Assembly: GCA_045613785.1 (NCBI GenBank)
Contig: JAZLBQ010000001.1
Span: forward strand, 2,571 to 66,570
Length of the DNA: 64,000 nucleotides
Origin: Candidatus Enterousia sp.
GTDB taxonomy: Bacteria > Pseudomonadota > Alphaproteobacteria > Rs-D84
Direction of reading: 5' to 3'
The notes under the pieces were generated by a model. It had not been told where the DNA came from and ran no database searches. It saw nothing but the letters and a program-made list of their open reading frames with translations. Of this stretch, positions 1 to 64,000 are shown in pieces. The position numbers and the translations under genes were made by a program. Every line of letters starts with the position of its first letter. Position 1 is the stretch's first letter.

Positions 1-557
1 GTGCATTCTGAAAAAAATCTATTAAAATCAGCATCTTCTGCACAATTTCTGAAATCGGCAGTGCAACGTTGGTCTTGGATTAAACATGATTTAATTTCCG
101 AAGAACAGACCGTTTTAGATTTCTTTTTTGCCATCTTGTCCAGTGTTTGAGACATCTGAATTGATATCCCAGCAGCACGGCAGGACTGTTCAATAAGTTT
201 GTCATATGCTTCAGAAACGTCGTCAGGGGTGCAACCAGAAACTTTCTTGGTGCATTGCGTCGTTGCCCAGGCATAGCGTTCGCCAGGGGCAGATGGGGCA
301 GACTTTAATTCTTTGTCAGAAATGTTGTATTTTGCCGACGTGCCAACCGATACACTGTTCATCTTTTTTGCATTTGATGGTGTGCCAGCGTTCGCAGTGC
401 CGCAATATTGACACCGTGCCGCAGGATTTGATGATACATTTATCGCACATACTGAATCCAGGCAACGGGTCAGATTTGCACGGGAACATGTTGTTGCAGC
501 ATTGGCCGCAGGTGCCGCCAATATCGCAGTTAGTAAAAATATTCTATATGTTTTCAT
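1..557 (-). CDS. Partial CDS (N-terminal 185 aa; C-terminus lies beyond the window start) for a secreted cysteine-rich protein. It may be a fourth member of the Cys-rich paralog family.
   Basis: I translated the minus strand by hand from ATG at 557 (cat at 555-557). The product begins MKTYRIFLLTAILAAPAANAATTCSRANLTRCLDSVCAINV...CQYC. The frame stays open to position 1. It has a signal peptide with an AxA cleavage site. The Cys spacing C-x7-C-x-D-x2-C...C-x2-C resembles the N-terminal motif of the paralogs at 6627, 9828 and 12004. It is absent from the ORF track because it runs off the window edge. Confidence 0.5.
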   Translation of the reverse strand, partial: MKTYRIFLLTAILAAPAANAATTCSRANLTRCLDSVCAINVSSNPAARCQYCGTANAGTPSNAKKMNSVSVGTSAKYNISDKELKSAPSAPGERYAWATTQCTKKVSGCTPDDVSEAYDKLIEQSCRAAGISIQMSQTLDKMAKKKSKTVCSSEIKSCLIQDQRCTADFRNCAEDADFNRFFSEC

Positions 558-689
558 TTCTCTCTTGGTTCTTATTATAACAAAAATCAAAAGTGCTAGC
601 AAAAGAAAAAATATTTAATCTTAGTCTTGACAAAATGATATTCTTTGTCTATATTTTGTGTATAAATAACTTTAGAAAAGGATTAAAAA

Positions 690-1511
690 ATGGCAAGAAC
701 AAAAGAATGGTGGTGGATACACGCTTCGGCTGGGGTCGTTTCAGTTCTGTTGTTGGTAGGACTGTGCGGAACATGTAGTTCTGCGAATAATAAAAATGCA
801 GAATTGGAAAAGAAAAATGCAGATTTTAAAGAGGCAATCAATATACTGAAAAAAGCGAATGAAGCAATCGAGGGTTTGAAGTCTGAAAATGCTGTAAAGG
901 ACTCTATTATTGAAAAGCAGAGTGCTTTGTGGGCGGTAGTCGAAACTGAAAAAGGCGTTTTGCGTGATTCTATCACTGTGCTGAATGATTCTATTGATGG
1001 GTTAAACGAAGAATTAAAGCAGGTAAATGCTGATTTGGAAGATTGCAGAAACTCAAAAAAGTCTGCAGTAAAGAAGCCTGCAGTAAAGAAACCAGAACAG
1101 AAGAAAACGACTCCAAAAAAGTCAGAACAAAAGAAATCAGAACAAAAGAAGTCTGAGGAAACAAAGCCAGTGGTTGTGCCTGTTCAGCCAGTCAAGGTGG
1201 TTAAACCAGATACTGTTTATGTCGTTGTGGAACAACCAAGAAAGGATTGTGCAGGCGGTAAGACAAAAATCAATCTGGATAATTCGGATAACAATGGTGC
1301 TGTTGTTGTTGGTAAGCAATGTGTTCAGGATACAGAAATTACATTGCAGAACGGATCTGTCAATAATGGTGCAATTGTCGTAGGTAGCAATAATCACGTT
1401 GTTATTGGTGGAACTCAACAACAGGTGGTAGATACTTTGCGTCGTATTGAAAATGCTAATAAGGCATATGGTTATTACAAGGTAAAACGTGTTGTTCGCC
1501 GTGTAAGATAA
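690..1511 (+). CDS. Membrane-anchored coiled-coil protein with a lysine-rich tandem-repeat linker and a C-terminal beta-strand repeat region.
   Basis: N-terminal hydrophobic helix (VVSVLLLVGLCG). Heptad-like coiled coil through about residue 110. KKPAVKKPAVKKPEQKKTTPKKSEQKKSEQKKSEE is encoded by a DNA tandem repeat (tcagaacaaaagaa units at about 1120-1160). C-terminal NNGAVVVG / NNGAIVVG repeats. Confidence 0.55.
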   Translation: MARTKEWWWIHASAGVVSVLLLVGLCGTCSSANNKNAELEKKNADFKEAINILKKANEAIEGLKSENAVKDSIIEKQSALWAVVETEKGVLRDSITVLNDSIDGLNEELKQVNADLEDCRNSKKSAVKKPAVKKPEQKKTTPKKSEQKKSEQKKSEETKPVVVPVQPVKVVKPDTVYVVVEQPRKDCAGGKTKINLDNSDNNGAVVVGKQCVQDTEITLQNGSVNNGAIVVGSNNHVVIGGTQQQVVDTLRRIENANKAYGYYKVKRVVRRVR

Positions 1512-1629
1512 TGTTGTTGTTTGTTAGTATTCGGTTCGCATGTGCGAACCGATTTTTTTATGTGTTTTTTTATCTGGACAGGTAAAATAATCTTGTGCTA
1601 AGATTTATTTGTATATAGAGAGAATAGAT

Positions 1630-4600
1630 ATGAAGTTTATCAGATTTTTAGCGTTTTCTTTGTTCTTTGCTCCGTTCGCAGCAAGTGCAGCAAGCAGTGA
1701 TTTTATGATGGCAGCACAGTTGTTGGCAGCGGCCAAGGCAGCCGATATTCAACAGGTGCAAAGTTTGGTAAATGCTGGTGCTGATATAAACTTTGTTGAT
1801 TCAACAGGGGTTTCTATCGTTTGCACCGCTTTGATGAATAATGATGTGCGTGCGGCACAAATCTTGCAGATGTATGGGGCGGATGCGTCAAAATGTGATC
1901 GTCAGATAAAGCAATTTAATAATCGTAATAAACCCAGGGCCAGTGGAGGGCTGTTTAGCGGACTGTCGTCTGTCCAGGGGATTACGTTAGCGGCGGCGGG
2001 GGCCGCCGTTGTTGTAGGTGGCTTGTTGTTGCTGACTGATGTGTTCGACCCTGGTAATGATAATGATGCTGCATCATCAGATGGTAATCGACCCGACAAT
2101 AATCCAGATGATAATACTGATCAAAGTGCAGTGGCTTATTTGTCTGTGCCGTATAGTCCAGCGTATTTGGGACTTGATGGAAAAATCACAACAAGTGATG
2201 AGACTTATCGTGCAAATTTAACCTTGTGGGATCCAACCGCTGGCAGTGCTTTGCGTCAGGCGGATTTTAATTATTTTAGACCGCAGGTTCAGGCTGAAAA
2301 TAACTATGTTATCGACGGCTTATATTTGCCAATGCAGAATTATCTGTTGATGATGCATGGATATTCAGCCTTTGCTAATGAATATATGGGGCAGGGAATC
2401 TTTCGTGATACGGCAACTCGTAACCCGATATTAGTTGGAAACAGTGCTACTGGAGGGCGTCCTGTGATTGCAGGATTGGTAACAGATAATGGGGTTAGTC
2501 CTGTGGGGGCGTTGGATAGGTCTGGTGGTATAGTGTATGCAATTAGTGCGGCGGCAGATTCGGCAACTTATCTGGTGGATAAATTTACAAACTTTAATAA
2601 TCCAACATCTGATGGATTGGGAACTGAAATTGTTGGTTTTGATTTCTCGGGAAATGGAACTGCGATGAATTTGTTTGCCGATTCGTATGATAATGCACTG
2701 GGGAAAATTGTCGCCGGATGGGAGGCAGGTGGTCGCACAGATGGCGATTTAATCGGTTTTGTTCCAAATGGACGCTTGGGAATTTTTAGAACAGGTGGTG
2801 GTAAATATTGGCAGGATTTGGTTAGTCCACTTGAGGGGGAAGTTCTGGGAACGGTCGTAAATGGTGATGGGGCAGATGAAAATGCGATTGATGTTGGTGA
2901 TACGATAACCTTTGGTGGAAAAACTTATTTGATTTCGTTGGCTGTTGCAGATTCTACAATTGTCAATCCAACGATTACTATCAATGGAACGACCTATAAA
3001 TTGCCAAGTAATAGCACGCTGTTAAAGGGTGTTTGTTCGTCAAGTGTTGAAGGGGAATGTGATGACGTTTCTGATATTGCTATTTATCTTGGGGATGATG
3101 GTGCTTATTATGTAAATACAACAGGTACTAATTCTGTCGATAATGTCTTGATGGTAAATGGTGGTAATATTTATGCAAAAAAAGAATTAGTTGATGCAGA
3201 TTATAAAAATTTTCAGGCTTTATATAATGCACGCACTGTTAGCGATGTCTTGGCAAATGTATCCGTGATTGATGCGGCACGTGGAAATGATTATTTAACG
3301 ATTGCAGACGTGCCGGGCTTGTTCGATTTGACTTCGGCATCCAAGGAAGAAGTTTTTGCCGCACTGATAAATTCTGCGTATGACAAGAATAATTCTGATA
3401 TAAACAGCCAGGGTATGTATGCACACAGAATGTTTAATAATTATACTGCTGGTTCGCCAATTCTGCTTATGCCAGCAGGTGAATTTCAATGGACAGGTGG
3501 GGCAGCAAAATACGCAACATTTGAAAATTATGCTCCGTTGTTATATGACGGTAATTTGGAACATATGTTTATGACAATTGTTGCAGTTCAGCATACAGGT
3601 GGAACTGCAGGGGCTGGGTCTATTGCAGGTTATGGTAATGGCACTGGCGATAGTTATGGCCCGTTGCGTTTGTCTGTCTGGCAGGATTATAATGGAACGT
3701 TAGAAGATGCGTCTGATGATATTGTTTATATGTCCAGAAAATGTGGGGTTGCTGGTGTCGGATTAAATGGAATTGACCCTTGGTGCTTTGCAGCAGCAGG
3801 GCCAACAGCAGAAATGGCGACGGCTGCGGCGGCAGGGGCGGTTGCTTCATTGAAGGGGGCTTTTGATTATATGTCGAATCCTCAGATATTTATTTTGATG
3901 GCACTGACAGCGGACGGGTATTTGTTAGGAACAGATTCTACAGGTGGTGTTTTCACCAAGGATGCTTTGGTCGGATATTTGAAGAATATGTATTCGCTGC
4001 CATCGGAATATTATGAAGATACTTTGACAGGAGATGCATATTTACAGGCTTTTGCAGATGTGTTTGGTTATGGCTTGATAAATCTGGAACGGGCAATGAC
4101 ACCAAACAAGAAAATTTACTTCTTTGATGGAACAAATATTGTTTCCGCAGGCGGCAATGCGTATTGGCGTGCAGCACAAAATACAGTGTTTAGACCGTCA
4201 TCTGTCTTAAATATACGTGGGGCAACAATTCGGGCACCTTTCTTTGATGTTTTGGAAAGCGTTGATGGCAGTATGAGTCTGCCACGTGTTTGGGAAAATG
4301 AGTTTGCTTTTGGCACAAATGACAAGCGTGGTTTGTATATGGGTGATGTGTTGGGTGAATTAAAAACACGTCGTGATACAGAACAACGCACACAGGTTGG
4401 GGCATTGGGTGTTTCTATGCGGTTTTCAGAACGTGCCTATGTTGATAACTTAAATGGTTTGGATAATTTGAATTTGGATTTCCAAAGCGGAAAATGGAAT
4501 TTTGCGGCGTCTTATCAACGTTATTTAACAGATGGGGCGTCTAGATTCGATGGAACTGCTAATCCTGTTTTGGGATTGGTTTCAAATGCAGTCGTTTCCG

Positions 4601-5337
4601 ATGTTGTGTATAAGTCTGGTAATTGGTCTTTTGGTGGACGTGTCTTTTCAGGTGCAATCACAGATGAGGGGCTGTTAGAAAATGATCCGACAATTTCTGC
4701 CCAGTATATGCCTGCAAAGTTAGGATTGATGAACGGTGGACAGTCAACAATTGCATGGGAAAATGAAAAATTCAGTTTTGCAGGTAATTTTGGTGCTGCT
4801 TATGAAACAAATACATTGTTGGGGGCATGGACAGATGGACTGTTGAATTTGGGAAATGGTCAGACAATGTATGTGGATTTTGTTGGACAGTATAATTTTG
4901 CTGATATGGCTGAATTGACAGCACGAGCAACTTTTGCACAGACGATGTCTGATGTTGCCGGTGATTTTGTTTTGGGTATGTCTGATGTTTATTCAAATGC
5001 ATTTGCATTGGGGGTAAATTTTGGTGCCTTTGAATTTGCTGTGTCTCAGCCGTTGGCTATTACACGTGGGAATTTACAATATGCGTATGCTGACTATGAT
5101 GTTGTAGAAGTGGATAAAAACAAATATGAATTAAAGGTTGTTGATGCGTATGTTGCAGATTTAGATCTGCGGCCTGAAAAACGTGAAGTCCGTTTTGCAG
5201 GAACGTATCGTCATAATTTTGGTCAATTTACAGATGCTGCGTTTGGATTTATTTATAGGGTGAATCCAAATAATACAGATGATTTTGGAGATGAATCAAT
5301 ATTTATGATGAAGTTATCACATCGCTTGGGAATATAA
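1630..5337 (+). CDS. Large secreted protein: signal peptide, two ankyrin repeats, a subtilase (peptidase S8)-like domain with a possibly non-canonical Ser motif, and a C-terminal autotransporter-like beta domain.
   Basis: The start was moved to ATG 1630 (MKFIRFLAFSLFFAPFAASA, signal peptide) with a GAGAG-type RBS upstream. An ANK consensus is seen in AAKAADIQQVQSLVNAGADINFVDSTGVSIVCTALMNNDVRAAQILQMYGADAS. The S8-like C-lobe ...AFDYMSNPQI...GYGLINLERAMTP aligns with AFPYMTSPQI...GHGMLDLERATRP of the paralog at 51467-53332. At the position of GTSFAAP this protein has GPTAEMA. It is followed by the bidirectional terminator at 5338-5366. Confidence 0.7.
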   Translation: MKFIRFLAFSLFFAPFAASAASSDFMMAAQLLAAAKAADIQQVQSLVNAGADINFVDSTGVSIVCTALMNNDVRAAQILQMYGADASKCDRQIKQFNNRNKPRASGGLFSGLSSVQGITLAAAGAAVVVGGLLLLTDVFDPGNDNDAASSDGNRPDNNPDDNTDQSAVAYLSVPYSPAYLGLDGKITTSDETYRANLTLWDPTAGSALRQADFNYFRPQVQAENNYVIDGLYLPMQNYLLMMHGYSAFANEYMGQGIFRDTATRNPILVGNSATGGRPVIAGLVTDNGVSPVGALDRSGGIVYAISAAADSATYLVDKFTNFNNPTSDGLGTEIVGFDFSGNGTAMNLFADSYDNALGKIVAGWEAGGRTDGDLIGFVPNGRLGIFRTGGGKYWQDLVSPLEGEVLGTVVNGDGADENAIDVGDTITFGGKTYLISLAVADSTIVNPTITINGTTYKLPSNSTLLKGVCSSSVEGECDDVSDIAIYLGDDGAYYVNTTGTNSVDNVLMVNGGNIYAKKELVDADYKNFQALYNARTVSDVLANVSVIDAARGNDYLTIADVPGLFDLTSASKEEVFAALINSAYDKNNSDINSQGMYAHRMFNNYTAGSPILLMPAGEFQWTGGAAKYATFENYAPLLYDGNLEHMFMTIVAVQHTGGTAGAGSIAGYGNGTGDSYGPLRLSVWQDYNGTLEDASDDIVYMSRKCGVAGVGLNGIDPWCFAAAGPTAEMATAAAAGAVASLKGAFDYMSNPQIFILMALTADGYLLGTDSTGGVFTKDALVGYLKNMYSLPSEYYEDTLTGDAYLQAFADVFGYGLINLERAMTPNKKIYFFDGTNIVSAGGNAYWRAAQNTVFRPSSVLNIRGATIRAPFFDVLESVDGSMSLPRVWENEFAFGTNDKRGLYMGDVLGELKTRRDTEQRTQVGALGVSMRFSERAYVDNLNGLDNLNLDFQSGKWNFAASYQRYLTDGASRFDGTANPVLGLVSNAVVSDVVYKSGNWSFGGRVFSGAITDEGLLENDPTISAQYMPAKLGLMNGGQSTIAWENEKFSFAGNFGAAYETNTLLGAWTDGLLNLGNGQTMYVDFVGQYNFADMAELTARATFAQTMSDVAGDFVLGMSDVYSNAFALGVNFGAFEFAVSQPLAITRGNLQYAYADYDVVEVDKNKYELKVVDAYVADLDLRPEKREVRFAGTYRHNFGQFTDAAFGFIYRVNPNNTDDFGDESIFMMKLSHRLGI

Positions 5338-5366
5338 AAAAATCCCCCAAAAGGGGATTTTTTTAT
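5338..5366. terminator. Rho-independent terminator of the stereotyped family (A-tract, ATCCCC stem, GGGGAT, T-tract).
   Basis: aaaaaatcccccaaaaggggatttttttatt lies immediately after the stop at 5335-5337. Confidence 0.75.
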
Positions 5367-5419
5367 TGATTTTTGTTGTTATCTCTTTACTATTGTTTCG
5401 CAATTAAAGGATAAGAATA

Positions 5420-5848
5420 ATGGATATTAGTTTTAAGACAGTTGTAGAATATGTGAAAAATTTGTTCCCTGGTGCAGCCCCTGTTCAAATTAGCACGAAT
5501 CCAGAGTTGGATGCGGCTACGTTATTAAGAATTTCATCAAATAATTTGTATTTAAAGGCTAGAAATGGTAATCATTATTGGTATTGCTTTGTCGATGATG
5601 ATAATTTGCCAATGGCAAGATATTTGCTGAAAAGTAATGGTGTTAATGTTTCAAAACATTTTAGTCATTATAATCGGCCTTTTTATTCGACGTCAGCACA
5701 ACCGGTTTTACGTGTCAGGGTTTCTATATTGAACAAGAATCCTAAGGCTAAGAATTTTGTTGATTTGGTTATGAAACGCAAGGTGCTGAATTTTTCAGAT
5801 GAATGTGTTATGAAACATATGAATTCTGTAAGGCAAAATATGAAATAA
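5420..5848 (+). CDS. Hypothetical protein (142 aa).
   Basis: Intact ORF lying between two family terminators (5338-5366 and 5846-5876). I recognise no motif in it. Confidence 0.5.
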   Translation: MDISFKTVVEYVKNLFPGAAPVQISTNPELDAATLLRISSNNLYLKARNGNHYWYCFVDDDNLPMARYLLKSNGVNVSKHFSHYNRPFYSTSAQPVLRVRVSILNKNPKAKNFVDLVMKRKVLNFSDECVMKHMNSVRQNMK

Positions 5849-5876
5849 AAAATCCCCAAATCGGGGATTTTTTTGT
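5846..5876. terminator. Bidirectional Rho-independent terminator between convergent genes.
   Basis: aaaaaatccccaaatcggggatttttttg is flanked by the stops of the + gene (5848) and the - gene (5879). Confidence 0.75.
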
Positions 5877-5878
5877 TC

Positions 5879-6595
5879 TTATTCAGTTTTGAAATATTGT
5901 TCTTTTTGTTGTTGAGATAGGCGGAACATTTCATCAAAAATTGCGTCGGCATCCGCCATTGTAGTTGGGATGTCTTGTGTGGCATTTTGAATGTCTGTGC
6001 CGTTCAGAACAATTATGCGGGCCGGCAATAAATCACGTCCGCCATTGCAATCAATATAATATTCGTTCGGATTGTAATACTTGCCATAACAGCGACCGTT
6101 TTCAATAGCAATAAATCCGTCGTTTGCCAGAACTTCGCATGTTGGCTGAGTGTCATAGGTTATTTCGCCGTTTGCCAATGTTTCATCAGGTTTGATCAAA
6201 ATACCGTTGCACCATACTGGGACATATTTGCCGTTTACAGATGCCATTGCACCATCTTCGGCAGTTTTACGGCGGCCAAAGCAGTCGCCATCGGCACCCA
6301 GTAAATCTGTGTCAAAGTCAGCGTTTATTCCTGTGCCCTTGGCGATTTCAGCACGCCCCATAGGGACAGCGTCACGACCGCCAGACGTTAGTGCGTCAGG
6401 ACAAATCAGTTTTAAACCACGACAGTTGCTGGTGGCGTCCCACATTTCTGTGTCAAAACCAATGCCCATTGATGAATAGCAGTTCGTTGGACTTAGTCGG
6501 CAAATGGTTGGTTGCAGCCACCATGGTGTCGTGGCAGCATTTCCAGAAGCAATGCTGAATATTGATAATAGTGAAAGTGCCAATATTTTTTTCAT
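5879..6595 (-). CDS. Secreted cysteine-containing hypothetical protein (238 aa).
   Basis: The start was moved to ATG 6595 (MKKILALSLLSIFSIASGNA, signal peptide). It has 10 Cys residues. It lies 31 nt downstream of the 905-aa family member on the same strand. Confidence 0.6.
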   Translation of the reverse strand: MKKILALSLLSIFSIASGNAATTPWWLQPTICRLSPTNCYSSMGIGFDTEMWDATSNCRGLKLICPDALTSGGRDAVPMGRAEIAKGTGINADFDTDLLGADGDCFGRRKTAEDGAMASVNGKYVPVWCNGILIKPDETLANGEITYDTQPTCEVLANDGFIAIENGRCYGKYYNPNEYYIDCNGGRDLLPARIIVLNGTDIQNATQDIPTTMADADAIFDEMFRLSQQQKEQYFKTE

Positions 6596-6626
6596 AGTTC
6601 TCTCTTTTGATTCTATTTTATCAGAT

Positions 6627-9344
6627 TTAATTTGTTGGTTCAACTGTTGAAGTTTCTTCTGTCCATACTGCGTGCAGATTTACAAATGTTGACAAGTTGT
6701 ATATTTCCTCATATTCAAGAGTGTTTTTGATACATTGGCCGTTATTGTTGTAGTATTGGGTTTTATCCCCATTGTTCGGGTTTATGTAGAAATAACCTTG
6801 GAATTTATATGCTTCATCTTCGCACTCAGGAATCTCAACTGTTTCTGGTAGTTCTTCTTGGTGTTTAAGGTTTGCACCTGTGATGTTTACGGCTTTTTTG
6901 ACCGCTTGGCAGGTTTTCTCGTCTGTGTTCACAAAACTAACATTGATTGTGCTGCCTGAATTGTTGCTGGGGGTTGTGATGGTTGTGGTAGTTGTGTCAA
7001 CGGCACAGAATCCCCATTTGGTGTTTGCAGATGTTTCGTCATAGAATTTTTTGAATAATTCTTGACCTGTGGTGTCGTGCGTATCGTCGCCGGTTTTGTC
7101 TGTCCAGACCGTATCAACCCACAGTCCGCCCAGGCGTTCGCATTCGGCAGATAATGTGTTTGCCATTTCTGTGCGGATTTTGTCCATGACAATATTGATG
7201 TCTTGTAAAACGGTTGCGGGCAGGGCGTTTTTGGATTCTGATGGACGGACGCAGGCCTGTATTGCATAGCGTGCAATTTTGTGATACAGACTGCCAATAT
7301 AGTCTGTTCCACATTTGTCATTCTCGGTATCAGTGCTGGAATAAAGTGGTTCTTTGTTGGCTGTTCCGCCTGGACAGTATGAGTCTTTGGGACATGGTGT
7401 GCAGTTGTTGTTTTTCTTTGGTGTGCCGTCATATTCCCCATTTTGGTCTGTCATGTAGTAGCCAGGTTTGCAAGATGTGTATTTTATCAGTTCTGGACAT
7501 GCGTATATCTGTGTGATGTTTGATGTTTGTGTTGTAATGCTTTCAAATGCGGAACCACCACTGTTGATGTTTTGGGTTATCAAGTTGCATTGGTGGATTG
7601 ATGCATACATTTTGTCACCAGGTGCGTATGTTCGACAGGCGTATGGATAGGCGTGCAGGGTGTCGCTGCTGGGGACGGCACACAGGTCATGTGCGTAATC
7701 TTGTAATGTGGCCAGGCATTGGTCGGCAATGCGTTGGCTGGTTATGTCGTGCATCGCGGTAAGCAGTTCTGTCATGCCGTGTGAGCCGCCACCATATAAA
7801 TTACTGCAAGCGTCTAATTTTTCTTGGCACATTTCTTCGGATAATTCCAAACGTTGGCCTAGTAGTAATTGGTCTTTGACGTTGCTAAAATCTTTTAATG
7901 ATTTTGTTTGTTCGTCATAGCATTTTGTGACGATTTCAAAACAGTTGTTTTTTACCTGGCGAACACGTTCTTGTTGATTTTGGTAGATTTCCGCAATCGC
8001 TTGACGCATGAATTCGTCCCAAACTTCGTCCGATAAATCACGGCATGTGTCCAGGGATTGTTCGGCAAATTTTCGTTTGGAATTTAATGTTGCAACAAAT
8101 AGACGGTTTGTTTGGTTGTTTAAAACATCGCCAGATAATGATATTTGTGTTTCAAGTTTGTAAAAGTCAGGACTGTAAATCGGTTCGCCTGTTGTGTAGT
8201 TTAGATAGCGGCCTGTTACGTCAAGACAGTGAACGTAGTTTGGACCGCATGCTAATTCTGATGTTATGTCTGAACGGACGTTGGCGACACAATCATTGAT
8301 TGAAGTGGAATTGTGGTTGTTGTAATTTTCCAAACGTGCCAGGTTCATTTCACGTTCAGCAGCACGAATTGTGCTGTTGGCTGTGTTTAATTTGTCGTCA
8401 AGGTCATTTAATAATATCGAACAATCGTTTTCAATATACATCCCATATGCAGTTGTCACCATTGTCTGGGTGGCTGTGTCGGGGCATTTGTCGATTGTAA
8501 TTTCTGCACATTGGGCGTGAACTGCGTTGTATAAGGCTTCGCCTGTAAGGTTGCTGATGTTTGCACCGCCCATTAAATCGGTTGTTGCCCAGATTGAATT
8601 TATGTCGCCTGCGATATCTAATTTGCCCTGGGTCGATAATGATTGCGATTTCGTTTTTGATAAAACGTCCCTGATGCCAGCAAGTTGTGATGCACTGCCA
8701 GATGTGTCATTGGTAATTGATTGGGTGAATTCGCCAGTCGATGCAGAAAGCATTGCTTTGACTTCGGCCTTGGTTTTGTCAATTACTTCTAGGTTCAGGT
8801 TCTTGAAATCTTGTAATTGGTCGGCGGCTTGGGATAATGCACGTTCTCGTGATTGGATTTCAGGTAATTTTGTCGAACATATACAGCGACGATATGTGTC
8901 GTTGGCTATGCCACAGAACTGATCCATACAGGTAAAGTATGCGTCACGGCATGTGTTGTAGCCAGTGCCAAATGTGTTCGATTGAGTCGTGTTCATCGTA
9001 ATCGTTGCACGAGCAGGACGAATGGCACTGCGTGCAGAATTGGTGCGGTTCGCAGTTGTTCGAATTTTGTTGCCACTGATTGCACTTCGTGCAGTAGATA
9101 CTGTTTTTGTAGTTTGTGCTGTTGTTGCTGTGCGTGAATTACTGCGGTTCGTTGTCGCTGTGCGTGAAACAGTGCGATCAGACGTGGTGCGTGCCGTTGT
9201 TGTTTTTGTTGGGGGTGTTGTTTGAACTTGCGTTCGTGATGTTGTGCTTGTGTTACGGACAGGGCTTTTTTCACTGCGAACAGCGGCGTTGGCAAAACCA
9301 ACACCTAGCAATAGTGCTAGAATTGAAATGTTTATCCTTTTCAT
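6627..9344 (-). CDS. Large secreted cysteine-rich protein, paralog family member A (905 aa). It has an N-terminal Thr/Arg/Ser-rich low-complexity region.
   Basis: The start was moved to ATG 9344 (MKRINISILALLLGVGFANA, signal peptide). The ORF-track start at 9485 would overlap infA. Motif CRDAYFTCMDQFCGIANDTYRRCICS, then G.ALY...C...DC...C..N...CLD blocks shared with the ORFs at 9828 and 12004. C-terminal ECEDEAY. Confidence 0.75.
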   Translation of the reverse strand: MKRINISILALLLGVGFANAAVRSEKSPVRNTSTTSRTQVQTTPPTKTTTARTTSDRTVSRTATTNRSNSRTATTAQTTKTVSTARSAISGNKIRTTANRTNSARSAIRPARATITMNTTQSNTFGTGYNTCRDAYFTCMDQFCGIANDTYRRCICSTKLPEIQSRERALSQAADQLQDFKNLNLEVIDKTKAEVKAMLSASTGEFTQSITNDTSGSASQLAGIRDVLSKTKSQSLSTQGKLDIAGDINSIWATTDLMGGANISNLTGEALYNAVHAQCAEITIDKCPDTATQTMVTTAYGMYIENDCSILLNDLDDKLNTANSTIRAAEREMNLARLENYNNHNSTSINDCVANVRSDITSELACGPNYVHCLDVTGRYLNYTTGEPIYSPDFYKLETQISLSGDVLNNQTNRLFVATLNSKRKFAEQSLDTCRDLSDEVWDEFMRQAIAEIYQNQQERVRQVKNNCFEIVTKCYDEQTKSLKDFSNVKDQLLLGQRLELSEEMCQEKLDACSNLYGGGSHGMTELLTAMHDITSQRIADQCLATLQDYAHDLCAVPSSDTLHAYPYACRTYAPGDKMYASIHQCNLITQNINSGGSAFESITTQTSNITQIYACPELIKYTSCKPGYYMTDQNGEYDGTPKKNNNCTPCPKDSYCPGGTANKEPLYSSTDTENDKCGTDYIGSLYHKIARYAIQACVRPSESKNALPATVLQDINIVMDKIRTEMANTLSAECERLGGLWVDTVWTDKTGDDTHDTTGQELFKKFYDETSANTKWGFCAVDTTTTTITTPSNNSGSTINVSFVNTDEKTCQAVKKAVNITGANLKHQEELPETVEIPECEDEAYKFQGYFYINPNNGDKTQYYNNNGQCIKNTLEYEEIYNLSTFVNLHAVWTEETSTVEPTN

Positions 9345-9420
9345 CCGTATATATTCTGTGTTTATTTTATCAAAAATATGTGCTGATAACAAGCAAAATG
9401 AAATTGTTTTATTAAAATAA

Positions 9421-9448
9421 AAAACCGCCTTTTGGCGGCGTTTTTTAT
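9421..9448 (-). terminator. Rho-independent terminator at the infA 3' end.
   Basis: aaaaaaccgccttttggcggcgtttttt, a GC stem with flanking A and T tracts. Confidence 0.6.
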
Positions 9449-9693
9449 TGGTTTGTTGTTTCCCCCGTAGGACGATTGCGTTCAACGAATGTTATGCGTC
9501 CTTTGTCCAGGTCGTATGGGGTCATTTCAACACGAACACGTTCGCCAACGTTTACCCAAATGCGAGCCTTACGCATTTTGCCGCATACGGTCGCCAAAAT
9601 TTCATGTCCGTTTTCTAGTTTTACACGGAACATTGTGTTAGGTAATTTGTCTTCGACTGTGCCAGTGAAAACGATTACATCATCTTTTGCCAT
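9445..9693 (-). CDS. infA: Translation initiation factor IF-1.
   Basis: [68 protein letters not shown] matches the IF-1 S1-like fold consensus almost residue for residue. Confidence 0.9.
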
Positions 9694-9827
9694 TGTGTTT
9701 TATTCCTTGGGTTTTTATGGGGTATATCTTATTGTTTTTTATGGAAAATTGCAAGGAGTTTTTATTTGCTTGTGAATTTGGGGAAGTTTTGATAAAATAA
9801 AAACAAATTATGTAGGGTGGAGAAAAG

Positions 9828-11981
9828 ATGAAAATTAGAGTCTTGACTGCGTTATTGGCGTTGGTTCCAGGTGTGGCAGTGGCTGCAACCCGTGATGAAA
9901 CAGCACGTATTGGTGTAAATCGTGTCGCTGCTGCTGGTGTGCGTGCACCAACAATGGCTGTGAATATGTCGCCAAATATGAGCGTTGATGTTTCTGTGCC
10001 TGCAAAGAAGGAAGATAAAAATAATTCTGTCGTGGTTCAGCCAGGTGGTGATAAGCCAAGTGGTGGTGATGATTCTGGTGAAGGTAAAGAGCCTGTTATA
10101 AATGTAAATTGTCGTGAGGCATATCGGGCTTGTATGGATGAGTTTTGTTTGTTAGATGAGTCCGAAGGTTATCGTTGTGCTTGTTCGTCTAATATCAATA
10201 AGTCGAAAGATTTAATCAAGGAAATCCAAAAAATTCAAGAAGAGGCGGATAAGTTATATACCGAAGGTGTAGAACGGGAAAATTTGGGGGCAAAAGCACG
10301 CTTGGTCTTTGGTGAAAGTGAGGCGGCTAAGAAAAGTTCTCGTGTGTCGGGGCTTAGTTTCTCGGAGTGGTTGAATTCTGGGGCGATAGATGATGAAGCC
10401 TTGGATACTGATAATGATATTGGTGACGGTTTGTATGCGATGGCTTCTGAATTCTGCTCTGCGGAATTAGAGGGGTGTGCTGATAAAGCTGAAATGGAAG
10501 AGATGTTGTATTCTCGTCAGATTGTTGCAGACTGTAAATCATTTAATTCTTATTTGTCAGAACAGAAAATAAATGCCCAGGCAAATAAACGCACTGCAGA
10601 GGCCGCAGTTCGTCAGGCACGTCTGGCGATGCTGGATACGACTGATAAATATAATCGTGGTGAATGTTTGTTGGCGTATCGGTCCTGTATCGCAGACAAA
10701 GGTGGTTGTGGGGCGAATTTTGAAAACTGTTTAGATGCGGATTTGTTGGGGCGTCGCGCGTATGCCTGTGAAAATGTTTTAGATCAGTGTATGGCGGTCA
10801 GAAATTATGTTTTGCAAGACTGGGAAGCAGAATCAGAATCAATCTTGGTAGATGCGGCAAAGTATGCCGATAAATATCGTCGTCAGACTTGTTTAGCACA
10901 AATTCAGGTTTGTTTGGAAGATGGCTGTTCGACAGGAACTAATTCTGCGTGTTTGACTGATGTCAATGTCGCAGCAGGTGTTTGTCCAATTATTGATGAA
11001 TGTAATGCAATAATCCCTGGTTTAAAAAGTGTAGTAAATGACAAATTAGGTTATCTGCGGACACAATTCTGTCAAAACGATGTTGATGCGTGCTTGCGTG
11101 ATAAGTGCGGTGAAAACTTTACTGCACCAGAGTGTGTCGGTAAAAAAACTTCTGAGATAATCGCAATGTGTCCACAGACAATGTTCCCATCATGCAAAAA
11201 TGAAACTCAGTTTGATATTATTGTGTCGGCTGCTGTTTTGCAGATGGATTATCAGATGTTGCAAGGGTGCGTAAATTATTTTGGCGAACAACTGGGTAAG
11301 GTTTGTGGCACGGATATGGCGTGCTTGCCAACTGATGATGTTGTTGCTGGCTTGATGGAAATTCCTGATTCAGAACAGGGAATGGCAGACTTGCGTGTTA
11401 CGGTTCGTGATAATTCTAAGGCGGCGGTTAATGAATTCTTTAAGCAATTTGAAAAAGATATTACTGTTTCCGCTTGTGTAGATGCAAAAAAACCAGCAGG
11501 TCGCAAGAATTTAGGAGAAAATGTATTTAATACTGCAAAGTTGATTGCTGAAATTGGTGCAGAAAATCGTGCAATGCGTGAACTGGAAGCAAAGATTGCA
11601 GAGTTGTCTCGTCAGCAGGATATAGAAGAGGCCGAAGCAAATTGTTATGCGACATATAAGGTGGAAACACCAGATAAGTCGAGTAAAAATTATAGCTATG
11701 TTCGTAGCGTTGCCTTTGAACCAAGTTTAAGAAATTGTCATGTTTGCCGTATGCAGCAGGTCTGTGAAAAGGGTGGTGAATCCAAGGGAGCAGCTGGTCT
11801 GAAAGGTGCAGCAGGTGGATTGTCAGCTGGGGCTGCGGCAGGAACTATGGTTATGCCTGGCTGGGGAACAGCAATCGGTGGTGTCATCGGTGCAGTCGGT
11901 GGATTGTTCGCAGGACGTAGTGGTGCAGGTGAACAAGAGTTCTGTCAGGAAATCGAAAGTTGCGAAGATATAAATATGTAA
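9828..11981 (+). CDS. Large secreted cysteine-rich protein, paralog family member B (717 aa), with a C-terminal glycine-zipper hydrophobic segment.
   Basis: Signal peptide MKIRVLTALLALVPGVAVAA. Motif CREAYRACMDEFCLLDESEGYRCACS. The blocks MYSRQIVADCKSFN and KYNRGECLLAYRSCIADKGGCGANFENCLD are shared with the ORF at 12004. C-terminal NCHVCRMQQVCEKGG, then a GAAGGLSAGAAAGT...GGVIGAVGGLFAG segment, ending SCEDINM. Confidence 0.8.
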   Translation: MKIRVLTALLALVPGVAVAATRDETARIGVNRVAAAGVRAPTMAVNMSPNMSVDVSVPAKKEDKNNSVVVQPGGDKPSGGDDSGEGKEPVINVNCREAYRACMDEFCLLDESEGYRCACSSNINKSKDLIKEIQKIQEEADKLYTEGVERENLGAKARLVFGESEAAKKSSRVSGLSFSEWLNSGAIDDEALDTDNDIGDGLYAMASEFCSAELEGCADKAEMEEMLYSRQIVADCKSFNSYLSEQKINAQANKRTAEAAVRQARLAMLDTTDKYNRGECLLAYRSCIADKGGCGANFENCLDADLLGRRAYACENVLDQCMAVRNYVLQDWEAESESILVDAAKYADKYRRQTCLAQIQVCLEDGCSTGTNSACLTDVNVAAGVCPIIDECNAIIPGLKSVVNDKLGYLRTQFCQNDVDACLRDKCGENFTAPECVGKKTSEIIAMCPQTMFPSCKNETQFDIIVSAAVLQMDYQMLQGCVNYFGEQLGKVCGTDMACLPTDDVVAGLMEIPDSEQGMADLRVTVRDNSKAAVNEFFKQFEKDITVSACVDAKKPAGRKNLGENVFNTAKLIAEIGAENRAMRELEAKIAELSRQQDIEEAEANCYATYKVETPDKSSKNYSYVRSVAFEPSLRNCHVCRMQQVCEKGGESKGAAGLKGAAGGLSAGAAAGTMVMPGWGTAIGGVIGAVGGLFAGRSGAGEQEFCQEIESCEDINM

Positions 11982-12003
11982 TCTGTTTTTACGGAGAGAG
12001 TTT

Positions 12004-14508
12004 ATGAAAAGAAATATGACTGTTTTATGTTCTGTGTTGTGTGCCCTGGCAATGTTGCCAGGGAACAATGCGTTTGGAGCAACCATCAAAAAAACGACAA
12101 AGCAGTCGGCAATTCAAAAGGGAACTACTGTCAGAGCAAAAACTTCTGCGAATGGGTTGTATGATCAGGCGTGTTATGATGCATATTATGGATGTATGGA
12201 TCAATTTTGTATCTCTGAAAATGAATCAGGTGGCAGTTGTGCATGCAGCGATTTAAATCAGGGCTATAATGAACAGTTGTTGGATATTCAAAAAACTTTG
12301 GCCGAGGCAGAACGTGTCGCAACTGAAGAAGTAGAAAAGGTAAAACTTGGGGCAAATGCTGATATTGTATTTACAGGGACACGTAAATATGATGAAAATG
12401 GTAATTTGCTAGATGTTGATGAAATTGAAACTGAAACAGCGTCTAAGGAAAAAAAACGTGCCGATTTAATGGCGTTGTGGGATGCTAATTTAGGCGAAGA
12501 AGATGAAGATGTCTTTGCTAATGATGTGCTAGATATCGCAGATTTAACTGGTGATGCATTGTATGCAGCTGCTGAAGAGATTTGTTTGGCTCAGGTGCCT
12601 GATTCTTGTGCAAAAGATATGACTTTGTTGAAAAATATGTATTCTCGACAAATTGTTTCGGATTGCAAGGGGTTCGAAAATAGTATTGCACAGAAAAAAG
12701 CAGAGGCTGATTCTGCATTGGCACAGGCAAATGCTGATGTAAGAAGTGCATTAAAGGAATCGCTGGATGCGTCAAACAAGTATGATTTAGGGCAGTGTAT
12801 GGTTCAATTTAAGAACTGTATGAAAACAGATGATGCATGTGGTGAAAATTGGGAAAACTGTGTGTTCACTGTTGCGTCTGAAAATATGCAAAATAATATC
12901 GCAAAAAGCACCGCAGGAACAACAATCGCAACTGTGAATAAATATGATATCACAGAATCTACAATGGAAATTCTAAATTCAAAACGCACTATTTGTGAAA
13001 ATATCCTGGGGCAGTGTGTGAAGGTTCGTGATATGGTTTGGCCTGCTTTCCTGCGTGAGGCTGCACCAACAATCAAGGTGGCAGAAAGTGCGGCAGAATC
13101 TAAATTCCGTCAATCTTGTCTGACAAATATTTCTGGCTGTATTCAAAAGGCTTGTCGTGATGATATTGTCGGACGGGGCGTTGATACAATGGACGCTTGT
13201 CTGTCACGACCAGATATGGTGCGTAGTTTCTGTAAGGTTGAAATCGACCCGTGTGAACGTATGGAACCGTTGATTTGGGGGTATGTAAAAGATAAATTAG
13301 CAGCAATGCGTGTTGATGTTTGCACAAATGAAGTAAAAGAGTGTTTTACAGCAGAAACACGTTGTGGTGAAAATTTCCAGAACTGTATTGGTATGGATTA
13401 TGATTATATTCACGATATTTGTCCAATCGATAGTTTGGTTGTTTGCAAGGCTAATAATCCAGAATTTTCAATGGATGATTTGGATTCTATGTTGATGGGG
13501 CTGTATCTGAATATTGATAATTCAGCATTAGATCAATGTCAAGAACTGGTCGATCGCAAGATGGCAGAAATATGTGGTAGCACAACTGACTGTAATCGAT
13601 TTGCTAGCGATGATACAATTGGAACGGGCAGTTTGCGTTCTCAGAAAGACGGCACAGTTTATCGTGTAACTGGTATGATTTCTTTTGGTTCTATTAAGAT
13701 GGGTGATGCATCAGGACGAATGCTTGATGAGGGAAAGGATGATGCCATAAAGTTGGGGCCGGGTGAAATCGGTGTTGCTGAATATTTGCAGCAAATTCGT
13801 GATCGTAATGTAGGCGTTCAAAATGCAGATGGTATTATTTCAAGTATCGAGGAAGAATTGAATAATATCGCAGGAACAATCAATCGGACAATTGAAATGA
13901 TTGAATCTGACCCTGAAATTCAGTTCTGTGTTAGTGGGCGTGATTTGTCGCAAATTACAGGTAAAAAGGGTAAAACGACGGCTCGTTTCCCAAATCTGTT
14001 GAATCAGGTTAAAATGCAGATTGCGATTGCTGCACTGCGTCAGGCCCAGGATAATTATAATGCAAAATTTAATACCGCTGTTGCAGAGGCAACAAAAGAT
14101 GCATCTGCGGATATTGCACAATATATGTGTCATAAGATGGCGGAAGTAGGTGCAACAACGTTGAAAAGTCCAAATGTTGATTTGGCACCACCATATGCAA
14201 TCAGTTATGATGTTGGCACAGGACTTGTGACAGAAGATTTAACAACCGGTGGACATGCTGTTCAGGATCTGGCCAAGGTTAATTTCAAAAATGGTGGATA
14301 TCTGGGTGGTGCAAAAATGGATATGAATTCGGGGACCAAGGAAACCTCGGCTGTGTTTAATCGTGAGACAAGAACTTGTCATGTTTGCACAACAATAGTA
14401 ACACAAAGTTGTAAAACTACAGGCAGTTCGTCGTGGTTCCATAATAGTCGCAAGATTGACTGTAAAACAAATGATCCGATTGAAAAATGTGAAGATATTC
14501 CAATGTAA
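12004..14508 (+). CDS. Large secreted cysteine-rich protein, paralog family member C (834 aa).
   Basis: Signal peptide MKRNMTVLCSVLCALAMLPGNNAFG. Motif CYDAYYGCMDQFCISENESGGSCACS. Blocks MYSRQIVSDCKGFE and KYDLGQCMVQFKNCMKTDDACGENWENC. C-terminal TCHVCTTIVTQSC...KCEDIPM. It is followed by the terminator at 14511-14545. Confidence 0.8.
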   Translation: MKRNMTVLCSVLCALAMLPGNNAFGATIKKTTKQSAIQKGTTVRAKTSANGLYDQACYDAYYGCMDQFCISENESGGSCACSDLNQGYNEQLLDIQKTLAEAERVATEEVEKVKLGANADIVFTGTRKYDENGNLLDVDEIETETASKEKKRADLMALWDANLGEEDEDVFANDVLDIADLTGDALYAAAEEICLAQVPDSCAKDMTLLKNMYSRQIVSDCKGFENSIAQKKAEADSALAQANADVRSALKESLDASNKYDLGQCMVQFKNCMKTDDACGENWENCVFTVASENMQNNIAKSTAGTTIATVNKYDITESTMEILNSKRTICENILGQCVKVRDMVWPAFLREAAPTIKVAESAAESKFRQSCLTNISGCIQKACRDDIVGRGVDTMDACLSRPDMVRSFCKVEIDPCERMEPLIWGYVKDKLAAMRVDVCTNEVKECFTAETRCGENFQNCIGMDYDYIHDICPIDSLVVCKANNPEFSMDDLDSMLMGLYLNIDNSALDQCQELVDRKMAEICGSTTDCNRFASDDTIGTGSLRSQKDGTVYRVTGMISFGSIKMGDASGRMLDEGKDDAIKLGPGEIGVAEYLQQIRDRNVGVQNADGIISSIEEELNNIAGTINRTIEMIESDPEIQFCVSGRDLSQITGKKGKTTARFPNLLNQVKMQIAIAALRQAQDNYNAKFNTAVAEATKDASADIAQYMCHKMAEVGATTLKSPNVDLAPPYAISYDVGTGLVTEDLTTGGHAVQDLAKVNFKNGGYLGGAKMDMNSGTKETSAVFNRETRTCHVCTTIVTQSCKTTGSSSWFHNSRKIDCKTNDPIEKCEDIPM

Positions 14509-14510
14509 AT

Positions 14511-14545
14511 AAAAAAGCAGGCCCTTTTGGGTCTGTTTTTTTTAT
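14511..14545 (+). terminator. Rho-independent terminator.
   Basis: aaaaaagcaggcccttttgggtctgtttttttt. Confidence 0.6.
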
Positions 14546-14623
14546 GTATTTTTTCCTGGACAATTTTAGATGTTGTTATGTTATAATCGTATTACAAGAA
14601 CGATTTAACCAAAGGGGACGATT

Positions 14624-15010
14624 ATGAAAAAACTTTCAATGGCGGTGTTGGTTGGTGTTATGTCTGTTGGTGCGGCGTTTGCTGAATTTGAAGGGCCAGC
14701 AGCACCTGATGCAGTTGCAACAAATCCTAAGGGTGGTTTTGTTGGCGGTGCAGAAACAATTGTGACGGTAAAGCAAGTAAATGAAATGCGTGATGATGTT
14801 CCTGTGATTGTCAAGGGGCATATTGTTCAGCGTATGGGTGATGAAAAGTATTTGTTTGAGGATTCGACTGGTTCAATTGCTGTGGAAATTGATGAAGATA
14901 ACTGGCGTGGTCAAACGGTAACACCTGCTGATACAGTTAAATTGTATGGCGAGGTTGACCGTGGATTATTCAAAACAGAAATCGATATTGATTATGTTGA
15001 AAAGTTGTAA
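14624..15010 (+). CDS. YgiW/YdeI family periplasmic OB-fold (BOF) protein.
   Basis: Signal peptide MKKLSMAVLVGVMSVGAAFA. The core TVKQVNEMRDDVPVIVKGHIVQRMGDEKYLFEDSTGSIAVEIDEDNWRGQTVTPADTVKLYGEVDRGLFKTEIDIDYVEKL fits the DUF388/BOF pattern. Confidence 0.75.
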   Translation: MKKLSMAVLVGVMSVGAAFAEFEGPAAPDAVATNPKGGFVGGAETIVTVKQVNEMRDDVPVIVKGHIVQRMGDEKYLFEDSTGSIAVEIDEDNWRGQTVTPADTVKLYGEVDRGLFKTEIDIDYVEKL

Positions 15011-15041
15011 AAAAAATCCCCCAGTTGGGGGATTTTTTTTC
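15010..15041. terminator. Family terminator (ATCCCCC stem).
   Basis: aaaaaaaatcccccagttgggggattttttttc. A second hairpin ccccgggcgggg with a T-tract follows at about 15075-15100. Confidence 0.7.
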
Positions 15042-15278
15042 TCTATATGGGGTGCTTTTTTGTATCTTTTGATTTTAACCCCAATCCCCGGGCGGGGGGT
15101 ATTTTTTTATGGGCGGGATAGTTTTGTGCTTGTGACACGATTTGATTATATGGAACGTCAAATAATGATCTGAATTGACTGTAATTTTGGGCAAAATTGC
15201 CCGTTGTGATAATCTTTATCAAATTTTCCTAAGGGCTGGACAGTGTGGGAAAATAGTCGATTTAATGTGTTCGGACTT

Positions 15279-15842
15279 TTATTTGTTTAGGGCGGTGTTG
15301 ATTTCCGCAAAGTTGTCTTTTGCATCGCCAGCAGCATCGATTTCAGAAAACTTTATATCAGGTGCAGTGCGAAGCCATTTTACAGCAGGCATTGTTATTT
15401 TTTGAAAGTTTTCTAATCTGTGTTTGATTATCTTTATTGCAGAGTCATCGGAACGGGTGCTGCCTTCGTTGACACGTTTTTGTATGCGTTTAATCAATGT
15501 TTGTTCGTCTGTATTTAGAAATAATACGTGTATATTGTATTTATTTGCATAATTTTTAACTAGCCATTTTGCTTGACCCAAGGTTCGTGGAAATCCATCT
15601 AAAATGATGTCGGATTTCTTTTTGTCCAGGCGTGGTTGTATTAGCTTGCAGACCAATTCATCTGGAACTAGGTCGCCTCCGGATATCAATTTCCCAATCT
15701 GAGAATTTGCAGGTTCAGCACGCAGCATAGCACCAGCTTCGATATGGTCAAAGTGGCGTTTGGTCATCAGCATTTGTGAAAAAGTTCCCTTGCCAACGCC
15801 GGGGCCACCCATCATAACAATAATTTCTTTCTTTTCAGACAT
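15279..15842 (-). CDS. adk: Adenylate kinase (short form).
   Basis: P-loop MMGGPGVGKGTFSQ. The NMP-binding motif ILDGFPRTLGQAKWL is as in adenylate kinases. I preferred this over cytidylate kinase despite the position next to rpsA. Confidence 0.75.
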   Translation of the reverse strand: MSEKKEIIVMMGGPGVGKGTFSQMLMTKRHFDHIEAGAMLRAEPANSQIGKLISGGDLVPDELVCKLIQPRLDKKKSDIILDGFPRTLGQAKWLVKNYANKYNIHVLFLNTDEQTLIKRIQKRVNEGSTRSDDSAIKIIKHRLENFQKITMPAVKWLRTAPDIKFSEIDAAGDAKDNFAEINTALNK

Positions 15843-15914
15843 AGTGTAATTGTATCATAAAAAACACGGTCGGGCAAGGTTGCACGACCGTGAAACAATT
15901 CATAAATATACAAA

Positions 15915-17630
15915 TTATTTTTTGCTGTTTTCAATCGCAGCACCCAAGATGTCGCCCAAAACAGAACCGCTGTCTGCTTCGTTCGAGAATTCTTTGACTG
16001 CTTGCTTTTCCAGTGTTACCTGCAAAGCACGGATTGACAGTTTAACAGTGTTGTCTTCAACAGATACAACAGATGCTTCGACGCTGTCGCCGATGTTGTA
16101 TTTGCTTGTGTCCTGTTCTGATTTTTCACGAGACAGGTCTGTGCGGCGAATAACGCCACGGATGTCGCCCTGTAATGACAAAATCAATTCGTCTGGTGTG
16201 ATTTCAGATACAGTTCCGCAAACTACTGCACCTTTTTTGATTGCAGCAGCATTGTTTTCGGCACTTTCTGTCAACTGTTTGATGCCCAATGTAACACGTT
16301 CTTTTTCTGGGTTGATGTCCAGAATCTTGGCTGTTACTTCCTGGCCACGAACGAATTTTTTCAATTCTTCTTCGTCCAGTTTGTTCCATGACAAGTCAGA
16401 AATGTGAACCATACCGTCTAATTCTGATGTCAAGGCAACGAACAAGCCAAATTCAGTTGTGTTCTTGATTGGACCTGTGATTACATCGCCAACATTGTGT
16501 GTTTCTGCAAACTGTTTCCATGGATTTGGTTGCAGTTGTTTATAACCCAATGAAATACGACGTTTGTCTTGGTCAATGCCCAATACAACAACGTTTACAT
16601 CCTGACCGTTTTGCAAAACTTTGCTTGGGTGGATGTTCTTGTTTGTCCATGACAATTCTGACATGTGAACCAAACCTTCGATGTTGTTGCCCAAGTCAAT
16701 GAATGCACCGTAATCTGTCAAAGACGATACCTTGCCAGAAACTGTGTCGCCAACGTTGAATGCACGTGATGCTGTTTCCCATGGGTCTTCTTCCAGTTGT
16801 TTCATACCCAATGAGATACGATGTGATTCTGCGTCGAATTGGATAACTTTGACCTGAATCTTTTCGCCAACATGAACCAATTCACGTGGGTGATTTACAC
16901 GCTTCCATGACAGGTCTGTGACGTGCAACAAGCCGTCAATGCCGCCTAAGTCAACGAATACACCATAATCTGTGATGTTTTTAACAGTTCCTTCCAGAAC
17001 TGCACCCAATGAAATGTTCTTCATTGCTTCACGTTGTGCAGCAGCGATTGTGTCAGACTGGATTGCACGGCGTGATACGATGGCGTTTGTGCGTAATGCG
17101 TCCATCTTTAGAACACGGAATTTGTCCTTTAAGCCAATCAAAGATTTTGCATCACGGATTGGTTTATGGTCAACCTGAGATGATGGCATAAATGCAAATA
17201 CGCCATTGATGTCAACTGTAAAGCCACCACGGACAACGTCAATAATTGTTCCTTCTGGATCAATACCTTCGGCAACTGTCTTTTCCAAGTCTTTCCATGC
17301 TTTTTCTGCACGTGCCTTGGTGTATGACAGAACTGCTGTGCCTTCACGAGATTCATAACGTTCAACAAAAACGTCGATGATATCGCCAATGCTTGGAACA
17401 GATGCACCAAATTCTTTTAATGGAACCCGGCCTTCGGATTTCAAGCCAACGTCAACCATTGCGAAATCGCCACGGATATCCTTGACTGTGCCTTTGGTTG
17501 CATAGCCTTGCAATGTTTCCTGAGAGCCATAGTTTGTGTTAAACATCTGGACAAAATCTTCGCCAGATAATGGATTAAATAAATCTTTGGATAAATCTTT
17601 CATAAGAAAATATTCATCAAAGTTTGCCAT
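15915..17630 (-). CDS. rpsA: 30S ribosomal protein S1.
   Basis: The start was moved to ATG 17630 (MANFDEYFLMKDLSKDL). It has six S1 repeats (GTVKDIRGDFAMVDVGLKSEG..., GAVLEGTVKNITDYGVFVDLG..., and others). The ORF-track N-terminal extension MWVGTESIRL is discarded. Confidence 0.9.
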   Translation of the reverse strand: MANFDEYFLMKDLSKDLFNPLSGEDFVQMFNTNYGSQETLQGYATKGTVKDIRGDFAMVDVGLKSEGRVPLKEFGASVPSIGDIIDVFVERYESREGTAVLSYTKARAEKAWKDLEKTVAEGIDPEGTIIDVVRGGFTVDINGVFAFMPSSQVDHKPIRDAKSLIGLKDKFRVLKMDALRTNAIVSRRAIQSDTIAAAQREAMKNISLGAVLEGTVKNITDYGVFVDLGGIDGLLHVTDLSWKRVNHPRELVHVGEKIQVKVIQFDAESHRISLGMKQLEEDPWETASRAFNVGDTVSGKVSSLTDYGAFIDLGNNIEGLVHMSELSWTNKNIHPSKVLQNGQDVNVVVLGIDQDKRRISLGYKQLQPNPWKQFAETHNVGDVITGPIKNTTEFGLFVALTSELDGMVHISDLSWNKLDEEELKKFVRGQEVTAKILDINPEKERVTLGIKQLTESAENNAAAIKKGAVVCGTVSEITPDELILSLQGDIRGVIRRTDLSREKSEQDTSKYNIGDSVEASVVSVEDNTVKLSIRALQVTLEKQAVKEFSNEADSGSVLGDILGAAIENSKK

Positions 17631-17750
17631 CGCCAAATCTTTGTTTTTTATAGCGAGGACTTGTGGGGTTAGTCGGATTGATTCTGTGCCCACCCACAAA
17701 ATCAGTGTAATTATATATAACTTTATGATTTTTGCAAGTTTTTATTGGAT

Positions 17751-17774
17751 AAAAAAATCCCCGCAGGTGCGGGG
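17751..17774 (-). terminator. Rho-independent terminator for the minus-strand hydrolase gene.
   Basis: ccccgcaggtgcgggg, a 6-bp GC stem. On the minus strand it is followed by a T7 tract (aaaaaaa on plus, 17751-17757). Confidence 0.65.
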
Positions 17775-17779
17775 AAGGA

Positions 17780-18859
17780 TTAGTCTATTTTGACAGGAAC
17801 TATCGTTTGCTTCTTGGCTGTGTCCAGTGAGTGATATTGGAACGGAACAGATGCAAAATTTATCTCTTTCATGTCCAGACTGCGGACTGTGCGATTATAC
17901 ATCGTATGATAGTATATAACCATATCTTTTAGGTCTGTGGCAACAGTCCACTGGGTGGCCGAAGGCATATTGTTTGGGGCAGTACCTACTGCAAACTGAA
18001 CGCCCAGGGGAACGTCAAAGTTGTTCAGGATATGAAAGGCCTGTTGAATTGTGTCGTATGCATTATCTTGCTGTAAAGAGTAGGTTTTTAAGAATGCTGC
18101 ACGGACAAAGCGTGATGGTGGTGTAAAGTCGCCTGGCAAGCCCAAGAATCCAGAACCAGAACCGAATGAACGCAGTTTAATTGGACCGAACTCGGTTGGG
18201 CCAGCACCACCAGGATGCAGGTTTACATAGTTGTTCAGGTTCGTTAGTTGCCATTGGAATCCTGGGGAATTGGTCAGGACGCCGACTTCGTTTTCGTAAA
18301 AGTTTGGAATGCCATTTACAATTTCCAAGACAACTTGGCGACCATTGGGTTCGGTTATTCGCCAATGGACCGTGCCGGCATTTGGATCAACGTTTATGAT
18401 ACGGACATCATTGATGGCTGCTTTGACTTGGTCGATTGTGGCAAAGCGTGATAATATCCAAGATACAACCTGGAAATCAGCCAAGGATATGTCTTTGTTG
18501 GCTTCGTTATATGGTTCGTAACTGCCGTAGTTTGGAAAGTAAAACAGGGCGGCAGACAGACCGGCTTCGTTTGTGCCGTCGATTATAAATTCAGGCTGTT
18601 CGGTTGCGATGCCGGCATATCCATAGAGTGATGTAAATGACAGGCCGTTCATTGTGCCGTCTGGCAGTAATGATTGGGCAGCATGCCCACGTGGAACAAT
18701 GACATACATATTGTTGTTTTCAGAACCTGACCAGTCCATTGTTCGGGCAACAACAGTTGTGTTGTCTAGTGATTTTAATGTGATGCCTGTGCAGGCGTTT
18801 GATGATTGAATCAGTGCAAGGCACATGGTTAGTGTGGATAAAAATAGTAAATGTTTCAT
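17780..18859 (-). CDS. Choloylglycine hydrolase / penicillin V acylase family Ntn-hydrolase (linear amide C-N hydrolase).
   Basis: A signal peptide is followed directly by the nucleophile Cys (SSNACTGITLKSLDNTTVVARTMDWSG), as in the CBAH family. 359 aa, typical for the family. Confidence 0.7.
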   Translation of the reverse strand: MKHLLFLSTLTMCLALIQSSNACTGITLKSLDNTTVVARTMDWSGSENNNMYVIVPRGHAAQSLLPDGTMNGLSFTSLYGYAGIATEQPEFIIDGTNEAGLSAALFYFPNYGSYEPYNEANKDISLADFQVVSWILSRFATIDQVKAAINDVRIINVDPNAGTVHWRITEPNGRQVVLEIVNGIPNFYENEVGVLTNSPGFQWQLTNLNNYVNLHPGGAGPTEFGPIKLRSFGSGSGFLGLPGDFTPPSRFVRAAFLKTYSLQQDNAYDTIQQAFHILNNFDVPLGVQFAVGTAPNNMPSATQWTVATDLKDMVIYYHTMYNRTVRSLDMKEINFASVPFQYHSLDTAKKQTIVPVKID

Positions 18860-18931
18860 TTGTTTCCCCCTTTGACAGAATTATTTATGTTTTAGTGGGG
18901 GTAGGGCAATAGGAAGCATTGCCAGGGGATT

Positions 18932-19468
18932 TTAGGCGTTTAGCACAGGTCGCCAAATTTCCATAACAGCATCATGGTTGGCATAGGTGTCCAGGAATTG
19001 AATAAGATTGTTTATCAAATCAATTTGGTGTGATGACCAGTTGTATTTGGGGTTCTTTAAGATAACATTGTCAAAGTATTTTTGGACAGTATAGTCGTGT
19101 TTATCTTCGTGGGTGATAAAGCGTTGTTCAAAACTGGCACTGTGCCAATCACATACCATTTCGACAAGTGTTATGTCGTTGATTTTACTGACGTCGCAAT
19201 AGTGTTCTAAGTGATGTGGTTGCATGCGGTGATGTTCGGCGTGCATTTGGCGGAATAGGTCCAGATTGGCTTTTGGGATATTGTATTCGGGGTGATAACG
19301 GAAATAAATTCTGAATGCGTATGCGGTTTGCATTGGACCAGACATTTTGTCGTTATCATGTTCGGGAAAGTGGTATCCCAACAGGCCTGCAAAATAATTC
19401 AGGCTATTTATGTGTGCGCTGGTTCTGATTTTATGAAATTCGTAAATTGTGTCGATTGATATTTGCAT
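18932..19468 (-). CDS. Hypothetical His-rich protein (178 aa).
   Basis: Intact ORF with clustered His residues (HAEHHRMQPHHLEH, HDNDK). I cannot assign a family with confidence. Confidence 0.45.
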   Translation of the reverse strand: MQISIDTIYEFHKIRTSAHINSLNYFAGLLGYHFPEHDNDKMSGPMQTAYAFRIYFRYHPEYNIPKANLDLFRQMHAEHHRMQPHHLEHYCDVSKINDITLVEMVCDWHSASFEQRFITHEDKHDYTVQKYFDNVILKNPKYNWSSHQIDLINNLIQFLDTYANHDAVMEIWRPVLNA

Positions 19469-19514
19469 AACTGGTATTTTATCATATTTTTTTGTGTTTT
19501 TTATGTGAAAAAAT

Positions 19515-19563
19515 TTCTACTTGCATTGGGGCATAGTTTAACGGTAGAACTCCGGACTCTGAC
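19515..19563 (+). pseudogene. Truncated pseudo-copy of the tRNA-Gln promoter -35 element plus the tRNA 5' half (acceptor 5' strand, D-arm and anticodon stem-loop up to the CUG anticodon loop).
   Basis: ttctacttgcat-TGGGGCATAGTTTAACGGTAGAACTCCGGACTCTGAC is identical to tRNA-Gln positions 1-38 at 24432-24468. The -35 TTGCAT is fused directly to the tRNA. The 31-nt -10/leader segment is deleted between short TTGG direct repeats. Homology ends in the anticodon loop at 19563. Confidence 0.7.
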
Positions 19564-19783
19564 AACCTATATGCTACACAACAAAAAATCCCAGATTCCC
19601 GCATATTACAGATTGAATCACGGGCAAAATGGCCGTTTAACATTTGTGCATATCACTGCATACAGGCTGGTTTAAGTTGGTTTGTATATGGTTTCAGTTT
19701 TACATATTTTTTACACAGGAAAAGTGTTGCAAAAGCATATCAATGTGTTCAGAAATTAAACCCGCCAATCGGTGGGTGTTTTT

Positions 19784-28544: not shown

Positions 28545-29192
28545 TTAGCGAGAACGAATAACACCAAAATCGTTTATAACCCAGTCGCATAATTTATGTT
28601 TTAAACATTCGTCTGCGTCCAAGAAACCTTCTTCGTTTGATTGCAGTTTATTTAACATTTTTGGCGTTAAAGCAGTGTGTTGCAGATACATGTTTTTTTT
28701 CATGTTTGTTTGTTTCTTTATTCTGCTGGCAGCCATGTCGATTTCTGATTCTTTTTCAATGCTGGTGAGATGGCGACCAAAGTGAACAAAGTGATAGGCC
28801 TGGCTGAACATGATGCGAAAACCTGGGGTGCCAGTGATTGCTAGCAGGCTGCCACAACTGGATGCACGACCTAGGACAGTTGTGCGGATAATTGCACCTT
28901 TGGATTTTGCAATACTCAATAATGTGACGATTGAATCAAGTATTTTGCCGTCGCCACCAGTGGAATTTATGTAAACATCAATGACTGGATTCTTTATTGT
29001 TTGGTCATAAGGTGTTGTGATTTCATAGTCCGCTTGAGGTACTGGTTCAGTTGGGATGTTTGATACCAGGTCTGATAAATTTCCAATCAGTTCGTTGCTT
29101 GTTCTTGATGAAAATTCATCAAGAATAAAAATTTTGTTTTCCAGAATATAGTTTCCTGATTTTGATTCATTTATTATTTTGCTTTGTGCCAT
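28545..29192 (-). CDS. Divergent ClpP-family (peptidase S14) serine protease, solitary with no clpX adjacent.
   Basis: It aligns to ClpP. IDVYINSTGGDGKILDSIVTLL matches IYLYINSPGG. GRASSCGSLLAITG matches GQAASMGAFLL (catalytic Ser). HFVHFGRH matches MIHQP (His). FLDADE matches the Asp region. Confidence 0.65.
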   Translation of the reverse strand: MAQSKIINESKSGNYILENKIFILDEFSSRTSNELIGNLSDLVSNIPTEPVPQADYEITTPYDQTIKNPVIDVYINSTGGDGKILDSIVTLLSIAKSKGAIIRTTVLGRASSCGSLLAITGTPGFRIMFSQAYHFVHFGRHLTSIEKESEIDMAASRIKKQTNMKKNMYLQHTALTPKMLNKLQSNEEGFLDADECLKHKLCDWVINDFGVIRSR

Positions 29193-29332
29193 TATTAGTT
29201 CCTTGGGTAATTTTTGAAATTATTATATTGTACAAAAACAATAAATGTCAAGTTTTGAATGTGCTTTTTTGGGGGTAGGAGTCGCTAGGGTAATAAGAAA
29301 TCCCCCATTTGGGGGATTTTTAAAGGAATACA

Positions 29333-29497
29333 CTATTTTTCATTGCCAGTGATGTCTGTCGGCCTTGGCATACTTGGACCAAAGGTAACGCCACGTGCCT
29401 GAAAAATCGCCGCCAGGTTTAGTGGTTCAAGATTTTTTCTGGGTCTTTGATTTACTGCTTCGCAACCCATATTCAATTTACTTACTATACTTGTCAT
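29333..29497 (-). CDS. Candidate small basic protein (54 aa) with its own promoter-like and terminator signals. It is not in the ORF track because it is under 60 aa.
   Basis: I translated it by hand: MTSIVSKLNMGCEAVNQRPRKNLEPLNLAAIFQARGVTFGPSMPRPTDITGNEK. GAGG lies 8-11 nt upstream of the ATG at 29497. TTGACA-like boxes lie upstream on the minus strand (29520-29570). The family terminator (revcomp of 29296-29325) lies 8 nt after the stop. Confidence 0.3.
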   Translation of the reverse strand: MTSIVSKLNMGCEAVNQRPRKNLEPLNLAAIFQARGVTFGPSMPRPTDITGNEK

Positions 29498-29585
29498 TTT
29501 TTAATGCCTCTTGTCAAAACATCTCTCTGACGCCAGTCAATATATATTACAAAAAACTTTTTGTCAAGTATTTTTGTTTTATATT

Positions 29586-31277
29586 TTACTGATCGCAACC
29601 ATACTCACCGCATGTTCCAGCTGAATATTCCTGGACATCGATTTCAACAGGAACTGGACGTGGATTTTCGGTGTAATGTGTTTCTTTGACAACACGAACA
29701 CGGCGGTTGGCGGCGTTTGGTGTGTTGTCAGGTGTTGGAACAGCCAAGTCTTCTTCGCCGGCAGATACTGCAACAATCTGGCTGGCTGGGATTCCGTATT
29801 GAATCAACATTTTCTGAACAGCTTCGGCACGGCGACCACCCAATGCATAATTGTAGTTCGTTGTGCCGGTTGTGTCTGTGTGACCAACAACAGAAATCTT
29901 GATGTTTTTGTTTTCCTGGGTGGCAGCCACCAATTGTTTAATCAATTCTTGGTATTCTGGTTTGATGATTGCCTTGTTGAAATCAAAACGTATTTCAAAG
30001 ACTTCTTCCATGACGTGTTGAGTTGGTTCTAGTGGAATCTGTTGAACCTTTATCATTGTTTTTTCGCCCTGGGCAGCTTGAATTTGATCCAGACGTGAAT
30101 TGATGGCGGCTAATTCTGCACGCATTGCCATCATCATGTTGATGAATTCTTCACGTGTGACCAATTCGTCGCTTATCATCGGAATTGGTTCTGGGCATGC
30201 CTGACATTCTGGACATGTTGGACATTCTGCACAGGCTGGACATTTTTGCTCTTTTTCTGTTACCACAACTGCAAATGATGGAGATGCAGGACAGTCTTTC
30301 TGACCATGTTGGCAGTTATGTTCATGCTCATGTGTTGCAGGAGCGGGGCAATTTGTTGCACCACTTGGGCATTCACTTGCACTTAGTGTGTTGTTGCTGT
30401 TGCGGATGCTGTTGTCGTTTGCACTTTTTGTAATTGATTTGTCGCCACCGTAAATATTCTGGTTGAATACCATTGGCTGAACTGGTTCTGGTTTAATCAG
30501 GTGTTCAGGAACATTTACATTGTTTACGATAATCACACCTTCACGGTTCTGAGATGCATTACGCATTGCAGCGGTGTTGCGTGTGTCTGGATAGTATTTC
30601 CCAGCAGTGCGTTCAACAGCAGTTTCAACGGTTGTTTGGCCGTTTGTTTTGATTGTTTCAGTAATTTTTTCTTGCTGTTCTAATTTTACCTTTTGTGCCA
30701 AGCTTTGGACGACTTTGCCACCATGGCAATCACGCAAGGCGACCATCGTTTTGTTAAAGCGGTCACGGCACTGATTGGCGGTTGCAATTTGACCACTTGC
30801 TGATGCAGATAGCCAGCAATCAAATTTAGCTTGGGCTTCGGCAGCCAACTGTGGATTGGTGTATGACGCATCATTTTTCAACTGTTCCATCAGTTCATTG
30901 TATGCATTATATAATTCAAATGCTTCTTGTTCGTTTTCAACAGGCCAATTTTCCAAACTTTCTGGGAAAGGAACTTCGCCACTGAATGCGGCAATAGCCT
31001 TGTTGGCGAATAATTCACCCATGTCCGCATAGCCACTGGTGCGGGCATTATATATTGCATAAGAACGATAGTTCATCGCCAGCTGGTTTAGAAATGAATC
31101 CTTGTGTGGGGCAGAATATACGTCCAGCGATTCAACATAGTCAACCGTTGGAGTTGATATAGGACCTTCATAGTTCGCATCGCCACCAGTATTTGCACAC
31201 GCAGTCAATGCAACTGCACTAACGATTGTCAGTATGCGTGAAATAACCCATGTTGCCACACAAGATTTATTTTTCAT
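29586..31277 (-). CDS. OmpA-family lipoprotein with a central Cys/His-rich CPxC tandem-repeat region.
   Basis: Lipobox LTAC follows the hydrophobic helix (ILTIVSAVALTACAN). The C-terminal OmpA domain reads FDFNKAIIKPEYQELIKQL...GHTDTTGTTNYNYALGGRRAEAV...NRRVRVV. The middle region reads ATHEHEHNCQHGQKDCPASP...KCPACAECPTCPECQACPEP. Confidence 0.75.
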   Translation of the reverse strand: MKNKSCVATWVISRILTIVSAVALTACANTGGDANYEGPISTPTVDYVESLDVYSAPHKDSFLNQLAMNYRSYAIYNARTSGYADMGELFANKAIAAFSGEVPFPESLENWPVENEQEAFELYNAYNELMEQLKNDASYTNPQLAAEAQAKFDCWLSASASGQIATANQCRDRFNKTMVALRDCHGGKVVQSLAQKVKLEQQEKITETIKTNGQTTVETAVERTAGKYYPDTRNTAAMRNASQNREGVIIVNNVNVPEHLIKPEPVQPMVFNQNIYGGDKSITKSANDNSIRNSNNTLSASECPSGATNCPAPATHEHEHNCQHGQKDCPASPSFAVVVTEKEQKCPACAECPTCPECQACPEPIPMISDELVTREEFINMMMAMRAELAAINSRLDQIQAAQGEKTMIKVQQIPLEPTQHVMEEVFEIRFDFNKAIIKPEYQELIKQLVAATQENKNIKISVVGHTDTTGTTNYNYALGGRRAEAVQKMLIQYGIPASQIVAVSAGEEDLAVPTPDNTPNAANRRVRVVKETHYTENPRPVPVEIDVQEYSAGTCGEYGCDQ

Positions 31278-31340
31278 AATATTCCCTTCTTTCTTTAATC
31301 TTTATTATTATACGTTTTTTTAAGGGGTTAGTAAAGCATA

Positions 31341-31366
31341 AAAAAAACGCCCGAAGGCGTTTTTTA
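31341..31366 (-). terminator. Rho-independent terminator downstream of the MotB-like gene.
   Basis: aaaaaaaacgcccgaaggcgttttttatc, directly after the stop at 31364. Confidence 0.65.
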
Positions 31367-32476
31367 TCGATTTGTTAGCTGTAATTCGATTCGACGATTC
31401 TTTTGCAGTGCCTTTGCGTCATTGCCCAGTTCGACAGGATGCATGTCGCCAAAGCCACTTGGGACAAGGCGACGCTTGGATACGCCTGCGTTGGCAAGCT
31501 CGTTAGCAACGGCAGTTGCACGCAATAGCGACAATTCTGTGTTGTTTTTATATCCCGGTGTGCCTGCAATTACTTGCTTTTTATCGGTATGACCGTCAAC
31601 ACGGATAATCCAGTTTATGTCTGTTGGAATTTTTTCTTCCATGTCTTTGATTACATTTGCTATCAGGTGTAGTTGTTTTTTGCCTTCGGGTGACAATTTG
31701 TATGAGCCACTTGGGAATAAAATGTCACTGTTGACAATAAAACGGTCGCCATCAGTCTGAATTGTGGTGCGGTCGCCCAGTGCTAGTTTTATAGCCTTGT
31801 AGAAATCAGATTGATATTTTGAAACATCTTTTAGTTCGGCAACCTTGTCGGCCAGAGCCTTGTTTAGGCGGTTTGACATTTCAACGTATTGGATTTCTTG
31901 GTTCCTAGATTTTTCTTCGGCAGCATCTAAGGCAGCTTGCAGTTTTTCTAGTTGCTGGGCCAATTCGGCACGTTGAGCTTCCATTTCTTGTTGTAGCTGT
32001 CGGCGTTCTTGTTCCAATTGTGCCGTTTTTTCTTTGTCCAGGGTTGCCTGGTTTAATTGTTGGGTTAGTGCGGAAACCTGTTCCTGCATATTTAGGCCTT
32101 GGCTTTGTAAATCAAGTATTTTAACCTCGTATGCGGTAATAAGGTCAGAAATGCTGTCGTCTATCTGATTTAGTTCGTCAGTCAGAACGGCGTTGTTTTT
32201 TTCTAAAGTTTCCAGCTCGTTTCGTGCCAAAATCAGCAGGCGTTTTGCTTCTTGCTCGTCGGCCAGCATTTGCTGAATCGTTTGAGTTTGTTCAGCGTTT
32301 GTTGCCTTTAAATCGTCAAGTGATTTTGTGTTGCCAACCTTGTTGAATACACTGGTCGTAGTCCACAAAAAGACAAATACAATCATTAAAAATATCAGTA
32401 TAATTACAAGATTCGAAAATAAATCTACGAATCCTGGCCATGCATTTGTATGTGTGCGATAACGAATGTTCATCAT
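31364..32476 (-). CDS. MotB/PomB-like protein: N-terminal TM helix with the conserved channel Asp, a long coiled-coil linker and a C-terminal OmpA/MotB peptidoglycan-binding domain.
   Basis: WPGFVDLFSNLVIILIFLMIVFVFLW carries the Asp in FVDLF (MotB D32 / ExbD / TolR-type). A coiled coil of about 190 aa is rich in Q/E/L. The C-terminus reads FPSGSYKLSPEGKKQL...VDGHTDKK...LSLLRATAVANEL...NRRIELQL. Confidence 0.75.
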   Translation of the reverse strand: MMNIRYRTHTNAWPGFVDLFSNLVIILIFLMIVFVFLWTTTSVFNKVGNTKSLDDLKATNAEQTQTIQQMLADEQEAKRLLILARNELETLEKNNAVLTDELNQIDDSISDLITAYEVKILDLQSQGLNMQEQVSALTQQLNQATLDKEKTAQLEQERRQLQQEMEAQRAELAQQLEKLQAALDAAEEKSRNQEIQYVEMSNRLNKALADKVAELKDVSKYQSDFYKAIKLALGDRTTIQTDGDRFIVNSDILFPSGSYKLSPEGKKQLHLIANVIKDMEEKIPTDINWIIRVDGHTDKKQVIAGTPGYKNNTELSLLRATAVANELANAGVSKRRLVPSGFGDMHPVELGNDAKALQKNRRIELQLTNR

Positions 32477-32504
32477 TGGTGTTTCTCTCTCTTGTTTTGT
32501 TTTT

Positions 32505-33278
32505 TTATTTGTCTAAGACAGATTGCTCTAGATTTTGGACGGATTGTGTCAATTCCCGTGTGGCTAAATTGATTTTTGGTAAAATCTTGGCAACGTCATC
32601 GGATACGGCAACATGTGTGTGAGCTGCCAGATAATCTTCTAGTTCGTGATAGATTGTATTCTGGGCAGATTGAATTTGTAACCCAAGAAAACCAATTGTA
32701 AGGCTGCCCCCCAGACCAAGCAAAGAACTGGTAAATGCAGTCGCCATCCCAGCCAGTGGGCGGGTTAGTCCAGCCTGCATAGATGTTAAAACTGTTTCGT
32801 CTGAAAAGTTTAATCCACCAATCAGTTCAGCAAAACCACCAACTGTTAAAATCAAACCCCAGAATGTTCCAAGCAGACCTAAAAAAATCAAAGTGTTGGT
32901 TATATAACGGATGGATTCACGTGAATCTTCGAAACGCATCAATATCATATCCATAAAACCGTTTAATGTCGCAGCAGAAATGCGACGTGGACGAGATGCC
33001 AACATTGATGCGACAGGACGCAATAGATACGGTGGTAATGCCAAATTACGGCGACCAGTTGTGTAGCCGTGTAACCATTTATATTCGGGTAATAATTGGA
33101 ATATTTGCACAAAACAAAGACCAATTCCAAACAAGGTTGTGCCAATAATCACGCCGTTTAACCATATGTTGGCGATTGATATTTGTATGAATTCAGCCCA
33201 AAAATACATCACGCCCGCAAACAAAAATGCGGTAAACAATGTCATGCGATTTAGTGCACTGTGAAAATGTCTAGTCAT
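32505..33278 (-). CDS. MotA/TolQ/ExbB-family proton channel protein.
   Basis: Four predicted TM helices with a cytoplasmic loop between TM2 and TM3. The signature LIFLGLLGTFWGLILTVGGF is as in TolQ/ExbB/MotA TM3. It lies 29 nt upstream of the MotB-like gene. Confidence 0.75.
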   Translation of the reverse strand: MTRHFHSALNRMTLFTAFLFAGVMYFWAEFIQISIANIWLNGVIIGTTLFGIGLCFVQIFQLLPEYKWLHGYTTGRRNLALPPYLLRPVASMLASRPRRISAATLNGFMDMILMRFEDSRESIRYITNTLIFLGLLGTFWGLILTVGGFAELIGGLNFSDETVLTSMQAGLTRPLAGMATAFTSSLLGLGGSLTIGFLGLQIQSAQNTIYHELEDYLAAHTHVAVSDDVAKILPKINLATRELTQSVQNLEQSVLDK

Positions 33279-33351
33279 GTGTCTGAACCCCTCGCTTAAA
33301 CATAGAATAGTAAATTTTTGAAATCTGTGTCAATAGGGATTTGATTGAATC

Positions 33352-34344
33352 TTATATTTTATAAATTCTGATAAATGATATTTCGGATGTGCCAGTTGAA
33401 CCAGAACCACCGTCGCCACCATTTATGCCTTTTTTATAATTAGATGAAACGGATGCACCGCCACCACCACCACCGTATGTTGTTGCAGTTTGACCACCGC
33501 AGGAATATGAAACTGTTTTGCCACCACGGCCGCCGACTACTGATATCATATTTATCAAATCGTATTCTGTGTATGATGTTACATCGCCACCATTGCCCCC
33601 GGCGTCTGGAGTAGCGTCTTCGCCAGGATTTACAATTACACCTTCGACATTGTTGTTCTTGTTAAATTGCCATTTTGTGCCACCAATTCCTTCTGGTGCA
33701 CCGCCACCACCGCCGCCAATGGAATTTATATATTTGTTGCTGGTTGATGAATATGTACGAGAAAAAGAACGATAGCCGTTTATATGGCCTGCAAGATTTG
33801 TTGTGTTGCCACCAAATCCATTTCCGACTTTGACTGTGGTAGATGCTGGCACTTGATTTGTTGCAGAGCCAGAACTTGCAGAAATGCATGATTTGCCTGC
33901 ACCGCCAGGAGCACGCCATGTGTTGTTGCCTACAACTAGGATACAGTCAACGCCAGATGCACCGCCGCCAAATGAACCCTTGGACGAACCGCTGGTGATA
34001 ACTTGACCAGGGTTGCCGTCGCCACCACGTAATGCATAAACTGTGGTTGGTTCAGAAATTGAAAATAATGCTGATGTGTATGTCGTAAAGTCTGGTTCAA
34101 CATGGTCAAGGCATTCGGGGTTTGGTGCCCCAATGCCACCACTTAATTCTGCACGATAACAGCCAGGTTCTAGTAATATTTCATTACATGTGTTAAAATT
34201 TTCTGCGGTAAATACCAGTTCTTCGGTGCCTTCCATTACACATGCCCCTTGGGGTAATTCGTTAACAGTGTGATATTTTGCACCTGTTGGTGTGGAAAAG
34301 TATAGGGCAGGCGATAATAGTAAAGGTGCGATTATTGGTAGCAT
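33352..34344 (-). CDS. Secreted glycine-rich protein, paralog 2 (330 aa).
   Basis: Signal peptide MLPIIAPLLLSPALYFSTPTGA. N-terminal module C...EPGCYRAELSGGIGAP...TTVYALRGGDGNPGQ. Then GG-x-GG / GGNGGD repeats. The C-terminus SYSCGGQTATTYGGGGGGA...GGDGGSGSTGTSEISFIRIYKI is shared with the gene at 34347. Confidence 0.7.
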   Translation of the reverse strand: MLPIIAPLLLSPALYFSTPTGAKYHTVNELPQGACVMEGTEELVFTAENFNTCNEILLEPGCYRAELSGGIGAPNPECLDHVEPDFTTYTSALFSISEPTTVYALRGGDGNPGQVITSGSSKGSFGGGASGVDCILVVGNNTWRAPGGAGKSCISASSGSATNQVPASTTVKVGNGFGGNTTNLAGHINGYRSFSRTYSSTSNKYINSIGGGGGGAPEGIGGTKWQFNKNNNVEGVIVNPGEDATPDAGGNGGDVTSYTEYDLINMISVVGGRGGKTVSYSCGGQTATTYGGGGGGASVSSNYKKGINGGDGGSGSTGTSEISFIRIYKI

Positions 34345-34346
34345 GA

Positions 34347-35360
34347 CTATCCTATCTTGTGAATTCTGACAAAGCTGGTTGATGACGTGCCTGTTGAACC
34401 AGAACCGCCATCGCCGCCGACTTCACATTCATTATTACACCAAGAACCACTGTTGTTGCAAGTAGATGTTATTTTTGTTGTGCAGGTAGCACCACCACCG
34501 CCACCGCCATAGGTTGTGGCGGTTGTTCCGCCACACGAATATGAAATAGTTGCACCGCCATTGCCGCCATGAGCAAAATTTAGTGTGTTGGAATTATTTT
34601 GCAGGTTTGTAACACTGCCACCATTGCCACCATGGGTTGAGGTTGCAAGTGTGCCAGCAGTATTAGATAATTTTGTCGTTGCTTCTGCACCATTTCCAGG
34701 CAGTCCAGTGTTGCTTGGGGTCGAACCTGCACCGCCACCACCGCAGACATAATTAGATTTAACTGTTCCATTTCCGCCGTTGTTGATGTATTTGTCTGTA
34801 TAAAAACCGCCACCACCACCGCCGCATAGTGCAGAGATTCCCTGGCCACCACCAGGATGGGCAGTAATTGAACCGTTCATACAGCGTGAACCAGGAGCGC
34901 CTGTCGCACGAATTACACGGTCTCCAATTACCAAAATACTGTCAACACCAGAAGCACCGCCACCTGATACTTGGTGGCTTGAAATGGTTGGTGCGTTGTT
35001 ACCATCGCCACCACGTAGGGCATAAATCGTTGTAGGACTGTTTGTTTTAAAGAACGAGGACACATAGTTGCCTGGAAAATGTTGCTTGCCAGTTCCAGCG
35101 TTGCAGCGAGAAGGCATTCCGCCAGCACCGCCTTGTAGTTCTACACGGTAAATTCCAGCAGGCAGTTCATAGGATATGCATGTGTTTATAGGGGCAACAT
35201 CAATGATGATGTTCTCGACAGCATCCATAATCTGACCGTCAACAGGAACAAGCATGACATAATAAATTTCCCCGTTGGATTGCTTTATGTGCAGGGCAGG
35301 CGAGGTCATTTGTTGTGTGTGTGCTACTATTTCTATATTATCCAGATGTAATACTGGCAT
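34347..35360 (-). CDS. Glycine-rich protein, paralog 1 (337 aa), first gene of the 4-gene operon.
   Basis: N-terminal module ELPAGIYRVELQGGAGGMP...TTIYALRGGDGNNAP. Then GGGASGVDSILVIGDR, also present in paralog 2. C-terminus SYSCGGTTATTYGGGGGGA...GGDGGSGSTGTSSTSFVRIHKIG. Its stop is 3 nt from the start of the 33352 gene. No obvious signal peptide. Confidence 0.65.
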   Translation of the reverse strand: MPVLHLDNIEIVAHTQQMTSPALHIKQSNGEIYYVMLVPVDGQIMDAVENIIIDVAPINTCISYELPAGIYRVELQGGAGGMPSRCNAGTGKQHFPGNYVSSFFKTNSPTTIYALRGGDGNNAPTISSHQVSGGGASGVDSILVIGDRVIRATGAPGSRCMNGSITAHPGGGQGISALCGGGGGGFYTDKYINNGGNGTVKSNYVCGGGGAGSTPSNTGLPGNGAEATTKLSNTAGTLATSTHGGNGGSVTNLQNNSNTLNFAHGGNGGATISYSCGGTTATTYGGGGGGATCTTKITSTCNNSGSWCNNECEVGGDGGSGSTGTSSTSFVRIHKIG

Positions 35361-35530
35361 TGTTCCCTCTGACTACATAACGTTTTTGGTGGATTATAAC
35401 ATCTTGTTGTGTGGTGGGCAATAGAATTGTAAAAAAACTGCTTGATTTTTGGTGAAAAATCTTTATTATTATGGGCGTTCCTGCTGATGGTAATGGTGCC
35501 GTCGGCTGATTAAACCATAGGAAAATAAAA

Positions 35531-35869
35531 ATGGCTTACTATGAAAGCGTCTTGGTTTTTCGCCAGGACTTGACAGAGTCGCAGGTAAAAGAAAAAGCGG
35601 CTAAATTTAGCGAAATCATCAAAGAATTGGGTGGCGATGTTAAAGCTACTGAATTCTGGGGTTTGAAAAACTTGGCATACATCATTCGTAAAAACCGCAA
35701 GGCTCATTACGTTATGTTGAATATCGAATTGTCTGGTTCACAAATCACAGAACTGGAACGCCGTTCTCGTATTGATGAAGACGTTATTCGTTTCTTGAAC
35801 GTTCGTGTTGACGAATTGGCGACAACACCTTCTATTATGATGAAAAAGAATACAGAGGAGGCAGAATAA
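35531..35869 (+). CDS. rpsF: 30S ribosomal protein S6.
   Basis: [21 protein letters not shown]...[19 protein letters not shown], typical of S6. Confidence 0.9.
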
Positions 35870-36096
35870 TGGCAGTTCGTGCAGCAATTTATCGTAAAAA
35901 ATCTAACCCTTTAAAGGGCAAGGTTATCGATTACAAGGATATCAAGACATTGTCACATTATATCACAGAACGTGGTAAAATTGTGCCATCTCGCATCAGT
36001 GGCGTTTCTCAGAAAGATCAACGTGCGTTGGCAACAGCTATCAAACGTGCTCGTCATTTGGGGTTGATGCCATTCGTTCGCAACAATCTGGGCTAA
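35869..36096 (+). CDS. rpsR: 30S ribosomal protein S18.
   Basis: [50 protein letters not shown]. Start overlaps the rpsF stop. Confidence 0.9.
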
Positions 36097-36255
36097 AATT
36101 AAATTCTGTGGATGCTGGTTGTGTTTGCTGGTTCTTATGTAGCATTTGTACACGGCGAACCATCAAACACTTCCCATCATCTCGCATAATTTAATTTTTG
36201 ATTCGGTAGAATATTTGGGATTTATCCCTAACTTACAAAAATAAGGACAGATAAA

Positions 36256-36837
36256 ATGAAAGTTATTTTGACAGAAAAAATTTCAAAGTTGGGCAATATC
36301 GGCGATACAGTCGAAGTTAAAACTGGTTTCGCACGCAATTATCTGTTGCCAAACGGTAAAGCTATGCGTTATACACGTGAAAACGTTGCTTTGTTCGAAG
36401 CAAAGAAAGCTGAATTGACAGCACGTCAAGAAGCTGCTAAGAAAAATGCAGAAGCAAATGTTGATGCAGTTAAAAATGCAAAATTGCATATGATCCGTCA
36501 GGCAGGTGATACAGGTCAATTGTATGGTTCTGTATCAACACGTGATATTGCACGTATGCTGAAAGAAATTGCAAATGTTTCTGTTGAATCTGCACAGGTT
36601 TTGTTGGGTGCTCCAATCAAATCTGTTGGTGCGTTCGATACAAAAATTGCTTTGCATCCAGATGTTATCGTTCCTGTTAAAATCTTTGTCGCACAGACAC
36701 AAGATGAAATCGATGCATTGGTTGCAGGTAAGGCTTTGACTTTTGGTTCAAAGAAGGTTGAAGAAGTCGAAGAAGAACCAGCTGCAGAGGAAGTTGCAGA
36801 AGAAAAAACAGAAGAAGTTGCGGCAGACGCAGAATAA
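36256..36837 (+). CDS. rplI: 50S ribosomal protein L9, with an acidic C-terminal extension.
   Basis: MKVILTEKISKLGNIGDTVEVKTGFARNYLLPNGKAMRYT. The C-terminal tail is EEVEEEPAAEEVAEEKTEE. Confidence 0.9.
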   Translation: MKVILTEKISKLGNIGDTVEVKTGFARNYLLPNGKAMRYTRENVALFEAKKAELTARQEAAKKNAEANVDAVKNAKLHMIRQAGDTGQLYGSVSTRDIARMLKEIANVSVESAQVLLGAPIKSVGAFDTKIALHPDVIVPVKIFVAQTQDEIDALVAGKALTFGSKKVEEVEEEPAAEEVAEEKTEEVAADAE

Positions 36838-36898
36838 TCTGTTTTGAACATGTTGTATCCTTTATATCCCCATACGTTTGTGTGGGGATGTTTTTTTG

Positions 36899-36926
36899 TT
36901 GACAGATTGTATGTGTGTGCTAAATT
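36899..36926 (+). promoter_or_regulatory. Sigma-70-like promoter upstream of the radical SAM gene.
   Basis: TTGACA (36899-36904), a 16-nt spacer, TAAATT (36921-36926). It sits just after the rplI terminator hairpin ccccatacgtttgtgtgggg plus a T-tract. Confidence 0.45.
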
Positions 36927-36951
36927 TTCAAAAAATGATTTGGGTGTCTAA

Positions 36952-38013
36952 ATGTTAAAACAGTTAAAAGAATATGCAGATTATGCATCAGAAGTTATTT
37001 ATGATAATGAAAATTATGAAATGGATTTGCAGTTCTATTTAACAAATTCTTGTAATTTGAACTGTCCGGGATGTTATCTTTCTGAAACGTTGTGTAAAAC
37101 AGCTAAGTCCTGGAACGTATTGCCGTTGTCAGATCTTGGTTTTTATTTGGAAGAGTTTGAAGATATTCCGGCTTTTACTAAAAATGTTGTCTTTACTGGT
37201 GGTGAAATCTTTACTTTGCCAATCAATGGCCTTGAAAGGGCGGCACATTGTGTTTTAGATCGTGGTTGGGGGTTGCAACTTAAAACTAATGCTAAATGGG
37301 TGATAGATGATAGTTTGTGCAAATCTGTGATGAATATGTTGCGACGTTTGAATCCGGATAGGGGATTGGTTGCTACTGAACAGCAGATAAAGCGGTTTTT
37401 ACATGGTAAACCGAAATTTTTATTGCGTTTGTTGGGGCCAGAAGTGGTGCGAAAATGGATGTTCAAGGTATTGCCTACAACGTCGTTATTGAGTATGGCG
37501 GTATCGGTTGATGACAAATTGCATCCAGTTCAGTCAGCAGATTGGTTTGTGAAAATTATAAATCAAGTATCTGGGGATAAAAGTTTGCGTGAAAAGGTGG
37601 CTTTGAAGTCGTTTACTTTGTCTGATTCTATGTCATTGTTTGAGCAAAAAGTTCTGAATAATCCACAATTAAAAGTAAAGAATTTTTCAGAAATGCAAAA
37701 ACTAATGGGGGTAAAATATTCTGTCAATGGTGCTAAAATTGAATCTTATTTTGGGGATTTTGTGGATTTGACTAAGGTGTCAGCCAAAGAAAAATTATCA
37801 AATTTTGTTCAACCGCCATTGGGGGCTGCCAGGGGGCGTTTGGTGTATTCTTTTTATCCTGATAGAACAGTTGGGTTGGATTCGTATTATTTACAGTCAG
37901 TCGGCCGTGTTTCAACACTGAATACAGATGGTAGTTTGAAAAGTTTTAATAAAATACGTCGTGATATAACAACACAGTTGGTTCTGGATTATGGACGGGA
38001 AATCCAAAAATAA
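36952..38013 (+). CDS. Radical SAM domain protein of unknown function (353 aa).
   Basis: The CxxxCxxC cluster CNLNCPGCY lies at residues 34-41. The GGE SAM-binding motif VVFTGGEIFTLP is present. The roughly 220-aa remainder carries no recognisable signature. Confidence 0.6.
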   Translation: MLKQLKEYADYASEVIYDNENYEMDLQFYLTNSCNLNCPGCYLSETLCKTAKSWNVLPLSDLGFYLEEFEDIPAFTKNVVFTGGEIFTLPINGLERAAHCVLDRGWGLQLKTNAKWVIDDSLCKSVMNMLRRLNPDRGLVATEQQIKRFLHGKPKFLLRLLGPEVVRKWMFKVLPTTSLLSMAVSVDDKLHPVQSADWFVKIINQVSGDKSLREKVALKSFTLSDSMSLFEQKVLNNPQLKVKNFSEMQKLMGVKYSVNGAKIESYFGDFVDLTKVSAKEKLSNFVQPPLGAARGRLVYSFYPDRTVGLDSYYLQSVGRVSTLNTDGSLKSFNKIRRDITTQLVLDYGREIQK

Positions 38014-38084
38014 TTATTTCAATCGGAATCTTGCACGACGGGGAAAAGCGTGGTATTATCCATTTGATATTTTAAGGAAAGATT

Positions 38085-39299
38085 ATGCAAAACGAATTAT
38101 TAAAAGAATTACAGGCACGTGGATTTATAAATCAGACTTCTAATATTGATGGTCTGAATGATGCTTTGAACGCAGGTATGATTACTGCGTATTTAGGTTC
38201 TGATCCAACGGCGGACAGTTTACATGTTGGGCATTTGGTGCCGGTTATGATGATGCGTTGGTTGCAAAAATATGGTCATCGACCAATTACGTTGGTTGGT
38301 GGTGCAACAGGGCGTATTGGCGACCCATCTGGTCGTGATAGCGGCCGTCCGATGATGACTGAAGAAATCTTGGCAAAAAATGTTGCAGGATTAAAAAAGT
38401 CTTTTTCAAAGTTCTTTAAATTTGGTGATGGTCCAACTGATGCGATTATGGTTGATAACTATGATTGGATGAAAAATTACAGTCATTTGGATTTCTTGCG
38501 TGATTTTGGAACAGATTTTACTGTGCCTCGTATGTTGTCTATGGATTCGGTAAAGCGTCGTTTGGATAATGGTATGACGTTCTTGGAATTTAATTATATG
38601 ACATTTCAGGCGGTGGACTTTTTGACACTGTATCGTGAACATAATTGTATTTTGCAGACCTGTGGGGCAGACCAGTGGGGTAATGCAATTATGGGAATTG
38701 AATTGATCCGTAAAAAATTAGGCAAGGAAGCTTTTGTTCTTTCTACGTCATTGATTACAGACGCAAATGGAAACAAGATTGGAAAATCAGCAGGTAATGC
38801 TGTTTGGGTCAATGAAGATAAGACTTCGCCATACGAATATTATCAATATTTCCGCAACATTTCAGATGATTTGGTGGAAAAATTCTTGAAAATCTTTACT
38901 GAAATACCTCTTGATGAAATTGAAAAATTATCTGCGTTGCAGGGGGCTGAATTAAATCAGGCTAAAAAAGTTTTGGCATTTGCAGCAACTGAAATTGCCC
39001 ATGGGCGTGAAGCCGCAATCGTTGCCGAAGAAACCGCTGCAGCTTTGTTCGGTGGTGGGGTAAATCTGGATAATATGCCAATGGTCGAAATCGAAATGCC
39101 TGGTGATATGGGAATCTTGGATTTCTTGGTTGCAACAAAATTGTTTACTTCAAAGTCAGAAGCACGTCGCACTGTTGAGCAGGGCGGTATTCAGATAAAT
39201 TCAGAAAAAATTACTGACCCAAAGTTTGTTGTTGCGATGGCAGATGAGTTTATGGTGCAAAAGGGTAAGAAAGTATTTTTGAAAGTGATAAAAAAATAA
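38085..39299 (+). CDS. tyrS: Tyrosyl-tRNA synthetase.
   Basis: HIGH-type motif HVGHLVP. KMSKS-type KIGKS. A C-terminal S4-like domain. Confidence 0.9.
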   Translation: MQNELLKELQARGFINQTSNIDGLNDALNAGMITAYLGSDPTADSLHVGHLVPVMMMRWLQKYGHRPITLVGGATGRIGDPSGRDSGRPMMTEEILAKNVAGLKKSFSKFFKFGDGPTDAIMVDNYDWMKNYSHLDFLRDFGTDFTVPRMLSMDSVKRRLDNGMTFLEFNYMTFQAVDFLTLYREHNCILQTCGADQWGNAIMGIELIRKKLGKEAFVLSTSLITDANGNKIGKSAGNAVWVNEDKTSPYEYYQYFRNISDDLVEKFLKIFTEIPLDEIEKLSALQGAELNQAKKVLAFAATEIAHGREAAIVAEETAAALFGGGVNLDNMPMVEIEMPGDMGILDFLVATKLFTSKSEARRTVEQGGIQINSEKITDPKFVVAMADEFMVQKGKKVFLKVIKK

Positions 39300-40372
39300 T
39301 GAAGAAGTTTATCGCAATTTGTTCTTTGTTATTTGTTTGCACTGGTCCTGTGTTTGGGGTCAGTGAACTGTCAAAAATAAATGCACAAATTAAACAGACT
39401 GAACAGCAAAATAAAAAGTTAGAACAACAGGTTAAAACATCTGATAGGGAAGTTTCTAAGACAAAAAAAGATTTGGTTCGTGCCGCTGATAAGGTTAGCG
39501 ATTTGGAAGAACAACGTTCTAAGATGGCGAAGAAAATTGCAGACTTGGACAGCCAAAGGGACAGAATCACACGTGAAATGGAACAAAATCGTGGACGGAT
39601 TGCAGATGCTGCTTCTAGTATTTTGTTCGTGGCTTCGCACCCCAGTTTCGATACAGATAATATGCGTAAATATGTCTTGATGTCCGCAGTTCTGTCCGGA
39701 ACGGCACAGCAACTTGATGCAGAAATTGAACGGGCAGAAAAACAGGTCAAGGAACTGAAAAAAATTCGTGATGACCGGGCAATTGAAAAAGAAAAATTAG
39801 ATAGAACAGCCAAGAAATATGCTCGTGAAAAGTCAGAGTTGGATAAGTTGTTGAAAACACGTAGTGCTCAAAATGAAAAATTAAAAAATCAGCATTCTGC
39901 ATTGCAGAAAAAACTGCGTGAGCTGTCAGCAAAGGCTAAAAGTATTTCAGAATTGTCAGCAGGGGTCGGAAGTTCACAAATGTCTGGTGATGCACATTTT
40001 TCAAAACGTAAATTAAATTTGCCAGTCAAAGGGCGTGTGGTTGTTCGCTTTGCAGAAAAAACTGCGTTGGGATTAAAGTCTGATGGCTGGCGTGTTCGCA
40101 CACGTGGTGATGCCTTGGTTATGGCACCTGCTGATGGGGTCGTAAAATTTGCAGACAGTTTCCGTGGATTTGGCAAGGTGGTAATTATGTCGCATAAAAA
40201 TGGATATAATACAGTTATGACAAATTTAGGAAATATTGATGTTATGCTGGAACAGGAGGTCTTGGCAGGAGAACCAATAGGCAGAATGAACCCCGATAAG
40301 CCGGAAATGTATCTGGAAGTGCGACGTGGAAACAAGGCTGTTGATCCGGCTAGACTTTTTAAAGATGAATAA
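39299..40372 (+). CDS. Coiled-coil M23 family metallopeptidase (EnvC/NlpD-like murein hydrolase activator).
   Basis: Signal peptide, then a coiled coil of about 200 aa. The C-terminal LytM/M23 domain reads PVKGRVVVRFAEK...GWRVRTRGDALVMAPADGVVKFADSFRGFGKVVIMSHKNGYNTVM. Confidence 0.75.
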   Translation: MKKFIAICSLLFVCTGPVFGVSELSKINAQIKQTEQQNKKLEQQVKTSDREVSKTKKDLVRAADKVSDLEEQRSKMAKKIADLDSQRDRITREMEQNRGRIADAASSILFVASHPSFDTDNMRKYVLMSAVLSGTAQQLDAEIERAEKQVKELKKIRDDRAIEKEKLDRTAKKYAREKSELDKLLKTRSAQNEKLKNQHSALQKKLRELSAKAKSISELSAGVGSSQMSGDAHFSKRKLNLPVKGRVVVRFAEKTALGLKSDGWRVRTRGDALVMAPADGVVKFADSFRGFGKVVIMSHKNGYNTVMTNLGNIDVMLEQEVLAGEPIGRMNPDKPEMYLEVRRGNKAVDPARLFKDE

Positions 40373-40374
40373 AA

Positions 40375-40400
40375 ATAACCGCCATAATGGCGGTTATTTT
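40375..40400. terminator. Bidirectional terminator between convergent genes.
   Basis: aaaaataaccgccataatggcggttatttttatc. Confidence 0.6.
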
Positions 40401-41332
40401 TATCGTGTATTTGTAGGAAATGCTGATTCTATATAATCAATTTTCTGCATTTGTTCACGAATGAATGCAACCTTGGCAGCATTATTGTCGATGCTTTTTT
40501 GACTTGACGGATTCATGCGTAGATCATCAGATGCCTTGATTATACGACGCAGAACAGTAATCAATAGGCGGTGTTTCATGATGTTGCGTAGGTTCGGATT
40601 ACGTGGCCCTGGCATAGAATACATTGCTGGATTATGCAGGCGTGTATATGCTTCGTAAACAGGTGTCCAGATGTCCAGTTCAATCTGCAGCGGTGCAAAT
40701 ATATCACGATAGATGAAGTTATATTTCGCTTCGGCAAAGTCAATAAATGATAGCGTGCTGGTCAAAGGATCATATAAGACATTGCCAGAATTTAAATCAC
40801 CATGCGACCATGCTAGGCGTGTTTCATATTCAAATGTTCCAATTGCGTCACGGATTTTGCCCAGTTTTTGGGTTTCTTCAACCGTAAACCAGTTGTTCAT
40901 TTTGTTGTTTACAAAATTATCAAGACGTTTAAATTTTAAGTCTTGAGAAATTTTGTGTGAAACAATATCGCCAATCGGACGTGATTCGTTCATATCAACC
41001 AAAAATGATGCAATGCCATCGATGATTTCATAACGCTGGCGACGTGAAAGTTGTTTATATAAATCCGCAGTCAGGTGAAACCCAGGGGCACGTTCTTCCA
41101 GTAATTGGAATTCGTCGTCCTTGATATACAACATTTGTGGAATGTTGTAGCGTGGATTTCCAATGTCATGAATTCTATCCATAGTTTCTTTGGTTTTGTG
41201 TTGTTTTTCTAGCCAGGCTTGACGGGCTTCATCCCCAGATGTTGGCAGTGGACGCTTCATAACAAAACCAGGGCCGAAATCGGCGATATATGTTTCACGA
41301 CCATGGATAAGATTGTTTAGTTCTTCTGACAT
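40400..41332 (-). CDS. Aminoglycoside-phosphotransferase / choline-kinase-like protein kinase fold enzyme.
   Basis: Catalytic loop HGDLNSGNVLYD (HxDxxxxN). Mg-binding IDFAEA (DFG-like). 310 aa. Confidence 0.65.
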   Translation of the reverse strand: MSEELNNLIHGRETYIADFGPGFVMKRPLPTSGDEARQAWLEKQHKTKETMDRIHDIGNPRYNIPQMLYIKDDEFQLLEERAPGFHLTADLYKQLSRRQRYEIIDGIASFLVDMNESRPIGDIVSHKISQDLKFKRLDNFVNNKMNNWFTVEETQKLGKIRDAIGTFEYETRLAWSHGDLNSGNVLYDPLTSTLSFIDFAEAKYNFIYRDIFAPLQIELDIWTPVYEAYTRLHNPAMYSMPGPRNPNLRNIMKHRLLITVLRRIIKASDDLRMNPSSQKSIDNNAAKVAFIREQMQKIDYIESAFPTNTR

Positions 41333-41335
41333 TTT

Positions 41336-42061
41336 TTATATCGTTTTTGATTTTGTTAACAATTTTATTATATCTTCTTGGGTTCGCAGCATACAGGATT
41401 GCATATATGTGTAGTATGCACGTTTGTCGCCACTGGCATATTTTGCAATGGCTTCTTTGTATTTTTGTTTGTCTGCACGACGATTGAATACAATCGGACG
41501 ATAGCCACCTCTTATCAATACCCAGTTCATAATCAAGCGAGCCGTCCGTTTATTAAAATCATCAAATGGTTGCAATGCAATCAATTCATAATGAATCTTG
41601 AACGCACGGTGCAAAATGTCGTCTTTGCTGTTTTTGTAGTTGTATATAATGTTGTTGATGCTTGATTGGATATATGCTGGATCTGGTGCGTGCATGCGTT
41701 GACCATTGATTGTTATCTCAATGATTTTGTTCGTGCTGCGATAGCGTCCACCATCAATATGTGTGTTTGAAGACAGTATGCTGTGAATGTCAAGCAGGGC
41801 TTTTTCGTCAATGTCTTGGGACAGATTGTCTAAAATATAGTCATATGCCAGTCCCAGGTTTCGCATACAGTTGAAATCTAGGTATGGTTGTTGTTCCTTG
41901 TTTGGGACAAAGAACAAGGTGCGTGGTTCTGTATATGATATTTCATGACGCAGCCAGTTTACATTATTTAGACGTTTTACTGTTTCTGTGCCAGATAACA
42001 TATATGTTATAATTTCACGGTTATATTCGATTCTATTCTTTAATTTTGGTGTTCTGGTCAT
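41336..42061 (-). CDS. Fic/Doc-fold protein with a non-canonical active-site motif (QPFDDFNKRTAR).
   Basis: FKIHYELIALQPFDDFNKRTARLIMNWVLI aligns to the Fic core xHxxLxxIHPFxDGNGRxxR. The catalytic His is replaced by Gln, and there is an NKR as in the Doc subfamily. Its stop is 4 nt from the start of the kinase-like gene. Confidence 0.6.
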   Translation of the reverse strand: MTRTPKLKNRIEYNREIITYMLSGTETVKRLNNVNWLRHEISYTEPRTLFFVPNKEQQPYLDFNCMRNLGLAYDYILDNLSQDIDEKALLDIHSILSSNTHIDGGRYRSTNKIIEITINGQRMHAPDPAYIQSSINNIIYNYKNSKDDILHRAFKIHYELIALQPFDDFNKRTARLIMNWVLIRGGYRPIVFNRRADKQKYKEAIAKYASGDKRAYYTYMQSCMLRTQEDIIKLLTKSKTI

Positions 42062-42219
42062 AGGTTTCCCCCTTTGACATATTTGTTATTTTGTATAAAT
42101 ATAGGACAGAAAATATCGTTTGTCAAGGTTCTGAGTTCTTTTATTTTTAGAAAATTTCGGGTTGAATGGGGCTGTTATTTTGGCTATGCTGGTGATGGTT
42201 TTTACGAAAGGGGTTAAAT

Positions 42220-43638
42220 ATGTGGAAGAATTTATTGATTGTTTTGGCTGTGCTTTTGCCGATGGCGGTGGATGCTGCCCCAAAAAACAAGAAAAAAGAA
42301 GAGCCTGTTGTGCATTTAACAGATGAACAGATTTATCAAGAATTGAAAAAATTGGCATTGGTGTTCGAGGTGGCTCGTGAAAACTTTGTCGAAGAAGCCG
42401 ATGAAAAAAAGATGCTGGAAGCCGCAATGAACGGTATGTTGGGGGCGTTGGATCCTCATTCTTCATATCTGTCGGCAGATGATTTCAAGGATTTTAATGA
42501 TAAATCACACGGTGAATTTGGTGGGCTGGGGATTCAAATTACTAGCGATCGTGGTGCTGTGCGTGTGATTTCTCCGATTGACGATACACCAGCAGAAAAG
42601 GCCGGTATAAAAGCAGGGGATTATATTACGCATATTGATGGTGAACAAGTCTTTGATTTGACATTGAATCAGGCGGTAAAAAAGATGAAGGGGCGTCCTG
42701 GAACTAAGGTTAAATTGACGGTTGTGTCCAGTGATGGTGAATCCAAAGAAATGACGTTAAAACGTGCAATTATCAAGGTGGAATCGGTTAAATCTGATGT
42801 CAAGGTTGTCGCAGGGGCTGATATTGATGACGGCGATACACCAAAGGTTGGATATGTGCGGATTTCTGATTTTGGGGCAACAACAGCACGTGATTTGAAA
42901 AAAGCATTGGAAAAATTGGAAAAGAAAAACGTTGTTGGATATGTCGTTGATGTGCGTAATAACCCAGGTGGTTATTTGACGGCGGCAATTGATGTTTCAG
43001 ATGCGTTTCTGGACAGTGGGGAAATCGTTTCAACCCGTGGCAAGGAAAAGGCTGATATTGAACGGGTTTTTGCAAAACCAGGGGATATGGTAAATGGAAA
43101 ACCTGTTGTTGTGTTGATAAACCATGGGTCAGCATCAGCGTCTGAAATTGTTGCTGGGGCCTTGCAAGATAATGGACGTGGTTTGGTTATGGGGTCGCAA
43201 TCATTTGGTAAGGGTAGCGTGCAGCAACAAAAGCCTTTGGGTGATGGAACAGCAATTCATATAACTATTGCACGGTATTATACGCCATCTGGACGTTCAA
43301 TTCAGAATGAGGGGATAACACCGGATGTGGAAGTCTTGCAGTCTAAATTAGAAGTCTTGGAAAAGAAAGATAGTATGTATTCAGAGGCTTCGTTTAAGAA
43401 TTCTTTGAAAAATGACAAGGCAAAGAAGAAAGATAATAAAAAATCAGATAAGGACACTAAAAAGGATTCTGATGAAGAAACACCGTTCGAAGAATTGACA
43501 GACCAAGAAAAAGATGAACGTGATTACCAGTTGCAACGTGCAATGGATATGGTTATTGCTATGGGAAAAATGCAAAATCGCAGTCTTGTTAGTCCAACAG
43601 ATGTGTTGAGTGATAGTGAAGAAAAGAAGGAAAAATAA
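42220..43638 (+). CDS. ctpA: Carboxy-terminal processing protease (peptidase S41), with a lysine-rich C-terminal tail.
   Basis: PDZ domain. S41 core VVDVRNNPGGYL and INHGSASASEI. The tail is KKKDNKKSDKDTKKDSDEE. Confidence 0.85.
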   Translation: MWKNLLIVLAVLLPMAVDAAPKNKKKEEPVVHLTDEQIYQELKKLALVFEVARENFVEEADEKKMLEAAMNGMLGALDPHSSYLSADDFKDFNDKSHGEFGGLGIQITSDRGAVRVISPIDDTPAEKAGIKAGDYITHIDGEQVFDLTLNQAVKKMKGRPGTKVKLTVVSSDGESKEMTLKRAIIKVESVKSDVKVVAGADIDDGDTPKVGYVRISDFGATTARDLKKALEKLEKKNVVGYVVDVRNNPGGYLTAAIDVSDAFLDSGEIVSTRGKEKADIERVFAKPGDMVNGKPVVVLINHGSASASEIVAGALQDNGRGLVMGSQSFGKGSVQQQKPLGDGTAIHITIARYYTPSGRSIQNEGITPDVEVLQSKLEVLEKKDSMYSEASFKNSLKNDKAKKKDNKKSDKDTKKDSDEETPFEELTDQEKDERDYQLQRAMDMVIAMGKMQNRSLVSPTDVLSDSEEKKEK

Positions 43639-43668
43639 AAAAAATCCCCAGTCAGGGGATTTTTTTTA
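43637..43668. terminator. Family terminator, bidirectional (ctpA +, ccrM -).
   Basis: aaaaaaaatccccagtcaggggatttttttt. Confidence 0.75.
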
Positions 43669-44766
43669 AGCAACTTTTTTGATGTCAGATTTAATTTGAC
43701 GGATATATTTACGCAGTTCATCAATTGGAACAAGTGTGCCGTCTTGCTTTTGTGCGGACCAATAATCCCAGCCGTTAAAGCTGACACTGCGTTGCAGTTT
43801 TGCAGCCATAACATGGATTGAACCACGACCATATAATTGGTGTGTCAGTTGACCGTCGTGTGTAATCATTACACGTTCGCCACGTGGGCTGACCAGTGTT
43901 TGACCGATATACAACAGACCAGCGTCAATCAGTTCTTTGAAGGCAACACGGATTTCGTCACGCTTTGGTTTTGTAACTTCGATACCTGATAAGTCTATTG
44001 GTGTGATGTTTGAAATGCGTTTTCTGGCGGCAGCAACGTATGTTGCGTCTTGTTCAATGCCGATAAATTGACGTCCCAGTTCAAGGGCTGCAGCAGCAGT
44101 TGTGCCAGATCCCATAAATGGATCAAGGATTATATCTCCAGGCTTGGTTGATGCCAAAATTACACGGTGTAATAAATCAAGCGGTTTCTGGGTGTTGTGC
44201 AGACTTTTGCCGTCAGAACCCTTTAAACGTTCTTCGCCCAGGCAAATGTTCAAATCCCAATTTGAACGCATCTGTTTGCCACCATTTAATTTCTTCATAG
44301 TTTCGTAATTAAACGTATATTTGCCGGTCTTGGTCGGTGTGGCCCAAATCAATGTTTCGTGGGCATTCGTAAAGCGAGTGCCACGGAAATTTGGCATTGG
44401 GTTTGTTTTTACCCAGACTACATCGTTTAATATCCAGAAACCTAAGTCTTGTAAAGTTGCACCAACACGGAAAATATTGTGATAACTGCCAATCGTCCAC
44501 ATTGCACCATTTGGTTTCAGGACACGTTTGCATTCGGCCAGCCATGCACGGGTAAATGCGTCGTATTCGGCAGATGATTCAAATGAATCCCATTCATCAC
44601 GAACAGCACGGGCGGCTGTTTGATCTTCGGGTCTGTAAAGTGTTTTTGAACCTAGTTGCAAATTATATGGAGGATCTGCAAATACTGCATCAACTGATGC
44701 GTCAGGTATGCCACGCATTAGGTCCAGACAATCTCCCAGCAAAATTTGATTCAGGTATTTGTTCAT
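43666..44766 (-). CDS. ccrM: Cell-cycle-regulated N6-adenine DNA methyltransferase, CcrM-type (GANTC specific by homology).
   Basis: Near-collinear with Caulobacter CcrM: FADPPYNLQLG (DPPY), SYHNIFRVG, FWILNDVVW, PMPNFRGTRFTNAHETLIWA, and FxGxG in ILDPFMGSGTTAAAA. Confidence 0.9.
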   Translation of the reverse strand: MNKYLNQILLGDCLDLMRGIPDASVDAVFADPPYNLQLGSKTLYRPEDQTAARAVRDEWDSFESSAEYDAFTRAWLAECKRVLKPNGAMWTIGSYHNIFRVGATLQDLGFWILNDVVWVKTNPMPNFRGTRFTNAHETLIWATPTKTGKYTFNYETMKKLNGGKQMRSNWDLNICLGEERLKGSDGKSLHNTQKPLDLLHRVILASTKPGDIILDPFMGSGTTAAAALELGRQFIGIEQDATYVAAARKRISNITPIDLSGIEVTKPKRDEIRVAFKELIDAGLLYIGQTLVSPRGERVMITHDGQLTHQLYGRGSIHVMAAKLQRSVSFNGWDYWSAQKQDGTLVPIDELRKYIRQIKSDIKKVA

Positions 44767-44936
44767 CTCTCCTCTGCCATTTCCCTGTGTTCTATTTTAT
44801 CATAAATCGGTTGGAAAAAATTTCAGTTTGGGATAGGTTTATTGAAATAAAGGACTTGATTTTTATAAAATTTGCAATTTTTCAAAAAAAATAAAATACT
44901 TGCCAAGTTGGTTTTTCGTTGCTACCGTATATAACT

Positions 44937-45437
44937 ATGAGATGTCCATATTGCAATTCTACGGATAGCAGGGTGACGGATTCGCGACCAGATATAGAGG
45001 ACGCGATTATTCGTCGTAGGCGTGTTTGTGAACAGTGCGGTGCGAAATATACAACCGTTGAACGTGTTCAAATGCGTGATTTAATGGTGCGAAAAAATAG
45101 TGGTAAGTTAGAGGCTTTTGATAGGGAAAAGCTGCGTCGCAGTATTAAATTAGCATGTAGAAATCGTGATGTCGGCGATGAACAGATTGAACGACTGGTG
45201 ACTTCAATCCATCGCAGATTAGAAACAGAAACCCCAGACGATACGGTCACAAGTGCATTAGTTGGTCAGATGGTTTCGGATTCTTTGTTAAACTTGGATC
45301 CAATTGCTTTTGTGCGTTTCGTTTCAGTGTATCGCAAGTTCTCTCGTGTTTCTGATTTTAAAAAAATTATCGATAAAATACCAGAAGATGATGATGATGC
45401 AGTTGTATGTAAATTGCCGAAAACATCGCTGTTTTGA
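44937..45437 (+). CDS. nrdR: Transcriptional repressor NrdR.
   Basis: The start was moved to ATG 44937. MRCPYCNSTDSRVTDSR...RRRRVCEQCGAKYTTVERVQ is the zinc ribbon and is followed by an ATP-cone. Confidence 0.85.
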   Translation: MRCPYCNSTDSRVTDSRPDIEDAIIRRRRVCEQCGAKYTTVERVQMRDLMVRKNSGKLEAFDREKLRRSIKLACRNRDVGDEQIERLVTSIHRRLETETPDDTVTSALVGQMVSDSLLNLDPIAFVRFVSVYRKFSRVSDFKKIIDKIPEDDDDAVVCKLPKTSLF

Positions 45438-45446
45438 TGATATAAA

Positions 45447-47171
45447 ATGAAAAAAATTCTGTCTATTTTTATTGGATTGGTTTTGCCGCTGAATTTGTTG
45501 GCGGCGGATTTGCCACAGATTTTGTCTGATGTGGATGCTAGTCTTTATGAACAAATCTTTATGTTGCAGGATAAGGAAAAGATAAACACAGCAATAAATG
45601 TGCAAAACCAAGTCGCAGATAAGTTGTTGATGAACGAAGTTCTATATCAACGCTATATTTCTGATTCTTATCGCACAAAGGGACGTGAAATTGTTGAGTG
45701 GATGGAACGCTATTACGATATGCCAGGAGCAACTCGTATGGAAAAGTTGGCCAAAATAAAGCAGGCAACCGTTCGCAAGGCAAAAGTGCCAAGTATTATG
45801 ACAGGCTCGGAATCAATCGAAACGGCACAATCTGAAACCTGGACCGCAAAAAAATATACGGGTGCGACAGAAAAAAAGATAAATGAATTTAAACGGGCGA
45901 TTCGTAGCGGTTCAACTAAGGTGGCACGTGAAATTTTAGAGACTAGGTCGTTCAAAAAGAAACTTACAGAATCTGATTATGGTCGTTTGGCCGGGCGTTT
46001 AGCGTATATTTATTATACTAATGGTGAAATGGAATTGGCAAAAAAGTGGGGGTTCGTTGCGTCAGATGCAAATTCTGAATACGGTTTGTGGGCGATGGGA
46101 CTGCTGTATTTTAAAGAAGAAAAATATGCCGAGGCTCAAAAGTATTTTAGTCGAATCTTGGATTTGCCACAGATAAATAATGCACGAAAAACCGAAGCCG
46201 CTTTTTGGGCAGGACGTGCCGCAGACTTTAACGGGGATAGAAATACCGCAAGAAAATATTGGCAGGTCGCTGCTGCATATCCAATGGCTTTTTATGGTGC
46301 GTTGTCAGCAACTATGTTAGGACAAAAGCCAGAATATGAATTCTTTGAACAGGAAGTGACCGATGAGGATATCGAAGAACTAAGTGCGTTAAAATATGGT
46401 AAAAAAGCCTTGGCCTTGTTGCAGGTCGGACGCAAGGATAGAGCGGAAGAGTATTTGAAGTATTTAATTACTTCTAAGGCTTCAGATAGAACATTGCATG
46501 CAATAAATGCAGTTGCAACGGCGTATAGTATGCCACGTGTGTCAATTCAGGCGGCCTCTGTTATCAAAGATAGGGGAATTTTAGAAATTGATGATGATAT
46601 TATTTATTCTGCCCAATATCCTTTGCCAGATTGGGAACCAATGGGTGGGTGGTCTATTGACCGGGCGTTGTTGCTGGCAATCACAAAACAAGAAAGTAAT
46701 TTTAGAGTTTCTGCAAAGTCTGGGGCAGGAGCTAATGGTTTAATGCAATTGATGCCAAGCACTGCAAAACGTGTCGCACGGGCAAACAAGGTTGATATTA
46801 CCCAGATGGATATGTCTAATCCTGAACATAATATGTTCTTGGGACAGCAGTATATTGTTGATTTGTTGGCTCATCCAAGTGTTGAGAACAGTATTATTAA
46901 AATGTTGGCGGCTTATAATGCAGGAATGGGGACAATGGTCAAGTTTGAAAAATCGTTCTATACCTATGACCCGTTGTTGTATATCGAGAGTTTCCCAGCC
47001 TATGAAACACGCAGTTATATCAAGCGTGTGATGTCAAATCTGTGGCTGTATCGTGCCAGATTAGGGCAACCATTGACTTCTATGGAAGAATTAGCCGATG
47101 GTAATTGGCCGTTGTATAATAGCGAAGATGCTTATGTGCAACAACAAATTGCAGAACGTATGACGATATAA
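45447..47171 (+). CDS. slt: Soluble lytic murein transglycosylase (Slt family).
   Basis: Signal peptide. Superhelical N-terminal domain. SLT catalytic motif ESNFRVSAKSGAGANGLMQLMPSTA...AYNAG. Confidence 0.8.
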   Translation: MKKILSIFIGLVLPLNLLAADLPQILSDVDASLYEQIFMLQDKEKINTAINVQNQVADKLLMNEVLYQRYISDSYRTKGREIVEWMERYYDMPGATRMEKLAKIKQATVRKAKVPSIMTGSESIETAQSETWTAKKYTGATEKKINEFKRAIRSGSTKVAREILETRSFKKKLTESDYGRLAGRLAYIYYTNGEMELAKKWGFVASDANSEYGLWAMGLLYFKEEKYAEAQKYFSRILDLPQINNARKTEAAFWAGRAADFNGDRNTARKYWQVAAAYPMAFYGALSATMLGQKPEYEFFEQEVTDEDIEELSALKYGKKALALLQVGRKDRAEEYLKYLITSKASDRTLHAINAVATAYSMPRVSIQAASVIKDRGILEIDDDIIYSAQYPLPDWEPMGGWSIDRALLLAITKQESNFRVSAKSGAGANGLMQLMPSTAKRVARANKVDITQMDMSNPEHNMFLGQQYIVDLLAHPSVENSIIKMLAAYNAGMGTMVKFEKSFYTYDPLLYIESFPAYETRSYIKRVMSNLWLYRARLGQPLTSMEELADGNWPLYNSEDAYVQQQIAERMTI

Positions 47172-47195
47172 AAAAATGCCCGGTTGGGCATTTTT

Positions 47196-47507
47196 TTATC
47201 GGGTTTTGTAATAATCGCACAGTTTTGCAATTTCGGCGGCTTTTTTTATTGCGATTTTTTCGGCTTCGTCGTGTAGCCAGGCGCCGTCTTTGCATATTAG
47301 GCGTTGACTTGTTTGTTGGATTTTGCCGTTTGGTAGTTCGTATTCTTCGATGCTGTTTCCGTCGATTGTCGGGCAAAATGATTCTTCGATATGAATGTTG
47401 AAATAAAATCTGACGCCAAATTTACAATGTTTTGCACAGCCGTTACAAAAATTATCATAAGAATTGTTATAATGTGTGTTTATTTTTTGTTTCTGTGTAA
47501 ATGACAT
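47196..47507 (-). CDS. Hypothetical small Cys-containing protein (103 aa).
   Basis: Intact ORF starting just after the slt terminator (aaaaaaatgcccggttgggcattttttt at 47170-47200). CNGCAKHC and CPT motifs. Confidence 0.4.
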   Translation of the reverse strand: MSFTQKQKINTHYNNSYDNFCNGCAKHCKFGVRFYFNIHIEESFCPTIDGNSIEEYELPNGKIQQTSQRLICKDGAWLHDEAEKIAIKKAAEIAKLCDYYKTR

Positions 47508-47523
47508 CTTGAAACCTTTGTGT

Positions 47524-47835
47524 TTATCGGGTTTTGTAATTGTTATTAAGTTCGTTTTTTAATTTGCGTAGTCGTTGAATACTTGCAAGGCTGTTTTGGG
47601 CACACTGATGATTCATACCTGCAATATATAAATTGTATGCACCAATCAAGGCATCCAAGGCTGCCCAATGATAGTCGCCTTTGATTGCCAGACCAATTGC
47701 GGTGGCCAAGACAATCGTGCCTGCGCCAAAGCATAGGTGGCCGACGGTGGAATTGCGGCGGACATTTTTTGAGTTTTTATTTATGCAATTGTCAATGTCG
47801 TTGGTTATGGTCTTGATTAGTTTGTCGTTTGTCAT
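47524..47835 (-). CDS. Hypothetical membrane protein.
   Basis: The start was moved to the internal Met (MTNDKLIK) to avoid overlap with the upstream gene. Two predicted TM helices (VGHLCFGAGTIVLATAIGLAI and ALDALIGAYNLYIAGM). Confidence 0.4.
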   Translation of the reverse strand: MTNDKLIKTITNDIDNCINKNSKNVRRNSTVGHLCFGAGTIVLATAIGLAIKGDYHWAALDALIGAYNLYIAGMNHQCAQNSLASIQRLRKLKNELNNNYKTR

Positions 47836-47839
47836 CTTT

Positions 47840-48103
47840 TTATCTTTGTTTGTTGTTTTGGTTGTTTTTATTATTTGTGTGAATCTCATATATTCGCTGG
47901 GCGGAATATGTGAAAAGTAACAGATATAACAGAGTTGATGTCATTGTGTTGTTGTCATAGCCGTGCTGAATCATTTGGGTCGTTTGTGCAATAATGCGAC
48001 CTGTTGCTATGCCGTTGACGGTTAAAAAAAGAATAATCCGAAAATTAAAACCAGGTTTTGGTTCGTTTTCTGTGTTTTTGTTAAGGTTATAATTATTATT
48101 CAT
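47840..48103 (-). CDS. Hypothetical small protein.
   Basis: ORF with a hydrophobic segment (FRIILFLTVNGIATGRIIA). The start is uncertain. Low coding confidence. Confidence 0.3.
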   Translation of the reverse strand: MNNNYNLNKNTENEPKPGFNFRIILFLTVNGIATGRIIAQTTQMIQHGYDNNTMTSTLLYLLLFTYSAQRIYEIHTNNKNNQNNKQR

Positions 48104-48176
48104 AGTGGTTTTATTGTTTTGCAGAAAAGACGATTTGTCAAGCAAAAACAGTTTTGTTTTTACTTTTTATAATGCT

Positions 48177-48815
48177 ATGCTTATTGGTATGAAGAAAGAT
48201 ATTCCTGATTTTAGTATTGAGGCTGAATCTGGCTTTGCGATGGTCGCTGGCGTTGATGAGGCAGGGCGTGGACCATTGTGTGGGCCTGTTGTTGCGGCGG
48301 CGGTTGTTTTCCAAAATCGTGATGCTGAAATACCGGTTGTTATTCGTGATTCAAAACAGATGACTCAAAAACAACGGCAGGCTGCATTTGAATGGATTTG
48401 CCAAAATACTATATGGGCAGTGGGGCAATGTAGTCCGGCTGAAATTGATGAATTGAATATTTTATGGGCATCCATGTTGGCAATGCAACGTGCAGTTCAA
48501 AATTTGCACTGTAATCCACAATATTGTCTGGTGGACGGGAACAGGTTGCCGAACAATTTGGTTGGAAAAGCAGTTGTGAAAGGTGATGCAAAGTCAATTT
48601 CTGTAGCGGCGGCTTCAATTGTTGCCAAGGAAACCAGGGATAAAATTATGGCAGATTTGGCACGCCAATATCCTGAATATGGGTGGGATAAAAATGCAGG
48701 ATATCCTACAAAATCGCATTTGTGTGCAATTGAAAAGTATGGTATAAATCAGCATTATCGAAAAAGTTTTGGACCAATAAAGGAAAGGATAAAAAATGAA
48801 ACTGCGAACGATTGA
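48177..48815 (+). CDS. rnhB: Ribonuclease HII.
   Basis: GVDEAGRGPLCGPVVAAAVV with catalytic DEAGRG. The start was taken as ATG 48177. The ORF-track GTG at 48105 is an unlikely start. Confidence 0.85.
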   Translation: MLIGMKKDIPDFSIEAESGFAMVAGVDEAGRGPLCGPVVAAAVVFQNRDAEIPVVIRDSKQMTQKQRQAAFEWICQNTIWAVGQCSPAEIDELNILWASMLAMQRAVQNLHCNPQYCLVDGNRLPNNLVGKAVVKGDAKSISVAAASIVAKETRDKIMADLARQYPEYGWDKNAGYPTKSHLCAIEKYGINQHYRKSFGPIKERIKNETAND

Positions 48816-49965
48816 AAATATTGATGTCCGGGGTAAATTTGTTTTGTTGCGTGATGACTTTAATGTTCAGATTGTTGATGGGAAAATAACAGATCCGTTC
48901 AGAATCGAGCAAAGTATGCCAACAATAAAGGCGTTGCGTGATGCGGGGGCACGTGTTGCAATTGTTGCACATCGTGGTCGTCCAAAGGGTGAAAGAAATC
49001 CAGAATATTCATTAAAGCCAATCGCAGATTATATGGGAATTAAATTGATTCCTGATTGTCTGGACAAGGATTTTATGAAAGATATGCATGATGGTGATTT
49101 GGTGTTGTTGGAAAATGTTCGTTTTTATGCAGGTGAAGAAAAAAATGACCCTGCATTTGCGGCGGAATTGGCACATGGGTATGATATTTTTATAAATGAT
49201 GCATTTGCTGTTTCGCATCGTGCACATGCCAGCACAGTTGGTGTGGCGGAAATTTTGCCGTCATATGCCGGTAATTTATTGTCGTCCGAGATAGAGCATT
49301 TAAGTGCGGTTATGGAAAATCCGAAACGTCCATTGTTGTCGATTGTTGCAGGCAGCAAGGTTTCAACAAAAATTGGTGTGTTAAAAGCATTGGCAAAATT
49401 GTCAGATACATTGATTATTGGCGGTGCGTTGGGGACAACGTTTAATTATGCAATGGGGGGACGTGTCGGTAATTCGTTGTATGAGGCGGATCAAAAAGAT
49501 ACTGCGTTGGAAATTTTGAAGTATGCCAAGGAAAATAATTGCGAGGTTTTATTGCCGTTGGATAAAGGTGTGGCCAAGGTATTTGAACGTGATGCTGTGC
49601 GGATGAACAAAGATTTTACAGAAATCGAAGAAGATGATGTGATTATTGATGCTGGTGAAAAAACAACCCGGCGTGATGTTGATGCAATTCGAAAAGCTGC
49701 TACAGTTATTTGGAATGGAACTGTTGGTATGGCCGAGTGGATGCCAACATGGTCGTATGGTTCGTTTGCATTGGCAAATGCAATTGCCCAGCAAACAAAA
49801 GCTGGTAAATTGGTAAGTGTTGTTGGTGGGGGAGATACAGTTGCCGCACTGGAAGCGACAGGATTAAAAGACGATATAACATATGTTTCAACAGGCGGTG
49901 GAGCGTTCTTGGAATTTATCGAAGGGCGAATATTACCGGGAATTGCAATTTTGGAAAACAAATAA
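48796..49965 (+). CDS. pgk: Phosphoglycerate kinase.
   Basis: MKLRTIENIDVRGKFVLLRDDFNVQI...AHRGRPKGE...GGGAFLE, a canonical PGK. Confidence 0.9.
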   Translation: MKLRTIENIDVRGKFVLLRDDFNVQIVDGKITDPFRIEQSMPTIKALRDAGARVAIVAHRGRPKGERNPEYSLKPIADYMGIKLIPDCLDKDFMKDMHDGDLVLLENVRFYAGEEKNDPAFAAELAHGYDIFINDAFAVSHRAHASTVGVAEILPSYAGNLLSSEIEHLSAVMENPKRPLLSIVAGSKVSTKIGVLKALAKLSDTLIIGGALGTTFNYAMGGRVGNSLYEADQKDTALEILKYAKENNCEVLLPLDKGVAKVFERDAVRMNKDFTEIEEDDVIIDAGEKTTRRDVDAIRKAATVIWNGTVGMAEWMPTWSYGSFALANAIAQQTKAGKLVSVVGGGDTVAALEATGLKDDITYVSTGGGAFLEFIEGRILPGIAILENK

Positions 49966-49994
49966 AAATCCCCCAGGTGGGGGATTTTTATTTG
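49964..49994. terminator. Family terminator, bidirectional.
   Basis: aaaaatcccccaggtgggggatttttattt. Confidence 0.75.
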
Positions 49995-50839
49995 TTTGTG
50001 GCATTGCATTTTGTGTTTGTGTCGTCCTTTATTATTTCAAAATATCCTGCGTCGTTTACGTATTGTTGGGGAGGTAGGTAGCATTCACTGAGTTGTGTTG
50101 CACCTGTACCCTCTGTTGTGCCGTTATGTGGGCATTGTGTACAGGTATTGTTAGTTTTGTAAAAAGACTTGTTGCATGAGAAATCTTCGCTGCCATCACA
50201 ACTTGCGTTTGCTGGACATCTAGTGCACTGATTATTGTTTATGAAGCGATCTGATCGACATATGCATGCGTTGGTGGTTTCGGTAAAACCGTTGTTGCAA
50301 GTGAATTTTAGACCGTCACATGTTGCGTGCTCTGGACAGTCGTAACATTCGCCATTGTAGATGAATTGATTATCAGAACACGTGAGACCTTCCTTTACAC
50401 AAATGGTTCCGGTTTCATTTTTTTTATAGCCGTCTTTGCAGGCAAAGGTGCTGTTGTTGCCACCATTGCATTCTGCGTTATCGGGGCATTTTGTGCAGCC
50501 TGTTGATGCTGATGTTGCCGAGCCATAATAACCGGGGGCACATTCGTATGTTGTGCTGATTATTTTACATTCGCATGTGTAACGACCTTCTTGATTTGGA
50601 CAGTTTTCATAAAATGATTTTTTCAATCTTTGTCTAACACCGTTATTGACAATACCGAACGTATCCTCTTTGCATAACTTGCATGCATCGTCGGAGCATG
50701 TTTCATCTGGGGTTATAAAGTCACGATCACCACACTCGGGTCTGAGTTCTTTGATGCAGGTTGTTGTTGTGGTGGTGGCGGCGTTGGAATTTTCAATCAG
50801 GCAGATTGATGTAATGAATATAAATATCAGTTTTTTCAT
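49988..50839 (-). CDS. Secreted protein with four tandem eukaryote-like cysteine-rich (furin/EGF-like) repeats.
   Basis: Signal peptide MKKLIFIFITSICLIENSNA, then a TTTTTT run. Repeats CTKCPDNAECNG...FACKDGY, CYDCPEHATCDGLKFTCNNGF, CTRCPANASCDGSEDFSCNKSFY and CTQCPHNGT. About 40 Cys in 283 aa. Confidence 0.65.
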   Translation of the reverse strand: MKKLIFIFITSICLIENSNAATTTTTTCIKELRPECGDRDFITPDETCSDDACKLCKEDTFGIVNNGVRQRLKKSFYENCPNQEGRYTCECKIISTTYECAPGYYGSATSASTGCTKCPDNAECNGGNNSTFACKDGYKKNETGTICVKEGLTCSDNQFIYNGECYDCPEHATCDGLKFTCNNGFTETTNACICRSDRFINNNQCTRCPANASCDGSEDFSCNKSFYKTNNTCTQCPHNGTTEGTGATQLSECYLPPQQYVNDAGYFEIIKDDTNTKCNATNK

Positions 50840-50933
50840 TTTATTTTCAGGGGTTGTTATTTCAAATGTATAGTATCAGATTTTATGGCGGTTTCCTAGA
50901 ATAAAAAAATCCCCAATTTGGGGATTCTTTTAT

Positions 50934-51392
50934 TTAAAACGGAATTTCGTCGCCAATGTCCCCAACAGATATATCTTCACGTGGGGCGGCAGTAGGTGCA
51001 GCGGATGCGACATATTCTGATGTTGTGCCGTCAACACCCTTGGCACCAGACAGGATTACCATTTGACCGGCAAATGGGTTCAAGACAACTTCGGTTGTGA
51101 ATACGTCTGCACCAGACTGATTTTGCCATTTGCGAGTTTTTAATGAACCTTCAAGGTATAATTTTGTGCCTTTTTGCAATAGGCGTTCTGCAACTTCTAC
51201 CAAATTAGGGTTGAAAATTACAACACGATGCCATTCGGTTTGTTCTTTCTGTTCGCCAGTCGCACGATCACGCCAACGATCCGATGTCGCCAGTGAAAAA
51301 CTGACTACTTTCTGACCACTGCCCATGGTGCGAACCTGTGGTTCTTGGCCAATGTTGCCAACCAATATTACTTTATTTATGCTGCCTGCCAT
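50934..51392 (-). CDS. ssb: Single-stranded DNA-binding protein.
   Basis: OB-fold [61 protein letters not shown]-terminal acidic tip DIGDEIPF. Confidence 0.9.
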
Positions 51393-51466
51393 ATCACTTC
51401 CTTTGTTTTGTTAAATTCTTTAACCGATTTGAGCAATATTTTAGGCAAATTGCAAGTTTTTTTATA

Positions 51467-53332
51467 TTAAAACTGTATTTTCGTTTTGGCGATTGTATAA
51501 ACTTCGTCCGTGCCGTATGGATTGTCTATAAATCCAACCGTCAGGAATTTGTAAGTTGCATTAAATGCAACAGATGGACGGTCAACCAGATTCAGGTTGT
51601 AGTCTTGGTATTCAATGCTACCATCAATACGACGACCCGTCGGGGTGCGTAAATTCATATGCCCACTGATGATTGTGTCAGGAGTTCCAATGCTGAATGT
51701 CCAATCGTTGTGGCGAACGCCGATTTCAAATGATGCAGTATAGATATCTGAAAAGTGGTTGATTATTGATTCTGGTGATGAACTTGGGTTTGTCGTTCCC
51801 AGCGTTGTGCGGTGAAATAATTCATATTCGCCAATGTTGTATTGGTTGTTGAAACCAACATAGGTTATGATGTTTTCTGAATCTGTGGATAAAAAGCCGT
51901 CGCCAGTGAACATGTTTGTCTTGCGAACGCCAAATTCAATGTTGTTTAACTGAATCTGTGGTGTTTCGCTGTTTATCAGGCGTTCAAAACCAATGCTGCG
52001 GTTCTGGACAGAAATGTTGTCGTTTAGACGTGTGTCAAATGCACGACCATAACTGTCAACAAATGAAAATGTTAAATTCTGGGATTTAATTTGATGACCG
52101 ATTGTGCCGCCAATGTGTGCTGTGCGAAGTGGAACAGTAACATCATCTGATAATGGAACAAGGGCGGCGCCGACTGGACGGGTTGCACGTTCCAGGTCTA
52201 GCATGCCATGACCATAAACACTGTCAATGCCAACATCGCCAATATCACGGGCAGTTTCGAATAATAGTGATGTTATCTGGGGAGATGTCATGTATGGAAA
52301 GGCTTCTTGGATAACGGCGATGGCGGCCGATACGATTGGGGCGGCAAAGCTGGTGCCGTCAAGTGGGGCGGCGGCCATTGTTGAATCAAGACCTGTGCCA
52401 GGGGCAGTAATGCAATAGTTCTGGGTAATGCCACAGGCGTTGCTGAATGTTGCTAGTGTTCCTGTTGTGGTGTCAAATGCAACAACGTTCACAAAGTGGC
52501 CGGATAGTTCAGGAATATGCAGGGGCAGGGCAGATAATGCACTGGATTCGGAATTGTATTCGTTGCCTGCTGCCCAAACAAATATCGCATCGTTTTGTTC
52601 GACAGCATTCTTTAATGAATTGATAAAGTTTGCGTCTGTGTTGCGAATCATCTGTTGGGTGTTGCGGATGTCTGTGGCAGACATATTCTGGGCTGCCCAG
52701 CTGAAATTATAAATGTTTGCACCGTCATTTGTTGCGTTGTTGATGACCTCTCCGATTTCATAGAAAGATTTAAATTCGTTCTGACTGTATGAAACCTGAT
52801 ATGATTTGACTGTTGCGTCAGGGGCAACCTGGGCACCGGCAAGATAGGCAACGTTGCCACCGTGATATGAGTTTTTACCGCCGTCCAAGACTGCAATAGT
52901 TGAATTTTTGCCGGTATAGCCACGTGCTAGTGAATATGCCAGGCGGATTTCATTGTATTGATTTTGATTGCGGCTGTATTCGCCAGCGTTTGTAATTGAT
53001 GCCAGGCTGAGCTGATCAATGTCGCCACCAACCATAGTATATGATGGCAGTGTTGGAATTGTGTGTGGAGTATTGGTTGTTGTGCTGTTAGAATCATTAT
53101 TACTTGATGAAGACAAGCCAACCAAGGCTGCAATGCCACCAATGACAGCGGCTGTGCCACCGACAGCTGTGGCGGTGGTGGCAAATGAAAAACCACTGTT
53201 TTCAGTGTAGTTTGCACACTTGTCAGGATTATAGCGACGGAACATTTCGTTGTCGCAATTGCTTGCAAAAGCAGGGACACAGGTAAGTGTGCCAAACGTA
53301 ATGAACGCCAAAAATGTCTTGTATGCAGCCAT
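51467..53332 (-). CDS. Subtilase (peptidase S8) autotransporter with an intact catalytic triad.
   Basis: Signal peptide MAAYKTFLAFITFGTLTCVPAFA. Asp in IAVLDGG. His in SYHGGNVAYLAG. Oxyanion Asn in VWAAGNE. Ser in LDGTSFAAPIVSAA. The C-terminal beta domain ends ...KTKIQF. Confidence 0.8.
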   Translation of the reverse strand: MAAYKTFLAFITFGTLTCVPAFASNCDNEMFRRYNPDKCANYTENSGFSFATTATAVGGTAAVIGGIAALVGLSSSSNNDSNSTTTNTPHTIPTLPSYTMVGGDIDQLSLASITNAGEYSRNQNQYNEIRLAYSLARGYTGKNSTIAVLDGGKNSYHGGNVAYLAGAQVAPDATVKSYQVSYSQNEFKSFYEIGEVINNATNDGANIYNFSWAAQNMSATDIRNTQQMIRNTDANFINSLKNAVEQNDAIFVWAAGNEYNSESSALSALPLHIPELSGHFVNVVAFDTTTGTLATFSNACGITQNYCITAPGTGLDSTMAAAPLDGTSFAAPIVSAAIAVIQEAFPYMTSPQITSLLFETARDIGDVGIDSVYGHGMLDLERATRPVGAALVPLSDDVTVPLRTAHIGGTIGHQIKSQNLTFSFVDSYGRAFDTRLNDNISVQNRSIGFERLINSETPQIQLNNIEFGVRKTNMFTGDGFLSTDSENIITYVGFNNQYNIGEYELFHRTTLGTTNPSSSPESIINHFSDIYTASFEIGVRHNDWTFSIGTPDTIISGHMNLRTPTGRRIDGSIEYQDYNLNLVDRPSVAFNATYKFLTVGFIDNPYGTDEVYTIAKTKIQF

Positions 53333-53456
53333 TTTTTCACCTTTGGTTGCGTGCGAGCAACCTCACACTACTTATATAGGACAAAGTGCTTGGTTTGTCA
53401 ATGTTTAATAGGCTTTTTTGCCCAGGGAAAAATTGTGCTCTTTTTTATAATTTTAC

Positions 53457-53485
53457 TTGATTTTTTCTGGTGGATTGGGTATTAT
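53457..53485 (+). promoter_or_regulatory. Sigma-70-like promoter of the rpsB-tsf operon.
   Basis: TTGATT (53457-53462), a 17-nt spacer, TATTAT (53480-53485). A short hairpin cgcactttgtgcg sits in the leader. Confidence 0.5.
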
Positions 53486-53598
53486 CTGGCCACGCACTTT
53501 GTGCGAAGAACACAGCCGTTCTGTAAAAATTGTGTCCAAATCTCTGATTTGGGTGGTCGCAGGCGGTGAGGATAACAACACAAAAAAAGGTAAAAAAT

Positions 53599-54450
53599 AT
53601 GGCATTGCCAACATTTACAATGAAACAGTTGATGGAAGCTGGTGTTCACTTTGGTCACCACACTCGTCGCTGGAATCCATTGATGACACCATATGTTTAT
53701 GGCGTAAAAGATAAAATTCACATTATCAACTTGAATAAAACTGCACCATTATTACACCGTTCTTTGGTCGCATTGGAAGCAATCGCAGCCGCAGGTGGTA
53801 AGGTTCTGTTCGTTGCTACAAAGCATCAGGCAAAAGATATTGTCAAAGATGCAGCAGAACGTTGTGGGCAGTATTATGTCAATAATCGCTGGTTGGGTGG
53901 TATGTTGACAAACTGGACAACAGTTTCACAGTCTATCCGCCGTTTGAAGAAAATGGAAGCCGATATCGAAAACGCTGAAAAATTGGGATTGACCAAGAAA
54001 GAAGTCGGCGTTATGACCAAGGAAGTCGCAAAATTGCGTGATATCTTTGGCGGTATTATGGATATGCACGGTGTTCCACAGGCGATGGTCGTTATCGACG
54101 TGCCTCGTGAAACGAACGCTGTTCGTGAAGCGAAAAATTTGGATATCCCAACAATCGCAATTTGCGATACAAACGCAAATCCAGAAATGGTTGACTATCC
54201 AGTGCCAGGTAATGATGACGCAGCTCGTGCAACACAGTTGTATTGCGACTTGTTCGTAGATGCGATTTTGTCTGGTATCGAAAAACGCTTGGGCGGTGTT
54301 GCCGGTAAAAAGGTTGAATCTGATATGCGTGCAGAAGCCGCTGATGATTTAGAAGATGAAATCAAGGAAAAAGAAGCCAAGATTAAATCAAAAACATCAG
54401 AAGCACGTGCAGAACGCCGTGGCAAAATGGCCGAAAAAGCAGATAAATAA
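53599..54450 (+). CDS. rpsB: 30S ribosomal protein S2.
   Basis: The start was moved to ATG 53599 (MALPTFTMKQLMEAGVHFGHHTRRWNP). The C-terminal acidic tail is typical of alphaproteobacterial S2. Confidence 0.9.
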   Translation: MALPTFTMKQLMEAGVHFGHHTRRWNPLMTPYVYGVKDKIHIINLNKTAPLLHRSLVALEAIAAAGGKVLFVATKHQAKDIVKDAAERCGQYYVNNRWLGGMLTNWTTVSQSIRRLKKMEADIENAEKLGLTKKEVGVMTKEVAKLRDIFGGIMDMHGVPQAMVVIDVPRETNAVREAKNLDIPTIAICDTNANPEMVDYPVPGNDDAARATQLYCDLFVDAILSGIEKRLGGVAGKKVESDMRAEAADDLEDEIKEKEAKIKSKTSEARAERRGKMAEKADK

Positions 54451-54525
54451 TTTATCTGGACTTAAATTGGTGGGGTCACGTTATGACCCCACAGACTTGA
54501 AATTTTTAATACGGGAGATTTTATT

Positions 54526-55395
54526 ATGGCAGAAATTACAGCAAAATTGATTCAGGAACTGCGTGAAAAAACATCTGCAGGGATGATGGATTGTAAAAAA
54601 GCCTTGATGGAAAATGATGGCGATATTCAGGCTGCCGCAGATTGGTTGCGTCAAAAGGGTATTGTAAAGGCCGCTTCAAAAGCTGGTCGTGTCGCAGCAT
54701 CTGGCTTGGTAACTGTGGTTAAATGTGATGATATGGGCTGTGTCGTCGAATTGAATGCAGAAACAGACTTTGTTGCGAAAAACGAAAAGTTCCAGAAGTT
54801 GGTTGCAGATGTTGCAAGCAAAGCAATGGAATTAAAAGGTGATTTCGATGCAACAATGGAAGCTGTAAAAGATGATATCGCAGCAACAATTTCAACAATT
54901 GGTGAAAATATGAACTTGCGTCGTATCGCAAAAGTTCAAGGTGATAAAATCTTTACTTATATTCACAACGCTTTGGTTCCAGGTATGGGACAAATTGGTG
55001 TTGCAGTTGCAATCAATGGAACAGATGCAAAAATCGATGAAATTGGTTCAAAAATCGCAATGCATATCGCTGCAAACAAGCCAGAATTTATGACCGTTGC
55101 AGACGTTGATCCAGTTGCAGTTGAACGTGAAAAGAAAGTTTTCATCGAATCTGGTGCAACAGCAGGTAAACCTGAAAATATCGTCGAAAAGATGGTCGAA
55201 GGTCGTATTAAAAAATACTATGGCGAATCTGTTCTGGAAGAACAGCCTTTCGTTATGGACCCAAGCAAGACAGTAAAAGATGTTATTGCAGAAGCTGGCG
55301 GTAAATTGGCAGGTTTTGCATACTTTGTTTTGGGCGAAGGTATCGAAAAACGTGAAGACAACTTGGCAGATGAAGTTGCTAAAATGTTGGGCTAA
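54526..55395 (+). CDS. tsf: Elongation factor Ts.
   Basis: MAEITAKLIQELREKTSAGMMDCKKALMENDGDIQAAADWLRQKG, the canonical EF-Ts N-terminus. Confidence 0.9.
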   Translation: MAEITAKLIQELREKTSAGMMDCKKALMENDGDIQAAADWLRQKGIVKAASKAGRVAASGLVTVVKCDDMGCVVELNAETDFVAKNEKFQKLVADVASKAMELKGDFDATMEAVKDDIAATISTIGENMNLRRIAKVQGDKIFTYIHNALVPGMGQIGVAVAINGTDAKIDEIGSKIAMHIAANKPEFMTVADVDPVAVEREKKVFIESGATAGKPENIVEKMVEGRIKKYYGESVLEEQPFVMDPSKTVKDVIAEAGGKLAGFAYFVLGEGIEKREDNLADEVAKMLG

Positions 55396-55409
55396 ATCGT
55401 TGAAGGTAT

Positions 55410-55441
55410 AAAAAATATCCCCCGTTTGGGGGATTTTTTAT
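55410..55441. terminator. Family terminator, bidirectional (tsf +, grpE -).
   Basis: aaaaaatatcccccgtttgggggatttttta. Confidence 0.75.
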
Positions 55442-55473
55442 TGCTGTTTATCTTTTTTTATTTTTCTTATTTT

Positions 55474-64000: not shown

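Follow-up and report, generated by a model that had tools for sequence, protein, structure and literature searches.

The 64,000-nucleotide window from Candidatus Enterousia sp. analysed here (GCA_045613785.1 JAZLBQ010000001.1:2571-66570) raises the question of what three large, cysteine-rich proteins encoded on both sides of infA are, and what they might do for a bacterium with so small a genome. Enterousia and the related Rs-D84 bacteria are uncultured, occur widely in the guts of humans, livestock, poultry and termites, have genomes of 0.75-1.0 Mb, live by fermentation only, lack standard transporters and reportedly also respiratory chains, and are predicted to be obligate symbionts or parasites (PMC12306168). 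The three genes, here called A, B and C, take up ~7.4 kb, which is roughly 0.8% of such a genome. The locus is organised as follows:

1-557, minus strand: D, the N-terminal 185 aa of a small exported Cys-rich protein
5879-6595, minus strand: E238, an exported protein of 238 aa in which 9 Cys are fully conserved
6627-9344, minus strand: member A, an ORF of 905 aa with signal peptide MKRINISILALLLGVGFANA
9424-9439, minus strand: terminator-like hairpin, infA's own
9445-9693, minus strand: infA (IF-1); in relatives, the gene at this position is called as eIF-1a (PF01176)
9828-11981, plus strand: member B, an ORF of 717 aa with a signal peptide ending in AVA, followed by AT
12004-14508, plus strand: member C, an ORF of 834 aa with a signal peptide ending in AFG, followed by A

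The first-pass annotation had regarded the three ORFs as paralogs, and this was borne out by collinear BLASTP alignments between B and C (29% identity over 485 aa, E=1.7e-54), A and C (E=3.7e-21) and A and B (E=1.8e-10). A family HMM matched A with E=1.5e-78, the match being limited to the N-terminal ~570 residues, and the family as a whole comprised 697 clusters at 50% identity. All three proteins start with a Sec signal peptide of standard type and continue with a low-complexity Ala/Thr/Arg linker that contains AR[AS][AG] repeats; of these repeats, 101 family representatives contained 214 compared to 14 in shuffled sequences. The N-terminal motif C-x2-AY-x2-CMD-x-FC-x9-C-x-CS was found in A, B and C, and the C-terminal endings also were as described (TCHVC and CEDIPM in C, NCHVC and CEDINM in B, ECEDEAY in A). 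The internal blocks MYSRQIV-x-DCK-x-F and KY..G.C...CG.N.ENC, which had been assigned to all three, were common to B and C and degenerate in A. Judged from their sequences, the three are paralogs that arose by ancient duplication within one undescribed family of cysteine-rich, mostly helical exported proteins.

No known family could be assigned, in agreement with the first-pass annotation. Best matches of A, B and C in Pfam-A and NCBIfam were all under the cut-off (E 0.004-0.08), and 45 diverse relatives gave no Pfam match at E<=1e-3. PHROGs and PADLOC yielded no family match, the PDB no sequence match by HMMER, and Foldseek no significant fold match although the AlphaFold2 model was confident (pLDDT 83). 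We regard both family and fold as new, none of the curated resources for sequence or structure yielding a detectable relative; this claim of novelty covers family and fold, the functions discussed below being putative. Several specific candidates were rejected. B is not an outer membrane lipoprotein of the SlyB/Pcp type, as it has no lipobox (L-x-x-C) and its signal peptide end (AVA, then ATRDE) contains no Cys. Type V autotransporters were rejected with the absence of the PF03797 beta-barrel translocator from A, B and C; the same library detected this domain in the neighbouring Pmp-repeat autotransporter at 24591-28514 (E=5e-29). The Pfam search showed no other beta-barrel or outer-membrane translocation domain in A, B or C, and no match to the chlamydial OmcB/OmcA family in these or the 45 diverse relatives. 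A CHCH twin-CX9C protein, which would have two CX9C motifs on an antiparallel helical hairpin, was rejected on Cys spacing, which is CX6C (10 in C, 8 in B, 4 in A). A mobile-element origin found no support either, with no family homolog on any of 72,556 plasmids and none in phages.

A tandem expansion under diversifying selection had further been proposed, and this did not hold. The block E238(-), A(-), infA(-), B(+), C(+) was syntenic in essentially all of the 80+ species-level genomes fetched, its order holding wherever the flanks were present, and exactly three members, the A/B/C trio, occurred at 72/86 loci. In about 80 species-level genomes, each paralog was matched one-to-one by a syntenic ortholog, and therefore the duplications predate the genus radiation. 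Orthologs shared 51-84% identity for A (68 orthologs), 65-92% for B and 64-82% for C. Compared to the closest relative, dN/dS was 0.127 for A, 0.048 for B, the most conserved member, and 0.140 for C, and the maximum in sliding 60-codon windows was 0.61. Locally, values reached 0.54-0.59 in the tail of A, still below 1, and were similarly relaxed (0.5-0.6) in residues 721-780 of C. The 36 mature Cys of B and the 36 of C were each kept in 96-100% of orthologs. A diversifying multigene surface-antigen family was rejected on the fixed trio and the low dN/dS. By these estimates strong purifying selection acts on all three genes, whose order is fixed, and the family is strongly conserved and belongs to the core genome of Candidatus Enterousia and of related gut Alphaproteobacteria (Rs-D84) whose genomes are <1 Mb.

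The first-pass annotation had thought of an adhesin, effector or surface-layer family, and the same data bear on whether the proteins might be cell-exposed surface adhesins or coat proteins that diversify under pressure from host, phage or partner. The tail of A, whose length ranges from 3 to 251 aa and which in some cases bears additional Cys-rich modules, the locally relaxed dN/dS in this tail and in C, the low-complexity N-terminal linkers, a sub-threshold ephrin-receptor-like Cys repeat in A and the Pmp-type and other autotransporters in the neighbourhood would be in line with such a role. However, one-to-one orthology of a trio without copy-number variation, gene-wide dN/dS of 0.05-0.14 with no window above 1, the high ortholog identity of B and C across about 80 species and the lack of an outer-membrane translocation domain in A, B and C make it rather unlikely.

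Features within the three proteins were located as follows:

6630-7004, minus strand: C-terminal tail of A, beyond C780 (its last conserved Cys) and hypervariable between orthologs
8952-9284, minus strand: N-terminal low-complexity region of A, in which STARSAI, NSARSAI and RPARATI represent the AR[AS][AG]-type repeat found across the family
11805-11915, plus strand: glycine-zipper hydrophobic hairpin of B, residues 660-696, GAAGGLSAGAAAGTMVMPGWGTAIGGVIGAVGGLFAG
11961-11978, plus strand: terminal CEDINM of B, exact C-terminal motif
12172-12249, plus strand: family signature motif in C, CYDAYYGCMDQFCISENESGGSCACS
12796-12861, plus strand: repeated module in C, copy 1, CMVQFKNCMKTDDACGENWENC, C-x6-C-x6-C-x6-C
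13321-13386, plus strand: repeated module in C, copy 2, CTNEVKECFTAETRCGENFQNC, the module also present in the small protein D
14488-14505, plus strand: terminal CEDIPM of C, exact C-terminal motif

The AlphaFold2 model of C, built on a 111-sequence alignment (mean pLDDT 83.3, pTM 0.57), predicted helices of 35-58 residues from ~55 to ~717 that carry 31 Cys, a small beta insertion at 545-584, and a C-terminal beta domain at 768-833 bearing TCHVC and the terminal CEDIPM. The signature motif, equivalent to residues 132-157 of A and 95-120 of B, contains C69, C79 and C81, invariant among 111 diverse members, and C57, C64, M65, D66 and F68, kept in >=90% of them. The helical body is built from a duplicated module, as family profile positions 322-445 aligned to 498-588 (hhalign probability 88%, E=3e-6). 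About 30 invariant Cys lie in this body with heptad (C-x6-C) spacing, often in runs of four; consecutive Cys exactly 7 apart occurred 10 times in C, 8 times in B and 4 times in A, where 1.2, 1.4 and 0.9, respectively, would be expected. Conservation, parity and spacing of the Cys suggest that they form disulfides. The small C-terminal beta domain is present in B and C, and C-E-D-[IV]-x-M stood at the very end of 83/85 B orthologs and of all common C-ortholog endings listed. In B, the helical Cys-rich core is followed by this domain, interrupted by the hairpin and ending in SCEDINM. In A, the signal peptide, a Thr/Arg/Ser-rich linker (already noted in the first reading and present in the translation at 8952-9284) and a helical core with 29 conserved Cys precede a lineage-variable tail that takes the place of the beta domain. 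This tail, the only lineage-variable part of the three proteins, showed 2-14% identity per 20-residue block among orthologs. The glycine zipper reported for B was recovered at residues 660-696 and is kept in B orthologs (median uncharged run of 37 residues among 85) and absent from A and C. It would probably serve as a membrane anchor.

Long helices and one strongly hydrophobic Gly-rich hairpin in B could also be expected of alpha-helical pore-forming or membrane-inserting effectors, whose glycine zipper would insert into partner or host membranes. A lifestyle predicted to rely on metabolites from other cells (PMC12306168) would fit, and Foldseek listed the long-helix toxins or translocators TcdA1, SipD and pyocin S5, although insignificantly (E>2). 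We consider this very unlikely, as the hydrophobic hairpin occurs in B only, dense disulfide stapling, if present, would oppose the large refolding of alpha-pore-formers, no fold match was significant, and chromosomal position and sequence are conserved to a degree atypical for toxins. Highly improbable, too, is a function of the Cys as ligands or redox centres, such as in a thiol buffer, or a protein that binds metal or sulfur, in the periplasm of a strict anaerobe. So high a Cys content in cells without respiratory chains (PMC12306168) makes oxidative folding puzzling, and B and C each have one conserved CHVC motif; however, B and C each have an even number of Cys (36 and 36), every one of them invariant, the Cys follow a heptad C-x6-C pattern on predicted helices instead of forming CxxC or CxxCH clusters, Pfam gave no Fe-S or heme motif match, and a relative encodes a DsbA-family gene (L001:19685-20506). 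That the similarities are compositional coincidence or the ORFs mis-called has virtually no probability, since the low-complexity N-termini and nothing more would favour it, and collinear alignments (E down to 1e-54), the excess of heptad Cys spacing, 697 homologous clusters, purifying selection on A, B and C and the confident fold prediction contradict it.

The genes around the trio differ in their relation to it. The family had been described as wrapped around infA, which does lie between A and B; functionally there is no such wrapping, infA having its own terminator-like hairpin and A a promoter-like site upstream. With 86-99% identity among relatives and a dN/dS of 0.008, infA is an independently terminated housekeeping gene and a conserved syntenic neighbour outside the family. 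B and C are separated by 22 nt, with GGAGAGAG before the ATG of C, and overlap by 4 nt in L084. They probably form an operon, closed by the following element:

14511-14542, plus strand: terminator-like hairpin after C, a 14-pair stem followed by a T-run

E238 was always the next gene downstream of A, in the same orientation (syntenic in 73 loci), at a distance of 31 nt that includes a purine-rich ribosome-binding site. It is not homologous to the A/B/C family, to which hhalign aligned its signal peptide only (probability 32%), and we regard it as a candidate partner of A. D had been listed as a further, partial family member. It is not a fourth large one, as full-length orthologs span 291-325 codons stop-to-stop (~290 aa from the first Met), and what it has in common with the family is one ~43-residue C-x6-C-x6-C-x6-C module (hhalign probability 76%, E=2e-5; hmmsearch domain i-E 1.7e-4).

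We tentatively read A, B and C as a disulfide-stapled, membrane-anchored envelope or cell-surface assembly, to which we would give somewhat less than an even chance. After Sec export, a DsbA-type oxidase would staple adjacent helices via disulfide ladders into rigid, protease-resistant rods. Through its hairpin, B would anchor the assembly in a membrane, most probably inserting into the outer membrane from the periplasm; C, from the same operon and with the same C-terminal domain and tail, would join B, as would A with its co-oriented partner E238. That A, B, C and E238 associate physically is suggested by gene order, and the odd numbers of conserved Cys in A (29) and E238 (9) provide the only hint of intermolecular cross-linking. 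The assembly might serve as a structural envelope or cell-surface scaffold, and not as an enzyme or fast-evolving effector, and could be a contact interface with the partner cells that these metabolically dependent bacteria need. Re-oxidation of DsbA is puzzling, because Rs-D84 bacteria reportedly have no respiratory chains. A bolder version, which we consider distinctly unlikely, would combine A, B, C, E238 and other Cys-rich exported proteins into a previously unseen disulfide-laddered, alpha-helical and glycine-zipper-anchored envelope scaffold, universal in the Rs-D84 order, that attaches to partner cells and draws metabolites from them as an alphaproteobacterial counterpart of the Patescibacteria attachment machinery.

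Several known systems resemble the proposed envelope assembly in part. OmcB and OmcA, both Sec-exported and Cys-rich, belong to the outer membrane complex of Chlamydia, a Gram-negative bacterium that has a reduced genome and depends on a partner; intermolecular disulfides cross-link them into a detergent-insoluble envelope complex, and their rigidity, like that proposed for A, B and C, would be disulfide-based. A, B and C are likewise Sec-exported and Cys-rich in a partner-dependent bacterium of reduced genome, and Pmp-repeat autotransporters co-occur in both, but sequence and Pfam similarity is absent, the structure predicted here is mostly alpha-helical with its Cys in heptads, and Enterousia retains rod-shape and peptidoglycan genes (PMC12306168). 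Helicobacter Hcp proteins with Sel1-like repeats are secreted helical-repeat proteins of a gut bacterium with disulfide-bridged helix pairs, whereas A, B, C and the 45 diverse relatives gave no Sel1 or TPR Pfam match and the helices in the C model are much longer. TraN, TraU and TraH of F-type conjugation are large exported proteins with many conserved Cys that are Dsb-dependent; A, B and C differ in the lack of a Pfam match and of plasmid homologs and in their chromosomal housekeeping context, the window containing no T4SS genes. CHCH twin-CX9C proteins offer an analogy only, with helix Cys at a fixed period, paired disulfides that pin a neighbouring helix and an oxidising extracytoplasmic compartment, but they measure about 100 aa compared to 700-900 aa, their spacing is not C-x6-C, and no sequence relationship was found. 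The hairpin of B resembles glycine-zipper outer membrane proteins (PF13488; SlyB/Pcp, Rickettsia 17-kDa antigen type) in its G-x3-G-rich sequence, central PGWG turn, length and composition. Residues 660-697 scored 13.3 bits against Gly-zipper_Omp at a cut-off of 25, however, and the zipper is a small insertion in an otherwise unrelated protein without lipobox.

Their fixed position and strong constraint throughout the lineage fetched, and the lack of curated relatives, make A, B and C first-choice candidates for an envelope or contact structure that defines this lineage. The three proteins pose a biochemical puzzle, with >100 conserved extracytoplasmic Cys to be oxidised in a strictly fermentative anaerobe, and they offer a handle on the uncultured Rs-D84/Enterousia bacteria through antibodies, FISH with immunogold, metaproteomic markers and recombinant structure work. 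Pmp-type and other autotransporters adjoin the locus. The same window further encodes many other Cys-rich exported proteins, in contrast to most cytoplasmic proteins, which contain <=1.4% Cys.

Three large exported cysteine-rich proteins, referred to here as A, B and C, are encoded around infA. The ORF listing placed these genes as follows:

6627-9344, minus strand: A, 905 aa counted from the ATG
9445-9693, minus strand: infA, between A and B
9828-11981, plus strand: B, 717 aa
12004-14508, plus strand: C, 834 aa

A longer, TTG-started ORF for A would run into infA. The first-pass annotation had described A, B and C as paralogs from their shared motifs, and this observation was largely correct. 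All-against-all BLASTP of the window ORFs gave collinear alignments of B with C (E=1.7e-54, 29% identity across 485 residues), A with C (E=3.7e-21) and A with B (E=1.8e-10). The N-terminal motif was exact in all three proteins (CRDAYFTCMDQFC...CICS, CREAYRACMDEFC...CACS and CYDAYYGCMDQFC...CACS). The other blocks thought to be shared were common to B and C and degenerate in A, which the family HMM covers over the first ~570 residues only.

The product of the partial minus-strand ORF at 1-557 (D) has a signal peptide and is Cys-rich at its N-terminus; it had been counted as a further large member. In seven related genomes the full-length orthologs measured only ~290 aa and had a single module of ~43 residues (C-x6-C-x6-C-x6-C) in common with the family (hhalign probability 76%, E=2e-5; i-E 1.7e-4 for the domain against the family HMM). 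D is therefore a small relative-by-module and no large member. The 238-aa exported protein directly downstream of A (E238) was considered as a diverged family member and rejected, as hhalign aligned its signal peptide only (probability 32%).

An exhaustive phmmer search with C against 1.84 billion cluster representatives recovered 697 clusters at E<=1e-3, of which 231 reached E<=1e-30, with representatives mostly 800-1150 aa in length. The divergent family alignment, used as a profile against a set of 5.8 billion proteins, gave 20 matches in a search limited by its word prefilter. Names on the family clusters were uninformative, namely 'hypothetical protein' of MAGs from Alphaproteobacteria or Rickettsiales. 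The family was recovered from gut MAGs only, under the labels Alphaproteobacteria, Candidatus Enterousia or Rickettsiales; the closest proteins were from MAGs named Alphaproteobacteria bacterium or Candidatus Enterousia sp., and a circular MAG chromosome of 958,618 bp (L080) was among the matches. Enterousia is a member of the uncultured order Rs-D84, whose genomes of 0.75-1.0 Mb encode a strictly fermentative metabolism without a respiratory chain, lack flagella and standard transporters and retain MreB, RodA and MrdA; it has been suggested that these bacteria live as obligate symbionts or parasites taking metabolites from other cells (PMC12306168). The family provides a tangible starting point for studying the biology of this uncultured, widespread gut lineage with reduced genomes.

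No above-threshold match to A, B, C, D or E238 was found in Pfam, NCBIfam, PHROGs or PADLOC; the PHROGs and PADLOC matches to B lay only or mainly over its Gly-rich hairpin and look compositional. Pfam detected no fused known domains in 45 diverse relatives, PDB sequence searches with single protein and profile gave no match, and tblastn found no family homolog in plasmids and phages. Neither did we find a description of the family in the literature on Enterousia, Rs-D84 and periplasmic Cx6C proteins. We conclude that the family exists, is of large size and is under strong constraint; it is related to no curated family and no solved structure, and we regard it as new both as a family and as a fold.

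Scanning the GTDB species with one genome each gave 317 stretches that encode relatives, of which the best 80 were kept. Wherever flanks were present, these 80 loci and another six had the order E238(-), A(-), infA(-), B(+), C(+), and 72 of the 86 loci contained exactly three family members. Ortholog identities to the window proteins were 51-84% for A, 64-82% for C, 42-86% for E238 and mostly 65-92% for B, for which two loci reached only 47% and 52% (best segment). B and C have 36 cysteines each in the mature protein, and every one of these was kept in 96-100% of the 82-85 orthologs. Compared with the nearest relative, L003 (Nei-Gojobori, dS ~0.75), dN/dS values were between 0.048 and 0.140 (A 0.127, B 0.048, C 0.140), next to 0.008 for infA and 0.113 for the autotransporter-like neighbour at 1609-5337 (G1242). 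In sliding windows of 60 codons the maximum was 0.61 at residues 721-780 of C, and no window of B exceeded 0.13. Ortholog sets, synteny, dN/dS and cysteine conservation thus show that A, B and C are old core-genome genes, each a single-copy set of orthologs under purifying selection, and do not represent a recent expansion; the earlier interpretation of a tandem expansion under diversifying selection was wrong.

Some genomes encoded extra family members elsewhere, including L085 with two copies and L086, in which a 955-aa copy lies within the ribosomal-protein cluster. One full E238-A-infA-B-C block was found on a contig deposited as Bacteroides fragilis (L064, CAVGNU010000011.1), most likely a mislabelled bin.

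The following putative transcription signals were recognized around these genes:

5847-5873: terminator-like hairpin 3' of E238
9392-9364, minus strand: promoter-like site upstream of A
9424-9439, minus strand: terminator-like hairpin of infA (GCCGCC-AAAA-GGCGG, then a T-run)
14511-14542: terminator 3' of C with a 14-bp stem

A and E238 have the same orientation and are separated by 31 nt. The gap between B and C is 22 nt, with GGAGAGAG upstream of the ATG of C, and in L084 the two genes overlap by 4 nt. This arrangement suggests that A-E238, infA and B-C form three transcription units. The location of infA reflects conserved synteny and does not in itself argue for a functional link.

Cysteines made up 3.5-5.0% of A, B and C, compared with <=1.4% in most cytoplasmic proteins of the window. 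Consecutive cysteines exactly seven residues apart occurred 10 times in C and eight times in B (P<2e-4 each) and four times in A (P=0.011), against ~1 expected by chance. The number of conserved cysteines is odd in A (29) and in E238 (9) and even in B and C, from which one might speculate about an intermolecular bond between A and E238. A relative encoded a DsbA-family protein of 273 aa with a hydrophobic region at its N-terminus (L001:19685-20506, E=1.4e-19). The adjoining gene (L001:20548-21105, minus strand) encodes a 185-aa exported Cys-rich protein with an ephrin-receptor-like repeat below threshold (E=9.5e-4). Within the window, 49988-50839 (minus strand) encodes a protein of 283 aa that has a signal peptide and 30 cysteines (10.6%); it had no significant Pfam domain and no match to the A/B/C family HMM, and adds to an exported proteome that is unusually rich in Cys.

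AlphaFold2 modelled C at a pLDDT of 66.9 with a 60-sequence alignment and of 83.3 with 111 diverse sequences (pTM 0.57, 494 residues >=90). In the latter model a signal peptide and disordered linker extend up to ~residue 54, followed by helices from 55 to ~717, several of them 35-58 residues in length, with a small beta insertion at 545-584, and by a C-terminal beta domain (768-833) carrying TCHVC and the terminal CEDIPM. Foldseek searches with the model gave no significant match; the best E-values were 0.66 in the PDB and 0.023 in BFVD, the latter for long-helix tape-measure-like proteins. Aligning the family profile with itself detected an internal duplication (positions 322-445 vs 498-588, probability 88%), corresponding to CMVQFKNCMKTDDACGENWENC and CTNEVKECFTAETRCGENFQNC in C. 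In B a short loop of the beta domain of C is replaced by a hydrophobic, Gly-zipper-like hairpin of 37 residues, GAAGGLSAGAAAGTMVMPGWGTAIGGVIGAVGGLFAG, specific to B among the three paralogs. B orthologs conserve the hairpin (n=85, with a median uncharged run of 37 residues), which scored below threshold against Pfam Gly-zipper_Omp. Of 85 B orthologs, 83 end exactly in C-E-D-[IV]-x-M, and every common C-ortholog ending listed conforms to it as well. A is without this beta domain. A Listeria-Bacteroides (Flg_new-like) repeat considered in its tail (YKFQGYFY...LHAVW) had no Pfam support even at E<=10.

All three proteins carry Sec-type signal peptides with AxA-like cleavage sites. The N-terminal linkers of 101 diverse members were rich in Ala, Thr, Val, Ser, Gly and Arg and contained the motif AR[AS][AG] ('VSARAA') 214 times, compared with 14 in shuffles; 70 of the 101 had 2-5 copies per protein. 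The last copy is fused to a conserved block, ARAAxxQKVIxxGTKV, ahead of the first Cys motif. The linker of A has local versions of the repeat:

8952-9284, minus strand: linker of A with STARSAI, NSARSAI and RPARATI

We know of no counterpart of this linker repeat.

Invariant, even in number in B and C and placed at heptad spacing on predicted helices, the cysteines might form disulfide ladders that pin neighbouring helices into rigid, protease-resistant rods. DsbA would then have to be re-oxidized in bacteria that lack a respiratory chain. B would be the membrane-anchored subunit with which C, encoded in the operon of B and carrying a B-like C-terminal domain, and also A with E238 may associate. 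Together they could build a structural assembly of the envelope or cell surface, perhaps one that serves for contact. No outer-membrane export route for A, B and C was found. Among other explanations, an adhesin or coat under diversification, guessed at before, fits only the tail of A, which past the last conserved cysteine comprises 3-251 aa, is unalignable between species and reaches dN/dS of 0.54-0.59 in 60-codon windows. Membrane-inserting effectors would call on a hydrophobic element that is present in B only, and dense stapling disfavours refolding, both of which argue against this role. Metal or redox roles of the cysteines are likewise argued against by their parity, their spacing and the absence of CxxC clusters. 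An artefact is excluded.

None of the tests for membership of a known family came out positive. The nearest analogues of the family are functional or architectural and non-homologous. They include the chlamydial cysteine-rich envelope proteins OmcB and OmcA, the Helicobacter Hcp Sel1-repeat proteins and F-type TraN/TraU. CHCH twin-CX9C proteins share the stapling principle but differ in spacing and size, and glycine-zipper outer-membrane proteins are comparable to the hairpin of B only.

Envelope and exported proteins, Cys-rich ones included, account for a large share of the 64-kb stretch. Large surface-type proteins are encoded at 1609-5337 (plus strand; ankyrin-like N-terminus below threshold) and at 51467-53332 (minus strand; S8 subtilase), with similar C-termini (26% over 152 aa), and an autotransporter with Chlamydia PMP repeats at 24591-28514 (plus strand; PF03797, E=5e-29). 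The 1114-aa exported protein at 19784-23128 (minus strand) has 25 cysteines up to residue 520, a hydrophobic segment rich in Gly, Ala and Thr at ~430-480 and a long helical C-terminal part with HENGGH; it gave weak matches only (HblD, E=0.0024) and has an ortholog in L009 (29% identity). An OmpA-family protein with a coiled-coil region (31364-32476, minus strand) adjoins a 257-aa membrane protein (32505-33278, minus strand) weakly matching MotA/TolQ/ExbB (E=0.016; E=0.01 for its L001 counterpart). Relatives retain this gene pair (L001:15312-17169, L083:17197-19112), perhaps a diverged pair of the stator or Tol type. Next are two tandem paralogs (330 and 337 aa) at 33352-34344 and 34347-35360 (both minus strand; 36% identity, E=3.6e-23), with no Pfam match. 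A bile-salt-hydrolase-like protein of the choloylglycine hydrolase family with a signal peptide (17780-18859, minus strand; PF02275, E=1e-64) fits a gut habitat, and a Fic/DOC-domain protein (40400-42061, minus strand; E=2e-15) adjoins an APH/choline-kinase-like phosphotransferase. GC skew was positive in nearly all 2-kb bins of 1-64000 and the cumulative skew rose nearly monotonically, so that the entire window would seem to lie on a single replichore, with strong compositional asymmetry between the strands.

Follow-up and report, generated by a model that had tools for sequence, protein, structure and literature searches.

The 241-aa protein described here belongs to a family of Fic-fold proteins (below, the Q-type family) in which glutamine occupies the position of the catalytic histidine, and conservation among its relatives indicates that this residue, Gln164, is a selected feature of the whole family and not an error. 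The scaffold is of the class II, FICD-like type, and the protein is Doc-like only in its motif. Together with a kinase gene, the Fic gene forms a two-gene operon on the chromosome, whose place in the genome is stable in Rs-D84 (Candidatus Enterousia), an order of gut alphaproteobacteria with reduced genomes. It is known that a catalytic histidine defines the Fic enzymes. A family that is large, is under purifying selection, has Gln in place of this His and keeps its phosphate-binding site frozen points either to undescribed Fic chemistry (a base-free acceptor, hydrolysis and inverted ligand use being the candidates) or to a conserved ligand-sensing pseudo-Fic; judging from the sequences, the Fic fold in this family probably does carry out previously undescribed chemistry. 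Our main reading, held tentatively and with a probability of roughly 0.3, is that the Fic-like protein is a working cytoplasmic phosphate- or nucleotide-handling protein, whose acceptor would need no general base and which would cooperate with the kinase.

Both genes had been predicted earlier from the DNA letters (hereafter, the original prediction), and both lie on the minus strand of the window, that is, the whole 64,000-nt stretch of DNA that was analysed, exactly as predicted (Table 1). The spacer between them, predicted to be 4 nt, proved to be 3 nt when read from the sequence: the stop codon TAA (41338-41336) is followed by AAA and then by ATG (41332-41330). The operonic arrangement of the Fic gene with a kinase retaining its catalytic residues holds as predicted. 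The candidate promoter is the best sigma-70-like site in the 158-bp divergent intergenic region between ctpA and the Fic gene, and is situated about 37 nt 5' of the ATG.

Table 1. Features of the Fic-kinase locus and of its conserved neighbours (positions in the window)
Feature	Position	Strand	Basis or remark
Fic-fold protein, 241 aa, Q-type subfamily	41336..42061	-	ORF call; Pfam Fic; AF2 model; structural matches
APH/choline-kinase-like kinase, 310 aa	40400..41332	-	3 nt 3' of the Fic stop codon
Candidate sigma-70-like promoter, TTGACA + 17 nt spacer + TATATT (11/12 positions match)	42098..42126	-	consensus match only
AAGGGGG, Shine-Dalgarno-like, 6 nt ahead of the start codon of the Fic gene	42068..42074	-	sequence reading
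Bidirectional 16-bp hairpin terminator, common to the convergent M23 and kinase genes	40369..40403	.	predicted from sequence
EnvC-like coiled-coil + M23 peptidase, conserved right-hand neighbour	39299..40372	+	Pfam M23 61.3 bits; synteny
CtpA, a C-terminal processing protease (S41) that includes a PDZ domain; gene divergent to that of Fic	42220..43638	+	Pfam S41 203.2 bits
Remodelled active-site loop Q164-P-F-D-D168-F169-N170-K171-R172-T-A-R175	41537..41572	-	four alignments and census of 257
Glu45, probable class II inhibitory-Glu equivalent, helix 27-49, ...NWLRHEISYT-EPRTLF	41927..41929	-	MAFFT column
Kinase catalytic loop H177-G-D179-L-N-S-G-N184 (Brenner motif HxDxxxxN)	40781..40804	-	H177, D179, N184 invariant, 31 homologues
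Kinase I197-D198-F-A-E201, metal-binding DFG equivalent	40730..40744	-	D198 invariant
Kinase Lys26 in FVMKRPLP, beta-3 ATP-binding lysine	41255..41257	-	invariant; strand 23-28 of the model

A profile alignment, to confirm the residue correspondence, and a structure prediction had been proposed as checks, and both point to Fic. The 241-aa protein matches the Pfam Fic family (PF02661) with 57.8 bits (E = 2.1e-15; cut-off 24) over profile positions 2-93 of 93, and its AF2 model (pLDDT 91.4, pTM 0.89) has the Fic fold. The model is all-helical, with the active-site loop 164-169 flanked by helices 149-163 and 170-184; it also predicts the flap hairpin that docks targets (E113-118 and E121-124). 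The best Foldseek matches of the model were FICD/HYPE structures (TM 0.77-0.79, E about 1e-10), FICD being the best match by sequence as well, and hhalign aligned the family to 15 canonical class II relatives with a probability of 99.9% over residues 58-238. By these comparisons, the family is closest to FICD and to canonical class II Fic proteins, and not to Doc. With FICD/HYPE and the bacterial class II proteins (SoFic, C. difficile Fic, BT_2513) the Q-type proteins share the overall fold and helix order, the PF, D, N and R..R motif positions, the flap, and an N-terminal helix with a conserved Glu. They differ in the replacement of His by Gln and of both motif glycines (by Phe/Tyr and by Lys), and carry neither a TPR nor a wHTH domain. 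The HAP motif of the flap is kept (P126 in 238 of the 257 relatives), and most members of the family have a conserved flap (HAPD); the hairpin is absent from some distant ones (P0130, P0132, P0149, P0202).

Compared to the canonical HPFxDGNGRxxR, the motif QPFDDFNKRTAR of the Fic protein has Gln for His, Phe for the first Gly and Lys for the second Gly, with F, D, N, R and R retained; the core motif HxFx(D/E)GNGRxxR with the catalytic His is not found in the protein. The segment quoted in the original prediction, IHYELIALQPFDDFNKRTAR, corresponds to residues 156-175. As predicted, Gln stands in place of the catalytic His, and the position typical of Doc holds Lys. Gln164 falls on the His in all four alignments: phmmer with human FICD (where 'ialqPFdDfNkRTaRL' is aligned to 'YIHPFIDGNGRTSRL'), the family profile with FICD, hhalign with the 15 canonical class II relatives, and hhalign with P1 Doc, in which Q164 corresponds to H66 and K171 to K73. 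Two observations had been named in advance as speaking against the substitution. One was a His aligned elsewhere at the catalytic position, which none of the alignments yielded; the other was orthologs with the canonical HPFx(D/N)GNGR, whereas the relatives have Q..NKR (250 of 257) or H..NKR (7 of 257). H93 and H157 were considered as a relocated catalytic His and rejected: both are equally conserved in the canonical HPFxDGNGR relatives, and therefore are residues of the fold.

The census comprised 257 non-identical relatives of the 241-aa protein. The catalytic position holds Q (n = 250) or H (n = 7) and no other residue; thus a hydrogen-bonding side chain of that size seems to be needed, and the position is not free. 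N170, K171, R172 and R175 are found in all 257 sequences, Glu45 in 256, and D168 in 255, while position 169 varies (F, n = 209; Y, n = 33; C, n = 7; A, n = 3). The mean column identity of the family is 28%, with the active-site residues frozen. For close pairs, dN/dS of Fic lay at 0.03-0.12; CtpA had values of 0.02-0.06, and the kinase of about 0.03-0.15, in most cases 0.04-0.08. The median pairwise identity is 53% for Fic vs 80% for CtpA; diversifying selection, suspected from low Fic identity at about 80% CtpA identity, was rejected for close pairs on the strength of these values. Were the glutamine a sequencing error, or the gene a decaying pseudogene, a single base would suffice, as Gln (CAx) and His (CAy) codons are one base apart; however, 250 of the 257 sequences, which are independent and come from many assemblies, have Gln, the ORFs are intact, and selection is purifying, so that we consider the probability of this explanation negligible.

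Glu45 is probably the equivalent of the intramolecular inhibitory Glu of class II proteins: in the MAFFT alignment it occupies the same invariant column as E of SNAIEGN in the canonical class II sequences, while the hhalign alignment spans residues 58-238 only. The inhibitory motif [ST]xxxE[GN] is shortened to T-E-P in the Q-type proteins, the [ST]xxx part being deleted and Glu being followed by Pro. In the profile alignment, Asn407 of FICD, which we take to be the adenine-contacting residue, is aligned to the conserved Ala209, a hint that the ligand, or the pose in which it binds, differs here.

Doc, the toxin of the phage P1 Phd-Doc system, is a Fic-fold kinase of EF-Tu. The Q-type Fic has in common with it the Lys at the second-Gly position and the D-x-N-K-R-T-A string; in Doc, this Lys is reported to accompany an inverted ATP orientation and phosphoryl instead of AMP transfer (Castro-Roa et al. 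2013, as cited in PMC4454073). Unlike Doc (about 125 aa), the Q-type protein is twice as long, has Gln164 in place of the essential His66 and Phe at position 6 of the Doc motif HxFx(D/N)(A/G)NKR, retains the last motif Arg (R175; Leu77 in Doc), and has neither an adjoining Phd-type antitoxin gene nor a mobile-element location. True homology to Doc was rejected, as hhalign gave a probability of 18% over 30 columns and the TIGR01550 score was 25.7 bits vs the cut-off of 38.65. Thus the predicted 'Doc/Fic' assignment stands for the motif and fails for the scaffold; in contrast to Doc, the protein keeps R175 and, probably, the intramolecular inhibitory Glu (E45).

A Doc-like clade, D2, with the motif Qx[F|Y]x[D|E][G|V]NKR was described from 45 short single-domain sequences and was argued from conservation to be probably not dead, no function being assigned (Khater and Mohanty 2015, Sci Rep 5:10804, PMC4454073). 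The combination of His-to-Gln with Lys (NKR) is also found in the Q-type Fic; by the description of D2, the latter is set apart by position 6 (Gly or Val in D2; Phe, Tyr or Cys in the Q-type Fic), by the FICD-like scaffold, by the N-terminal Glu helix, and by the final Arg. Our literature search found no later study following up this group, and the sole earlier notice of His-to-Gln Fic/Doc proteins is the computational one of 2015. The Q-type family could be a cleaner entry point, as it offers hundreds of natural variants, natural Gln-to-His revertants, and a linked kinase through which the substrate may come to light. It was seen only in genomes of the Rs-D84/Candidatus Enterousia type, most of them sequenced after 2015.

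Judging from its sequence, the 310-aa kinase looks catalytically intact and of the APH/choline-kinase, that is, small-molecule type. It matches Pfam APH (PF01636) with 36.5 bits (cut-off 23.2), which, like the Fic match of the 241-aa protein, is far above chance level; the match to Choline_kinase (PF01633), 25.4 bits over residues 156-211 only, is below the cut-off of 29. The best structural matches of its AF2 model (pLDDT 89.8) are APH(2'') enzymes (E = 2e-9, TM 0.5-0.57), which are its best neighbours by sequence as well; identity to any solved structure is about 14-16%. In common with APH(2'') and choline/ethanolamine kinases it has a bilobal kinase-like fold, the HxDxxxxN loop, the metal-binding Asp, the beta-3 Lys, and a helical C-terminal substrate lobe. 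The predicted motifs HGDLNSGN (177-184) and IDFAE (197-201) are present, K26, H177, D179, N184 and D198 are invariant among 31 homologues, and the string YNFIYRDI....E after IDFAE resembles a choline-kinase motif. The protein reaches the curated cut-off of none of the specific families (Choline_kinase, TCAD9, OspG, all NCBIfam models), and its identification as AmgK, LicA or ThiK was rejected, neither NCBIfam nor Pfam supporting it.

The same gene pair was searched for in other genomes, as the original prediction had suggested. The kinase gene is adjacent to the Fic gene in 64 of 80 species genomes (Fic then kinase, n = 49; kinase then Fic, n = 3; convergent, n = 12), and the remaining 16 Fic-seeded loci have no adjacent kinase; in at least 9 of the 46 kinase-seeded loci there is no adjacent Fic gene. 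As Fic-only and kinase-only loci both occur, obligate pairing was rejected as a strict rule. For 80 same-strand Fic/kinase loci the spacer ranged from -4 to +18 nt, a 1-nt overlap being the commonest. The Fic gene lies between the EnvC-like M23 peptidase gene and ctpA in almost all of the 80 GTDB loci examined, and ctpA also adjoins Fic relatives as distant as 33-36% identity. The hit lists contained no Fic-kinase fusion proteins, and a literature search for pairs of Fic and APH genes yielded nothing relevant. Rs-D84 genomes are below 1 Mb and lack biosynthesis of amino acids, nucleotides and lipids, and for the Rs-D84/Enterousia host a dependence on some partner organism has been suggested (PMC12306168). 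In such genomes the retained genes are likely to matter, and salvage is plausible; the Fic-kinase pair, being among the approximately 900 genes retained by these uncultured gut bacteria, may bear on metabolite salvage or envelope building.

In the course of events that we infer for the main reading, the Fic-like protein would still bind an Mg-nucleotide or a phosphorylated ligand in its anion nest, and Lys171 would impose the Doc-like, inverted orientation of this ligand. Gln164 would position the acceptor by a hydrogen bond only and would not deprotonate it, an arrangement suited to an acceptor with a negative charge from the outset (a phosphomonoester, for instance) or, alternatively, to water. 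The kinase would phosphorylate a salvaged small molecule; the phosphate thus attached would receive a further phosphoryl or nucleotidyl group from the Fic-like protein, or the phosphorylated product would be processed by it in another way. This two-step activation might feed the cell-envelope functions encoded nearby and would formally be similar to LicA-LicC and AmgK-MurU. The latter are two-step salvage pairs of a kinase and a nucleotidyltransferase, in which an APH-family kinase gene lies beside the gene of the enzyme that uses its phosphorylated product, and the surroundings are envelope-related. This analogy would be functional only, since the second enzyme in these pairs is a Rossmann-like nucleotidyltransferase with no Fic fold and no sequence similarity.

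The most specific version, a Fic fold re-tooled for a small molecule, with Gln164 and Lys171 positioning a kinase-made phosphomonoester for the second phosphoryl or nucleotidyl group, we consider unlikely as it stands. The main reading as a whole agrees with the selection of Gln, for which only His is tolerated instead, and with the frozen rest of the site, with the purifying selection, with the plausibility of salvage in the host order, with the tight linkage to a seemingly active kinase of the small-molecule type, with Ala209 opposite Asn407 of FICD, and with the absence of the protein-docking flap hairpin from some distant members. On the other hand, we know of no Fic-fold enzyme acting on a small-molecule acceptor, every characterised activity being protein-directed. 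If the pathway were strictly sequential, the genes should co-occur, and the frequency of loci with only one of them (16 of 80 and at least 9 of 46) argues against this. Further, the retained Glu45 would compete with the gamma-phosphate, as in autoinhibited class II Fic proteins, the flap conserved in most members suits a protein target, and the kinase does not match the AmgK, LicA or ThiK models. If true, a small-molecule Fic would be the first Fic-fold enzyme with a non-protein substrate and part of an unrecorded two-enzyme salvage or activation pathway in reduced-genome gut symbionts.

Alternatively, both proteins could be directed at a protein target: the Q-type Fic would erase phosphate or AMP, using Glu45 in the manner of FICD Glu234, or would read a modified residue, while the kinase would serve as writer or as another regulator acting on that target, perhaps in envelope or division control. 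The Fic enzymes characterised so far all have protein targets, the closest structures belong to FICD, a bifunctional AMPylase/deAMPylase, the flap hairpin and its HAP motif are kept, and Glu45 is near-invariant; deAMPylation by FICD is reported to require the equivalent Glu (PMC8373988, PMC6408439). Loci with only one of the two genes are also easier to explain for two regulators than for two steps of a pathway. Nevertheless, we hold this reading to be possible but somewhat doubtful. Transfer to, or hydrolysis from, Ser, Thr or Tyr requires His as a base or acid in Fic, Doc and FICD, and Gln can serve as neither; the kinase resembles small-molecule rather than protein kinases; and the gene context offers no candidate target, because both conserved neighbours are periplasmic. 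If, instead, catalysis had been lost and nucleotide or phosphate binding kept, the Fic-like protein would be a sensor, scaffold or allosteric partner of the kinase or of another protein. Catalytically dead Fic and Doc mutants are as a standard made by changing the His of this position to Ala or Tyr, pseudoenzymes often retain ligand-binding residues, which would match the invariant D, N, K, R, R set, and the Fic gene is tightly coupled to the kinase gene. However, the position is restricted to Q, rarely H, over 257 sequences and not relaxed, the three coordinated changes in the loop look like re-specialisation of the site rather than loss, and 16 of 80 loci retain Fic where no kinase gene adjoins it; loss of catalysis is thus an explanation that we can entertain, on the unlikely side.

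The original prediction suggested an effector or toxin module and listed an antitoxin-like partner among the possible readings. In a module of the toxin-antitoxin, defence or secreted-effector kind, toxicity or injection would fall to one partner, and neutralisation or assistance to the other. Toxins and effectors are numerous among the bacterial Fic and Doc proteins, and the Fic protein shows weak similarity to the PADLOC models PDC-S04 and SoFic (43-69 bits); these matches are generic, and the kinase has no match in PADLOC or PHROG, so a defence system was rejected. The partner dependence suggested for the host (PMC12306168), the autotransporter-like proteins and giant proteins without a family match also encoded in the window, the divergence of Fic, faster than that of its neighbours, and the sometimes discordant identities of Fic and kinase could all be read in the same direction. 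Still, we find both suggestions very improbable. There is no small antitoxin ORF in the operon (its 5' neighbour is the divergent ctpA and its 3' gene is the 310-aa kinase), the Glu-bearing inhibitory helix appears to be intramolecular, and each gene is found without the other. The chromosomal position between the M23 gene and ctpA is fixed in nearly all loci, the Fic gene is under purifying selection, and neither protein has a signal peptide or secretion domain evident by eye. Origin from a phage, plasmid or virus was also rejected: tblastn against 50,697 phage records gave only one generic Fic at 33%, tblastn against plasmids gave only generic Fic proteins at 34% or less, and the scanned IMG/VR viral contigs contained no relatives.

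In a rough NJ tree, the H forms are nested within the Q clade, and one of them (L065) occupies the same locus as the Q forms. The apparent order of the changes in the loop, as read from the rough tree, is from Q..GNGR to Q..ANKR and then to Q..[FY]NKR. The Fic and kinase identities are 47% and 80%, respectively, in one discordant locus (L085), and 86% and 67% in another (L008), suggesting occasional replacement by recombination. In one locus, the position of the Fic gene is occupied by an unrelated ORF of 355 aa.

The 241-aa protein is assigned to Fic by Pfam (57.8 bits against a cut-off of 24, with the whole profile spanned), and in four of four independent alignments Gln164 falls on the position of the catalytic His: phmmer against human FICD, where QPFDDFNKRTAR is matched to HPFIDGNGRTSR; the family profile against FICD; hhalign against 15 canonical class II relatives (99.9% probability); and hhalign against P1 Doc, whose sequence was confirmed against PDB 3K33. 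Relative to the canonical motif, His is replaced by Gln, the first Gly by Phe and the second Gly by Lys, with Asp168, Asn170, Arg172 and Arg175 retained. Thus, the original prediction of a Gln at the catalytic position and a Doc-type Lys is borne out by all four alignments, and the profile alignment reveals no relocated His. H93 and H157 were considered as substitutes and rejected, since both are just as conserved in the canonical relatives.

The AlphaFold2 model (41 homologues as input; pLDDT 91.4, pTM 0.89) has FICD/HYPE and bacterial class II Fic proteins as its top PDB matches, with TM up to 0.79. In contrast, Doc is absent among the sequence matches, hhalign with Doc extends over only the 30 residues that surround the motif (18% probability), and TIGR01550 scores under its cut-off. 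Thus, the scaffold is FICD-like, and the protein is Doc-like in the Lys only; it also keeps the last motif Arg (Arg175), which Doc does not. In a MAFFT alignment the invariant Glu45 shares a column with the Glu of the inhibitory motif SNAIEGN of canonical relatives, the preceding [ST]xxx being deleted, and on this basis Glu45 is likely the counterpart of that Glu, in a region outside the hhalign local alignment. The C-terminal tail (...LTKSKTI, window 41336-41350) is conserved, with the consensus KSK[I/T][L/I] and Ser238 invariant across the 41-sequence alignment; the gene adjoins that of a C-terminal processing protease, and the protein has no evident signal peptide.

A search of 5.8 billion proteins yielded 2,128 matches, and among the best 120 of these (47-100% identity to the query) every recognisable motif is [Q/H]..NKR. 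In an exhaustive representative search (21 clusters below 1e-30, 114 below 1e-10), Q..NKR persists to about 33% identity, and farther matches are ordinary HPFxDGNGR. When relatives were checked for the canonical HPFx(D/N)GNGR, position 164 was instead Gln in 250 and His in 7 of 257 non-identical members, with no other residue; thus, Gln is a family character. Glu45 is kept in 256 and Asp168 in 255 of the 257, and Asn170, Lys171, Arg172, Arg175, Tyr201 and Tyr216 in all (for Lys171 partly by construction in the database-derived subset). In a rough neighbour-joining tree the H..NKR forms are nested in the Q clade, and the tree also suggests the order Q..GNGR, Q..ANKR, Q..[F/Y]NKR; one H-form (L065) is encoded at the chromosomal position where its Q relatives lie. 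A distant Q-type member (33% identity; L089 6001-6786, also L090 and L091) carries the exact Doc-like string QPFSDANKRT; its L089 gene has gyrA/PPIase on one side and recJ on the other, in a genome of 36% GC, with neither ctpA nor a kinase gene beside it.

D2, a Doc subclade of 45 sequences described in silico under the motif Qx[F|Y]x[D|E][G|V]NKR, has Gln for His and was argued to be probably not dead, without any assigned function (Khater and Mohanty 2015, PMC4454073). The Q and K are common to D2 and the present family, which differs from D2 as described at position 6, in scaffold, in the kept last Arg, in the Glu helix and in taxon. We found no later literature on D2 and none on Fic proteins paired with APH-like kinases.

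Both predicted minus-strand ORFs, with the motifs quoted for them, were found in place and form a putative two-gene operon; their close adjacency stands, and the spacer is 3 nt, not 4 nt as first given.

Layout of the predicted operon
Feature	Position	Strand	Basis or remark
Fic-like gene, 241 aa	41336..42061	-	ORF; position as originally predicted
Kinase gene, 310 aa	40400..41332	-	ORF; position as originally predicted
Intergenic spacer, 3 nt	TAA 41338-41336, AAA, ATG 41332-41330	-	sequence
Strong sigma-70-like promoter, TTGACA-17 nt-TATATT	42126-42098		5' of Fic-like gene; predicted from sequence
Ribosome-binding site, AAGGGGG		-	5' of Fic-like gene; predicted from sequence
Bidirectional hairpin, 16 bp	40369-40403		3' of kinase gene

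Pfam assigns the 310-aa protein to APH (36.5 bits against a cut-off of 23.2), with Choline_kinase, TCAD9 and OspG scoring under their Pfam thresholds, and no specific Pfam or NCBIfam family claims it. Its model (pLDDT 89.8) comes structurally closest to the APH(2'') aminoglycoside kinases, with which it shares 12-16% identity, and the stretch IDFAE...YRDI...E resembles the choline kinase motif. The catalytic motifs described earlier are intact: 31 homologues all keep the beta-3 Lys26, H177-x-D179-x4-N184 and Asp198, and the protein looks like an active kinase of small-molecule type.

The pairing holds in 64 of 80 species loci, in three gene orders: Fic then kinase on one strand (n = 49), kinase then Fic (n = 3) and convergent (n = 12), leaving 16 with no adjacent kinase. 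The spacer in 80 same-strand loci ranges from -4 to +18 nt, a one-base overlap being commonest. In a reciprocal metagenome scan seeded with the kinase, Fic adjoins in 27 of 46 loci, and in at least nine loci with adequate flanks (L120, L130, L133 and L134 among them) the kinase stands alone between the M23 peptidase gene and ctpA, on one strand. As Fic-only and kinase-only loci occur beside frequent adjacency, the linkage is strong but not obligatory; the constant element is the M23/ctpA site. In the metagenome contig L095 an unrelated 355-aa ORF without a Pfam family (813-1880, plus strand) holds the Fic position between ctpA and the kinase gene, which lies 3' of it and encodes a protein 82% identical to the window kinase; this ORF may be an alternative partner. 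The CAJGDN01 MAG holds two pairs (L009, Fic 85% and kinase 68%; L073, on a 2.2-kb contig, 47% and 65%), which points to a bin of mixed strains or else to a genuine second copy. Of the kinase relatives, the most divergent (L140, 37% identity, 186-kb contig) lies directly 3' of a GAPDH gene, with a second APH-family gene 3 kb away (3917-4894 and 7703-8599) and no Fic gene in the 4-kb flanks on both sides.

A scan that took one genome for each GTDB species found relatives of the Fic-like protein in 153 genomes. The 80 genomes retrieved are without exception MAGs of gut alphaproteobacteria, under the labels Candidatus Enterousia, uncultured Alphaproteobacteria or Rickettsiales, and include a circular chromosome of 958,618 bp. 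The host order is Rs-D84, with genomes below 1 Mb, most biosynthesis missing and a life thought to be in obligate dependence on a partner (PMC12306168). In nearly all loci examined ctpA adjoins the Fic gene, usually with the EnvC-like M23 peptidase gene and tyrS alongside, and this neighbourhood is kept around relatives of only 33-36% identity and survives orientation change (L092: M23, Fic, ctpA on one strand). Between the pair and the M23 gene there is a hot spot for insertions (L002 7723-11116, L003 7747-10695, L071 5718-10598, L042 5958-8886) of large PKD-containing or familyless genes of up to 1626 aa; the right flank can also be wholly rearranged (RNase E/G and LPG_synthase_TM in L001 and L014).

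Fic is the quickest to diverge: its median pairwise identity is 53%, and the medians for the kinase, M23 and CtpA are 62%, 71% and 80%. Diversifying selection was rejected: between close genomes its dN/dS is 0.03-0.12, comparable with the kinase (about 0.03-0.15, mostly 0.04-0.08) and CtpA (0.02-0.06), hence selection is purifying. Divergence within the pair can be discordant (window vs L008, dN 0.08 for Fic and 0.27 for the kinase; window vs L085, identity 47% and 80%), which suggests occasional replacement of one gene.

If the pair were a toxin, effector or defence module, as the original prediction leaned, a small antitoxin gene might accompany it; none was found, and the inhibitory helix appears intramolecular. 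Phage and plasmid records give generic Fic only, and IMG/VR none; PADLOC and PHROG matches are likewise generic Fic, with none for the kinase. Together with the stable synteny and purifying selection, this makes such a module very improbable; of the original interpretation, the motif reading stands and the toxin/effector leaning does not.

Comparative analysis shows that the phosphate-binding site of this FICD-like fold has been remodelled, is under selection and appears functional, and that the gene shares a predicted operon with that of an intact kinase, at a site among envelope genes that stays fixed in a reduced genome. We infer that Gln cannot be a general base or acid, that position 164 tolerates Gln or His only and that an extra Lys has been added to the active site; thus, the acceptor probably needs positioning, not deprotonation, as would suit water or a phosphomonoester in anionic form. 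The most economical reading, at a probability of roughly 0.3, is two-step activation: the small-molecule-type kinase would phosphorylate first, and the Fic-like protein would then move a phosphoryl or nucleotidyl group onto that phosphate. That the Fic itself is genuinely directed at small molecules we consider unlikely. Against two-step activation stand the Fic-only and kinase-only loci, as well as the conservation of the flap and of Glu45, features that would go with a protein substrate or with hydrolysis; we also know of no precedent for it. A protein-directed eraser or reader and a ligand-binding pseudoenzyme are serious rivals, each tentative in its own right. The family is a natural, well-sampled system for probing what a His-less Fic site does.

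Elsewhere in the window, a 353-aa ORF between rplI and tyrS (36952-38013, plus strand) shows only a weak resemblance to radical SAM (PF04055, 24.8 bits, under cut-off) and a faint viperin-like NCBIfam match (E 9e-4); as counterparts were detected in two related loci only (L010, 60%; L066, 51% identity), the ORF is an insertion that varies between genomes while the stretch around it is conserved. Five very large ORFs of 717-1235 aa (1630-5337, 6627-9344, 9828-11981, 12004-14508, 19784-23128), with no Pfam family at E<=1e-5, and three ORFan genes (32505-35360) make up a large share of the window. A 1307-aa autotransporter (24591-28514, plus strand; beta-domain 102 bits) with Chlamydia polymorphic-membrane-protein repeats is surface adhesin-like, in a bacterium thought to be partner-dependent. 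A bile-salt-hydrolase-like choloylglycine hydrolase family protein (17780-18859, minus strand; PF02275, 219.5 bits) is kept despite the ~0.9 Mb genome. Directly after ctpA lies a CcrM-like N6/N4 DNA methyltransferase gene (43666-44766, minus strand) with a C-terminal RAMA domain, followed by nrdR, which fits an alphaproteobacterial origin.
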